Shown piece by piece: positions 1 to 64,000 of a DNA stretch of 64,000 bases. The DNA lies in the NCBI GenBank assembly GCA_032718475.1, contig JAUCBJ010008313.1, forward strand, positions 62,001 to 126,000. Direction: 5' to 3'. The stretch comes from Nemertoderma westbladi (taxonomy: Eukaryota > Animalia > Xenacoelomorpha). Positions within the stretch are counted from its first letter, which is position 1; every line of letters starts with the position of its first letter. The translations under genes and the position numbers were made by a program. Below the pieces are notes generated by a model. It was not told where the DNA came from. It made no database searches and worked only from the letters and a program-made list of their open reading frames with translations.

Positions 1-211
1 GGCGTAGCATTCTTGTGAATGTGCCATCCAGAGATTTGGTGTCCTCAGCAGTTAGAGCCCAGCATGGACTCCCGTAGAGGAGTACTGGAACTACTGCTGC
101 TCTAAATAATCGGACCTTAAGTTTCCGATTAATTCTCGGTGACTTCCAAATCCTGGAAAGCCTATTCAAGGCTGCCCATGCCTTTCCCTTACGTATTCGA
201 AGGTCCTCACC
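1..211 (-). pseudogene. C-terminal RT/thumb fragment of an RTE-like LINE, continuing the fragment at 27017-27875
   Basis: Manual minus-strand translation gives EDLRIRKGKAWAALNRLSRIWKSPRINRKLKVRLFRAAVVPVLLYGSPCWALT...DGTFTRMLR. This directly continues ...FCYLGSWIRKSG at 27022 and matches the typical post-YLG region of non-LTR RTs. Confidence 0.88.
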
Positions 212-232
212 TGCCAATTTCCTCACCTGCTC

Positions 233-1372
233 AACCTGCCAATTTTAGTTGTCCTCTTGTTTATAAATCGACTTTAGCCTATATCGATTATTTAGTGTAC
301 TGAAGTTACATTAGCCGAAGCCAGTCTGTGCGCGATCATTCACCCACAGTTAAGGGAGACTGGATTCGGGTGCTTTGAAAGTTATTGCAATGTAGACCTA
401 CTGTATTATTCGATTAATCGTTACTATATAATCTCTGACAATATATTTACTTTCGGGGAAATATTAACAGTTCCTTTAGGACATGGCGCTTTAAGTATAA
501 AAACAGAGTTATGACTTATACTAATCACAACTAGATGGCCATAGAGTTTCATAAATAGCGCATTCTTTTGGAGATGCTTTATTATCTTTCACACTACTTC
601 ACACGACTTCACACTACTTCACACTACTGCACACTAATCTGCCGACCGTCACTGAATTTTATCATATATAAGGAAGATCGCAACTGACACTTGTAGGGAT
701 TATGAAATAGAATTTAATTCACACAAAAACCATTATAAGTTAAGTCGCAGTTGCTACCGGTAACCTGTTCCTCTCACCTTCAGTAATCAAGAAGATTGGG
801 TATTTTATGATTATTCATCGGTATTCTCCAAATATATCAGCAATATACATCAATATAACAACAATTAATAATAGAAGTAAAATAATGCGGTGAACAGTCA
901 GTATGTGTTACGTAATGCATTGAGTTCAGCAATGAGTCAGTATGTCGGTGATCCAGGTCACATTGGATTGGGTCAGATTTACGTTCTTATAATCAAAGCC
1001 ATCTAATGTTTTGGCCAAAGTCTGAAACTTCCAAAACAGAAGTACAGAAGATTCCAAGCCGGTTCTGAGGCTCAGAAAAAGGTAAACAAAGACCGTAATG
1101 CATTGCGCGGTTTTCCATAGGCCTCTGTCCAACATAAAGTGAAAATCACTCTGATTGGCTGAATAGGCAGAACAAAGAGGTTCCACGTCTACAGGAAATC
1201 AGCTGACAGATTTCGTCATCTGAGCTCCAATCTCTTCCCGTCGTTGGATAAATTTAGGGCTATCTTAGAGTATTCTGCGCATTGCGGCAAAAATGACTTG
1301 TTATGTCCGCAAAAGCACCTACACTGCGCATTGCGGGAAAAATGACTTGTTATGTCCGCAAAAGCTTTTACA
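233..1372 (-). repeat. 3' LTR of element A (outer ~29 bp replaced by filler)
   Basis: Near-identical to 25877-27016. Ends ...TTTACA on + (TGTAAA on -). Contains a 49-bp tandem duplication at ~1276-1365. Confidence 0.93.
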
Positions 1373-1380
1373 CCGCTCCC
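1373..1380 (-). promoter_or_regulatory. Short polypurine tract of element A
   Basis: GGGAGCGG on the minus strand abuts the 3' LTR. The identical sequence abuts the B LTR at 39687-39694. Confidence 0.6.
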
Positions 1381-1449
1381 AGAAAATGGGATTTAAGTCT
1401 ATAAAATATAAAAATCACAGTTTCTAAAATATAAAAATACTCTAAACGA

Positions 1450-2802
1450 TTAGTCCTTCTTACGTGAACAGCGTTTACGAAGTTTTTTGAGGCTAGCAAG
1501 AGTCCTTTTCTCTTTGGGGCGAGCCACTTTACTAGGAGGGCTATAACTCCTAGGTGAGGGGTGCAACACAATTGCATCGGAAGGTTTAGGGTTACGGTCG
1601 GTGTATCCACCGGTCGAGGTACCCGGTTGATCGATATCAACCTCAGTGGAACGAGGTCGAACAACCTTTAGAGCGCGTTTCAAGACAGCAGCTCTTACTG
1701 GTCCCTGACGGGTCATTTGCATGAGAGCGGTAGGCGGACCGTGAGTAGTAAGAAATTTCCTCGGTTTGATGGTTCTTTCTAACTTGCGTTCTCGGGCTCT
1801 ATATTCATAGGGTCGTCTATGAACTTCCTACAGTTCTGGATGCGAGTTGATGAACAAGTCACCATATTCTGGATCTTGACGGATGAAGTTGATCAAGTTA
1901 TAGGAATTTAGGTCATTGGGATTAATGTTCGTGAGGTACTTGCGAACAAATTTGGTCGAAATATTCTCGCCAACACGCTTCATTAGCTCGTAGCTAGGTG
2001 TGCGAGATTTTTGCTCAACGGAAGCAAATAGATACGGGTGAAACGCATAGACTCCTTCATAGGCACGTCCAGGGTAGTATCGATGACGTGACTCGCAATG
2101 GAGATCCGCGTTAGCTTCCCAGGCTCGAATGTAGCGCAGGGCAACCATTTCGTCTACGCTTTCCAGATCTCGGTTGAAAGGGCAATCAAAACTTGCGTGT
2201 CCTTTAAACTGGCAATGATGGCATTGAGTCATAAATTGAGGGCAGACTGCGAAGATGTGTAAGTTATTGAGTCTACAATACGCACAATAGATCTCCATGG
2301 TAGGTTGATCTTGAAAGTAGGAGCAGGGAACACTGGAGTCCACCAGGGTGAAGTGGTCTCGTGATGCGCATAATCGGCAACGTTTCCTAGAAACATAATT
2401 GGCATGCCGATAATCGTATGCGGTGAGACATTGTGGACCTTGATACCATTCCAGGACGTAGTCGTTGTCACTGCTCCTGGGCGCTGTGGGTTGAATCTCC
2501 TCGGACTCTAAGCAAATTGGTTCGTCTTCCAATTGCATAGCTGAGGTAGGTGTAGCTGTCTCCTCAAGCGAACCCACTGTTTGAACTTCCACGATAGAAT
2601 AACATTTGGGGATTCGGGGTCTTTGTATAACAGAGGAATGTAAGTTCTGTATACAAACGTTCTTGAAAATGGCGAACTACTCAGCAGCTGAGTCTCTTAG
2701 GCTGAGCTTAGTCAAAGCGTGGTCCTTGAACTGACTATCAACGTTACGGAACGGAGTCAGAAAGCGCCTAAAGCATTCGAATCGGATGAATTTATTGTAT
2801 TC
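1450..2802 (-). pseudogene. C-terminal part (zinc knuckles + basic tail) of the accessory ORF of element A
   Basis: ORFs 1828-2592 and 1450-1722 are in one frame, split by TAG where B has CAG. Motifs CRLCASRDH, YCAYCRLNNLHIFAVCP, CHHCQFKGHASFDC. Colinear with B 39765-41132. Confidence 0.85.
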
Positions 2803-3605
2803 CTAATATGTCTTACATTGATGGTAGAGAGCAGGGGAAGGCCTATGTCGTATTCAGAAATATTCAGAAATACGATCTCAGTAGGAGGATTCAACATTCG
2901 AAGACCATCTCCAAATGAATTTATCCCCAATCACTAAGGGAGGTGAACAACCAGATTTATGACACATAATGGTACCAGTTGTTCACAGACTATTAACGTG
3001 TCCTTTCAGTCCTTGTATCAATGGCCGTGGACTTGAGGAAATTATTGGTTGTTGATTATCTAATCAACAACAAGAGGGGTGGTAGGTGATACTATGAATA
3101 TCAACACAATGGTACATGGGCATGAGGTGCAGACACCAATATAAGCATCCAGATCAATAGTAAGGGATGGGGAGGTTTAGTAGGAGGCGATACAATCAAT
3201 ACCACGATACCACTATGATTGATCGATCATCTCCCAAAAGCTCCGAGCGCGTTGGGTAGAGAAGATGGGAAGAAGAGGGTTTTTTCTATCGACGTCTTGT
3301 ATCCTCGATAGCGATAGATAGAGGGAGAATAGTAGTAGGGAGGAGGAAGGATATGTGGGTAGTATCTATAAGATACCACAATGGACATGTTTTCCTTTTA
3401 CGTCATTACTCATTCTTACTCTTTAATTGTGACACTGATCACAATAATTGCAGGAAGAGGATGAAGTAAGAGGAAATTACAGCCTCCCGAAGGAGACCGC
3501 CCGTGAGCACACGCGCCCCGGGGAAAACTATTCACATTATGGACCCTGGACATTAACGTATGGTTTTTCTTCAGCTGGTTCTCCTCTACTTGTCTTTACA
3601 AACAT
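2803..3605. other. Foreign ~0.8-kb segment replacing the exonuclease portion of the A accessory ORF
   Basis: Similarity to B stops at ~2802 (B ~41132) and resumes at ~3606 (B ~43630). The intervening sequence has no counterpart that I could find in the window. Confidence 0.7.
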
Positions 3606-3994
3606 TCTTCCACATTCTCTCTTTCGAGTCGGTTTCGAATATAATTTTCGTGTTCGATTCTCAGTTTATCTTTCTGACTCCGCTGGGTATGATATTTAAA
3701 TAGGACCATTTCCCTTTCGGTGTCTACATCGTCCGTATCGTGTAAATCGATAGAATGACCAGTAGTTAAGAAGTCCATATATGTACCATTACGATGCGTA
3801 TAGCGAGCGGTGAATTTTCTATAGTCCAATTCACGCGTGAGCTGTTCCTTTGACATTGGCGGTTCGATATAACGGCCATCGTCTTCTGTAGTGGGTTGAC
3901 TAGCGTCGCCGCTTATTAAACTATCAACAAACGTTTACAATGGTAGGGTATATCGCTCCCTGATACCAAGATCATCTTCTATCAACTCAGTCAT
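3606..3994 (-). pseudogene. N-terminal remnant of the accessory ORF of element A
   Basis: MTELIEDDLG...EQLTRELDYRKFTARYTHRNGTYMDFLTTGH matches B ORF 42898-44019, with a premature stop. Confidence 0.85.
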
Positions 3995-5050
3995 AGCTGC
4001 TATATGAGTTTATCGATATTATAATTAATTATAATTTAGGCTAGCGGTCGTCGCTGCCTCCCCCTCAATGCCCCCGGACAGCGCAAGATCCTCAGCACTG
4101 ATGTACTGTTGTCACTGTGCCTCTCGCCAACGTAGTAGCTACACAACGACAACAATAACCAGCGCGAGTCACTCCACTGTCCGTCTCAAGGGCTTAGAAT
4201 TACTTCAGGTTCTTGCTACAGAGGCAGGGTAACTTTCACAACTGCGACTCGCTACTGTAAACACACTTTAGTAGTAACATTCACCTATAAATGCACAAAT
4301 TCCACACAACTGTCACAAATTGTATACATTCGGGCCATTTGTCCGTTAGTCAAGTGCCTTCCAGAATGCCACGTTATTATTATGTATCCCTGTATACTAG
4401 CAGTGTGCTATTTATTCCGTATGCTATTCAATGGGGCAAGCTTTCTATTGTTCTTTTAACTCGCTTCTAATTCTAGCGTGATTGTTGCTATGGTGACATT
4501 ATGGAAAGCTAGCAGTAGAATTAGGGTAATTCTCATGCATACAGATCTGGGATGCTATTTAATAGTAATTCTTTAATTGTCAATATTCCCCCTTATACAT
4601 GATTTTATGAAATTTATCGGCTATTGACTATATATTGGAGATTCTCGCACACTAATATACTTAATAGGGTGAATCTCCGCTCCCATGATCAATTAATTAA
4701 TGGAATTTTGGGAATGTTAAAAATTGTATAAAATGACAATTTATCAAATTCATGAGAGGATATGAATTTAAATTTATCCCCGTAAATTTTATTATTTAAT
4801 ATTAAAATAGACACAATTTTATTCCAGAACATGTCTGGGAACTAGAATCCTTAATTCTAGGAAATTAAGTAATTAAGTAATAAACACGAATATATTGTGC
4901 TAATCTACTGAATAATCGCTAAAATAATATTCTACTAAATAAAATTAAAGAAAACGACTATAATAATAAAATTACATAATAATACATACATAAATATAAA
5001 AATAATAAAAAATATAAAATAATGTAGTCACACACCCACTCCAGATGCTG

Positions 5051-8000
5051 TTACGTTGGGGAGTCCCTAGATGTTTGTTGGATTAGGGAGGTGGTCATGG
5101 GAAGAGTATCTTGCCTTCCATAGTCTCCGGATAGCTCTCTGTCTCTTTCCAGTAAACATAAACGACCAACTGGGCGATTGAGTTGTTGTGTTTCAAATAC
5201 AATTCCAGGTTTCTTAAAGTTACGTCGCATGACGACGAGTTCTACCGATCGGACTAAACCATCATAGGATATATGAGTCTCGATGATACGACCTGTCTGC
5301 CACCACTTATGTGGAAGATCTGATTCCACAATAAGGACCATGTCTCCGGCGCTGACGTTTTCTTGCTGCGCAAACCACTTGGTTCGAAGTTGTAGCATTG
5401 GCAAATAATGTTTTTCGAAATGGTCAGCGAAACGACGGGATAATAACTGCATGAGTTGCCAAGTTTGTCGGCAGTATTCGTCTCCGTCCGTGATTTCCGA
5501 TTGTGGGAGCATGGCTACAGGTTTCTTCAGTAGGAAATGCGCGGGTGTTAGCGCTTCTAGGGAGTCGGGACTCGATGAGACTGGCATAAGCGGTCTCTCA
5601 TTAAGATAGGCGGCAATTTCTTCCATTAACGTCCGCAAAAGTTCGTCGGTGAGATATGCGCGGCAAGGCACTATAAAGTGAAATGCGGTCTTCACGCTCC
5701 TTATTAATCTCTCCCAACTTCCTCCCCACCAAGGGGCGTCGGCGGTGTTGAAGGTCCAGCTAGATGCTGTTACCCTTAGCTGATCGTCCACCTGTCTTTG
5801 GTTCCAATCTTTAACGTAAGCTTTGATCTCATTATTGGCGCCAATGAAGTTCATTCCCTTATCAGATCTCATCGTGTTGGTAGTTCCAAAGCGAGCAATC
5901 TGTCGGCGTAAACTCAGTATGAAGCTGTTGGTAGATAGATCGTTCACCATATCTAGATGGATCGCTCTACAAGTCATACAGACAAAGATGACACACCATT
6001 GCTTGACTATAGTCCTAGCACGATATACTTCAATTGGGCCAAATAAATTCACACCAGTATTAGTAAAGGGTGGTTCATAGAAGCTTTCTCGTTCCCTAGG
6101 TAATTCTGCCTCTCGCTGTGTTAAAGGCCTACTGAATGCTTTCCTACAGGGTATACAGTTCCTAAGAACTTGGTTCAGAGCTCTACGGGGTTTATGGAAA
6201 TAATAGCAAGTTCGAATTTCGCTAAGAACTCGTTCTCTACCAGCATGGTAAAGTCTACTGTGAACATCTACAATCATCTTGATTTGTATTTCAAGATTTC
6301 TAATGAGTATGGGAAATTTAGTGTCAAAGGACAATGGAGCATTAGTTAATCTCCCTCCGACACGTATTAACCCATCTATCATTGTGCTAGAGAAACGATC
6401 CCTTAAGCGCATCAGTGGATTTCTCAATAACAGGAAATACTTATCGGAATCTTCATAGCATTGCAGGAGTCTCAGTATCTGCTTATTGGTTTCTTCATGC
6501 TCTTGATAACTGATCTTCTCCCTCAGAAACCTATCCGACACTTTATAAGCGGGAAGGTCTTTAACAGCATGGACCTGTTCGGATATCATCTGAGCGGTAT
6601 CATTAGCGATCTTCATCCTGGAATAGTGATGATGTAAGCATCTTTTGATATACACCACGGCCTTACAAAGCCGATTCCAGGAGCTATAATGATTTATCGC
6701 TCTCTGCAAGAGAGGTGAGAGTCCTTGCAAGACGTCTGGTGTTCCAGATTTCCAGTCTCTTTCTCTGATTTCTATAACAGATTTGTTTGTGGCGGGGGAG
6801 TTTAGATCCACAGCGTCGTCCCCGGAGATGTGTAGTACAGACAGATCTATCACGGGTTTAAATAACTTTGAATTACTCGTCCGGGTTTTAGGTTTGACTT
6901 TCTCTGCTCCCTTGGCTTGTCTAATCTCAGCCGTGGTGAGATGAGGAGGCCATTCATCCTCTTCTTTACTCAGGAAGTCGGGTCCACCTAAACAGTCTGG
7001 AGTATCTATCAGTTCTTGCGGGGTTGCTCCTCTAGAGGCGATGTCGGCTGGATTAATCGTCCCAGGGCAATGTCTCCATTGATCTACATTAGAGCGACTA
7101 AGTATAATGGCTACTCTGTTGTTGGTAACGAAGATGCTGAACTGACAGACTTCATTGGTTATATACTCCAAAACGAGTAAAGCATCAGTCCAATAGACAG
7201 TTTTCTCCAGTGGATAGTCGATCTGTTCTGTTACATTCCGGCCGATGGCTGTAGCGTATAGCGCCGCTTTTAACTCCGCTCGAGGAACTTTCAACTTGTT
7301 GTTTATCAATGCCTTAGAGGTAACCAAGGCGACTTTGATTCCATCCGGAGTTTCCACTCTCAGGTAGGCTACTATACCTATTCCCATATCGCTGGCGTCT
7401 CCAAACACATGGAGTTGATAGGAATACGTGGGGAGAACGTGACCAAAATATGAACGGGAAATCATAACGTTCTCGATGGATGGTAGAGAATCTTCCCATT
7501 TCATCCACTTCTTTAGTAGTTCTCCCTTAAGTGGATCATCCCACGAGTGGTTTTCAAGCCACATTTGTTGCACTAAGCTCCGAGCAACCAATATAACTGG
7601 ACTAATAAATCCCAATGGATCGAAATAAGTGCTCAGGATACTTAGACAAATCCGTTTAGTTCTAACTGGATTATCTCGCTGTTTTAACTGGAAAAACAAG
7701 ATATCTCTCTCCGTGTCCCATTTTAAACCAAGTGTTTTGGTTTCCGGAAGATCGTCCTTGATGAGGTCCAGATCTTTAACACAGCCTTGTCTTAATCCAT
7801 CTGGATGTCCAATAAACTTTAACGCCATTAACTTGGGAGGTCCTTCCAGGCACTCGATGAGGAATCTAAGTTTCTCTCCGTTGGATAGTACAGAGTTCTG
7901 TATGTTATCTTTATAATATTCATTAAAAGGTAACCATTTCATCTCATCTCCATTAAACTTGACGACATCTCCCACCTTTACCGCTTGATGGGCTTCGGTT

Positions 8001-8645
8001 CTAGCCATTTGACATGTAAAACTTTCTTGAGCCATCGTATTATTTAATATCGAGTTATCAATATATAAATTTCTCGGATTATGATCAGATCTGTATGGGA
8101 TATCATTATCAACAGGTTTATATACCCTTAATAGGGTTTACTATAGGAGTTTCTACTTCACTAGCAGTATATATGCGTGTAGGCTCCACACCTTGCGCAT
8201 GAAATACTTCAGACCTAACAGGTTGACACATTGTTACAGGGGGTGGTGGTATAACCATTTGTATATTTACTAATTTATCGCGCTCTAAGGCGATACTCTG
8301 TTCCACTTCTTGCAATTCTAACCTACTCTCTCTCACTGTTCCCTTTAACTGCTGAACAGTCCCTTCCAATTCGCGGACCTGCTGTGAAGACCGCCGTTTA
8401 TGGTCTTCCAGCTGCCTGAGCAGGCGGTTCATCCCCCGCCATCTCTCGTCCACCCACTCAACCGCGGAAGCGGGAGCCGCCAACATGGTAGCCGGGTGAC
8501 GCGTGGGGACGACGGGAGACAAGTCATTTATGTCTTGCTCGGCGTCCAGGACCATGAATGATTCCAGAGCTTGTCTACTGGGCACAGGTAGTTTTGTACT
8601 GTGCAAAGGGAATTTAGAGTTAGGTTCTAGAAGTACAGGGGTCTC
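5051..8645 (-). pseudogene. Element A gag(part)-RNase H-integrase; protease and RT removed by an in-frame deletion
   Basis: The 994-aa ORF has LHVFGDAS (RNase H), the H..H..C..C zinc finger, the DD35E region and the Pao C-terminal RPVGRLCLLE. At ~7780 gag sequence (B ~51180) is joined to post-RT sequence (B ~48335). Confidence 0.9.
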
Positions 8646-10011
8646 TGTTGCCGTTATTCCTACACCAGGGGGAAAAACGCCGATGCTGGAGACGTGACTT
8701 AACAGACCACCGAGCCCCGGCCAGTCACCGGATATTGATTGTGGGGAGGGAATATTTCTAAGATGCAAGTTTGCGGTTGAGAAAAGCTGCATTAGTTGGA
8801 TATACTCTTTAATGTAACTTCCTATAGTTGAAAACCTGATTAAGAATAATTTTGGGCTTCCCCAAATCAATATACACCAAATATTCACAATAATTATACA
8901 CGATAATATAAATCCCTACGGTATATTATTTAATAACCCACTGTTCGCTCAGAATTTTAGCCTACCTAATGTTCCCCAGATTTTCCCTCAGTCCCAGTCT
9001 TAGTGCCGTAGTGTCGGTGTCGGTCGACCCTGTCGCGTGTCCGTTCCACCCCTCACGAACCCCGAAGGGAACGATCATCGAGAACCAGCCCGGCTTGGCT
9101 AAGGGTCGGTCCAGTCGGTAGACTCTGTCGCGTATCCGTACCACCCCTCTCGAACCCCGAAGGGTTCGGTCATCGAGAACCAGCACGGCTTGGCTAAGAG
9201 TCTGTCGTGTCGGTGGACCCGTTCGCGTGTCCGTTCCACCCCTCACGAACCCCGAAGGGTTCGATCATCGAGAACCAGAACGGCTTGGCTAAGGGGTCTG
9301 TCGTCGGTTCCCGTCGCAAATCCCAGTCAAGCAGTCAGCGTTCCGAGTTCTTTTCAGGCTCGTAGTAGCTGCAGTTGACCCGAGACTGCTAAGGGCAGTC
9401 CTTGTCAAACCAGTCCTGTGGCCAGCCCTTTCGCATGTCCATCCCACCCCTCACGAACCCCGAAGGGATCGGTCATCGAGAACCAGTACGGCTTAGGTCA
9501 GGGGGCAGTCTTAAGTTGGCCACCTGTTCGCGTGTCCGCTCCACCCCTCACGAACCCCGGGGTTCGATCATCGAGAACCAGAACGGCTTGGCTACTAAGG
9601 GGCCGTCGGTGCCCGTCGCAAATCCCTGACACAAGCAGTCAGCGTTCCGAGTTCTTTTCAGTCTCGTAGTAGCTGCCGTTGGCCAGGGACCGCTAAGGGC
9701 AGTCCTTGTCCTTTAGGCCTGGCGCATTACCAAATCCACCCCTACAGGCAGCAGGAAGTTGGCCAGGGCCTAATAGTACTCAGGCTAACCTGAATACTGC
9801 TTGCATTTTCCATCCCCCCTGGCCCTTATAACTATGAAATTATTCCCGTACCCTGTAAGTTGCCCCAAAGTTCGCCCATAAATCGCCCCCAGTTTATTGA
9901 ATGTGCCCAAAACCCATGGTCCCGCACCCAGTAGTAATATCAGAATAATCAATTTTAATAAAATACAAAAATATTCAACTCGCGTTATGGAAAGTTGAAA
10001 TACCGCGAACA
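8646..10011 (-). repeat. 3' LTR of element D (1366 bp) with internal structured repeat array
   Basis: Near-identical to 21137-22239 except for a 263-bp indel in the repeat array. Confidence 0.95.
9025..9710 (-). repeat. Tandem array in D LTR: five ~85-95-bp hairpin units plus two ~95-bp units of a second type
   Basis: Core CCACCCCTCACGAACCCCGAAGGGTTCGATCATCGAGAACCAG recurs at ~9046, 9141, 9236, 9446 and 9541. Second unit type at ~9312-9405 and ~9614-9710. Confidence 0.92.
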
Positions 10012-10020
10012 GTCCCCCCC
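10012..10020 (-). promoter_or_regulatory. Polypurine tract of element D
   Basis: GGGGGGGAC on the minus strand immediately before the 3' LTR. Confidence 0.75.
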
Positions 10021-10176
10021 AATGACCTTCGTGAAGTCTGTCGGTCGATTGAGTTTGCGTAGGTCATTCCCAATATAAAAAATCCCAAATTTAATATTGC
10101 ATAGTTTTTAATTAATTTGGCCTAGAGTTTGTATAAAATAAATGTTCGATAAATGTTCCTGGAATATCCCAATCCA

Positions 10177-11076
10177 CTATTTCTTTTTCTGATACGCCTT
10201 CCGTCTCTTCGCCCGTCGACTCTCATCGATCGCTATGGCTGGTAGAGGAGCGTCAACATCCATCGTGAGTAACGCTTCGGCTTGTCTCCTGGCGGCTCTT
10301 CCTTTCGAAGGCAACGGGATCATGTCGGTTCGTCTTTCCAACTCGGAGTTGCGTGCCTCTAGGAACCATTCTCCGTCACCGAACTCCTCTTTATACGAAT
10401 ATAATCGTCTAATAACTTCGAATGGACCGAATAATCCGGCGCTCAGTAGCAGATCCACGTAATGGAAGGGTAGCGAGGCCGACGTGTGGAGGCGTTCCGG
10501 GAAGGAGAAATATCCGCACGCCATCTCCTGCGCGATATTCCGAGCGTTTCTCCGAAACTTGGTCTTTAAATGGCTGTTTGCGTATGTCTCAAACATGACC
10601 ATATTGCCCATAGCGGTAACGTCTTTGGTTGGACATTTAATATAGCAGCGGGGACTAGCGGAATGTCCACGGAAACCGCACGTGGTGCAGAGGTTATAAA
10701 GGATCGGACAGACCGAAACGTCGTGGCCCGATATCGCGCAGTATGGGCAATAGAGTATCCCGAGGAGCTGGAGGCAAGAATCGGTAACCCGATTCCTTCT
10801 GCTGCGTGGGCACTGCTCCGAACCGCAGTCGCCGCATACCTCCAACTGCATCTCTCGACCGGGGAATATCGGAATCGGGACGCCGGCGTAGTATTCGAGA
10901 CGTCGGTCGCTCTTCGGAATATTCTCGGTGGTCGGTAGCCCGCGGAATGCTGGGCTCTTGCGTAGTATGTTCTCGCTTCGATAACCCTCTTTGTGTCCCG
11001 CTGGTCTCAACTCGGATGACCGTTTCTGGCGGTGGATCCATTCAGTTTGCTCGGCGTACCAACGGGTTAGTCGCAT
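10177..11076 (-). CDS. Accessory ORF of D, C-terminal part: three Cys/His zinc knuckles + conserved tail
   Basis: CGDCGSEQC, YCPYCAISGHDVSVCP, CTTCGFRGHSASPRC, then FETYANSH and a basic C-terminus. Overlaps the upstream ORF by 35 nt in another frame. Confidence 0.8.
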   Translation of the reverse strand: MRLTRWYAEQTEWIHRQKRSSELRPAGHKEGYRSENILRKSPAFRGLPTTENIPKSDRRLEYYAGVPIPIFPGREMQLEVCGDCGSEQCPRSRRNRVTDSCLQLLGILYCPYCAISGHDVSVCPILYNLCTTCGFRGHSASPRCYIKCPTKDVTAMGNMVMFETYANSHLKTKFRRNARNIAQEMACGYFSFPERLHTSASLPFHYVDLLLSAGLFGPFEVIRRLYSYKEEFGDGEWFLEARNSELERRTDMIPLPSKGRAARRQAEALLTMDVDAPLPAIAIDESRRAKRRKAYQKKK

Positions 11077-12766
11077 AGGGTCCTGAGGTAGTAGCTACCG
11101 CTGGTCGGCGAAGAGGTGCCGGGGTTTTCGACGGAGGGATACCGAGGAGATCGTCGGGTGTCGGCGCATCGCTGGGGCCTTCCTCGACCAGTATCGCTGA
11201 GCGGGTCCGTTGTTGGCTGGTACTCGGAATCTCCGACGACCAATCTTCGCCGCCCGGGAAAGGATACGGGGATAACCGTTGGCATATGTCGCCGAAGTCG
11301 CTCAATGCGGCTGTAGTGGCTACCTCTCTCGCGGGGCTACCGGAGCCGCGTGGGGTGTAGACGCCTGCTCTCTTCATCGGTTCGGCCGAGGCAACCCGTT
11401 TGGCGGCCGGTCCGTACGCGGCCTCCGGCTCGAGTTGTCGCTTCGGGGTGGAGAGTAGAACACCCTCGTTTAGCCATATCTCTTCCCCTTCCGAGGAGAT
11501 CAGAGGCTCCTCCGCACCGAGAAGTTCGGTAATCGTAGGGATGTCGTAAGGTCCGCTCTCGTCCCAGGAATCGATAACGGCGGGCGTTTTCGATTCTCCC
11601 GGTGTAATGTTCTCGACCGCTTTAAACGCATGGTTTATAACCTCGTTCCAGTCGTAGTCGACGAAGGAAAGGGGGACCGCCGTAATAAGGTTATCGAGAG
11701 TTTTACAGATAAACTTAGCGACGGTGTAGCATTCCATAACGACGTAAACGTAGTTCCGTCGATCGGGATTCTCCCATCTTTGGTGTATCGTCCACTTCCG
11801 ATCAACGTCCTTCCATCGACCCTCTCGCTCGCTCTTTATCTCTAATCCCGGGTATCCGCCGTATATTTTATTATAGTCTCGGTATTTCTGGGGTTTGAAG
11901 TCGATACCGCCGTTTAGCACAGCGAGGTAGCCGATCCCGGATTTCGTCGGTCTCACTTCTTGGAATCCTCGCATGAATTCGGCGAATCTTAACCAGGCTA
12001 GCAGCGTTTCAGTGTCGATGCAATGGCTAAGTGCGTTGAGGTCGTTTCGTCGGTTTCTTCCTGCGGGAGCGTTCGCGTAGTCGTTCCGGACGTCCGCCTT
12101 GATATCCGACCCGATTTTAATAACGTCGAAGTCGAAGAGGATCTTTTGGATTTCCGGAGGCAGCAACCAGATCGCTCCGGCTGCCTGCACTTCCTGTCTG
12201 GGTGTCGGGAATATTCGGCACACCAGTACCAAACCGTCCAGGGTTCCGAGGACGACGACTAAGGATCGACCGTATTCTTTCGCCCCGTACTTTTCTTGGT
12301 AGTCGTCTCGGTTTTGGATAATCGATACGCGTTCCTCTCGAAGCGTCGCCGTACACTCCGACAGGTTTCCCCAGTGGGCGAGGTACGTACTCTTGTCGTC
12401 GACGAAACTTTGACATCTCGCCAACGTAATCGCTTTCGAGGTGGGCGTCGCGTTTCCCTCGTTATCGTAGATCAAACATCGGGATCTGTAGACGCTCTGC
12501 CGGAACGTTTCCCAAAACGACGAATCGTCCCCTCCGGTTGCCTTTGCGTTCCGAGTTCTTTTCAGTCTCGTACTAGCATCGGCTAACCGGAGGGCTCGTA
12601 GATTCTTAGAATCCGGTCCCTCTCGCCCGGTGAATTTAATGACTCGCACGTTCTCATTTAGCAGGGTGCTCCAATTTGTATCAAAGTCAGGGGATCCGGG
12701 TTGCGAATATTCCAGTAGATCTATCGTGTTACGTAATTCGCCGATAATTTGGCGATTTGGGTCCAT
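11042..12766 (-). CDS. Accessory ORF of D, N-terminal part: DEDDy-type 3'-5' exonuclease-like domain
   Basis: LIYDNEG (ExoI DxE), LPPEIQKILFDFDVIKIGSDIKADV (ExoII), CIDTETL, SGIGYLA and YVVMECY (ExoIII-like). Motif order matches WRN/EXD2/Mut-7 exonucleases. Confidence 0.75.
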   Translation of the reverse strand: MDPNRQIIGELRNTIDLLEYSQPGSPDFDTNWSTLLNENVRVIKFTGREGPDSKNLRALRLADASTRLKRTRNAKATGGDDSSFWETFRQSVYRSRCLIYDNEGNATPTSKAITLARCQSFVDDKSTYLAHWGNLSECTATLREERVSIIQNRDDYQEKYGAKEYGRSLVVVLGTLDGLVLVCRIFPTPRQEVQAAGAIWLLPPEIQKILFDFDVIKIGSDIKADVRNDYANAPAGRNRRNDLNALSHCIDTETLLAWLRFAEFMRGFQEVRPTKSGIGYLAVLNGGIDFKPQKYRDYNKIYGGYPGLEIKSEREGRWKDVDRKWTIHQRWENPDRRNYVYVVMECYTVAKFICKTLDNLITAVPLSFVDYDWNEVINHAFKAVENITPGESKTPAVIDSWDESGPYDIPTITELLGAEEPLISSEGEEIWLNEGVLLSTPKRQLEPEAAYGPAAKRVASAEPMKRAGVYTPRGSGSPAREVATTAALSDFGDICQRLSPYPFPGGEDWSSEIPSTSQQRTRSAILVEEGPSDAPTPDDLLGIPPSKTPAPLRRPAVATTSGPYATNPLVRRAN

Positions 12767-13331
12767 ATTTACGATTATATCCGTTACAAATTAGTTCAGT
12801 TAATTATAAGTCCAGAAAGTCTGAAACTATAGCGATAGCAGAATAATTCAGTTTTTTATTTAATTCAGTTTATTAAATAACATTGCTATATAGGCATCTA
12901 TCATCTTATTGCTAATACATTCAGCATTTACAGTTACTATAGCTATACATAATATCCAACCAGTTTTTTATGACTTTTTTGTCCTTTTTTTTTTTTTCCA
13001 ATTCTTTTCTTTGACCTCTTTTATACCTTTTTTTTGTCTTTTTTCATTTCATTTCATTATTATTTCATCTCATTTCATTTATTTCCACATATATTTCAAC
13101 ACATTTAGTTCCACCATTTATTTCACATTTATTTATTTCCACATCATCATTGGGTTTATAGCCCCCCGGCTATCATCATTGGTTATAAGCGCAGCACCAT
13201 GGTGCGCATCATTTCATTTTCATCAGCATACGCGTCATCATTCAGGTTTATAGCAGAGTTGTCTGATCCTTTTCATCACTTCCAACTATATTCAATCATT
13301 TTCTTTGGTTAATCTTTGTCGTGGAAGGGGT

Positions 13332-13742
13332 GTTACGCGGCAATCTGGGATCTACAGCTGGACTCGTTACACCGCCTACGCCCCAAACTGCGCACGTAAC
13401 GGACAATGAAGACGCTAGGAGTGAAGTCACGTGGATGCACCAGGGACCCACCAGAATAACACTCCCAACAACATAAAGCTCAGTCGACGAAGTCATGTGG
13501 GATGGGGTTACGCAACATTCTGGGATCTACAGCTGGACTCGTTACACCGCCTACGCCCCAAAATCCACGTAACGGTCCCACCAGAATAACGCGACTGAGA
13601 AACATAAAACCCTCTATCGTCGAAGTCATGTGGATGCACCATGGACCCACCAGAATAACGGGATAGAGGGGGTGTTGCGCGGCAATCCGGGATCTACAGC
13701 TGGACTCGTTACACCGCCTACGCCCCGAACTGCGCACGCAAC
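13332..13742 (-). repeat. Three ~70-bp structured repeats between pol and the accessory ORF of D
   Basis: Core GGGATCTACAGCTGGACTCGTTACACCGCCTACGCCCC at ~13347, 13522 and 13689, with a second motif (..CCCACCAGAATAAC) between units. Confidence 0.9.
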
Positions 13743-14160
13743 GGACAACATAACATACTGCAATGAATACAATGAATTCCACTTCAAATCTTTTCCATTT
13801 CCAATAATCCAATATCGTCGGTCCCGATGACCAAAATCAGGGTAAACTAAACATAAACGACCCTGCGTCAGCCGAAACATCTGCAGGGTGATGCTGGACT
13901 CCACATAACACACGAGGAAACACAAATACCATTGCGTGGTTACAGTTGGTTTAAAGGGGGTCCATAATTCGTTGTCGATAAATCACAGTTTAAAAAGAGT
14001 TTGTCAACATGATGAGAAGGGTTTAAACGCATTTATAATTGTCACCAATGTCCACAGTAGGATCCGTAGGGAACTTATCACCTCTTGTAGAATCACCACT
14101 GTCATTGCCTTCAAGAAGGCACAGCTTCTGGATGGGGCGTTGGTAGTGGCCCGCTTTCGT

Positions 14161-17100
14161 TCATATCGTCACAGTCCTCGCAAGTCCGTCTTTGCTTGGG
14201 TGTATGGTCACGACCCGCGCCACAGGCCAGTGAACGCGGTCTTTGAGATCTTCTCTAACTAGTACCATGTCGCCAACTGCGACGTTCCGGTGAGTGTTGT
14301 TCCATTTCCTCCTGGTCCGGAGGGTTATGAGATATTCCTGGGCCCAAATCCTCCACCAATGCGCTGCCAACGCTTGGGCCTTTTTCCAGTTTGTATGTTT
14401 CGCGATCTCGTTGGGATCCGGGAACATGGTTTCCGGGAGGAGGTGGGTTTTGGGTCTCCCCAGTAAGTGGTTAGGAGTGAGGGGTTCCAGTTCTGTGGGG
14501 TCGTCGCGGATAGGAACAATGGGTCGGTTGTTCAGGGTAGCCGTGATCTCGCAGGATGTTGTGCGGAGGGTGTCATGGGTTACCCGGGTATCGCCTAGAG
14601 CGACGCGCATGGACCGTTTCACTAGGTCGATCAGTTTCTCCCATACCCCGCTCGTATGGGGTGCTAAGGGGGTCTGGAAGTGCCACTGTATCTGGTGTTC
14701 CTTCCAGACTTGGGATGCGGTGTTATTGGTAAACCATCCCTCGATCGCCTCTCTAAGTTCTCTTTCTCCTCCCACAAAGTTTGTACCATTATCGGAATAC
14801 ATGTGGCGACATGTTCCGTTGTTCGCCACGAACCGACGCAGAGCGTTGATGAATGCGTGTTGTGTCAAATTTACCACGATATCTAGGTAAATTGCCCTAG
14901 ATCTTAGGCAGGTGAAGATGGCTCCCCAGCATTTGATGTTGGATCGTCGTTCAATAACCGTGAACGGTCCGAAACAGTCCACTCCGGTGACGTAGAATGG
15001 TGGGGAATCCGCTTCTAGACGGGTGGCTGGTAAGTCGGCCATCTTTTGGGTGATTGGTGGCGCTAGGTAACGTCTGCAGGTGAAGCAACGTTTCAACACT
15101 TTCCGGATCAGTGGCTGGATGTGGGTGATCCAATATCTTTGTCTTATATTAGCTATAATCCAATTCTGTCCTGCGTGGTGGTTGTCCTCGTGACATTGTA
15201 GAATTAATAGCTTAGCTAGTGTCGACGTTCCGGGCAGAAGCGCCGGGTATTTAATCTCATATTCGACCGGGGCGTTTGCCATCCGGGTATTCAGTCGGAT
15301 CAGTCCGTCCTCTCCCATCATTGGTCTCAGTTGGTAGACTGGGCTGTCCGGTTTCAACGTTTTACCCGCACTAAGTTGTTCCCATTCATCGGGGAAACTT
15401 TCTTTCTGGACATATCTAACAATACACTTCTCCGCAATAATGAGTTCTTGTATATTCCGTTGAACTATCGGTTTGTTGTTCTTCCACCGTAGGAAGTTGC
15501 GAAGGGTTATAACGTGGTGGACGAGCCGTCTCATGGATGAAGTTCGCTCGATCAACCGATGTAGAGACGTCGCTAGTTGAGTGATCGTCGCGACGTTATA
15601 GTGCCTGCCCGAGTCCTTTGCAGGCTCAGTCAGACAACTATAAATTTCCACCGCGTTGCTTCGATGGATTTTACGGATTTCTTTATCGTCCTCGGAGTAT
15701 TTTCCGCTATCGAGCTCGGGGTCGAATCGGGTACTCCATGTTAATTGTGGCTGCCGTAGGAATTCCGGGCCTGTAAGCCAGAGTCTACTTTTACCGAGTT
15801 GTTTTGGGGTGGCGCCTCGGCTAGATAAGTCCGCTGGGTTTTCCTTCCCGTTCACGTGATGCCACTGTTCTCGGCCGGTACATTGTTTAATCTCCGTGGC
15901 TCGGTTTGCAACAAACGTGGTGTGACGCCGTGATGGAGAGTGGAGATAATAGAGGACTATACTCGAATCTACCCAGAAGTGTTGAGATTCTATGGGGATC
16001 CGTAGATTCCGCATGGCCATGCGATTCTGTCTTACTGCCCAAACTGCAGCTTGTAGCTCGAGTCTCGGAATCGTTGCTACGAATTCCCCGGATACTGTTT
16101 TTGCTTTGGAAAATAAGAAGCTTGTATCGCCGTTTCCATCATTACTTAGTCTCCGTAAGAAGGTGACTACGCCGATTCCGGTATTCGAAGCATCCGAAAA
16201 GGTGTGGAGCTGGAAGATATCGGTGGGCAATTTATCGAGGAAGAATGGTCTAGGTATCCGCATAAGATGTAAGTGTTCGAGCTGCTCCGTCCATTTTCTC
16301 CATTTGACGCTGAGGTATGGGGGGAGCTCTTCGTCCCATCCCAGTCCTTCTATCCACATTTCCTTAATTAGGTTCATTCCGGCCAAGGTTACTGGAGATA
16401 TGAAATTTAGTGGGTCGAAGATGGCGCTTTTTATCGACAAACATCCCCTTTTTGTCATAGGCTTGGGTATGGGTTTATACTTGAAGATGAATTCGTCTGA
16501 TTCTATGTCCCATTCGATCCCAAGTACACGATGTTCCACATCCTCCGAATACATTTTGTTATCTTCCAGCCGGATGTCCTCCGGAAACTTTTCCATAAGT
16601 GTTTTGTCATGGGATCTGAACTTTACGAGCGGAAACCCTCCTTTCTTTAGACATTCCACCATCCCCATTGCTAGCCGATATGCCTCATCCACGTTATCCG
16701 CGCCGGCGCATCCGTCGTCCACGTAGAAGCATCGTTGAATGGTTTCTATGACGGTTGGAGGGAACTCGTTTTCGCACATAGTTGCCGTCCTCTTTAGCAT
16801 GTCACTGCATGCTACCGGCGAGTCCTTAGCGCTGAAGATCCTGACGACCATACGCATTACGTCTACGTCCCATATCGTGAGTTGGCTAATCTCCTGTTGA
16901 GTAAGCGTTTTATCCGTCCATAGGATACGTAGACAGTCCGAGTCTCTTGGTAACGTACGAACTTGATGAAACATGGCCTTGATGTCACAGGTGAATGCTA
17001 CCCGGTTTTCCCTGAACCTGATCAATACGCTGATGAGTGTGCTATATATGTTGGGTCCTGTGTAAAGTTGACTGTTTAGGGATTCGCCCTGGTACATAGC

Positions 17101-20100
17101 GGCAGCGTCATTTACCACTCGGATTTTCCCACCTTTGCGGGCTTCTACTACATAGTGGGTTGGGAGATAATATGTTCTTTTACCACCTTGCAGTTCATTC
17201 CGTGGTACCATTTCTGCTAATCCATCATCGAGATATCCTTGGATTACGGTATTATATTTCTCCTTTATTTCAGGTTGGTCATTCAGCCGGCGTAGAATCC
17301 CTTTAAGTCGTTTAAGTGCCATGCTGGCGTTGTTTGCCATTGGTTTGTTTGGATCCTTCCATAACATAGGTGAACACCAATGTCCGTCTTTAAACGTGGC
17401 CTGGTCGAGAACGTCCATACAATATTGGTCCTCTTCGGATGGGTTTTCGTCCTTTTCCGCGAACTCCTGGGTCTCCAAATTAAAATATTTCGTCATCTCT
17501 CGTTGGGTTTTCTCGGATTCCAGAAACAAATCCTCGTCAAGATCCGAAGCTGAGCAATAACCCACGGAGGTTACATTCTCTTTAATCTGACATTTGGGAA
17601 GGTAGGTATAGGTGTCCATAGTTTCCTCCTTAATGCCGCAGAGTGTCCATCCCATTATTGTTCGTTCAGCATAAAATCCGTCATCCTGGTTTATAGATCG
17701 GGCGATATCTCCGGTGGGGATGTGTAGTTCCGGTGTATCAAGTCCGATCAGTAGGGTGATACGGTTTACGTCCAACTGCGGACACCTCAGGTCTACATCG
17801 TCCCGGTCCAATTGTATGAGGGGGGCGTACTCGGCTGATTGTCGGAACCGCACCCGGAGGTCTGTGTGTACCAAGGCGTTCTTTATAGTTAACTTAGCCG
17901 TTTCGTAGCCCTTCATCACTCCTTCCATCTGGAGTTGCACCTCCCCGGACTCTACCTCTCTGTTATCGGTGATGGTTTGTATGGGCCGTTTACAAGGCTC
18001 ATATTCTAGTCCGAGTTGCTCGAGAAAGTCCCGGTCGATGATGGTTCCGTCAGACCCGTTATCGAGGAACGCGAGTGTCGTTAAAGATTTACCGACTCCT
18101 TGGATCCTTACTGGGATTACCTTTGCGAAAACCATGTAGCGGCGATTTATAAGATTAATCGTGGCCGAAATATTTGTTACTTGTGGTGTATCGGTGGAGA
18201 TTTTAAATGGGTTGGTTTCTCTCCGTTGGGTTGTCCGGGTTCCTTTGAAGACATGGTTTGTTTCTCCTCTTCGCCTGGCTTCGATCCGAAAGGGGAGGGT
18301 AGTAAAATCGAAGTTCGCGGGGATGTGGAGGAGCGTGTGATGGCGTTGGTCGTTACAGACAGCACAGCACGACCTTTGGTCGCAATCCCGAACGTAGTGA
18401 CCTGTTCCAAGACACCGGAAGCATCCTCGGTGTTTCATTATCGCCTCGAAGCGTGGGACGAGGTCGGCGAACTGAAACTTTCTGCAGAATTCCACTTTAT
18501 GTTTCTCCCCACAGAAGAGACAGAGCAGGGAATTTGTGATGCCTTCCCTTTCGGGTGCCCAATTCGCGAGATAACATGCCCATTCCTCGGCGGATGTCGG
18601 TTCCTCGTAGTCTTCGTCGTCGGAATCCTCAGCCATGGTGATGGCCATCGTACTCACCGGTGGGGGGCGGAATCTCGGTTTCGGAGGGGTTATCTTACCC
18701 CTGGAGTTGCTCTCTATTCCGTCCAACTTTGCGAGACTTTGTTTGGAAAACATCGAGTCATTCATGGCTTCGGAGATATCGTCCAGGAATGCCGACATCT
18801 CAAGGAAGCTAGGATCTCGATCTGGATGTCTGCGCCGGAGGTCTACACATTTATAAGCCCACTTACTTTGTAGCCATCCGGGGAACTTCCGGGCGATCTG
18901 TCGGAGGTTTAGGATGTTGTTCACCTGGTCCTCCTTATTCAAGGGTTTCAGAGTATAGTAGGCATCCTTCATAGAGTCGGAGAATTCCTGTATGTTCTGT
19001 GGGTCTCCTAGTGATCCCGCGTCCTGTATCAGTCTCTCTAGAGTTTTATTAATTATAGTTCCGGTATTTCCGTATCTTTTATCCAGAGTTTTCCATGCGT
19101 CATAGTATGCCTCATGAGAACCTCCTTCAAAACATGCAATAATTCTGCGTGGTTTGTCACCCAGGTATTGCGATAAATATACCAATTTCTGTGCGTCGGC
19201 TATGTCCGTTGATCCGATCTGCGCAAAGAACCGTTTCTTAAATCTGAGGTAATCGACGGGATCCCCTTCGAAGGTGCGAATCTCCATCTTAGGCATGGCA
19301 AGGCGGTTCTCCAACGCCCGGATGATGCTGACGTCCTCTGAACTGGAGTGACTCGGAGGGTTATAGTTATTGGCACTCACTCCCATACTTGATGGATCAA
19401 TAATAGGTGGAGTTTTAATAATGACGCGGCTACGAGTTTGTGGTGTCGATGTAAACGGGTTATTTGATCGGGGAGTGGCGTCCCGTTCCGAGTCCTTTTC
19501 AGGCTCGTACTTGGGTACACTCGCTGTCGTGGTGTTGGATGGGAAATAAGGTTCCTCATTCTTTAGCGTAGCTGGTGGGGGATGGAACACCGGGGCTTGT
19601 GCCGATAGCGTAGACTGTTTGGTGGGCGGGATCTCGGGTTTCGGAGGCTTCGCCGCTGTTGGTGTAAATGACTTTTCTAACTCCGGTACCGGAATTGGTT
19701 CATATTCCTGATCTATATCCCTTTCCCAGTCCTCGTAGAGTTGAATATCTCGTTCTATAAGTGCGGCTTCGTATTCTGCGAGTTTTGCAATATCCGCATT
19801 CTTTTTGTGGATGAGAATTGCTTGGGCCTCGGCGTGTTGTTTACGCATTTCTGCTTCCCATTTACGTTGTTCGATCTCCCGTTCGGCCTCTCGTCCGCGT
19901 TGTTCGGCTTCCTGTTTGCGTTGTTCGGCCTCGTGTTTGCGCTGTTCGGCCTGTCGTTCGTCCTCGTGTTTGCGGTGTTCGTCCTCTCGCCTGCGTTGTT
20001 CGGCTTCCTGTTCACGTTGTTCGGCCTGTCGTTCGGCCGCTTGTTCGGCCTCTCGACTTTGTGTTTCTGCAGCTAATACATCTTGCTCGGCTTGCAGTTG

Positions 20101-20697
20101 AATATACTCATCTTCCATCCGAGCTTTGAGGGCTAATGCCTTCCGCTCTCGCAGTTGGTCTCGGAGTGGCGGCGCCCCTTGAGAACTGCGCGCTGAGCCG
20201 GATATCTCGCTCCTAGCGCTGGAGTGCTGATTTCTGGTGGACCCCATTCTCTTGCGATGTACTCCTGTCCTGATGCTGGAGGATCGTACTGATTCCGCGT
20301 CTGTTCTTTCAGCCCTCTTGTAATACTGTTCCTCATAGCCTCTCACAAGGCTGAGGGTCCTCCGGTGTTGTTTGCGGAACCCATCTAGATGTACAACGTG
20401 TTCTTCCATCTTGGGGTAGTTTTCCAGATCGGTGGGGGGAACGAGCTCTTGGTACGCCTGTATCATTCTTTCATACCGCTGTAGGATATTTCGGATACTT
20501 TGAAGCTGAGTTTGTACCTCATTGAGGGGGGTTTTGACTCCCTTGAGTTGTTTCTCCATCCGTTGATACGCTCGGGTTACTCCGCCTTTAAGAGCCCCTA
20601 ACCGACGGGTCATGTTCTTGACGTTTGGTACCTCGTCGGCTTCCGAGTCTGTGTGGTGATCCATCTCGTCGGTATCGGATACGTTATTTGTGGTCAT
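14161..20697 (-). CDS. Gag-Pol polyprotein of Bel/Pao element D (2178 aa)
   Basis: Gag with three CCHC knuckles, protease AFLDNGSDGT, RT FYVDDG, RNase H FSDAS, integrase HHCC + DDE. The terminal TGA looks premature: the frame continues TKAGHYQRPIQKLCLLE to ~14023. Confidence 0.96.
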   Translation of the reverse strand: MTTNNVSDTDEMDHHTDSEADEVPNVKNMTRRLGALKGGVTRAYQRMEKQLKGVKTPLNEVQTQLQSIRNILQRYERMIQAYQELVPPTDLENYPKMEEHVVHLDGFRKQHRRTLSLVRGYEEQYYKRAERTDAESVRSSSIRTGVHRKRMGSTRNQHSSARSEISGSARSSQGAPPLRDQLRERKALALKARMEDEYIQLQAEQDVLAAETQSREAEQAAERQAEQREQEAEQRRREDEHRKHEDERQAEQRKHEAEQRKQEAEQRGREAEREIEQRKWEAEMRKQHAEAQAILIHKKNADIAKLAEYEAALIERDIQLYEDWERDIDQEYEPIPVPELEKSFTPTAAKPPKPEIPPTKQSTLSAQAPVFHPPPATLKNEEPYFPSNTTTASVPKYEPEKDSERDATPRSNNPFTSTPQTRSRVIIKTPPIIDPSSMGVSANNYNPPSHSSSEDVSIIRALENRLAMPKMEIRTFEGDPVDYLRFKKRFFAQIGSTDIADAQKLVYLSQYLGDKPRRIIACFEGGSHEAYYDAWKTLDKRYGNTGTIINKTLERLIQDAGSLGDPQNIQEFSDSMKDAYYTLKPLNKEDQVNNILNLRQIARKFPGWLQSKWAYKCVDLRRRHPDRDPSFLEMSAFLDDISEAMNDSMFSKQSLAKLDGIESNSRGKITPPKPRFRPPPVSTMAITMAEDSDDEDYEEPTSAEEWACYLANWAPEREGITNSLLCLFCGEKHKVEFCRKFQFADLVPRFEAIMKHRGCFRCLGTGHYVRDCDQRSCCAVCNDQRHHTLLHIPANFDFTTLPFRIEARRRGETNHVFKGTRTTQRRETNPFKISTDTPQVTNISATINLINRRYMVFAKVIPVRIQGVGKSLTTLAFLDNGSDGTIIDRDFLEQLGLEYEPCKRPIQTITDNREVESGEVQLQMEGVMKGYETAKLTIKNALVHTDLRVRFRQSAEYAPLIQLDRDDVDLRCPQLDVNRITLLIGLDTPELHIPTGDIARSINQDDGFYAERTIMGWTLCGIKEETMDTYTYLPKCQIKENVTSVGYCSASDLDEDLFLESEKTQREMTKYFNLETQEFAEKDENPSEEDQYCMDVLDQATFKDGHWCSPMLWKDPNKPMANNASMALKRLKGILRRLNDQPEIKEKYNTVIQGYLDDGLAEMVPRNELQGGKRTYYLPTHYVVEARKGGKIRVVNDAAAMYQGESLNSQLYTGPNIYSTLISVLIRFRENRVAFTCDIKAMFHQVRTLPRDSDCLRILWTDKTLTQQEISQLTIWDVDVMRMVVRIFSAKDSPVACSDMLKRTATMCENEFPPTVIETIQRCFYVDDGCAGADNVDEAYRLAMGMVECLKKGGFPLVKFRSHDKTLMEKFPEDIRLEDNKMYSEDVEHRVLGIEWDIESDEFIFKYKPIPKPMTKRGCLSIKSAIFDPLNFISPVTLAGMNLIKEMWIEGLGWDEELPPYLSVKWRKWTEQLEHLHLMRIPRPFFLDKLPTDIFQLHTFSDASNTGIGVVTFLRRLSNDGNGDTSFLFSKAKTVSGEFVATIPRLELQAAVWAVRQNRMAMRNLRIPIESQHFWVDSSIVLYYLHSPSRRHTTFVANRATEIKQCTGREQWHHVNGKENPADLSSRGATPKQLGKSRLWLTGPEFLRQPQLTWSTRFDPELDSGKYSEDDKEIRKIHRSNAVEIYSCLTEPAKDSGRHYNVATITQLATSLHRLIERTSSMRRLVHHVITLRNFLRWKNNKPIVQRNIQELIIAEKCIVRYVQKESFPDEWEQLSAGKTLKPDSPVYQLRPMMGEDGLIRLNTRMANAPVEYEIKYPALLPGTSTLAKLLILQCHEDNHHAGQNWIIANIRQRYWITHIQPLIRKVLKRCFTCRRYLAPPITQKMADLPATRLEADSPPFYVTGVDCFGPFTVIERRSNIKCWGAIFTCLRSRAIYLDIVVNLTQHAFINALRRFVANNGTCRHMYSDNGTNFVGGERELREAIEGWFTNNTASQVWKEHQIQWHFQTPLAPHTSGVWEKLIDLVKRSMRVALGDTRVTHDTLRTTSCEITATLNNRPIVPIRDDPTELEPLTPNHLLGRPKTHLLPETMFPDPNEIAKHTNWKKAQALAAHWWRIWAQEYLITLRTRRKWNNTHRNVAVGDMVLVREDLKDRVHWPVARVVTIHPSKDGLARTVTI

Positions 20698-20885
20698 TGT
20701 AACGCCTCGTCGATGGCGAGATACGCGATGTCGTAAAACAGTTCCTCGTAGGTATTGTACTCAGCTTGGACCACCCGAACAGTAATCCTGAATCGTCCAA
20801 CGTTTGTTCCTTGTACCTCAACTTCGACGTGCCAGATTCCTGGCTCAACTTGAATTATATCAATGGGTGTGATCGATACTTCCAT
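20694..20885 (-). CDS. 63-aa upstream ORF overlapping the gag start codon (ATGA)
   Basis: ATG start, protein-like composition. Its TGA overlaps the gag ATG by 4 nt (CAATGACC). Confidence 0.45.
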   Translation of the reverse strand: MEVSITPIDIIQVEPGIWHVEVEVQGTNVGRFRITVRVVQAEYNTYEELFYDIAYLAIDEALQ

Positions 20886-21136
20886 TCCCTGTTAACAACT
20901 CTCCCGAATTGTGATCTGCCGACTACGAGTTGGTTAGATCGAGTTTGTTGTTTAATTAAACCACGACTTTGTCTCAACTCAAATACCAGAGTTTCCTCGT
21001 AGTGGGTGCTGGCAAGCACGTAGAGAGTTTTTGAAGAGTATTGAAGGATTCTCAACTTCCACCAGTTGAAGTTGACCGTAATTATCCTTAATTTTGACAC
21101 CGTGTCAAAATTAACCGCATTAATTATTCTTAATTT

Positions 21137-22239
21137 TGTTGCCGTTATTCCTACACCAGGGGGAAAAACGCCGATGCTGGAGACGTGACTTAACAGACCA
21201 CCGAGCCCCGGCCAGTCACCGGATATTGATTGTGGGGAGGGAATATTTCTAAGATGCAAGTTTGCGGTTGAGAAAAGCTGCATTAGTTGGATATACTCTT
21301 TAATGTAACTTCCTATAGTTGAAAACCTGATTAAGAATAATTTTGGGCTTCCCCAAATCAATATACACCAAATATTCACAATAATTATACACGATAATAT
21401 AAATCCCTACGGTATATTATTTAATAACCCACTGTTCGCTCAGAATTTTAGCCTACCTAATGTTCCCCAGATTTTCCCTCAGTCCCAGTCTTAGTGCCGT
21501 AGTGTCGGTGTCGGTCGACCCTGTCGCGTGTCCATTCCACGTCGCAAATCCCAGTCAAGCAGTCAGCGTTCCGAGTTCTTTTCAGGCTCGTAGTAGCTGC
21601 AGTTGACCCGAGACCGCTAAGGGCAGTCCTTGTCAAACCAGTCCTGTGGCCAGCCCTTTCGCATGTCCGTCCCACCCCTCACGAACCCCGAAGGGATCGG
21701 TCATCGAGAACCAGTACGGCTTAGGTCAGGGGGCAGTCTTAAGTTGGCCACCTGTTCGCGTGTCCGCTCCACCCCTCACGAACCCCGGGGTTCGATCATC
21801 GAGAACCAGAACGGCTTGGCTACTAAGGGGCCGTTGGTGCCCGTCGCAAATCTCTGACACAAGCAGTCAGCGTTCCGAGTTCTTTTCAGTCTCGTAGTAG
21901 CTGCCGTTGGCCAGGGACCGCTAAGGGCAGTCCTTGTCCGTTAGGCCTGGCGCATTACCAAATCCACCCCTACAGGCAGCAGGAAGTTGGCCAGGGCCTA
22001 ATAGTACTCAGGCTAACCTGAATACTGCTTGCATTTTCCATCCCCCCTGGCCCTTATAACTATGAAATTATTCCCGTACCCTGTAAGTTGCCCCAAAGTT
22101 CGCCCTTAAATCGCCCCCAGTTTATTGAATGTGCCCAAAACCCATGGTCCCGCACCCAGTAGTAATATCAGAATAATCAATTTTAATAAAATACAAAAAT
22201 ATTCAACTCGCGTTATGGAAAGTTGAAATACCGCGAACA
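21137..22239 (-). repeat. 5' LTR of element D (1103 bp)
   Basis: Matches 8646-10011. Deletion at ~21540 removes most of repeat units 1-3. Confidence 0.95.
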
Positions 22240-23942
22240 GTCTCTATTGCCGGAGTGACTTCAATGACAGGCTTAATTATTTCGGGCTCATCTACTATAG
22301 TAGGGAGTCTTTCTACTCTAATAATTTGGTCTGTGGGCTCTTGATTACTTAAATCTCCATTAGCCAGTTGCCTTCTCACAGCTGGAGGCAAATTAGGCAA
22401 TTTCTGACGGTGTGGAGTTCTTCTACGTCCGTTGGAACAAGATTTATTTCCTCTACTTTCAGGATCTGTTGTATCGCCTTCATCAGAGGATGTAAATCCC
22501 TGTCTCCTGGGAGTAGATCGACTTAGCAGCTGCATCTGAGTAGCTGTTCTCTGTTTATTTAAGTAATCTTGCTTTGCTTGAAGATTTTCCAACTCTAGTT
22601 GGGTTGTCTCTTCAGATGCTCGTCTTTCTGCTTCAGCCACTGCTGCTTTTCTTTCAGATTCTGCTGCTGCCGCTGCCGCTTTTCTTTCAGATTCTGCTGC
22701 TTTCCTTTCAGATTCTGCCGCGACCGCTGCCGCTTTCCTTTCAGATTCTGCTGCGGCAGCTGACCTTCGGTCTTCTATTTGCTTTTTCTTTAGGTGCTCT
22801 TCTTGGTCCATAGCGATGAGGATGCTTTCATCAAATTTAGCCTGCTCCGCGGCTAATATTTCCGCATCTAACGAGTCCAACACAAATTTGGCTCCCTCAC
22901 TATTAGGGTGAAGTCCAGCTAGCCGTCTCCTTAACTCTTTGTCACCTATAAATCGTTGATAATACGACAGATAGATGTCAATAGCATCCTTCTTCTGAGG
23001 TTTTTCGGATGTGACTTTGCCTTCCACTTGAGAAAAGGTAGCGTCTGTTGATTCTCCATGGGTCATGCGCTCGGTTAGCTGAGCTTTCCATTGCGTCGTT
23101 CCTTGGACTTTATGACTCACCCGTTGGAACCAAGTTTTTACGGCCACTTGCAACGACGTGTCTTGGCTCCTCTTTGAGGCTTCCTCAAAGGCCGAAAGGA
23201 TTAGTCTGATCCATAAAATTCGTTCTCGTACTTGATAAAGCAGCTCTCCCTGCTCTTGAGGTCCTTGACGTTGTTGAAACAGGTGTTCCTCTAATCGCTC
23301 CAAAGAGCTGAAGAATCCCTGGACATATCCTGCTGCTGACCTCTTCAACACAGCTGGATCTCGAGTGTCCTTTACTACTCCCATCCTGTATAAGTCCTCC
23401 CAGGCAGCTTCCGATAAGTTAAATGGGAGTCCGGGTCCGGGGAAGTTCCATTGCATCTCGACAATAGACCTCAGTTCCTCCATCGTGTATCCCGCATAAC
23501 TGTCCCTGGTCGATCGCTTACTTCTCGCCCAATCAATTTGATGTTCTTCCACAGCGATCAATACTCTCGTGAGTACGGCTCCAGGAAGAATTAGAAGTGG
23601 ATCTGGATAAACCGCTTCTGCCATCATTGCTCCGATCTCGGGTGTCAACTCTACAGTGTCTAAACTGCTAGAATTATCGGGCCATTGAGAAATAATTTCT
23701 CGGTTCGGGTGTTGCTGCTGTTTAACAGCTGCCTCTTGGTCCCGCTTAACTTGAGCCCTAGTGCCTATAATAGACCTATGGTGCTTTACTAGCCTAGGGT
23801 CTGATACTACTACTGTAGGGATGACTTTTCTTACAGTAGGAGGGGACTTGGACTTCGGTCTCAGATGTTCTATACTCTTATCTGAGTCACAGACTGTTCT
23901 TTCTAGGAGACTATCTAACAGTGTTTGCTTTGTGTCAGCCAT
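22240..23942 (-). pseudogene. N-terminal gag region of element A (interrupted by D)
   Basis: Open from ATG 23942, with coiled-coil AAESERK repeats. Colinear with B gag (RRASEETTQLELENLQ...ERLPTIVDEPEII). Confidence 0.85.
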
Positions 23943-24079
23943 GATTTATTTTACAGTTGAATGCCTACTACTATAACGACAGTTAAAGCAAGTCTAGTAA
24001 TTCAGTATCAACTGTAAGCCTAGTAATTAATTACCGATACCGTTACTCAGTGTAACGTGATATATATATAATATATTAA

Positions 24080-24335
24080 AGTACCGGTATACACTTATAA
24101 TATATATATAAATATTATTATAGACTAGGATTAGTCACAGAATACCGGTATATAATTTCAGCCTAAATTTATATAAATAAATATAATAAGCCTACCGTAA
24201 ATACTGGTATACACCTATAGTATATATAAATATAAGTATTATTACAGACTAGGATTAGTCACAGAATAAAGGTATATAATTTCAGCCTAAATTTATATAA
24301 ATATATATAATAAGCCTACCGTAAATACTGGTAAT
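24080..24335. repeat. ~125-bp AT-rich tandem duplication in the 5' leader of A
   Basis: AGACTAGGATTAGTCACAGAATA...TTTCAGCCTAAATTTATATAAATA occurs at ~24122 and ~24246. Confidence 0.8.
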
Positions 24336-25847
24336 GTCAATTATTTATAATAACTGAATTTCTGAATTTTAGGGTTACTTCCCTTTTACTTATTACTGTT
24401 ATCAAGCAGTAGTCCAACTGATATTAAGACCTAATTGATGTATAACAGGCCTACTATTTTATAAATCTGATTGAGTTGATTTATAAATATATATATACCC
24501 GTACAATGGGTTTTTGACAATATTTGAAATAAATGTTATTATTTCTGGATAAGGAGTCACTACACAGAAGCTGAACGCACTCAGTGGAGTGCTACTTGTT
24601 GGACACTAATACAAATTATTCTACTTTACTAAGTTACTTATCACTACAAATTACTTACAATTACAGTTTGAGATTACAACCTCTAAATAAACAATAACAA
24701 GTTACATATACAATTTTTTTTAGGGTAATTTTACAAGAAATCTACAAACCAGCCTAACAAGGAGTTAGAATTTCTGGTTCTTACAAACTGACAGGAAACT
24801 ACGGTATTTGAAAACAATAAAGCAGTAGTAAGTAAGTTGCATTGTCCAGATAAGAAAATACCACCGTCTGACGACTTATAGTCTTAGCTCTATAAGTACT
24901 ACGTTATGTACCCGGAGTGTCCTTACCTAGAGGTTAATTACCGAAGCCAACCAGAGCTAACGTGCCTATTAACCACGTTACAACACAAATATACTGCCTC
25001 CACACTAAATTAATTTCGGAAAGCACTGTACTCTAAACCCTAAATTAGGTACAAGTACTTATACAACAAATAACCAGCAGTTAAATATACTTGAACAGCC
25101 AAAAGTACAACGGTATCTGCTGGAGTGACCGGAGCACAAAATCACCAGTCTTTACCTATGCCAAGCAGCCCTGATGTAGTACCGGGGTTAATTTAACTAT
25201 TACGGTATGTATAACAAGCACAATTACTGTAGGAATAAATTTGGGGAATTGGTGGTTGCGAATACTCGCATAGACTCTGAATAATAAATATTACGCTACC
25301 CGTGCACACTATTTAAATAAAATACAGACCAAATGCTGGCAGACTACTGTCAGGCCTAAATAAACTACGGTATATGCAGACTCCGAAATGGTTAGTTAGT
25401 AGGCGTTCTAACCGAGTAGTATGACTTATTTTTTCGGGGGGGATTTACTTTACAACACTGGATGCCCCCACCTTCCTAACTAGCACTTTATCGGACAGAC
25501 ACTCTACACATACTGCAATCGCTTCAGACCTAACAACAGGCAGACAACAATCCAGCCTACAAATTATTTATACAATCTGAGCAGGCTTACACGCCTTCTG
25601 CTCAATATTACACTTACAGATAAATAAAACTAACAGAAATAAGTAAAATCCCAACAAAAAACCAGGACTGCAATCCCTGATTAAATATCAAGACCTACCG
25701 GTATATAATTATCAAAATCGAATAATACTGCTGTACCTGTAAGTACCGGTTCGGGTAGTCTGGCAGTTAGGCCTACAGCTTACCGTACGACCAGTACATT
25801 CGACTTTATTGCCTACGGTGCAATAAAGAAACTATAAAATCTATTAT

Positions 25848-27016
25848 TGTTCGCGCTTTTAGACCTTTAGCAGTTTAACCTGCCAATTTTAGTTATCCTC
25901 TTGTTTATAAATCGACTTTAGCCTATATCGATTATTTAGTGTACTGAAGTTACATTAGCCGAAGCCAGTCTGTGCGCGATCATTCACCCACAGTTAAGGG
26001 AGACTGGATTCGGGTGCTTTGAAAGTTATTGCAATGTAGACCTACTGTATTATTTGATTGATCGTTACTATATAATCTCTGACAATATATTTACTTTCGG
26101 GGAAATATTAACAGTTCCTTTAGGACATGGCGCTTTAAGTATAAAAACAGAGTTATGACTTATACTAATCACAACTAGATGACCATAGAGTTTCGTAAAT
26201 AGCGCATTCTTTAGGAGATGCTTTATTATCTTTCACACTACTTCACACGACTTCACACTACTTCACACTACTGCACACTAATCTGCCGACCGTCACTGAA
26301 TTTTATCATATATAAGGAAGAACGCAACTGACACTTGTAGGGATTATGAAATAGCATTTAATTCACACAAAAACCACTATAATTTAAGTCGCAGTTGCTA
26401 CTGGTAACCTGTTCCTCTCACCTTCAGTAATCAAGAAGATTGGGGGTTTTATGATTATTCATCGGTATTCTCCAAATATATCAGCAATATACATCAATAT
26501 AACAACAATTAATAATAGAAGTAAAATAATGCGGTGAACAGTCAGTATGTGTTACGTAATGCATTGAGTTCAGCAATGAGTCAGTATGTCGGTGATCCAG
26601 GTCAGATTGGATTGGGTCAGATTTACGTTCTTATAATCAAAGCCATCTAATGTTTTGGCCAAAGTCTGAAACTTCCAAAACAGAAGTACAGAAGATTCCA
26701 AGCCGGTTCTGAGGCTCAGAAAAAGGTAAACAAAGACCGTAATGCATTGCGCGGTTTTCCATAGGCCTCTGTCCAACACAAAGTGAAAATCGCTCTGATT
26801 GGCTGAATAGGCAGAACAAAGAGGTTCTACGTCTACAGGAAATCAGCTGACAGATTTCGTCATCTGAGCTCCAATCTCTTCCCGTCGTTGGATACATTTA
26901 GGGCTATCTTAGAGTATTCTGCGCATTGCGGCAAAAATGACTTGTTATGTCCGCAAAAGCACCTACACTGCGCATTGCGGGAAAAATGACTTGTTATGTC
27001 CGCAAAAGATTTTACA
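25848..27016 (-). repeat. 5' LTR of element A (1169 bp)
   Basis: TGTTCGCGC...TTTACA, near-identical to 233-1372. Confidence 0.94.
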
Positions 27017-27875
27017 TGACCTGACTTCCGGATCCATGATCCCAGGTAACAGAAGTCGTCCACATGCTCAAGCATACCATCCTTTGAGCTTATGCTCATC
27101 CGATCAGAGACTTGCTGAGGACTTTCAAAGTTAACTGTCAGAATGTTGGTCTTTCTGGAGTTAATAAAAAGACCAACACTAGAAGCAGCATGTTCTAATG
27201 AGCTGAGGAGCCGTTGGGCTCCCTCTAATGATTCTGAGAGTACTCCTAAGTCATCAGCAAAGTCTAGATCAGTTAGGTACTTGGCAGGATTTCCTCGACT
27301 TCTGGAGCCAGTAGGTGGAGTTATCATCACCCCATCATCATTATGATGATCTAAGGACATGCGTAGAACATAGTCAACCACAATAATGAACAAGAATGGT
27401 GCAAGTGTGTCTCCTTGGAGGATGCCCCATAACACTTCAAATGGTTCTGTGTCACCGTCAACAGTAGACACAAATGTTGTCGAACCATCGTATACTGATC
27501 TGATTGCTGCAATAATTTCATCAGGAATCCCATATAATGAAAGTAGGCTGAACATACGTGAGTGGGAGACTGAATTCAAAGGCCTTGAAGAAGTCAACAA
27601 AGATAATAGCCAGATGCCTGTCTTTCTTTTTTGATAATTCTTCAATTATCCTCCTAAGTGCCAAAATGGGCTCCATGGTCCCACGACCTTTACGGAACCC
27701 ATTCTGATTTCCACGGAGCAGTCTCTCAATGGGATCCCTGATGCGATTTAATAGAATTCTATTGTATAGCTTTGCAGCAATCGAGATCAATGAGATTCCC
27801 CGAAAAGAACCATTGAGTGTTAGGTTGCCCTTCTTGGGAACTGGCACCAACTTATTTGTTTTCATTTCTTGGTGG
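27017..27875 (-). pseudogene. Reverse transcriptase fragment of an RTE-like non-LTR retrotransposon
   Basis: PVPKKG..FRGISLISIAAKLYNRILLNRI, QNGFRKGR, FVDFFKAF (frameshift ~27575), GILQGDTLAPFLF, LDFADD, YLGS. Confidence 0.92.
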
Positions 27876-30800
27876 ACTCGAGAACCCCAGAAAGCAGGGG
27901 AAAGTTAGTAGGACAGAGAGGCGACGGGGGTCCGTCGCAACCGATAAGTCCGCTACATCCTCTGCAAAAGCAAAAAGGGTGTTAGAGATAGATCTGGCGT
28001 GTCAATTAGACATGGTGGCGCTAGACCAGAAAGAGTTAGAGAAGCAGTTGGATGAGGGAACTGCGTTGCTAGAGAAAGAGAGAGAGTTGGCGAGGGAGTG
28101 TAGAGAGAGGGCCAAGAGAGTAGCGAGAAATTGTAGAGAACAAGAAGAGAGAGAGGTAGAGGAACGTAAGGAGCGAGAAGCGAGAGTGGAGAAGGAACGT
28201 AAGGAGCGAGAAACAAGAGTGGAGAGCGAGCGTAGAGAGCGGGTGGCGAGAGAAACAGAATTAGCGAATCAAAGTTTGCGAGAGGATAGAGAGAGAGAGA
28301 GAGCGGGAAAGCGCATGCGGGATCATATGCATGCCCGGTTGAGGGGGCTTATGCAATATCAGGCCAAACAGAAGCGCTGACTGGAACTGGCGCAGTTGGG
28401 ATTATCTGAGAGTGAGGCTGGCTCGGGTAGTGTTTACGAGGAGCCAGAGGTTATGGAAACGTTTGTTAATACCCCACTTACAGGGACCGGACGACAGACC
28501 CAAGACTGGCGGGGGTACGGGCGGGGGGGGGGGGGGGGGGTAATAACAATACGTTAGAAGTCGTTAATATTAATAGTACCGTAGCAACCCTAATCAAACT
28601 TTCATTGCAGGAAATAATATTTTGCCCAGTAACAATAATTTAAATCCGAACGATCCTAATTTAAATAATCCAAATAATTCAAATAATAATCTAGATTCGA
28701 ATATACAAAGTAATTCAAATAATTTAAATTTAAATACACAAAATAATCTAAATAATAATTTTAGTTCAAATGAACAGAATAATCCCGATTCTAATTCAAA
28801 CATACAGAATAACTTAAATAATAATCCGAATTCAGCACAAAATAATTCTAATAATTAAATAATTTAGAAAATAATATTGATAATGGTGCTATTAATATAA
28901 ACGCGGCATATATAGGTGGCCCGGCCAACGAGAGCCTGCAAGGCCACATAATTAGTACGCAGGGGGTAGCGGGGGTGAGAGACCCCGAAGGGAGCCTCGA
29001 AGGCCACGTAGTTAATACGCAGGGAGTAGCGGGGGTGAGTCGACCCGACGGGAGCCTGCCAGGCCACGCAGTGATAGAGGGAGAGGCGGGGGTGAATAGA
29101 CCCAGCCGCAGTAGAGATAGTGCGTCGACTAGAGGGGGGCGTAGAAGCGAAGCGAGAGATAGTAAAGTGGTAGGTGGCGAGTGGGGGGGGGGGGGGGGCT
29201 ACAGGAGCCCCACAACGAGAGATTAGGGGCAGACGAGAGGGGGGGGCAGAGAGTGTCCCACAGGCGTCGGCGGATAATGCGTGGGGCGAATTAGGTGAAC
29301 CGCAGCACGCGGCAACGGAGAATAGTAGTGGGATTACGAATATCCCCAGCGACGTGCGAACGGCTAGAGAGAGGGAAGTTGGCGTCGCGAGCGGGCAAGC
29401 GACGAGACGTCGAGCCCAGTCAGAAGAGGGAAGAAGAACAGTGGAGTTTAACCGGGAGGTCGACGAGAGATCTTGCGAGCGGGGACGCTACACTGCAGAG
29501 AGAAGAAGAGAAGAGAGTAGAAGAAGAGCGACAGGAGAGCGAGGACGGATAGCGAGCCGTCAGTAGTGGAGATGGAGTTAGGGAGTCAGTGGGGTCAAAC
29601 TCCGGGAGATTGCCATCGCCCCGGAGAGACGCAACCTGACGAGGTGTACTATACGCCGAGAGAGGGGTACAGGGCGTACCGGTACGAGGATGAGAATAGG
29701 AGAGGGGATCGAAGAGAAACTTCCCGACGGGATGTAGCTGCCGATCGAGGGTACGGTAGTCGCGGGGAGGACTTCTTGGATTATTCGAGAAGGTTAAACT
29801 TCGGTCCAGAGGGACACATACAGACTGCAGGACATACTGTAGGCCTTACTGCACATACTATAGGCCATGCTGGGAGAGATAGTGTAGGCGATAGGGTAGC
29901 GCGGATGACGGGATTAGACCCGGAGGTCGCGGAGTACATACCGGTAGGTAGGCCAGAAGTGGATAGGCCTATACCGGTACCAACACAGCAGTATGAGTAT
30001 AGCATGCAGGGACATAACATATATCCAGGGGAGGGGAAAGTTATTGCGGATAGGTGTATGGGCCCCAATATATTAACATCAACCCCAGTACCAAACATAC
30101 CACCGGTGGGGGGGGGGGAGGGGGGGGGGGGGCAGGGTGACATTCCCCCATTACAACATCAACAATATACTCAAACAGAAATAAGAACATCGAACCCCCT
30201 GGACGAGAACTGATCTTGCAACACGGAAATATGGAGGGGGCCATTACCCCCAATGATATATCCGACGCAACGGAAGGCAACAGACAGGACGGGCGGACCG
30301 CACCCAACGGGAGAATCTGTACAGCATCCTTCGAACCCATTGGAAGCACAGGCAATGGGAATGGCTACATTAATCGATGCACTTAAGACCAGAATCGAGC
30401 TACCACCCGTAGAACCATTTAAATTCGACGGAAGTAGGCCGGAAGAATACCTGCAATTTCGGCGCATGTACAGCAACGAGATATTAACCAAGAACCTGAC
30501 GCAGGCGGAGTGCCTAAAATATATACAGGTATATACAGGAGGCCTAGCGTACGACATCGTGAGGCAGTATCAGGGCATCGAGGGTGGCTTCACGACAGCA
30601 TGGCGGGCCCTAGACAGGGAATACGGGCACCCGGCTAAGATCATCCGGCAGACCCTGACAGGCATAACATCGGGTGGCCTACAGGATAACCCCGTTAGCA
30701 TAAAGACGTTTGCGAACAAAGTCGAGAAAGCTCTAATCGTGTTGAAGACGCCAGATGCGCCATACGAACTCAACGCATCTAATAACATCACCACGATAGC

Positions 30801-32832
30801 GCAGGCACTGCCGATCTGGCTGCGCAATAAGTGGAGAAAAATCGCTTTCTCCACCCAGGAGAAGAAGGGTGCGGAACAGGGCCTAGCGGAAATGTCCAGC
30901 TTCCTCAACTACAATGCCGAATTGAGCACAGACCCAGTCTATAGCGAGGATAGTCTGGGGAAAGGGCCAAAGACCGAATATAACAGGCCGAAACCAGAAC
31001 ACAACACGGCAAACGTATTGCCAAAGCTTAGACAATCGCTGCCATACACAGCGACGCAGGGGACTGCTAGTCCACATGTAGCCGGGGGTAGGGCCACACC
31101 ATGGGGCAGACAGGGGCAAAATAACAACACGAATAAACATAATCCCAACACGCCCAGTAGGCCGAACCCAAACAATAATAACTGTAGGCACTGTATAAGG
31201 ATGGCTATAATCCAAACAACAAATGCCAATTGCACACGAACGCACTTCATCAGACCATGAACTGCAGATATTGGCAAGCGTTGCACAAACAAGATCAAGT
31301 AGAATATGCAAGGAAGAGTGGAATCTGTCATCGATGTGTGGCGGGCGGACACAGAGCTGATCAATGCAAAGAAACACCAATTAAGTTCGGTCAAGGCAAT
31401 GGCGACAAGCACCGTAGGGGTGAAGAAGAGAGGAACGGTACTACTCGGGGTAGTACCAGTGAGGGTGATCATAGAAGGCGGTCGATCAGTAACCACGCTG
31501 ATGCTGGTCGACAGTGGAGCAGCCTTCACATTGGTCGAGAATTGGGTGGCCGAAGAGATAGGACTAAAGACGAGGCCAAGTAGGATGGCGGTAACAACCA
31601 TCTCCAGCAAAGATGAGGTCCTGGAGATGAGGACGGGACGGTGTGGGATAGCAGCGATAGCACCGGGATGCGATTATGGGGCGACCATCGACCCCATCCA
31701 GGTGATAGAATTGATAAATATCAACGCCAGGCGACCAACCAACATCGAGGTCGAACAATACAGATTCCTGGACAGCATTGATTTCTCGATACCAGAGGTG
31801 GACGTTAGGAAGGTATCCATTATAGTGGGAATGGACTGCCCGATGGCCCACGAGAGAATGCAGACGGTCTTCGGCGAAGACAGACAGCGTGATCCGATAG
31901 CAATTTTAACACCATTCAGGTGGACGCTAAGCGGCCCAATTAAAACCAAGATTCCATTTAGGATGTCGGAGACATCAGGGTGCATGTTCACAGGAACTAT
32001 AAAGGAGATGGAAGATGAAGGAGCGGAGGAGCAGCTCAGGAGACTACTCAGACAGGACTTTGAGGGACTAAAAGAAACCGGGGTCAGAACCTCGGTAGAG
32101 GATAAACAGGCGATACAAAGCGTGAAGGAGTCGATGAGATGCGACGAGGGGCGGTACACCATAGGGATGGTGTGGAAACAACCGAAATTACCGCTACCGG
32201 ATAACAAGGGAATGGTACTCACGAGGCTTCGTAAATTGAAGCAAACACTGAGGCGGAGCCCCGAGAAGGATGAGTAAATTCACAAGATGATAAGGAAGTA
32301 TGTCGAGAAAGGATGGGCCGTGGAGTTACCGGTCGACGAACCGAACACGGACAGGACCTATTACCTGCCACTTCAAGTGGCTTTAGATTCAAAGAAAGGT
32401 AAATTGCGGATGGTAGTTGACGGATCGTCTAAAACCAACGGCAAATGCCTAAATGATTCTCTGTTGGAGGGCCCAAATATCTATAACTCAGGAATTGAGG
32501 TCCTACTGAGATTTAGAAACGGGAGGCACGCCTTCACCTGCGATATTGAAGGCATGTTTAACCAAGTCCGTGTGATGGAGGAGGATAGTGACAGCCAGCG
32601 CTTCCTATGGTACAACGGCGACGAGGAACCGTCAACAATACCGATGTACAAGATGGTGGTACTGAATATGGGGGCCAAGTCGTCCTCATTCACGACGACT
32701 GTGGCTGTGAGGGATACAGTAGAGGGGAAAGAGGAGAAGTATAGCGCCAAAGCCGTTGATATGATTCGACGCGGCTTCTATGTAGACGACGGAATGGAGT
32801 CTGGAAACACGGTTAAAGAACTACTGGATATG
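27876..32832 (+). mobile_element. Truncated Bel/Pao copy E (gag-PR-RT N-half, no LTRs), same family as C
   Basis: ORFs 27817-28380, 29566-30213, 30253-31260, 31306-32277 and 32287-32847 with stops and frameshifts. LVDSGA protease and FYVDDG RT motifs. Protein colinear with 60687-63634 in the opposite orientation. Confidence 0.92.
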
Positions 32833-32949
32833 AGTAGTAGAGGATGAGGGTTCCTCACCATAGTCCTCCCTAGCTTGGGCTATGGGCTATATCTCGGAGG
32901 ACTATTCAAAATGCCAAATTCCGGAGCTAAATTACGGTGTTTAATGACC

Positions 32950-33140
32950 ATCTGTCACCATCAGTATTGATTCGCGTCATTGCCATCAACCAATCACCGA
33001 TATTCACCTACGCGTAGCCTAACCTCGCGATGCCCGCCTTACTCGACAGCTGTTACCACCCGTCAGTATTGATTCGCGTCGCTGCATCAACCAATCGTTG
33101 CATATTCATCTTCGCGTAGCCTAACCTCACGATGCATGGC
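32950..33140. repeat. Two ~100-bp direct repeats followed by (AACT/AACC)n tracts
   Basis: TCAGTATTGATTCGCGTC...CATCAACCAATC...ATATTCA...CGCGTAGCCTAACCTC at ~32961 and ~33063. Confidence 0.75.
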
Positions 33141-33608
33141 TAGCCCCCACACCACGCCACGCTATTATATTATATCGATTGCCAACTCAACGATTTACCC
33201 ACCGCTAGAGCTACTCAGCCGCTGTTACCAAACTAACTAACTAACTAACCAACCAACCAGTATGATACATGAAATTCCGCTACGCGTCACGTACACGTTC
33301 TCAAATTTCCATAGTTACTCAACCTAACCTAACCCGCAGCATCTGCGGCATATTGAAAGCCAACTAACATTATACTGCGCGTTTTTATTATAATTATTGA
33401 TTATTATTATTACGTACAACCCAATGATTCATATTCCTACTCTCGCTACCAACCAACCAACCAACCAACCTTCTCAGTTTAAGACCTGTATTATTTTTGA
33501 AAATATCTTATATATAATCTCTTGCTTTAATCACAATTAATCATTTATAATGGTTTTAGTTTAAAAGTTTTTACTTTGTTTGTTTGATTTACAATAAAAT
33601 AAATTAAA

Positions 33609-34560
33609 TTTTTTTTTTTTTTACTCAAAAGCCTCCATATATTATAATATTAACATACAATAATTCGAATATAAAAACGCACCAAAACAAGTACAAATAT
33701 AACCCACCACCAGCTGATTCAAACTGTTACCTAGCAACAATACAAACAATACAAATTGGTTCAGTACCCATCACCAGTCTGCCACTGCCAGTACCCAACA
33801 AACCCGCCAGACCTCTAACATCTAAGCCGCCCCGGGGTCCGAGTCCGCGTTCGCCCACACAATGGACGCGTCCGCCACCGCTGCCCGCACCGGTCTTCTA
33901 GCGGCCGACCGAAACCCACGGAGGCACATCAGGGACGACCGGAGTAAGGCGAAATTGATGCGTCGCCGCACCCATGCTACCGACTCCGGGTAGGGAACCT
34001 GTCGTTTCTCCGACAGCCTCAACGCCAGCCGCTTGACAAACTGCTTCGCAGCCGGCGCCATGCCCCCGAAAGCGGAAAATATGAGGGGGGTGAAGGTTGA
34101 GTGCTCAACCTCACGGATCCGCTCCTCGTATCTCCGGATCTTCCTCGCCTCGTGATGGAGGTGGGCGGCGTCCAGCGACATCGCTGCGTTGGTGTCCGCC
34201 AGCGGGTTGAACACCGACACGTCGATAAACATCTTCTGGAAGCGGTTGCCCCAGAATTCGCTTACTGACACGTCGAGTCTCGCCTGCTGGTCCGTCGAGG
34301 TGGACCGGAGAGTGAAGGACTCCCCCGTCAGCGGCTGGAGCATCGGCTCGACAGCCACGTTGTGGGCCACCTCAGTCAGGGAGTCGGCGACGAAATCGCG
34401 GATCTCGTTGTGTCTGATTGAGGGGAACCCCCCAGTGGGACACGACAGAACGTGGGAAGGAGAAAATCGCGACCCACAGACACAACGAGAGGGAAGATTT
34501 CTTGGCGACCAACCGTACCGGAGACAAACTGCGTCACGGAACTCTTCCTTGGACAGGTGA
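33609..34560 (-). mobile_element. 3' end of a CRE-clade-like non-LTR retrotransposon (zinc finger + restriction-like endonuclease, 3' UTR, poly-A)
   Basis: Frame open upstream of the listed ORF: LSKEEFRDAVCLRYGW..CVCG..HVLSC..GGFPSIRHNEIRD..VEP..ARLDV..FIDVSVFNP..K.RRY..FTPLIFSAFGG. Stop at 33822; T-run at 33609-33622. Confidence 0.85.
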
Positions 34561-34569
34561 GTGTCGTAA

Positions 34570-34706
34570 ATTAAATATATATAATTATATATATTATATA
34601 TATAAAATAATATATATAATATATATAATATATATATATAATATATATAATATAATAAAATAATATATATATATTATTATATTATAATTAAATATAATAA
34701 ATTAAA
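34570..34706. repeat. AT-only low-complexity/(TA)n tract
   Basis: About 135 bp composed solely of A and T. Confidence 0.9.
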
Positions 34707-34708
34707 TA

Positions 34709-35136
34709 ATGTCTTCTGATTCCGATATGGTTATGCCAATAGTAAGGCATTCATTTTTTGCAGAAGATGGTGAAGCCTATATTGTTATTGATTATACAAT
34801 TTACCGTCGAGGAGATGATAAATATAAAATCGATTTTTCTGAAAAAGCCAGGAAAGTTTTAAGCTCAATTGATATTGATGCTTCTGAAAATAGCATTCAT
34901 CTCTTAGATTACAACCTAAAAGTTGATCATGTGGGAAAATTAATCAACATTTTACTATTATCCATGATAGAGGGGTTAATTGTTATTACACAATACAACG
35001 AAGCTGGTGAAAAGTTTGAAATACGGCTAAATCGGCATAACCCCTACGAAATTATGTCTTTCTTTATTGTAATGATTTCAAAAGAATCCTTTGTCGAAAC
35101 TGAAGAAACAACAGATAATGTGGAATTTGTTGAAAA
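34709..35136 (+). CDS. Orphan AT-rich ORF (~143 codons) truncated by the LTR of element C
   Basis: ATG in AAATAATGT context, globular-looking sequence. Composition changes at 35137, where TGTGACGGG begins. Confidence 0.45.
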
Positions 35137-35697
35137 TGTGACGGGATCCGAGATGATCCCGGTTTATCCGGTGTTGCTTATGTACGCGTCAAGGGCCGCA
35201 CCGTTCGGTGGAAAAGATAGAGGAGTTTTGCTTGTTCCGACGTTCTCTAATAATATAGGATAGATAAATATCTGATAGCACGAAATGAGATAACTGATGT
35301 ACCGGTAGAATGTACTGAGTAAACTGGTGTGGCGATGACGGTCTAAATTGTCACCGTACTACCGTGACTGTAGTGACAGACTGAGATAACTGAACAAATG
35401 ATCACTGTACAGATAATATATACTGCACGGGTTGGCCTCATTGCATTACCCAGTCGGTGCCTTCCCCCCATTGGCTAATATCCCTGTTTGTCACCCTTTG
35501 CCCCCCTCTGAAGTGCTTCCCTTTGCTCTTGCAATTCTCTCTCTGTCAGGGGAGTAACCCCTGACCCCTATTGTGCATATGTTTCTCCTTCCCACTTTGT
35601 TGGGGTGACACGAGTGGTTGATTACCCAACCTCGTGGCCCCCAATATTGCTTAACGGCTTACTTTGTGGGGTGTTAGCGGAATTGAATACGCTAACA
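35137..35697 (-). repeat. Putative 3' LTR of element C
   Basis: TGTGAC...GCTAACA followed by CTCCCCCCC (minus-strand PPT GGGGGGGAG). The partner LTR is outside the window, so the ends are inferred. Confidence 0.55.
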
Positions 35698-36402
35698 CTC
35701 CCCCCCATGCTATCTTCCCGGTGAGAAGATAGCATCCACCTAAAGTGCGCTACAATTCCGCTGGATCCCGATCTAGTATCGGGCGTGGGGTGGTATTATT
35801 TTCTCTCGGAGCCGGTTTTTCAGGCCGCTCCCTATGGGTATGATAATGCTACCCGGTTCGCCTGGCATCCCATGTCGGGCCGATCGTGCGCTCCTCTCAC
35901 ACGACTTTTGTTTCCCCAACACTTTCGCCGCTTCAACTCCACTCTGTTCTCACCCTGACTCTCCTCTACTTCTCCTCTCTTTCGCTCTAACTCTCGGACT
36001 TCCCTGTCCCTCACTCAGTCTCTTATCCTCCCCCCCACACTTGAATTGCATCCGCACTCTCTCCGTACTCCGCACTATCACCCTCACTCGACCCCTCTTT
36101 GACTACCCCATCCCTTCTGACGAGTCTCACCCCCCCTCCTGTGCCGTCGCACTCAAGAAGTGTGAAATCGTCTGGTGTCTCGTCCATAGTGCCATAGTCA
36201 GTTGGCCCCCCAGTCCCAGTAGCTAATTGAGAAAGGTTGAATGACTATAGTACTTACTTCGAACGTATGTATTCTCGTAGATTACTGGCTATTACGTACG
36301 TACATACAAATTGCACTTATTTGATTATTTAGATTACTTAAATTTGTACTTAATAGTTCGCACGTCTCACGTGGCACCTTCCAGGCGTACCACATCAAAG
36401 TC

Positions 36403-37800
36403 TTAGTTTATCCCCCCTGACTTTGGGAACCACCTCAAGTCTTTCCCTTTGCCGTCCTCCTCCCTGGGTCGTTTCCTGGTCACTACCGCTCCTCTGGGAT
36501 CCGCTTTCTGTCTTCGGACTCTCGCCGCCACCTCCTTACTGATCCCGGTCGTTGGCTCCTTGGGTGCCGGCGTTATCAGCTCCCGATATCGCTTCGTGGG
36601 TGGCCCCTCCGAGTGGCCCTGTTGTCTCCCCCTGGTGGCGTCCCATAAGATCATCTTCATTGCCCGCGGCATGTGCTCCGCCAGGAAATCCATAAACTCC
36701 CCTCGGTTCTGTGGCGTCCACCTGTCCAAATACCTTTGTGTATTTATCACCCCGGCATACGATGCCGCCGTTGCTACCTCTTGATAGGTAAACGGTAACC
36801 TCCGCTTTATGATTTCCAAGTGAGCCTCCTGATTGATAAGGAAGAAACCCCACTTGAACTCCTGGGCCTTCATGCGTTGCCGCATCATGGCCCCGATGTC
36901 GGCCCACTCCTCGAAGATTCTGAACTTCTCTTCATCGTCCATCCGGTCGCACTGGCGTTCGTAGTGTCCCCGAAAGTTACACTTCGAACATCGGTTATGC
37001 AACCGTGGACACGCCCCCATCCTGTGGCTCGACTCGCGGCAGTAGAGACAACTAGTCCCTTTCTGGAATCGGTACAAACAGCTCCTTTCCTGGTGGGTCT
37101 GTCTCCCACAGTAGTCACAGCCGAGCACCAATGTCTCCCGCCCCACGTCGTCTTTCGTCCCAAGCGATCTCCGCGGTCTGTGGAGTCGCTGGTAGGCGAA
37201 CTTCTGGACGTTAGTGTCCCTGTCTACGTCGATCTCCTCGCCCCTCTCGGGCATCGTCTCCCCGAATACTACCCGTGGTGCCGTCCCCGGTTGCTCGCCC
37301 AACCTGATAGTGCTCCCCGCGAAATCCATCGCCGGTTCCTCGTGCACCCAGGCCCGCTTGCTGGGTCTATCCCAGGAGGCCCTCGCCCCACTGGCCGTCA
37401 CCACCCTCCCGCCAACCCAGTCCGTGTCCGAGTGGCCTATCCTCCCGATGGGCGGCATCTCTCCGAACTCGTCGTCGTCTTCATCCTCCTCTGGCAGTGG
37501 CTCCAACCCCGGTATCCCGGTGGATCCACTATGTCCCTTCCCGCCTTGGCTTTCGCCCGTAGCTCTCCATCCCTCTAGCTCCCCTAACTTCCTTAGCGGT
37601 TGGTCGCCTTCGGCGCCCGCTGGTATGGGCATCGCTTGCAACCCCGACGTAGACTGTTTCGGCGATCCCACCGTCCATCCCAGTTCTCGCCCTAGAGACT
37701 CCCCCGAACTCCCTGATGAAGCCCAACGAAGTTCATCTAAGCCCGCCTGTTCCTCGAAGCCGTAACTCTGCGTCCTGGCCTCCTCCTCCCTGAACTTACC
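36403..37800 (-). CDS. Accessory ORF of C, C-terminal part: three CCHC zinc knuckles + conserved tail
   Basis: CDYCGRQTHQERSC, CLYCRESSHRMGACP, CSKCNFRGHYERQC, then FEEWADIG and WGFF. Frame stays open upstream of 37671 to ~37800. Confidence 0.82.
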   Translation of the reverse strand, partial: GKFREEEARTQSYGFEEQAGLDELRWASSGSSGESLGRELGWTVGSPKQSTSGLQAMPIPAGAEGDQPLRKLGELEGWRATGESQGGKGHSGSTGIPGLEPLPEEDEDDDEFGEMPPIGRIGHSDTDWVGGRVVTASGARASWDRPSKRAWVHEEPAMDFAGSTIRLGEQPGTAPRVVFGETMPERGEEIDVDRDTNVQKFAYQRLHRPRRSLGTKDDVGRETLVLGCDYCGRQTHQERSCLYRFQKGTSCLYCRESSHRMGACPRLHNRCSKCNFRGHYERQCDRMDDEEKFRIFEEWADIGAMMRQRMKAQEFKWGFFLINQEAHLEIIKRRLPFTYQEVATAASYAGVINTQRYLDRWTPQNRGEFMDFLAEHMPRAMKMILWDATRGRQQGHSEGPPTKRYRELITPAPKEPTTGISKEVAARVRRQKADPRGAVVTRKRPREEDGKGKDLRWFPKSGGIN

Positions 37801-38473
37801 TGGTGAACTCCCCTCCCCTCCCTGGTGCTGTCATAGCCATGAAGACCTTCTGCATATCCAGGAGGTTGTTGGCATCCGGACCGATGATTCTCTCCACGTC
37901 CTCGCGAATCGCCGATCCCACTTTCATCGTCGACTTCTCCCTCACTAGGACCTGCACCGCCCTCGGCAGCCGGTCCAACTTCGGCCCATCCTTCTTCCCA
38001 TACGTTCCCAGGTCAAATAGGAAAATGTCCCCATTTGGCGCGGCCAAATGTAGGAGTATGGTCCTGGCTGATCCTGCCGATCCTCTCCTTGAACCCTCCT
38101 CGTCTTCCACGGTCCCTTCGTCGTCTAGGATCATGTATCCTCCCCTGTTCACGGACTCTATGAACCTCTTCCAATCTTTCCTCGGTGACTCTCTCGCGTA
38201 CTTCGGAATCCCGAACTTCGCCTCGTCCCCTTTCACCACGTAGTGGAAATGCTCGAAGATCGCGTTGTCCAGCGACGGCGTCCCGTAGGTCCCGACCAGC
38301 CGCTGTTCATGCATCTCCCTGAAGTGGTCCTGTAGTGCTAGTGCTGCGTGACCCTTTCCTAACCGGTCATAGTATCCCCTCGTCCTCTCTTCCGGATGCC
38401 TCTTGGTGAAATCCACCAGTATCTCCTTTCCTCCTGACTCCGCCTTTCTCTTCCTGATCAGTTTCCCCGCCAT
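37796..38473 (-). CDS. Accessory ORF of C, N-terminal part: 3'-5' exonuclease-like domain (ExoI/ExoII, truncated)
   Basis: MILDDEG, LLHLAAPNGDIFLFDL, LPRAVQVLVREKSTMKVGSAIREDV, LLDMQKVF. No ExoIII before the frame change. Confidence 0.75.
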   Translation of the reverse strand: MAGKLIRKRKAESGGKEILVDFTKRHPEERTRGYYDRLGKGHAALALQDHFREMHEQRLVGTYGTPSLDNAIFEHFHYVVKGDEAKFGIPKYARESPRKDWKRFIESVNRGGYMILDDEGTVEDEEGSRRGSAGSARTILLHLAAPNGDIFLFDLGTYGKKDGPKLDRLPRAVQVLVREKSTMKVGSAIREDVERIIGPDANNLLDMQKVFMAMTAPGRGGEFTR

Positions 38474-38508
38474 TTCGAACTCTCCCGTTCGCTCACCTAT
38501 AAGGTGGT

Positions 38509-39686
38509 TGTTCGCGCTTTCAGACCTTTAGCAGTTTAACCTGCCAAATTTGGATGTCTTTTAGATGATAGATAGTCTTTAGCCTATGACAACTATTTGA
38601 TACACTACATTAGCCGAATCCAGTCTATGCGCGATCATTCACCCGCTGGATATACCCGGGAGACTGGATTCGGAAGCCTAACCGTATTGCGGGGTAGGCC
38701 TACTGTATTATTCGTCTGATCGTAATATATATAATCTCTGACAAATATTATTCACTTTCGGGAAATATTAACAGTTCCTTTAGGACGTGGCGCTTTAAAT
38801 ATATAAACAGAGTTATGACTTAAACTAGACACAACGGGATGGCTATAGATTCACGTATATGGCGCATTCTTTAGGAGATGCTTCGTTATCAATCACGATC
38901 ATACACAATACTGCACAATGCTGCACACTAATCTGCCGACCTTCACTAATTTTAGTCACATATAAGGAGAACAACAGACAATACGTGTAGGGCCTATAAA
39001 ATAGCATTAGATTCACTTCAAACCACTTAATGTAAGTCGCAATCGTTATATGTATCCGGTCTCTCTAACCTTTAGTATATCAAGAAGATTGGGGTGTCTG
39101 ATTGTTTATCAGTATTCCAAATATAATATTCCATCAACAAATATAATGAATAACCGACAGTAAATAGCAGTACAAAGTTTAAGGTATGAAGAAGATATGT
39201 TGTGTTATGTTATGAGTTCAGTGAGGTATGTTAGGTATGTATGATAACGGATATACGTTCTATAATTAAGCCTACTAATGTTGAGCTAAAGACTGAAACA
39301 CGGAGGTTCCACGCCGGTGTTGTAGGCTGTGGACAAAATCACATACTGACTCACTTCACTAGTTTCTATATACAATCTCCAACACAGAGGCAAAAAACGC
39401 TCTGATTGGTCGACCGAACAAAGAGAGAACAAAGAACAAAGAGATGTTCCACGTGGCAATATCAGCTGTTAGCCGTCGTCATGGTAGCTACACTGTTTCA
39501 AGAGGATCCGGCGTATTGCGTCATAGAATTGCTAATCATGTCCGCTAAAGTACACATACAGAAGAAATGGCTTTTATGTCCTCTAAAACAACAATACAGT
39601 AAGGACACGGCCTTTTATGCCTGTTAAACCAACTACAGAGTACTTTACGGGAAAAATAACCGGCTAATTACGCAAAAGCCTTTACA
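38509..39686 (-). repeat. 3' LTR of element B (1178 bp)
   Basis: TGTTCGCGC...TTTACA, near-identical to 55917-57077. Confidence 0.95.
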
Positions 39687-39764
39687 CCGCTCCCAGAAAA
39701 TGGGATTTAAGTCTATAAAATATAACAAATCACAGTTTCTAAAATATAAAAATACTCTAAACAG

Positions 39765-42700
39765 TTAGTCTTTCTTACGCGGACGGCTTTTACGCAGTTT
39801 TTTGAGGTTAGCAAGAGTCCTTTTCTCTTTGGGGCGAGCCACTTTACTAGGAGGGCTGTAACTCCTGGGTGAAGGGTGCAATACAATTGCATCAGAAGGT
39901 TTAGGATTACGATCGGTGTATCCGCCGGTCGAGGTACCTGGTTGATCGATATCAACTTCAGTGGAGCGAGGTCTAACGGCTTTTAGGGCGCGTCTTAGGA
40001 CAGCAGCTCCTACGGGTCCTTGACAGGTCGTCTGGACAATGGTGGTAGGCGGACCGTGAGTGGCGAGAAACTTCCTTGGTTTAATGGTTCTTTCCAGCTC
40101 ACGTTCTCAGGCTCGATATTCATAGGGCCGTCGAGATACTTCCTGTAACTCAGGGTGCGAGTTGATAAATAAATCGCCATACTCAGGGTCTTGACGGATG
40201 AAATTGATCAAATGATATGAAGTAATATCGTTAGGATTGACGTTCCTAAGATATTTTCGAACAAATTTGGTGGAAATACACTCACCAACACGCTTCATTA
40301 GTTCGTAACTCGGTGTGCGTGTTTTTTGTTCCACAGACGGGAATAAATAAGGATGGAACGCGTAAACTCCCTCGTAAGAGCGTCCAGGGTAGTAGCGATG
40401 GTGGGCCTCATAATGTAAATCCGCGTTCGCTTCCCAAGCTCGGATGTAGCGCAGGGTAATCATCTCATCTACGCTTTCTAAATCGCGGTTAAAGGGGCAA
40501 TTATAACTGGCATGTCCCTTAAGTTGACAGTGGTGGCATTGGATCATAAATTGGGGGCAGACTGCAAAAATATGCGAGTTATTAAGTCTGCAATACGCAC
40601 AATAGATCTCCATCATCGGCTGTTCATGGAAATAGGAGCAGGGTACGTCTGAGTCCATAGGGGTGAAATGGTCTCTCGATGCGCATAATCGACAACGTTT
40701 TCGAGAAACATAGTTGGCGTGTCGATAATCGTATGCGGTGAGACATTGTGGACCTTGATACCACTCCAAGACGTAATCGTTATCGCTGCTCCGGGGCGCT
40801 GTAGGCTGGATCGCTTCAGACTCTAAGCAGATTGGTTCGTCTTCCAATTGCATAGCTGAGGTAGGTGCGGCTGTCTCCGCAAGCGGACCCACTGTCTGAA
40901 CTTCTACGACAGAATAACCTGTGGGTATTCGGGGTCTTTGTATAACAGATGAATGTAAGTTCTGTATACAAACGTCCTGAAAGAGAGCAAATCCCGCGCT
41001 GTTTAGCTTCTCCGCAGCTGAGTCTCTTAGGCTGAGTTTGGTCAGAGCGCGGTCCTTGAACTGACTATCACCGTTACGGAACGGAGTCAGAAAGCGCCTG
41101 AAACATTCGAAGCGGATGAATTTATTGTGTTCATCTAACTTGGCAAGTTTGGTTCCAAGTATTAAGGGATGGGCGCGTATGGTACGACTGCACACATCGG
41201 CTAGCCAACCGGCAAGTGCTGCGTTTTCAAAGATCGTGTATATAGCTAAAGAGGGACGAAGTGGAACACTCATAAAGCTATACACGGCGCCAGGTGCGGT
41301 CAATGGTCCATCAAAGTATAAACGAGAATAATGATCTCCATATACTTGTTGGTAATTTATAGGATTTCCAACCTTGAAATTCCATCCGTATTCTTGAAAG
41401 GCAAGATGTCCGATGGAGGTTCGTTGTACTTTGGTAATGCCGCTGGGTGTATTGGCATACATAGTGTGGAAGAAACCTCGGCCTTCTGCCCAGGGAGCAA
41501 TCAGCTGAGTATCCACGAAAGGGTATGGAATGTTTTCCATATTCCGAAAGTCGTTTTGTAGATCTCCATAAACAGCCGAGCCGATTTTAAAGATTCATTC
41601 GTTAAACAACATCTCGAGCACGGGTTGGGGTAACATCGATCCATCGATACCCATGGCCGGTTTGCGCTCGGTGTCGGCGACGTAACGCTGCGCGAGCTCG
41701 AATTGTCCATGTCGGAGTCTCTTTTGTGTCTCAGTAAGAGTTTCAAAAGAATAATCAATCACATCGGAACACGCTCGAGTAAATACGTGGGTAGAACCAG
41801 CGAGTCCTCGTATGTGTATCATCCGCGTAGTTCCCAGTTCTCCAACCGGAACGCTACCTTTGTTGTCGTAGGTGACAACTCCATACATCTCGATAACGTT
41901 AAGAGTCTCATTCCACTCTTTAGTGGCGTTTTCGAGAGTCATTCCCACAGGATGCCACAAGGTAGCGCATTCGCTAGCATTAGGTAGGTCTCTATACTTT
42001 AAATATTGTGTGGTATATGTTTCCACATCTCCATATCGTTGTATTCTTTCCTCCTCGAATAACACGTCAAGATTCCAGTGTACTAAACGAGTTTTGATGA
42101 ATCCATCAAGATTATACGGAGGTATTGTTTCTTTCTCTATTCTGGAAACATTGTATGGTTTTCGAAATGAGTTTATTTTAACCAACTGATCCAGATGTTT
42201 ATGCAGTTGTTACGAGTTCGACAAGATCGAGAGGATTTATGAGTGGCAGAAACCTCAGACTATGTGTAGGATCTTCCGGTTTTACCATGTAATATTGTGT
42301 TAGGTTAACGTAATAAGGGTGATCTTTGATCCCATAAAACGAGTCCGGTAAAGGTCTAGCGCGTATGTTTACATCGTGTACCATGCGACGGACAAGATCT
42401 GCTCTATTGTCCGGAGGTTCAACGAGTATACCATCGACACGAGCGGCTTCGATGGGTGGACGTTGCAACATGGGGGCGTCAGCGATAAGATCTCGAGATC
42501 TTAGGTTGATATCAACCGGTTGGGGTTGTACCGTCGCAAAGAGTTTGTCTCCGAAATGGGGAACCATCGAGGGATGAAGGATGGTTTTAGAGTAGAGATC
42601 CGTCATAAGGATTTGAGCTTCGGGTTGAGCTAAAGCTGCTTCTTCTCTCTCATCTAGTTCTATATGTCTCTCCTCGAGCTGATTTTCCTCCGCTTGTTGT

Positions 42701-44019
42701 TGTAGACGCTCATCTAGGAACTCTTGTAAAGAGTAGGTTCGTCCACGTTCGATGTCCTCTTCGAGATTTTGTATTTCTCTATCGAACTGGGGTAAAGCTA
42801 ATTCCTTCACCGCTTGGACTTGTTGTAGCAATTTACGTTTCTCCAAACAATCGTAAGTTCCTTTTCCGATTTTCTGCCGAATAGTGTCTAACGCGTTTCA
42901 TACGACGCTCTCTTCGACTTCCGTAACGGGTTGTATCGAGGTGAAGCCAGGACGGTTGTGTGGGTTAAACGGCGATATTAGATGACCGCGTCCCAATCCA
43001 GCTAGGTAGGGTTGGCGAATATCTAGAGAGCCTACTACCGGAGTACCACCGATCAACTGTTCGGGTAACACTAGATCTTTGAACAGCGAATACAGTTCGG
43101 GAGGATCCGTGATACTATTAGGATCAAGAGTCTGAGGTCTAACTGAGGAATGAGGAGGTCTGACCGAGTATTCCGGAACTCTGATCATTGTTTTGTTCAA
43201 GGATCGTTTGAGTCGGGCGACCGCAGGGGATACGTCAAACAGGTTTCGCTCGAAACTCCCATAAGTATATCGTGTAAAACTGTGTTTAGCGCAACGTCTC
43301 CGCGGATGTTTATGTCTTTCCGTTTGCTGATTGGGTCTAGGGCACTCGTCGCAGTAATACCAAAGACGCACGTCCTGCAGGGGAAACGCGGGTGATCGTT
43401 CTCCAGTTTTACAGTATTCCTCCATCTGTTCGAAGCTATCTGGGACGACAGGTAGCGGCCGATCGGCAGTAAGATACATCATAGTGAAATAGAGTCGTTT
43501 GAGTTCTATCATAGGATCATGATGTATACCTTGGGGATATCGAGTTTCGAGATTTTGTTGACTGGCAATATTGAGGTATGTCTCTCTCAGGAATTCCAAA
43601 TAGTCGTTGAAGTCGCTGCGTTTATCCGGCTCTTCAACGTCTTCCCTTTCGAGTTTGTTTCGAATAGAGTTCTCGTGTTCTATTCTCGGTTGATCGTTCC
43701 GACTCCGCTGGGTATGATATTTAAATAAAACCATTTCCCTTTCGGTGTCTACATCGTCCGTATCGTGTAAATCGATAGGATGGCCAGTAGTTAAGAAGTC
43801 CATATACGTACCATTACGATGCGTATAGCGAGCGGTGAACTTTCTATAATCCAATTCACGCGTAAGTTGCTCCTGGGACATTGGCGGTTCGATATAACGA
43901 CCATCATCCTCCGTAGTAGTTGGACCAGCGTCGCCGCGTATCAAGCTATCGACAAATGCTTGTAAAGGTAGAGTATATCGCTCCCTGATACCAAGATCAT
44001 CTTCTATCAACTCAGTCAT
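39765..44019 (-). pseudogene. Accessory gene of B (~1400 codons reconstructed): unknown N-terminus, exonuclease-like domain, zinc knuckles
   Basis: ORFs 42898-44019, 42199-42846, 41595-42185 and 40107-41540 join through three in-frame TGA codons and one frame change. Read-through gives VVTYDNKG, LPQPVLEMLFNE*IFKIGSAVYGDL, FVDTQL, SIGHLA, YTIFEN, then three knuckles. Confidence 0.8.
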
Positions 44020-45641
44020 ATCTGCTATGAGTTTATCAATATTATAATGAGTTTATATATTAGGCTAGCGGGCGTCGCTGCTTACCCCTCTTTTGCCCCC
44101 GGACAGTGCAAGATCCTCAGCGCCGATGTACCGTCGTCGCTGTGCTTTCGCCAACGATGTAGCCACACAACAACAACGATAACCGGCACAAGTCACTCCA
44201 CTGTCCGTCCCAAAGGCTTAGATGTACTTCAGGTTCTTTCTGGAGAGTTAGGGTTACTTTCACAATTGCGACTAGCTACTGTAAACACACTTTAGCAGTA
44301 ACATTCACCTATGAACGCACAAATTCAACACAACTGCCATAAACTGTACACATTCGGGCCATTTGTCCGTTAGTCAGTACCTTCCAGAATGTCACTTTAT
44401 TTATTATGTATCCTTGGATACTAGCAGTGCGCTATTTATTCCCTATGCTATTCAATGGGGCAAGCCTTCTATTGTTCTTTTAACTCACTTCTAATTCTAG
44501 CGTGGTTGTTGCCATGGTGACATTATGGAAAGCTAGCGGTAGAATTAGGGTAATTCTCATGCATACAGATCTGGGATGCTATTTAATAGTAATTCTTTAA
44601 TTGTCAATATCTTCTCTATATATGATTTTATGAATTTTATCGGCTATTGACTATATATTGGAGACTCTCGCACACCAATACACTTAATAGAGTGAATCTC
44701 CGCTCCCATTAATTAATGGAATTTTGGGAATGTTATAAATTGTATAAAATGACAATTTATTAAATTCGTTGAAATATATGAATTTAAATTTATTCCCGTA
44801 AATTTTATTATTTAATGTTAAATAGACGTAATTTTATTCCAGAACGTGTCTGGGGACTGGGATCCTAGATTCTAGGAATTTTGTCCTTTTAAGAGTATCG
44901 GTAAGTGCTACGATATCTTAATCGACTAGAATTTTAAAGGATCTAAAATTCGACAGATTTTGTAAATATTAATAATTAATATTTAAGATGGGCACCAGTT
45001 TATTCCAGAACTTGTCTGGGGACTTTAACCACTGATTCTAGAATTTGTCTTTCAAGTATATCGGTGGGTGCCGCAATATCTTAATCGACTAGAATTACAG
45101 ATGGTCAAAGGGTTTAACAGATTTATTTTGCGTTATATGCTACTGTTAAAAGGACATCACGCTACTATATGTATTATTTAATATACGGTATGAGAGCAAT
45201 ATCGCACGAAGCAATGTCAGTGAGAAGAGGCAAGTCGTTTCCAAGGTCTACCCAGAGCTTGGTTTAGCCGAGACACGAGGATCTGAATTTTGCATTCCTA
45301 ATACTCTGCCTACCAATAATACTTAATATAGTAGTGGCTTTATTGTACTTTAATAAGTACGGACATTTTATCTTACTGTAGTCACGTATTTGTAATGTAA
45401 TACGGACAGTAAGGAAGGAGAAAAAGAATTATTTCTCGCCGTCGCACTAAATATATAATGTATAAGTAATTAAGTAATAAACGCGAATATATTGCACTAA
45501 TCTACTAAATAATTGCTAAAATAACATTCTACTGAATAAAATTAAAGAAAACGATTATAATAAAATTACATAATAATATATACATAAATATAAAAGAATA
45601 AAACAAATACAAATATAGTCATACACCCACTCCAGCCGTTG

Positions 45642-48600
45642 TTAAGTTGGGGAGTCCCTAGATGTTTGTTGGATTAGGGATGTGGTCGTGGGAAGAGTAT
45701 CTTGCCTCCCATAGTTCCCGGAGAGTTCTCTGTCTCTTTCCAGTAAACATAAGCGACCAACTGGGCAACAATTCCCGGTTTCTTGAAGTTACGTCGCATG
45801 ACGACGAGTTCTACCGATCGCACAAACCGTCATCCGAGATGTGAGTCTCGATGATACGACCTGTCTACCACCGCTTACGTGGAAGATCTATATCCACAAT
45901 AAGAACCATGTCTCCAGCGCTGACGTTTTCTTGCTGCGGAAACCACTTAGTTCGAAGTTGTAGCGTGGGCAGATAATGTTTTTCGAAATGGTCAGCGAAA
46001 CGACGGGATAACAACTGCATGAGTTGCCAAGTTTTCTGGCAGTATTCATCTCCGTCTGTGATTTCCGATTGTGGGAGCATGGCTACAGGTTTCTTTAGTA
46101 GGAAATGCGCGGGTGTTAGCGCTTCCAGGGAATCGGGACTCGATGAGACTGGCATAAGTGGTCTCTCGTTGAGATAGGCGGCGATTTCCTCCATTAACGT
46201 CCGCAAAAGTTCGTCGGTGAGATACGCGCGGCAAGGCACTATAAAGTGAAATGCTGTCTTCACACTTCTTATTAATCTCTCCCAACTTCCTCCCCACCAA
46301 GGGGCGTCAGCGGCGTTGAAGGTCCAGCTAGACGCTGTTACTCGTAGCTGATCGTCCACCTGTCTTTGGTTCCAATCTTTGACGTAAGCTTTGATTTCAT
46401 TGTTGGCACCAATGAAGTTTGTTCCCTTATCAGATCTCATCGTGTTACTAGTGCCAAAGCGAGCGGTCTGTCGTTGTAAGCTTAATAGAAAGCTGTTGGT
46501 AGATAAATCGTTCACCATGTCGAGATGGATAGCTCTACAAGTCATACAAACAAAGATGACACACCATCTCTTGACTATAGTCCTAGCACGATATACTTCA
46601 ATGGGACCAAATAAATCCACACCGGTATTAGTAAAGGGTGGTTCATAGAAGCTTACTCGTTCCCTAGGTAATTCTGCCTCTCGCTGTGTTAAAGGCCTAC
46701 TGAATGCTTTCCTACAGGGTATGCAGTTCCTAAGAACTTGGTTCAGAGCTCTACGGGGTTTATAAAAATAATAGCGAGTTCGAATTTCGCTAAGAACTCG
46801 TTCCCTACCAGCATGATAAAGTTTGCTGTGAACGTCTACAATCATCTTGACTTGTATTTCAAGATTTCTAATGAGTATGGGAAACTTAGTGTCAAAGGAT
46901 AGTGGAGCATTCGTTAATCTTCCTCCAACACGTATCAACCCATCTATCATTGTGCTAGAGAAACGATCCCTTAAGCGCATCTGTGGATTTCTCAACAACA
47001 GGAAATACTTATCGGAATCCTCATAGCATTGCAGGAGTCTCAGCATCTGCTTGTTGGTTTCTTCATGCTCCTGATAACAGATCTTCTCCTTCAGAAACCT
47101 GTCGGGTATCTTATATTTGGGAAGATCTTTAATAACATGGACCTGCACTGATGTTATTGGAGCGGTATCACCTTTGGCCTTCATCCCGGAGTATTGATGG
47201 TGAAAACATCTCTTTAAATATGTAACGGCCTTACAGAGCCGATTCCAGCAACTGTAGTGATGTATCGCTCTCTGCAGAAGAGGTGAGAGTCCTTGCGAGA
47301 CATCTGGTATTCCAGATTTCCAATCCTTCTCACGGATTTCCACAACAAGTTTATTTGTGGCTGTGGGTTTCTGATCCAAAGCGTCGTCTCCGGAAATATG
47401 TAGTACAGACAGATCTACCATGGGTTTGAATAACTTCGATTTACTCGCCCGAGTTTTAGGTTTGACTTTCTCCGCTCCCTTGGCCTGTCTAATCTCTGCT
47501 GTAGTAAGATGAGGAGGCCATTCTTCTTCTTCTTTGTAGAGGAAGTCGGGTCCACCTAACCAGTCTGGAGTGTCTACCAGTTCTTGTGGAGTTGCTCCCC
47601 TGGAGGCGATGTCTGCTGGATTAATCATTCCGGGGCAATGTCTCCATTGATCCATCGTTGTGCGACTGAGTATAATGGCTACTCTGTTGGTAACGAAGAC
47701 GCTGAACTGACAGACTTCATTGGTTATATACTCCAACACGAGTAAAGCGTCGGTCCAATAGACAGTTTTCTCCAGTGGATAGTCGATCTGTTCTGTTACA
47801 TTCCGGCCGATGGCTGTAGCATATAGAGCCGTTTTAACTCCGCTCGAGGAACTTTCAACTTATTGTTTATCAATGCCTTAGAAGTAACCAAGGCAACTTT
47901 GATTCCGTCCGGAGTTTCCACCCTTAGGTAGGCTACTATACCTATTCCCATATCGCTGGCATCTCCAAACACATGGAGTTGATAGGAATACGTAGGGAGA
48001 ACATGACCAAAATATGAACGGGAAATTATAAATTTCTCGATGGCTGGTAGAGAATCTTCCCATGTCATCCACTTCTTTAATAATTCTCCCTTAAGTGGAT
48101 CGTCCCATGAGTGGTTTTCAAGCCACATTTGTTGTACTAAACTCTGAGCAATCAATATAACTGGGCTAATAAATCCCAATGGATCGAAATAAGTGCTCAG
48201 GATACTTAAACAAATCCGTTTAGTCCGAACTGGATTATCTCGCTGTTTTAGTTGGAAAAACAGGATATCTCTTTCGGTGTCCCATTTCAAACCAAGGTCT
48301 TAGTTTCTGGGAGATCATCTTTTATTAGATCCAGGTCTTTCGCTCCTCGATCTTCTACCGGGATCGACTCCAGAAACTCACGGGAGTTGCTGGTGAATTT
48401 AGTTAATTGAAATCCACCTCTTTTTAAGCACTCTACCGTTCCTTTAGCGACATCAATGGCTTCTTCGACTGATGGAAGGGACTTTAGATTGTCGTCCATG
48501 TATATATCTCGCTTGATGTTGTCAATCACCTCTTTAGAGAAGGCATCTCGGTTGTCATCCGCAGTGGTGCGCACCACGGAACAGGCGTTTGAAGGGCTCG

Positions 48601-51600
48601 AGATTATCCCAAAAGCCTGGATGGTCATCCAGTACTCCACTGGTTTCTGGTTGAGGTCTCCTTCAGGCCACCACAGAAATCGTAGGCTGTCTCGATCCCT
48701 ATCCAGCGCCTTGACTTGTAAGAACATGCCTTCTATATCTGAGGCGAAAGCAATGGAATATTGTCTTAATCTTAAGAGTATTCCCAACAAGGATTGGAGT
48801 AAGTTTGGTCCGGGTAACAATTCAGAATTAAGGGATTGGCCCATATAGAGGGCGGAGCCGTCAAACACCACTCGTACTTCATGGGGTTTACCGGGTTTGG
48901 GAACATAATGGTGAGTTAAATAATACGTTCTCTCAGTTATAGGTGTTTCTTCCGGTACTAGCTCCGCATATCCCTTGCTAATAAATTTCTTCAACTGCGT
49001 TTGATACATTTCTTTAGCTGAAGAATTTGCCGTAAGGCGTCAATGTAGTTGAGCAATTCTTTTTTCCGCCAAGGGTCTGTTGTTTACGAACTTTGGTTCT
49101 CGCTTTCTGAAAGGTAGACCGATCTCATATCTACCTTGATCTTTAAGAAAACGTGTAGTTGTCTCTTGGATCTGCTTGGCTCTTTCTTCCTCTACCGATA
49201 GGGCCTTATCGTAGGAATTGGGCTCTACAGCCTCTTGAGTAAAGAATCGTACGGCATGTTCATCCCGAGTCTTGGCATTATAACGTTCAATGACGTCATT
49301 AAGTTCGTCGTTATAGTCGTCTCGTTCTGATGGAAGAAGGAGCTGACATAAGTTCACTTGGTTTTGCCAAGTCTCGTTTTCCTTAAGGAGATCGATGGTA
49401 TTCTCCTCATCGAAAAGTTGGTGGACATCGTCATTATCTGAGGAGTATGGTGTTCCCTCAGTTAGATCATCTAACTCACTGCCCTGGACTTCCCATTCTC
49501 TCACTTGACATACCTGGTCTTTCGGTAATCTTTCCATGAGAGTTCTACGGGAAGGGCCAGTAAAGTACCAACCCACTCTAGTTCTTCCCGCATAAGCTTG
49601 TAGTGGTTGCGGTTGAGCGGGCCGTTTCTCCAATGTCTCGAGCGCTTCATGAGCGTTTTGACCGATGAGTATTTGCACTCCAGGGTAATCGGTGTTGAAT
49701 CTAGGTATTTCCAGCTGCTGGGTGAAATCGTCCTCATCCCAGTTATAAGGTTCCACTTGGGTGGTAGGGAAGTTCTTTATCGCCACCATTTTTACTGACC
49801 TTATACTATGTTCTCCTAGTTCATCCTGGGGGGTGGACAACGCACCTACATAATAATCCGCTATTACTGTAGATTTCCAAACCTGCATAATTCATGACAT
49901 GTTTAGCTTAGTTCGGAACTTGGGTTGTCCAGCAAAGATGTCTTCGGCTAGTTCTTTGTCGATGAATGTTCCTGTACTACCGGAGTCAAGGAGGGCGTTC
50001 ACTACATAACTCCTTTTAGGTCCGTGGACCCTTACCTGTACTACAGGAAATTCTCGGATTCCTACATTGGAAGGTGGCGCTTTCCAAGATGGTTGTCGAT
50101 CAGAAGTAGTTAGGGTGAGGTCGCTGTCTGTGTCTTTTTCATACATAAGTGCTCGATACACTGCGGTATTTATCATGTAACAGGATTCACCTTCGTCGGA
50201 GAATTCATCTGTATAGAATCCTTCCATCTCAGAGCTTTGGTCAGTGTCGTTCACATCACTGAATTGGACATGTAGTTCGGAATCACTTACCTGACTCTGG
50301 CTGTTTCGCTCAAATTCAGTGTGCAACAAGATATGATGTTTCGCACCGCACTTTGCACACTTTGTGTCGGAGTAACAGGTTCGCCGTTGGTGTCCTTGTC
50401 TGAGGCAATTATAACACAACCGCTTATCCCACATGACTTCCCGTCTCTCCGCTAATGATTTCTTCAGGAATTCATCACACGTATTCAAACGGTGGGTCCC
50501 GTCACATAGCGCACATTTCGGTTTGATGTTACTTACCTTATTTTGAATAACAGTGTGCACACTCGTTCTTTCTTCGGGCTTTCTCACCTGAATTCTCTTG
50601 GGAGACGTAGGAGGAGTTTTTCTTACCTGTTCTCTCCTGTCATTGGTTCGAGACTTGAATTTACTTACCTGTTCTTTAGGCGTTTTATTGACATAATAAG
50701 ATCTTTTAGTGTCTTTCCCGCTATCCTCTCCTTGAGAAGTCTGGCTTTCGCCGTCGTCTGTATAACACACTGGTGTTACCTTTCTCCTAGAGACGGGTTT
50801 CTCACTTACCTTGTTTTCCGGTGTCTTCTCTCTGGACTGCTTTATGAGCTGTAATTTCACTTCGCCATCCAAGAATGACATGAGATCAGCCATGGTAGGG
50901 TCTCGTTGTTGTTGTTCCATCATATATAACACTTTCTTGTCCCAGCGTGTACCTACTCCACCCTTCGGTAAAGTAGAAGCCACTGCTCTAATAACCATAG
51001 CACTCTGATACTCATGATACTTACCTAGCCAATCTAATTGTCTGCAGATCTCCTGAATCTCATCGGAAAACTCTATAATCCCGCTGCTAATAAACTTTCG
51101 GGGCGCTACCAACTTTGCATACAAATACCCAGCTATGTTATTCCTATTACCATACCTGATGTTTAGTGTATCCCAAACTTGTCTTAATCAGTCTGGATGT
51201 CCAATAAACTTTAACGCCATTAACTTGGGAGATCCTTCCAAGCACTCGATGAGGAATCTAAGTTTCTCTCCATTAGATAGCACAGAGTTCTGTATGTTAT
51301 CTTTGTAATATTCATTAAAAGGTAACCATTTTATCTCATCTCCATTGAACTTGACTATCTCTCCCACCTTTACCGCTTGGCGGGCTTCGGTTCTAACCAT
51401 TTGACGCGTAAAACTTTCTTGGGCCATTGTGTTATTTAATATCGAGTTATCGGTATATAAATTTCTTGGATTATGATCAGGTCTATAGGGATTATCACTA
51501 TCAACAGGTCTATAATTACCCTTAATAGGGTTTACTATAGGAGTTTCTACTTCGCTAGCAGTATAGATGCGTGTAGGCTCCACACCTTGCGCATGAGATA

Positions 51601-52637
51601 CTTCAGACCTAACGGGTTGACATATTGTTACAGAGGGTGGTGATATACCCTTTTGTAAATTTACTAATTTATCGCGTTCTAGCGCGATACTTTGCTGCAC
51701 TTCTTGCAACTCTAACGTAGTTTCCTTTACGGTTCCCTTTAACTGTTGAACAGTCCCTTCCAACTCTCGGACCTGTTGGGAGGAGCGCACTCGATTCTCC
51801 TTCATCTCTCCGAGGAGAATGTCCATCCCCCGCCGTCTCTCGTCTACCCAATCAACTGCCGAAGCGGGATCCGCCAACGTCGTAGCGGGCAGATGAGGGA
51901 CTACGGGCGATATATCCTTTATATTTCGCTCGGAGTCCAGGACCGACACTGTTTCAGGGGCTGTTCCTCTAGGCACAGATAATTTGGTGCTGTGTAAAGG
52001 GAATTTAAAGGTGGGTTCTGGGAGCACAGGTGTCTCTATCACCGAAGGGGTGATTTCAAGAACAGGCCTAATTATTTCAGGCTCATCTACTATAGTAGGG
52101 AGTCTTTCTATTTTAATTATTTGGTCTGTGGGTTCTGTACTACCTAAATCTGTGTTAGTTAGTTGCCTTCTAACAGCTGGGGGCAAATCAGGCAATTTGT
52201 GACGGTGAGATGTTCTTCTACGCCTACTTAGACGAGATCTATTTCCTCCGCCTTCAGGATCGGTGGTATCGCCTTCCTCAGATGATGTATAACCTTGTCT
52301 TTTGGGAGTAGATCTATTCATCATCTGCATATTACTAGCTGTTAACTGTTTACTGAAGTTGTCTTGCTTCTCTTGAAGATTTTCCAACTCTAGTTGGGTT
52401 GTCTCTTCAGATGCCCTCCGTTGATTCTCCATGGGTTGAGCGCTCATCCAGTTGGGCTTTCCACTGAGTCGTTCCTTGCACCTGGAGGCTCACCCGTTGA
52501 AACCAAGTCTTTACGGCAACTTGCAATGACGTGTCTTGTCTTCTTTTAGAAGCCTCCTCAAAGGCCGATAAGATTAGCCTGATTTGTAGAATTCTTTCTC
52601 TAACTTGATAAAGCAGCTGTCCCTGCTCTTGAGGTCC
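45642..52637 (-). pseudogene. Degenerate gag-pol of element B
   Basis: Gag knuckles (CALCDGTH, CYNCLRQGH, CAKCGAKHH), ALLDSGST protease, IYMDDN RT, FGDAS RNase H, integrase. Several stops, frameshifts and deletions. Confidence 0.93.
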
Positions 52638-54088
52638 TATGATCGATTCTATGTGTGGTATTCGATATATTTAGTTTTTTGACATTGTTTTGTCGCGAAA
52701 TTAAAAGCAATGGTAAAATAACAGCTGGTGTTCATGATGAAATATGGCTTAATATGTTATACACAGTCATAGAAAAACGTGTTGGTTGCCAAGTTTTACT
52801 AGTAGGCTATAAGGAAAGGCAATGTTTACTCACACATAAGCTGTTGGTTTCTAATGTATTACCCCATTAGCTGATTGCTCTCCCAGTGCTTTGTAAGGGT
52901 ATATCTACAATAAGGTTACTCACTCTGCTATGTTAGGGGGTGGATCAGGAGAATGAATTTTAGTTACACAAAGCAGTGTGTTGTGTCCTATTGCAGTCGA
53001 TACTCACTGTGGATTGCAAAATGTTTTATAGTTGACCTACACTATAATACAGTAGTTGCATGTATTTAAGGAGCCCGCTCTGGCCTACTGCCTAACTTAG
53101 CAGTAATACCTATATTACATATTCACATATTAAAAATATTCTTATTTTTTTTATTACATACGATTTTTTAGCTGAAGCATTAATAGTGTAAATTAATTTA
53201 ATTATATTTTAATACCATTACTACATTGGCATACTGTAAGATAAGTTTTAATATTTCTTACAAATAGTGGTGCGAGCATAAATCAAATCACGCAAATTTA
53301 AAAAAACCGGGTATGTTGTCATAGCAAAGTTTCAGTTTTTATTATGTGGGACGAGCCACAAAGTACTGCTGAGAAAGACTGAAAGGTTCAAAGACTGTAT
53401 GTCAACAATGTTATTATTATTTATTATTATTATAGTCTGCGCCACAAACAGAATATGCCAAATAATTAAATTAGCAATATAAATTTCAGAAAAATAACTA
53501 TCGGACTTGGCTGAAGAAATCGAATTATAATCCACTTAGTTTGTTATATTGATGATATTATTACTCTCTGGGAATGTGTTGGAATGGGAGATTGTAAATT
53601 ATTATTGAACAGTAAATATTACATATCCCATAAAAGTCGTCATAATTAATTGTGTAGAAACAATTGTTTACCTTCTCGTTTAGATTAATTAGTAAATAAA
53701 TAAATTAGTTTAGATATTTTCTGTTAGCGAATTTATTTCGAATAATAAAAAAGTGTGTAGGCCGATTGTATGGTTGTTTAATTTGCGTTATGATTTTTCG
53801 CCGTGACCTAGACTTCTATTAATTGTTAAATCTAATGGTTTTCAAAAAGAAAGGTAACCGTACCTGTACTGGTAAATCTAACTTGTTATTTATCTGGTTG
53901 TGAATCATGGGCATTTTCTTATAAATATTCGGTTGTTAGTGGCAGCAAAGTTTCATTTTTTATTATGTGGGGCAAGCCACAAAGTCAGCTATGTATCATC
54001 ACACCATTTAGACAATTGTTTAGTTTAGTATTGGCTAGGATTCTTCCCCCCGGGCTCCTTCCAGGTAGCTTGCTGGCTCTCTAGTAGA
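52638..54088. other. Foreign AT-rich ~1.45-kb segment replacing the gag 5' end of B
   Basis: Similarity to A stops at 52637 (A ~23265) and resumes at ~54089 (A ~24297). Confidence 0.7.
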
Positions 54089-55077
54089 AATAAATATAAT
54101 AAGCCTATCGTGAATACCGGTATGTCAATTATTTTGGAATAATTGAATTTCTGAATTTTTTAGGGGTTACTTGGTTACTTTAACTTACTTTATTACCGTT
54201 ATTTAAGCAGTAGTCCAACTGATATTTAGACCTAATTGTTGTATGGCAGGCCTACTATTTATAAATCTTTGAGTTGATTTATAATATATATACCCGTTAT
54301 AATGGTTTTTTTTGTCAATATTTGAAATAAATGTTATTATTTCTGGGGGGAGTCACTACACAGAAGCTGTGCGCTCTCAGTGGAGTGCTACTTGTTGGAC
54401 ACTAAAACAAATAATTCTAATTTACCTAAGTTACTTAATACTACAAATTACATACAATTCGGGGTGAGATTACAATCTCTAAATAAACACAAAAAATTAC
54501 ACGTACGAATTTTTAGGGTAATTTTACAAGAAGTCTACAAACCAGCCTAACAAAGGGTTAGAAATCTGGTTATTACAACGGACAGAGTACTACGGTATTT
54601 GAAAATAATAAGTAGTAGTAAATATACTGCGTTGTCCAGATAGAAAAATACCACCGTCTGACGACTTATAGCCATATCGCTATAAGTACTACGTTATGTA
54701 TCACGGAGTGTTCCTACCTAGAAGTTAATTACCGCAGTCTACCAGAACCAACGTGCCTATTAACCACTTTACAACACAAATATACTGCCTACACACTAAT
54801 TGCCTTCGGAAAGCACTGTACACTAAACCCTAAATTAGGTACAAGTACTTATACAACAAAATAATAATTAGTAGTTAAAATACTTGAACAGCTAAAAGAA
54901 CCACGGTATCTGCCGGAGTGACCAAAGCACAAAATCTCCAGTCTTTACCTATGCCGAGCAGCCCTGATGTAGTACCGGGGTTAGTTTAACTGTAACGGTA
55001 TATATAACAAGCACAATTACTGCAGGAATAAACTTGGGGAATGAATGTTGCGAATAATCACATAAACTCTGAATAAT

Positions 55078-55650
55078 AAATATTACGCTACGCGTACAGA
55101 CTACTCAAACAAAATGCAGACCAAATACTGACAGACTACTATCAAGCCCAAGCAAACTACGGTATATGCAGACTCCGAAATGGTTAGTTAGTATGCGTCC
55201 TAACCTAGTGGGACGACTTATTCTTTCGAGGGGGTTTACCTCACAGCTCTGGAAGCCCCTACGTTCCCAACTGGCACTTTATCGGACATACACTCTACAC
55301 ACACCGAAATCTCTCAAGACCTAACAACAGCCAGACAAAATCCAGCCTACAAATTATCTAAGTATGAAATATTACGCTACCCGTACAGACTACACAAACA
55401 AGGTACAGACCAAACGCTGGCAGACTACTATCAAGCCTAAATAAACTACAGTATATGCAGACTCCGAAATGGTTAGTTAGTATGCGTTCTAACCGAGTAG
55501 TACGACTTATTCTTTCGAGGGGGTTCACCTCACAGCACTGGCAGCCCCTACTTTCCTAACTAGTACTTTTTCGGACATATGCTCTACACACACTACAGTC
55601 CCTTCAGACTTAACAACAGTCAGACAACAGTCTAGCCTACAAATTGTCTG
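55078..55650. repeat. ~289-bp diverged tandem duplication in the 5' leader of B
   Basis: AAATATTACGCTAC...GCAGACTCCGAAATGGTTAGTTAGTA...AGCCTACAAATT at 55078 and 55367. Single copy in A (~25286-25570). Confidence 0.85.
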
Positions 55651-55916
55651 TACAATCTGAGCAGGCTTACATGCCTTCTGCTCAATACTGGCCTACAAAT
55701 AAATAAAACTGACAGAAATAAGTAAGCTCCAAAAGAAACAAGGGGTGTACAGTCCCTAATCTCTTAAACAGCCTACCGGTATACAATTTCACAATCGAAT
55801 AATACTGCTGTACCTGTACTGCTGTAGGTACCGGTCCGGGTGGTTAGGTAGTCAGGCCTATTAGGTACCGGTTAACCGGTACTTCAGCTTTATTGCCTAC
55901 TGCAATACAGAGTTAT

Positions 55917-57077
55917 TGTTCGCGCTTTCAGACCTTTAGCAGTTTAACCTGCCAAATTTGGATGTCTTTTAGATGATAGATAGTCTTTAGCCTATGACAA
56001 GTATTTGATACACTACATTAGCCGAATCCAGTCTATGCGCGATCATTCACCCGCTGGATATACCCGGGAGACTGGATTCGGAAGCCTAACCGTATTGCGG
56101 GGTAGGCCTACTGTATTATTCGACTGATCGTAATATATATAATCTCTGACAAATATTATTCACTTTCGGGAAATATTAACAGTTCCTTTAGGACGTGGCG
56201 CTTTAAATATATAAACAGAGTTATGACTTAAACTAGACACAACGGGATGGCTATAGATTCACGTATATGGCGCATTCTTTAGGAGATGCTTCGTTATCAA
56301 TCACGATCATACACCATACTGCACAATGCTGCACACTAATCTGCCAGTCACATATAAGGAGAACAACAGACAATACGTGTAGGGCCTATAAAATAGCATT
56401 AGATTCACTTCAAACCACTTAATGTAAGTCGCAATCGTTATATGTATCCGGTCTCTCTAACCTTTAGTATATCAAGAAGATGGGGTGTCTGATTGTTTAT
56501 CAGTATTCCAAATATAATATTCCATCAACAAATATAATGAATAACCGACAGTAAATAGCAGTACAAAGTTTAAGGTATGAAGAAGATATGTTGTGTTATG
56601 TTATGAGTTCAGTGAGGTATGTTAGGTATGTATGATAACGGATATACGTTCTATAATTAAGCCTACTAATGTTGAGCTAAAGACTGAAACACGGAGGTTC
56701 CACGCCGGTGTTGTAGGCTGTGGACAAAATCACATACTGACTCACTTCACTAGTTTCTATATACAATCTCCAACACAGAGGCAAAAAACGCTCTGATTGG
56801 TCGACCGAACAAAGAGAGAACAAAGAACAAAGAGATGTTCCACGTGGCAATATCAGCTGTTAGCCGTCGTCATGGTAGCTACACTGTTTCAAGAGGATCC
56901 GGCGTATTGCGTCATAGAATTGCTAATCATGTCCGCTAAAGTACACATACAGAAGAAATGGCTTTTATGTCCTCTAAAACAACAATACAGTAAGGACACG
57001 GCCTTTTAAGCCTGTTAAACCAACTACAGAGTACTTTACGGGAAAAATAACCGGCTAATTACGCAAAAGCCTTTACA
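55917..57077 (-). repeat. 5' LTR of element B (1161 bp)
   Basis: Matches 38509-39686 apart from a 16-bp and a 1-bp deletion and a few substitutions. Confidence 0.95.
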
Positions 57078-57099
57078 GTGGTGCCTTTCCAAGGCTTTT

Positions 57100-57441
57100 A
57101 TTGTAGGCCTATATATCATATGATAGCGGTAGCGGTACATAGCGGTAGGCAGGTAGGCCTGTAAACTGATATAATCAATCATGTACTGATGTAGGCCTAT
57201 ATATATAATATATATATCAGTATATGGAGGATATGCAGATATCGAGAGATGGAATCAAATAGTGACAAATAGTGACAATTGTAGGCCTATATATCATATG
57301 ATAGCGGTAGCGGTACATAGCGGTAGGCAGGTAGGCCTGTAAACTGATATAATCAATCATGTACTGATGTAGGCCTATATATATAATATATATATCAGTA
57401 TATGGAGGATATGCAGATATCGAGAGATGGAATCAAATAGT
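57100..57441. repeat. Perfect tandem dimer (178-bp period) flanked by a 13-bp direct repeat
   Basis: ATTGTAGGCCTATATATCATATG...GAATCAAATAGT at 57100 and 57278. TTTCCAAGGCTTT at 57086-57098 and 57441-57453. Confidence 0.88.
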
Positions 57442-57874
57442 TTCCAAGGCTTTCCAAGTGAGTGATGCAGCTAGGATGGTCTGTACGGTCCGATAATGGC
57501 CCATTCCTTGTCTAATTTCGCCTTATAGCCTAAATCCCTACTACTTAATTTTGAAGCTATTAAATGTACCCTAATTTGCAGTTGTGTCAGTTACTTTTAT
57601 TGTATTTCAGAATTTCTTTCCTACTGTTACTATAATTTGTTAAATTTTTACCCCTATTCTTATTCTATTTTATTTTGATATATTTCTACTATTTACTGTT
57701 TATGGATTATTCTATTTCATAATCCACATTCTGACCTATTCTATGGGCCTGTGCAGTACAGCAGTATATGTCGCGTGGCCTACATGATCTATCCAACTGT
57801 ACTCATATGCCCCCATCTCGCTACTGACTGCTAACTAATATCCATATTATACATATCCCTTCTACCCCTATTAC

Positions 57875-58295
57875 TAATCGGTACTACGTACCCTCTAACT
57901 CTTACTCTCTCTCTCTCTAACTAGCGGTACTACATACCCTCTAACTCTTACTCCAATACCTCTAACTAGTGGTACTACGTACCCTCTAACTACTCTAACT
58001 CCACTAACTAACGGTACTACGTACCCTCTTACTACTCTAACTCCACTAACTAACGGTACTACGTACCCTCTTACTACTCTAACTCCACTAAATAACAGTA
58101 CTACGTACCCTCTTACTACTCTGACTCTACTAACTCCACTAACTCTCTTTACTAACTAACGGTACTACGTACCTCCTAACTAACTAACTCTCTAACTAAC
58201 AGTACTACGTACCTCCTAACTAACTAACTGTTTCCTGACTCTAGGTACTACGTACCTTCTAACTCCTTCTAACTCCTAACTAACTAACTAACTCT
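57875..58295. repeat. Minisatellite with nine GGTACTACGTACC-type cores downstream of C pol
   Basis: Cores at ~57880, 57926, 57971, 58013, 58055, 58097, 58161, 58201 and 58244, separated by (CTAA/CT)-rich linkers. Confidence 0.9.
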
Positions 58296-58405
58296 AATTT
58301 TTATTTATTTTATTTTTTATTTTATGTGTGGGAAGGGCGTCTCGCCCTCAATCCCACCCCCCTCAGTCCAAGACTTGGACGACTAAACTACACTCTAACT
58401 CCACT

Positions 58406-61400
58406 CTAAGGTGCCCCTTCTAGTAGACAGCATTTCCCTACAGCTCTCCTGTAGGTTTTTCTGTCCTTCGCACCTATCTTGCCACCTATCCGCACCTCTA
58501 CCGATCGGACTCTTCCGTCCTCATCGGAGTAGGTGCCTACAACTCTCGCCAACCGCCACTGGTTGTTGATGATAGTATCATCCGTAACGATTACGAGATC
58601 TCCCTCTCTTAACTCCCTATTCGGCTTCCTCCATTTGCTTCTTTTGTGAAGCGTGGGTAGATATTCCTCAACCCACCTCCTCCAATACTCTGCGCTTATC
58701 GCTTTAGCGACTTTCCGACTCTGGCGGGAGTGTATGTCATCTGGATCTACACCCCGCATATCGATGGTCGCTGGCCTTTCCATTAGGAAATGGCTGGGCG
58801 TCAGCACATCTAGTGATTCAGGGTCATCATTCTCCGGATATAGCGGTCTGCTATTAATGATACCCTCACACTTCGCAAGTACTGTTCTCAAGACGTCCTC
58901 TGTGACCATATGGGTGTTCATTAACTTCGTCATGAGACGCTTCGAACTGCCCACCAGTCTCTCGATGCATCCTAGTGTATGTGGTGCATACGGCGTCCTT
59001 CTCTCCCACTTTACTTGTCGTCGTCTCATGGCTGCCCTGACTTCCTCCCCTTCCAAGATGTCCAAGGCCTCTGCCATCTCGTTCTCTGCTCCCACAAAGT
59101 TGGTTCCATTGTCGGAGTATATTACTGCGATCGTCCCACCTTTGCGGTCTCTAAACCTCTCTAAGGCATTAATGAATGCCGATGCGGTTGCATCTTGGGC
59201 GAGTTCTATCCCTACTGCCCGCGTGTTATTACATACGAAGATAATACCGTAGTTATCGGCCCGAACATGTCCACACCGCAATGCATAAATGGCGGGTCGT
59301 GCTGTCTTACCCTACTTGCTGGTAGTGGTGCCATCTCCTGTATGGCTCGCTCCTTCTTCGCTCGTCGGCAGGTCTGGCACTGCCCCACTACCGCCTTTAC
59401 CTTCTTCCTTAACTGTTTGACACAAAAGGTCCTCCGTATCTCCGTAAGGGTTCGGTTGGTGCCCCCGTGCAATATCGACTTGTGGGAGTCCCAGATAATC
59501 TGGTGGACTATTGGCGATCCTGTGGGGATGATGATGGGCTTCGGCGGTACAACGATGCTGTTGTTGTAGCCCACCCTAGAGTTCATTACTAGAATCCCGT
59601 CATCATTAAGTTGTGGCGACAGCGCGATCAACTCGCTGTCCAGTCGAAGATGCTGTTGCTTACCGACGCGTTCCACCTCGTCGCCGTAGCTCTTCCGTTG
59701 TTCATAGCGAATGACTGCTTTGGCCGCTCCTTCCAGATCTATGGTTGTCCTGATCTTCTTGCCTTTGCCAACTCCCGCGAGGAAATTCCCGAAGGCTCTC
59801 CAGTACGCCACTAATTTCTTGGTCTTATACCAACTAGAGCTGTATCTGAGGAGTTTATCCGTCGGGTTATCGCACAGTTCTTCTGGTTTAGGTTGCACGT
59901 CCCTTATCTCCCTCACCATCTGGGAGTATATCTCTTCTCCCTCTGAATCTCCCTCTTCTCCCTCTGATACTGCTTCTCCCGAGCCCGGGTCCACCTTTCT
60001 CATCGGCGGCCAGGCCTCCTTGTCGCTCAGAAACTGTGGCCCATGTTGCCACAATACTTCCTTCTTCAAGAAAGTGTGGCGTGCCACGCCCCTCGATAAC
60101 AAGACCGCTGGGTTCTCGTCCGTTGGGCAGTAGTGCCACCTTTCCAATTCTGTGGTCGCCCTTATTTCGTCCACCCTATTCGCGACGAATATAGGGTATC
60201 TCGTCCTTTCGTTATGTAGCCAACCAAGCACTACCATGGAATCCGTCCAGTAGTGTGTCTCCACTATGTTGGGAATAGTATCCACTAGGTAGGCTGTGGC
60301 CCTAACTCCTAGTCTGGCAGCTGTCAATTCTAGTTTGGGAACTGATGCTGAATCTGGCGGCGTTGACTTCGCTTTGCTAAAGGCCAGTCTGTGCTTGTGA
60401 GCCCCCTCTCATTGTACTAAATAGAGTGCCGCTCCGTATGCCTCCAACGACGCATCGGAGAACATGTGTAAGTCCAGATTCGTCATGTTCCCATCCGGGA
60501 AATACACTCGCGGCATGTTGTATGTTCCCATCTTCTCCAAACCTTCTGTCCACTTACACCACTGTTTCTTGATCTCCTCTGGTACCTCTACATCCCACTC
60601 ATCCTTCAGTTTGTATACTCTCTTGAGTATCTGTTTCCCCGTGACTAATAGTGGGGATGCTAGACCTATGGGATCGTATATTCTTGCTATGTATGACACA
60701 TAGCCTCTCTTCGTGTGGATGTCTGCGCCCTCCTGGCCAGCTGGTACTTCAGTTCATCTGTCTCTCTGTTCCACACGATTCCCAGTGCCTTCTGTTGAGA
60801 CTCTGTCCTCTTGTTCGCCATGTCCTGCCCTTTGGCCGTTGTGGGATTATCCATGGTCGATTCTGGTCTCTCGTCCCCTATTGCCTTGATAAATTCCTCC
60901 GAACTGGATTGGAATTTGGTCAGGTTAAAGCCGGATCCTTTTAGGATATCGCGAACCTCGCGCCCTGTGTCCAGTTTCTCCTTAACCGTATTTCCAGACT
61001 CCATTCCGTCGTCTACGTAGAAGCCGCGTCGAATCATATCGACAGCCCTAGTGCTGTATCTATCCTCCTTCCCCTTCACTGTATCTCTTACTGCCATAGT
61101 CGTCGTCAATGAAGACGACTTGGCTCCCATGTTCTGTACTATCATCTTGTACGTCGGTATTATCGACGGTTCTTCATCACCGTTGTACCATAAGAAGCGT
61201 TGACTGTCGCTATCTTCCTCTGTTACACGGACTTGGTTGAACATGCCTTCTATGTCACACGTGAAGGCTTGTTTCCCATTTCTAAATCTAAGTAGGACCT
61301 CTATCCCTGAGTTGTATATGTTCGGACCTTCTAGTAGATAGTCGTTTAAGCATTTTCCGTTGGTCTTTGCCGATGCGTCAACTACCACCGCAGTTTACCT

Positions 61401-64000
61401 TTCTTCGGGTCTAAAGCCACGTGGAGTGGTAGGTAATACGTCCTATCCGTGTTTGGTTCGTCGACCGGTAACTCCACGGCCCATCCTTTCTCGACGTACT
61501 TCTTAATTGTTCTGTGGATGTACTCATTCTTCTCGGGGCTCCGTTTTAGTGTCTGCTTCAACTTACGAAGCCTCGTGAGCACCATCCCTTTATTATCGGG
61601 CAATGGTAGCTTTGGTAGCTTCCATACCATCCCTATGGTATACCGCCCCTCATCGCATTTCATAGACTCCTCTAAGCTTTGTTGAGCCTGTTTGTCTTCC
61701 CCGATCCCGATCTCCTTTAATCCTTCAAAATCCTGTCTGAGCAGTCTCTTAAGCTGCTCCTCTGCTCTCTCATCACCCATTTCCTGCATAGTTCCCGCAA
61801 ACATGCATCCTGATGTCTCCGACATCCTAAATGGTATCTTGCTCTTGATTGGGCCACTCAGCGTCCACCCGAATGGTGTCAGTATCGCCACCGGGTCACA
61901 CTGCTTGTCTTCGCCGAAGACCATTTGCATTCTTTCGTGGGCCGTTGGGCAGTCCATTCCTACTATGATTGATACCTTCCTAACGTCCACCTCTGGGATT
62001 GAGAAGTCGATATCATCCAGAAATTTATATTGTTCGACCTCGATGATGGTTGGCCGTCTGGCATTGATGTTTATTGACTCTATCACTTGGATGGGGTCGA
62101 TGCTCGCCCCATAGTCGCATCCTGGTGCTATTGCTGCGATGGCGCACCGTCCGGTTCTCATCTCCAGGACCTCATCTTTGCTGGAGATGGTTGTTACCGT
62201 CATTCTACTCGGCCTCGTTCTCAATCCTATCTCTTCGGCCACCCAATCCTCGATTAATGTGAAGGCAGCTCCACTATCAACCAGCATCAGTGTGGTTACT
62301 GATCAATTGCCTTCTCCAATTACTCGCACTGGTACTACCCCAAGTAGCACCGTTCCTCTCTTCTTCACCCCTACCGTGCTCGTTACCATCGTTTGGCCTT
62401 TCCTTTGACCGAACTTGACCGGCGTCTCCTTGCATTGCCTAGCTCTATGTCCACTCATCACACATCGCGAGCAGATCTCATTTCTCGCCGCATATTCTAC
62501 CTGATCTTCCCTGGGTAGTGCTTGCCAGTACCTGCAGTTCATGGTTTGATGAAGCGCATTTGTATGTAGCTGGCATTTGCTCTTTGGGTTGTAGCCCTCC
62601 TTATGCAGTGCATTGCGTATCGCAGTTGCATTTGCACCAAAGTCCCTACTATTCTTGTTGTTTGGGTTCGGCCTACTGGGCGTACTAGGGTTATATTTAT
62701 TTGTGTTGTTATTATTCCCCTGTCCGTTCCATGGTGTGGTCTTACCTTCGGCTACCTGTGGACTTGCAGTCCCCTGCGTCGCTGCATATGGCAATGATTG
62801 CCTGAGCTTTGGTAATGCGTTTGACGTGTTGTGTTCTGGTTTCGGTCTATGGTAATCGGTTCTTGGTCCTTTTCCCAGGCTGTCCTCACTATAGACTGGG
62901 TCGGTTATTAGTTCAGCTTCGTAGTTTAAGAAGCTTGACATTTCTTCTAAACCTGGTTCCGCACCCTTCCTATCTCGAGTGGAGAAAGCGATTTTCCTCC
63001 ACTTGTTGCGCAGCCACATCAGTAGTGCCTGCGCTATCGTGGTGATGTTGTTGGACGCGTTGAGTTCGTATGGCGCGTCTAGCGTCTTTAACACGATTAG
63101 CGCCTTCTCGACCTTGTTCGCGAATGTCTTAATGCTAACGGGACTATCCTGTAGGCCACCCGATGTTATGCCTCTCAGGGTTTGCCAGATGATCTTGGCT
63201 GGGTGCACATATTCCCTGTCCAATGCCCGCCATGCCGTCGTGAAGCCACCCTCTATACCCTGGTATTGCCTCACGATGTCGTATGCTGGGCCTCCTGTGT
63301 ATACTTGGAGATATTTTAGGCACTCCGCCTGCGTCAAGTTCTTTGTTAGTATTTCGTTACTATACATGCGCCGAAACTGTAGATATTCTTCTGGCCTACT
63401 CCCATCGAATTTAAATGTTTCCACGGGTGGTAGCTCGATCCTTGTCTTTAGCGCATCGATTAACGTGGCCATTCCCATCGCCTGCACTTCCAATGGGTTC
63501 GATGGATGTTGTATAGTTTCTCCTGTTAGGTGCGGTCCGTCCGTCCTATTTCCTGTCTTCCTCTGGCTTAGGTATATCATTGGGGGTAGCGGCCCCCTCC
63601 ATATTTCTGTGTCGCATGACCTATTTCCATCCAAGGGGTTCGTTGTTCTTGCTCCTATTGGGGTATATTGTTGATATTGTGATGGGGGAATGTCACCCTG
63701 TCCCCCCCCCCCCCCCCCCCACCGGTATGTTTGGTACTGGGGTTGATGTTAATATATTGGGGCCCATGCACCTATCCGCAATAATTCCCCTCTCCCCTGG
63801 GTATATGTTATGTCCCTGCATGCTGTAGCCATACTGCTGTGCTGGTACCGGTATAGGCCTATCATCTTCTGGCCTACCTGCCGGTATGTACTCCGCGACT
63901 TCCGGGTTTAATTCCGTCGTCCGCGCTATCCTATCGCCTACATTATTCCTGTCAGCATGGCCTATGGTATGTGCAGTAAGGCCTACAGTATGTCCTACAG
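58406..64000 (-). pseudogene. Degenerate gag-pol of element C
   Basis: ORFs 62303-63634 (gag), 61382-62287 (LVDSGA protease), 60687-61388 (FYVDDG RT), 60409-60699 (FSDAS), and 59212-60327 plus 58406-59281 (integrase, YSDNGTNF), separated by frameshifts and stops. Confidence 0.93.

Follow-up and report, generated by a model that had tools for sequence, protein, structure and literature searches.

A probable exonuclease gene with zinc knuckles in the env position of Bel/Pao retrotransposons from Nemertoderma westbladi

The ICTV profile of the Belpaoviridae describes only gag, pol and env genes, in elements of 4.2-10 kb (PMC8742986). The window analysed here, a stretch of 64,000 nucleotides from the xenacoelomorph Nemertoderma westbladi (contig JAUCBJ010008313.1), holds Bel/Pao elements with a third gene (ORF3) that does not resemble env. 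This raises the question of what the gene encodes, whether the elements keep it under selection, and what it could do for them. An initial annotation of the sequence had proposed that the env position is taken by an ancient accessory gene under selection, encoding a 3'-5' exonuclease and three zinc knuckles. Its age and selection are borne out below by homology across families and by purifying selection. The exonuclease assignment is likely on weak profile evidence, but has neither a Pfam match nor support from a predicted fold.

The elements and their third gene

LTR retrotransposons lie nested in one another on the minus strand of the window, among them four Bel/Pao elements (Table 1). A and B belong to a single family, and A/B, C and D represent three families, between which reverse transcriptase (RT) is 37-42% and integrase 30-41% alike. 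Element D (8646-22239) is inserted in element A, and element B in element C, so that the third gene of C is parted from its pol. Paired LTRs, 5-bp target site duplications (TSDs) and a purine-rich tract were found in D and B. Element A has paired LTRs, with no TSD found, and the 5' LTR of C lies outside the window. Between the two LTRs of an element there are 7 mismatches in 1103 aligned bases for D, 4 in 1161 for B and 19 in 1140 for A; with so few differences, the insertions are young.

The D gag-pol shows Peptidase_A17, DUF1759, DUF5641 and Integrase_H2C2 above the Pfam cut-offs. Among database proteins it is closest to Bel/Pao polyproteins, with some 40% identity; those that are named include ones from corals, echinoderms, fish and a mollusc, and PF05380 is present on all 120 of the relatives listed. 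RT or integrase of A, B and C align to D at 37-41%. The LTRs, the 5-bp TSDs, the polypurine tract and the set and order of gag-pol domains are those of the Belpaoviridae, whereas the third gene is not env, a tRNA-Arg/Gly primer site is not seen, and element D, at 13.6 kb, exceeds the size range given for the family (PMC8742986).

Table 1. Features of the window (numbering from its first letter)
Feature	Positions	Strand	Remarks
Element A, whole	233..27016	-	LTRs 233-1372 and 25848-27016; contains element D
A ORF3	1450..3994	-	start of N-terminal extension and knuckle half; most of exonuclease missing
Element D 3' LTR	8646..10011	-	G-rich polypurine tract about 10012-10022, just upstream
D ORF3, second frame	10177..11094	-	array of three Cys/His knuckles, of which the first lacks His; FE..A domain; basic tail
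D ORF3, first frame	11042..12766	-	likely DEDDy exonuclease and low-complexity linker
D ORF3 motifs	12472-12455; 12118-12092; 12019; 11941; 11746-11732	-	ExoI IYDNEG; ExoII KIGSDIKAD; IDT; GIGYL; putative ExoIII YVVME
Element D gag-pol (Bel/Pao)	14161..20760	-	open for 2199 codons; in-frame stop near end
Element D 5' LTR	21137..22239	-	TSD GTCTC at 8641-8645 and 22240-22244
C ORF3	36403..38473	-	ExoI-ExoII half at 38473-37796; after a change of frame, an acidic linker, three CCHC knuckles and a basic tail
C ORF3 motifs	38131; 37924; 37861	-	ILDDEG; KVGSAIRED; LDM
Element B, whole	38509..57077	-	LTRs 38509-39686 and 55917-57077; TSD GTGGT
B ORF3	39765..44019	-	N-terminal extension of about 600 codons, exonuclease-like domain, three knuckles, basic tail
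B ORF3 motifs	41873; 41588; 41516; 41417	-	TYDNKG; KIGSAVYGD; VDT; SIGHL
Element C gag-pol, broken	58406..63748	-	split from C ORF3 by the element B insertion

In each element a gene on the sense strand follows pol and precedes the polypurine tract, as first proposed, and the nuclease-like motifs named in that proposal lie at their places in D, C and B. All four copies have the knuckles and the [FW]E..A tail; the first knuckle of D lacks its His, so that this copy has two canonical units and one variant. All copies in the window are broken, and in none does ORF3 form one clean reading frame. The gene of D consists of two overlapping frames split in the linker, and that of C changes frame near 37800, inside the nuclease-like part. 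B, which like A has an additional N-terminal extension, contains three in-frame stops and one frame change. In A, positions 2803-3605 have been replaced, with the loss of most of the exonuclease. The exonuclease half of D is an unbroken natural frame.

The exonuclease and the knuckles share one frame in B and occupy two frames in D and C. At the break in D, contigs of the D family from three DNA runs show an insertion or deletion relative to the window. Together with the single frame of B, this suggests that the break is private to the window copy and that the native product is probably one fused exonuclease-knuckle protein.

Conservation and selection

The genes of D, C and A/B were said to lack evident nucleotide similarity and yet to be conserved, and both statements hold: no match of at least 80 bases was found at E<=1e-8, while tblastn within the window identifies the proteins as homologous (D exonuclease against B, E 1.3e-6; D knuckles against C, E 1.3e-10, and against A, E 1.3e-5). 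Between D and C, conservation is highest in the knuckle-FE domain. In RT trees of 27 sequences, taking in 23 of the 120 listed relatives, B, C/E and D stand apart on long branches among elements of corals, echinoderms, fish and others. A single clade of the B, C and D RTs is nevertheless not rejected (p-AU 0.19), and therefore one ancient gain and exchange between lineages both fit.

Neutral evolution of the gene would have spoken against the original proposal. The dN/dS ratio between A and B is 0.063 over 446 codons of the C-terminal part and 0.093 over 129 codons of the N-terminal extension, as against 0.157 over 657 codons of pol, and indicates strong purifying selection. For the knuckle segment alone it is 0.024, a rough figure only as dS is saturated. 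Since A lacks the catalytic core, this comparison excludes it, and read data were used for the exonuclease part. In the three DNA runs the D family occurs in many variant contigs, and the gene is covered in all bins. Third codon positions account for 24 of the 30 variant sites listed within the gene (p 2e-7), these 30 being what remains of 40 listed, out of 327 variant sites, after removal of 10 outside the gene. Within the exonuclease frame of D, they account for 19 of the 23 listed sites. By the dN/dS values and this third-position excess, ORF3 is a regular, selected part of these families, and its retention across lineages with such divergent RT and integrase argues that it is useful to the element. 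It appears to be accessory rather than core, because it is absent from the ICTV description of the family, and because none of the 120 nearest gag-pol proteins listed has a fused PF01612 domain.

The broken state of every window copy could suggest a captured host gene without function, and the three Cys-His boxes that Bel/Pao gag also carries (PMC554778) could suggest a second gag; a diverged env is a further option of this kind. These readings are largely refuted by the selection tests, as constraint on ORF3 is stronger than on pol, and we regard them as extremely improbable. ORF3 has neither a signal-like N-terminus nor a shared transmembrane segment; the only hydrophobic 19-mer above 1.3 is a strand pair in D, and the corresponding strands of B and C are not hydrophobic. 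Instead of env features, the gene shows knuckles and nuclease-like motifs. The knuckles are CX2CX4-5HX4-9C units that match one another (E 1e-10 to 1e-5) far better than they match the gag boxes (0.01 or worse). Given this much weaker match and the presence of its own gag in each element, an origin of the ORF3 knuckles as a copy of the gag boxes was ruled out.

The nuclease-like domain and its known relatives

The N-terminal part probably is a DEDDy exonuclease with a nuclease fold, to judge from its motifs and from profile comparison. ExoI, a strand pair, ExoII and DTQ follow in the order and spacing seen in the PF01612 (DNA_pol_A_exo1) family, which includes WRN, EXD, Mut-7 and RNase D. The nearest cluster in the Atlas is of WRN-like exonucleases, with PF01612 on 38% of members, and its score of 0.76 makes it a lead only. 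A reference profile combined 17 exonuclease domains of the RNase D and PolA kinds, four of them chosen from 80 loci. Aligned to it with hhalign, the joint D/B/C alignment scores 28.4, a value reached by none of 150 block shuffles (maximum 23.8), and 14.8 when reversed. C alone is collinear with the profile across 111 columns, its ExoI, strand pair, ExoII and DTQ each falling at the corresponding place (p 3e-4), and B alone gives p 0.003; D alone fails (p 0.42).

ORF3 differs from PF01612 members in lying below Pfam detection, in the long, family-specific insertions that interrupt the domain of D and of B, and in a Glu at the putative ExoIII site. At the acidic positions, element D has D-E-D-E and B has D-K-D-E, while C has D-E-D and no clear fourth residue. 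Thus the ExoI D-x-E and the ExoII Asp are present in D and C, while B retains both Asp residues and has Lys in place of the ExoI Glu. At the putative ExoIII, D and B have Y-x3-E, mutually aligned, rather than Y-x3-D, and C has no clear counterpart; a possible remnant seen by eye across frames in C was not significant by tblastn. The Y-x3-E of D and B, which lies outside the coverage of the profile alignment, probably represents ExoIII.

Could the likeness to DEDD enzymes be due to chance, in a genuine RNA-binding protein of another kind? All library searches with the exonuclease part were blank: the Pfam comparison proposed at the outset gave no PF01612 match at E<=1, and NCBIfam and the PDB sequences gave no match. 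The hhalign probabilities are only 11-39%, and the Atlas score is below 0.8. HMMER with the 17-sequence profile, run on 310 window frames, placed B first (E 0.76) and C second (E 2), neither significant, and did not list D. Both AlphaFold models reached a pLDDT of only 34-35, and no Foldseek match was obtained from such a low-confidence model. Against this, what the three families, at about 25% likeness, have in common are the residues matching ExoI, ExoII and DTQ, in the right order and at the right spacing; no shuffle reached the observed score, and two independent methods lead to the same superfamily. A chance likeness is hence decidedly improbable.

Relatives of the exonuclease part were not found by a word-based, length-limited protein search with D alone (7995 candidates) or with alignment A1 (7997 candidates), nor in scans of metagenome and viral contigs or in phage records. 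For the knuckles, the best match of the alignment in the PDB is Air2 (E 6e-5) and the second is 7C42 (E 0.008); Atlas leads are CCHC proteins, with Air2-like clusters among them. Air2 has five knuckles and no nuclease domain. Unlike Air2/ZCCHC7, ORF3 has a nuclease-like domain, and the likeness of CCHC arrays is generic.

Although the initial annotation knew of no description of such a gene, DEDDy ORF3s of LTR retrotransposons are already on record from bdelloid rotifers, namely in Juno and Vesta elements, which we take to be Gypsy-type. According to Rodriguez et al. 2017, RNase D-like DEDDy ORF3s occur in Juno1/2 and Vesta2/5 and are shared with Athena/Terminon elements (PMC5408684); reviews repeat this finding (PMC6338049, PMC5718144, PMC6431247). 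As described there, the rotifer genes likewise are separate ORF3s behind pol, in the env position, with an RNase D-like DEDDy domain, an altered acidic motif, and no transmembrane or coiled-coil env features. They differ in their acidic motif (DEED as against D-E-D-E here, compared by layout and description) and in that only a Cys-His-Cys motif is noted, in Vesta2/5, as against a fused array of three CCHC knuckles with an FE domain in the present elements. Their host elements differ too, and neither "BEL" nor "Pao" occurs as a word in PMC5408684. The same paper assigns the rotifer genes no function, offers 3'-end processing and silencing as guesses, and reports no clear link between the DEDDy type of ORF and copy number.

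The fused layout has a cellular counterpart in Trypanosoma brucei RNase D (TbRND, PDB 7C42), in which an RNase D domain is followed by four CCHC fingers that bind the U-tails of RNA and feed the nuclease (PMC7797062). The likeness lies in a DEDD exonuclease domain, probable in ORF3, then a linker and a CCHC array in place of HRDC. TbRND, by contrast, is a cellular mitochondrial enzyme with four fingers, and its preference for U-tails has been shown (PMC7797062). We treat this as a likeness of layout rather than shown kinship, since the exonuclease alignments did not match 7C42, even at E<=10. An exonuclease or triple-knuckle fusion in Bel/Pao was not reported in the literature searched; "exonuclease" has no occurrence in PMC3118150, PMC9094657 or PMC12440569. 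A DEDDy ORF3 in LTR elements is therefore already known, as the rotifer elements show, and the apparent novelty lies in its Bel/Pao host and in the TbRND-like layout, with three CCHC knuckles fused to it. Nematode Cer elements reportedly have an extra domain, perhaps noted by Malik et al. in 2000. A selected gene in three deep Bel/Pao lineages means that the arrangement is not a rotifer oddity.

Possible functions

The reading that we prefer, at a probability of roughly 0.4, is that ORF3 may be a DEDDy-type 3'-5' exoribonuclease with RNA-gripping knuckles, working on the element's behalf against the silencing or decay of RNA by the host. Made from a separate, possibly spliced subgenomic mRNA, the protein would grip single-stranded RNA with its three knuckles, and the nuclease domain would shorten the 3' end of the RNA so held, by analogy with trypanosome RNase D (7C42). 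Its targets would be small silencing RNAs, their precursors, or the 3' tails that mark element RNA for decay, and the basic C-terminus could add RNA affinity or nuclear entry. RNA is the presumed substrate because the knuckles are of the Air2/TbRND kind. A role in conflict with the host fits best, because the gene is dispensable for most of Bel/Pao yet kept across deep lineages. Arenavirus NP employs a DEDDh exonuclease to counter the sensing of RNA by the host, and RNA-decay pathways include both Air2 and terminal uridylases. Nothing in the data favours small RNAs over the element's own RNA or cDNA as the target. The fused knuckles supply a concrete model in TbRND, with testable predictions of the substrate.

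Catalysis may also have been largely or wholly lost. ORF3 would then be a nuclease-fold RNA adaptor with little or no activity, in the manner of EXD1, Maelstrom and, as a further example, Egalitarian, with the task of binding the element's RNA and directing it to the germline, granules or particle assembly. The Glu at the putative ExoIII of D and B, the Lys at ExoI of B, the lack of a clear ExoIII in C, and the long family-specific insertions agree with such a role, as does the superior conservation of the knuckle-FE domain between D and C. PMC5408684 names Maelstrom and EXD1 as inactive derivatives of DEDD enzymes. However, an acidic residue stands at all four positions in D and at the three readable ones in C, and the departures in B and C may be private to these decayed copies. 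We hold the adaptor to be possible, if on the unlikely side.

The exoribonuclease directed at host defence must further be weighed against a helper of reverse transcription, which would shorten a self-made primer, the genomic RNA or cDNA at its 3' end, or act as a proofreader for RT. Such a helper would suit elements A, B and D, since no TGG-type tRNA primer site was seen by eye behind the 5' LTR in these three of three elements. In D, a 13-base stretch at the primer place is complementary to the element's own LTR, to an extent reached by 1 of 2000 shuffles. This would correspond to the geometry of self-priming of the Tf1 type, in which a cut primer could need trimming, and structured RNAs are trimmed by RNase D enzymes (PMC5408684). 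A and B, on the other hand, have no convincing direct or spliced complement, their best scores being reached by 7 of 200 and 197 of 200 shuffles; this test gave no support to a primer made by splicing in either element. In addition, the gene is separate from pol, so that packaging of its product is not assured. We consider a helper of this kind unlikely.

To our knowledge, few animal retrotransposons encode a weapon of their own against small-RNA defence. As a broader and speculative proposal, which we would rate as rather unlikely, retrotransposons of several superfamilies might share a pool of exonuclease-knuckle genes. The Bel/Pao version could be an enzyme of counter-defence, stripping away silencing RNAs or the tails that lead to decay, in opposition to piRNA and uridylation control, or could mature the self-made primer of tRNA-independent Bel/Pao elements.

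As minor observations on expression, one sequencing run, presumed by guess to be RNA, gives thin cover (15 of 30 bins). An acceptor-like TTTCAG lies about 60 bases before the ATG of the D ORF3, and would fit a spliced subgenomic mRNA.

Self-pairing and hairpins behind the 5' LTRs

A tRNA-type primer site was not found behind the 5' LTR of the Bel/Pao element D. Instead, 13 bases that start two positions past this LTR are perfectly complementary to a site 206 bases before the LTR end, a pairing that was matched by 1 of 2000 shuffles. In its arrangement, this LTR-complementary stretch resembles Tf1-type self-priming. Behind the 5' LTRs of elements A and B, no TGG primer site was found, and a search there for a direct or spliced complement of the LTR gave no clear candidate. 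A small hairpin, TATTGC...GCAATA, lies directly behind the 5' LTR and is common to both elements.

Divergence within ORF3 and copies of a short ORF3 piece in the LTRs

In the A/B family, ORF3, the likely exonuclease and zinc-knuckle gene that follows pol, is extended at its N-terminus by about 600 codons. Within this added region, Cys and His residues form a small cluster, and another stretch is acidic and coil-like. The extension had no match in Pfam or NCBIfam and is under purifying selection, as revealed by comparison of A with B. Between the two elements, synonymous divergence reaches a dS of about 2.5 in the C-terminal knuckle segment, far above the values for pol (0.36) and for the remainder of ORF3 (0.4-0.56). 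This contrast suggests an exchange of the segment with a more distant relative.

A 32-base stretch of the D ORF3 coding sequence recurs as two further copies in each D LTR, and comparison at the protein level revealed a weak, longer echo of it there. The recurrence may reflect either the capture of part of the gene or a regulatory site common to gene and LTR. The D LTR also contains 95-base repeats, the copy number of which is unequal between the two LTRs. In both C and D, the interval that separates pol from ORF3 holds further repeats, arranged in tandem or nearly so.

Coordinates of the described features in the window
Feature	Position	Strand	Remark
A/B ORF3 N-terminal extension	42199-44019 (B), 3605-3994 (A)	minus	
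Knuckle segment compared	40110-40760 (B), 1831-2481 (A)		
Repeats between pol and ORF3	57100-58284 (C), 13321-13748 (D)		tandem or near-tandem
32-base D ORF3 piece	12546-12577		copies 9338-9369, 9642-9673, also in 5' LTR
D self-complementary pair	21122-21134 + 21330-21342	minus	perfect
Hairpin regions	25805-25847 (A), 55885-55916 (B)	minus	
Fragment E, C-family gag-pol	29521-32847	plus	opposite to C
AT-rich 185-codon frame	34706-35263	plus	adjoins AT microsatellite
Two non-LTR-like fragments	26860-27904, 33822-34673	minus	by eye

Other sequences in the window

Neither the AT-rich frame nor the second of the two minus-strand fragments had a match in Pfam; by eye, we take both fragments to resemble the RT and C-terminal regions of non-LTR retrotransposons. 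The gag-pol of fragment E ends short of integrase, and its RT is 87% identical to that of C.
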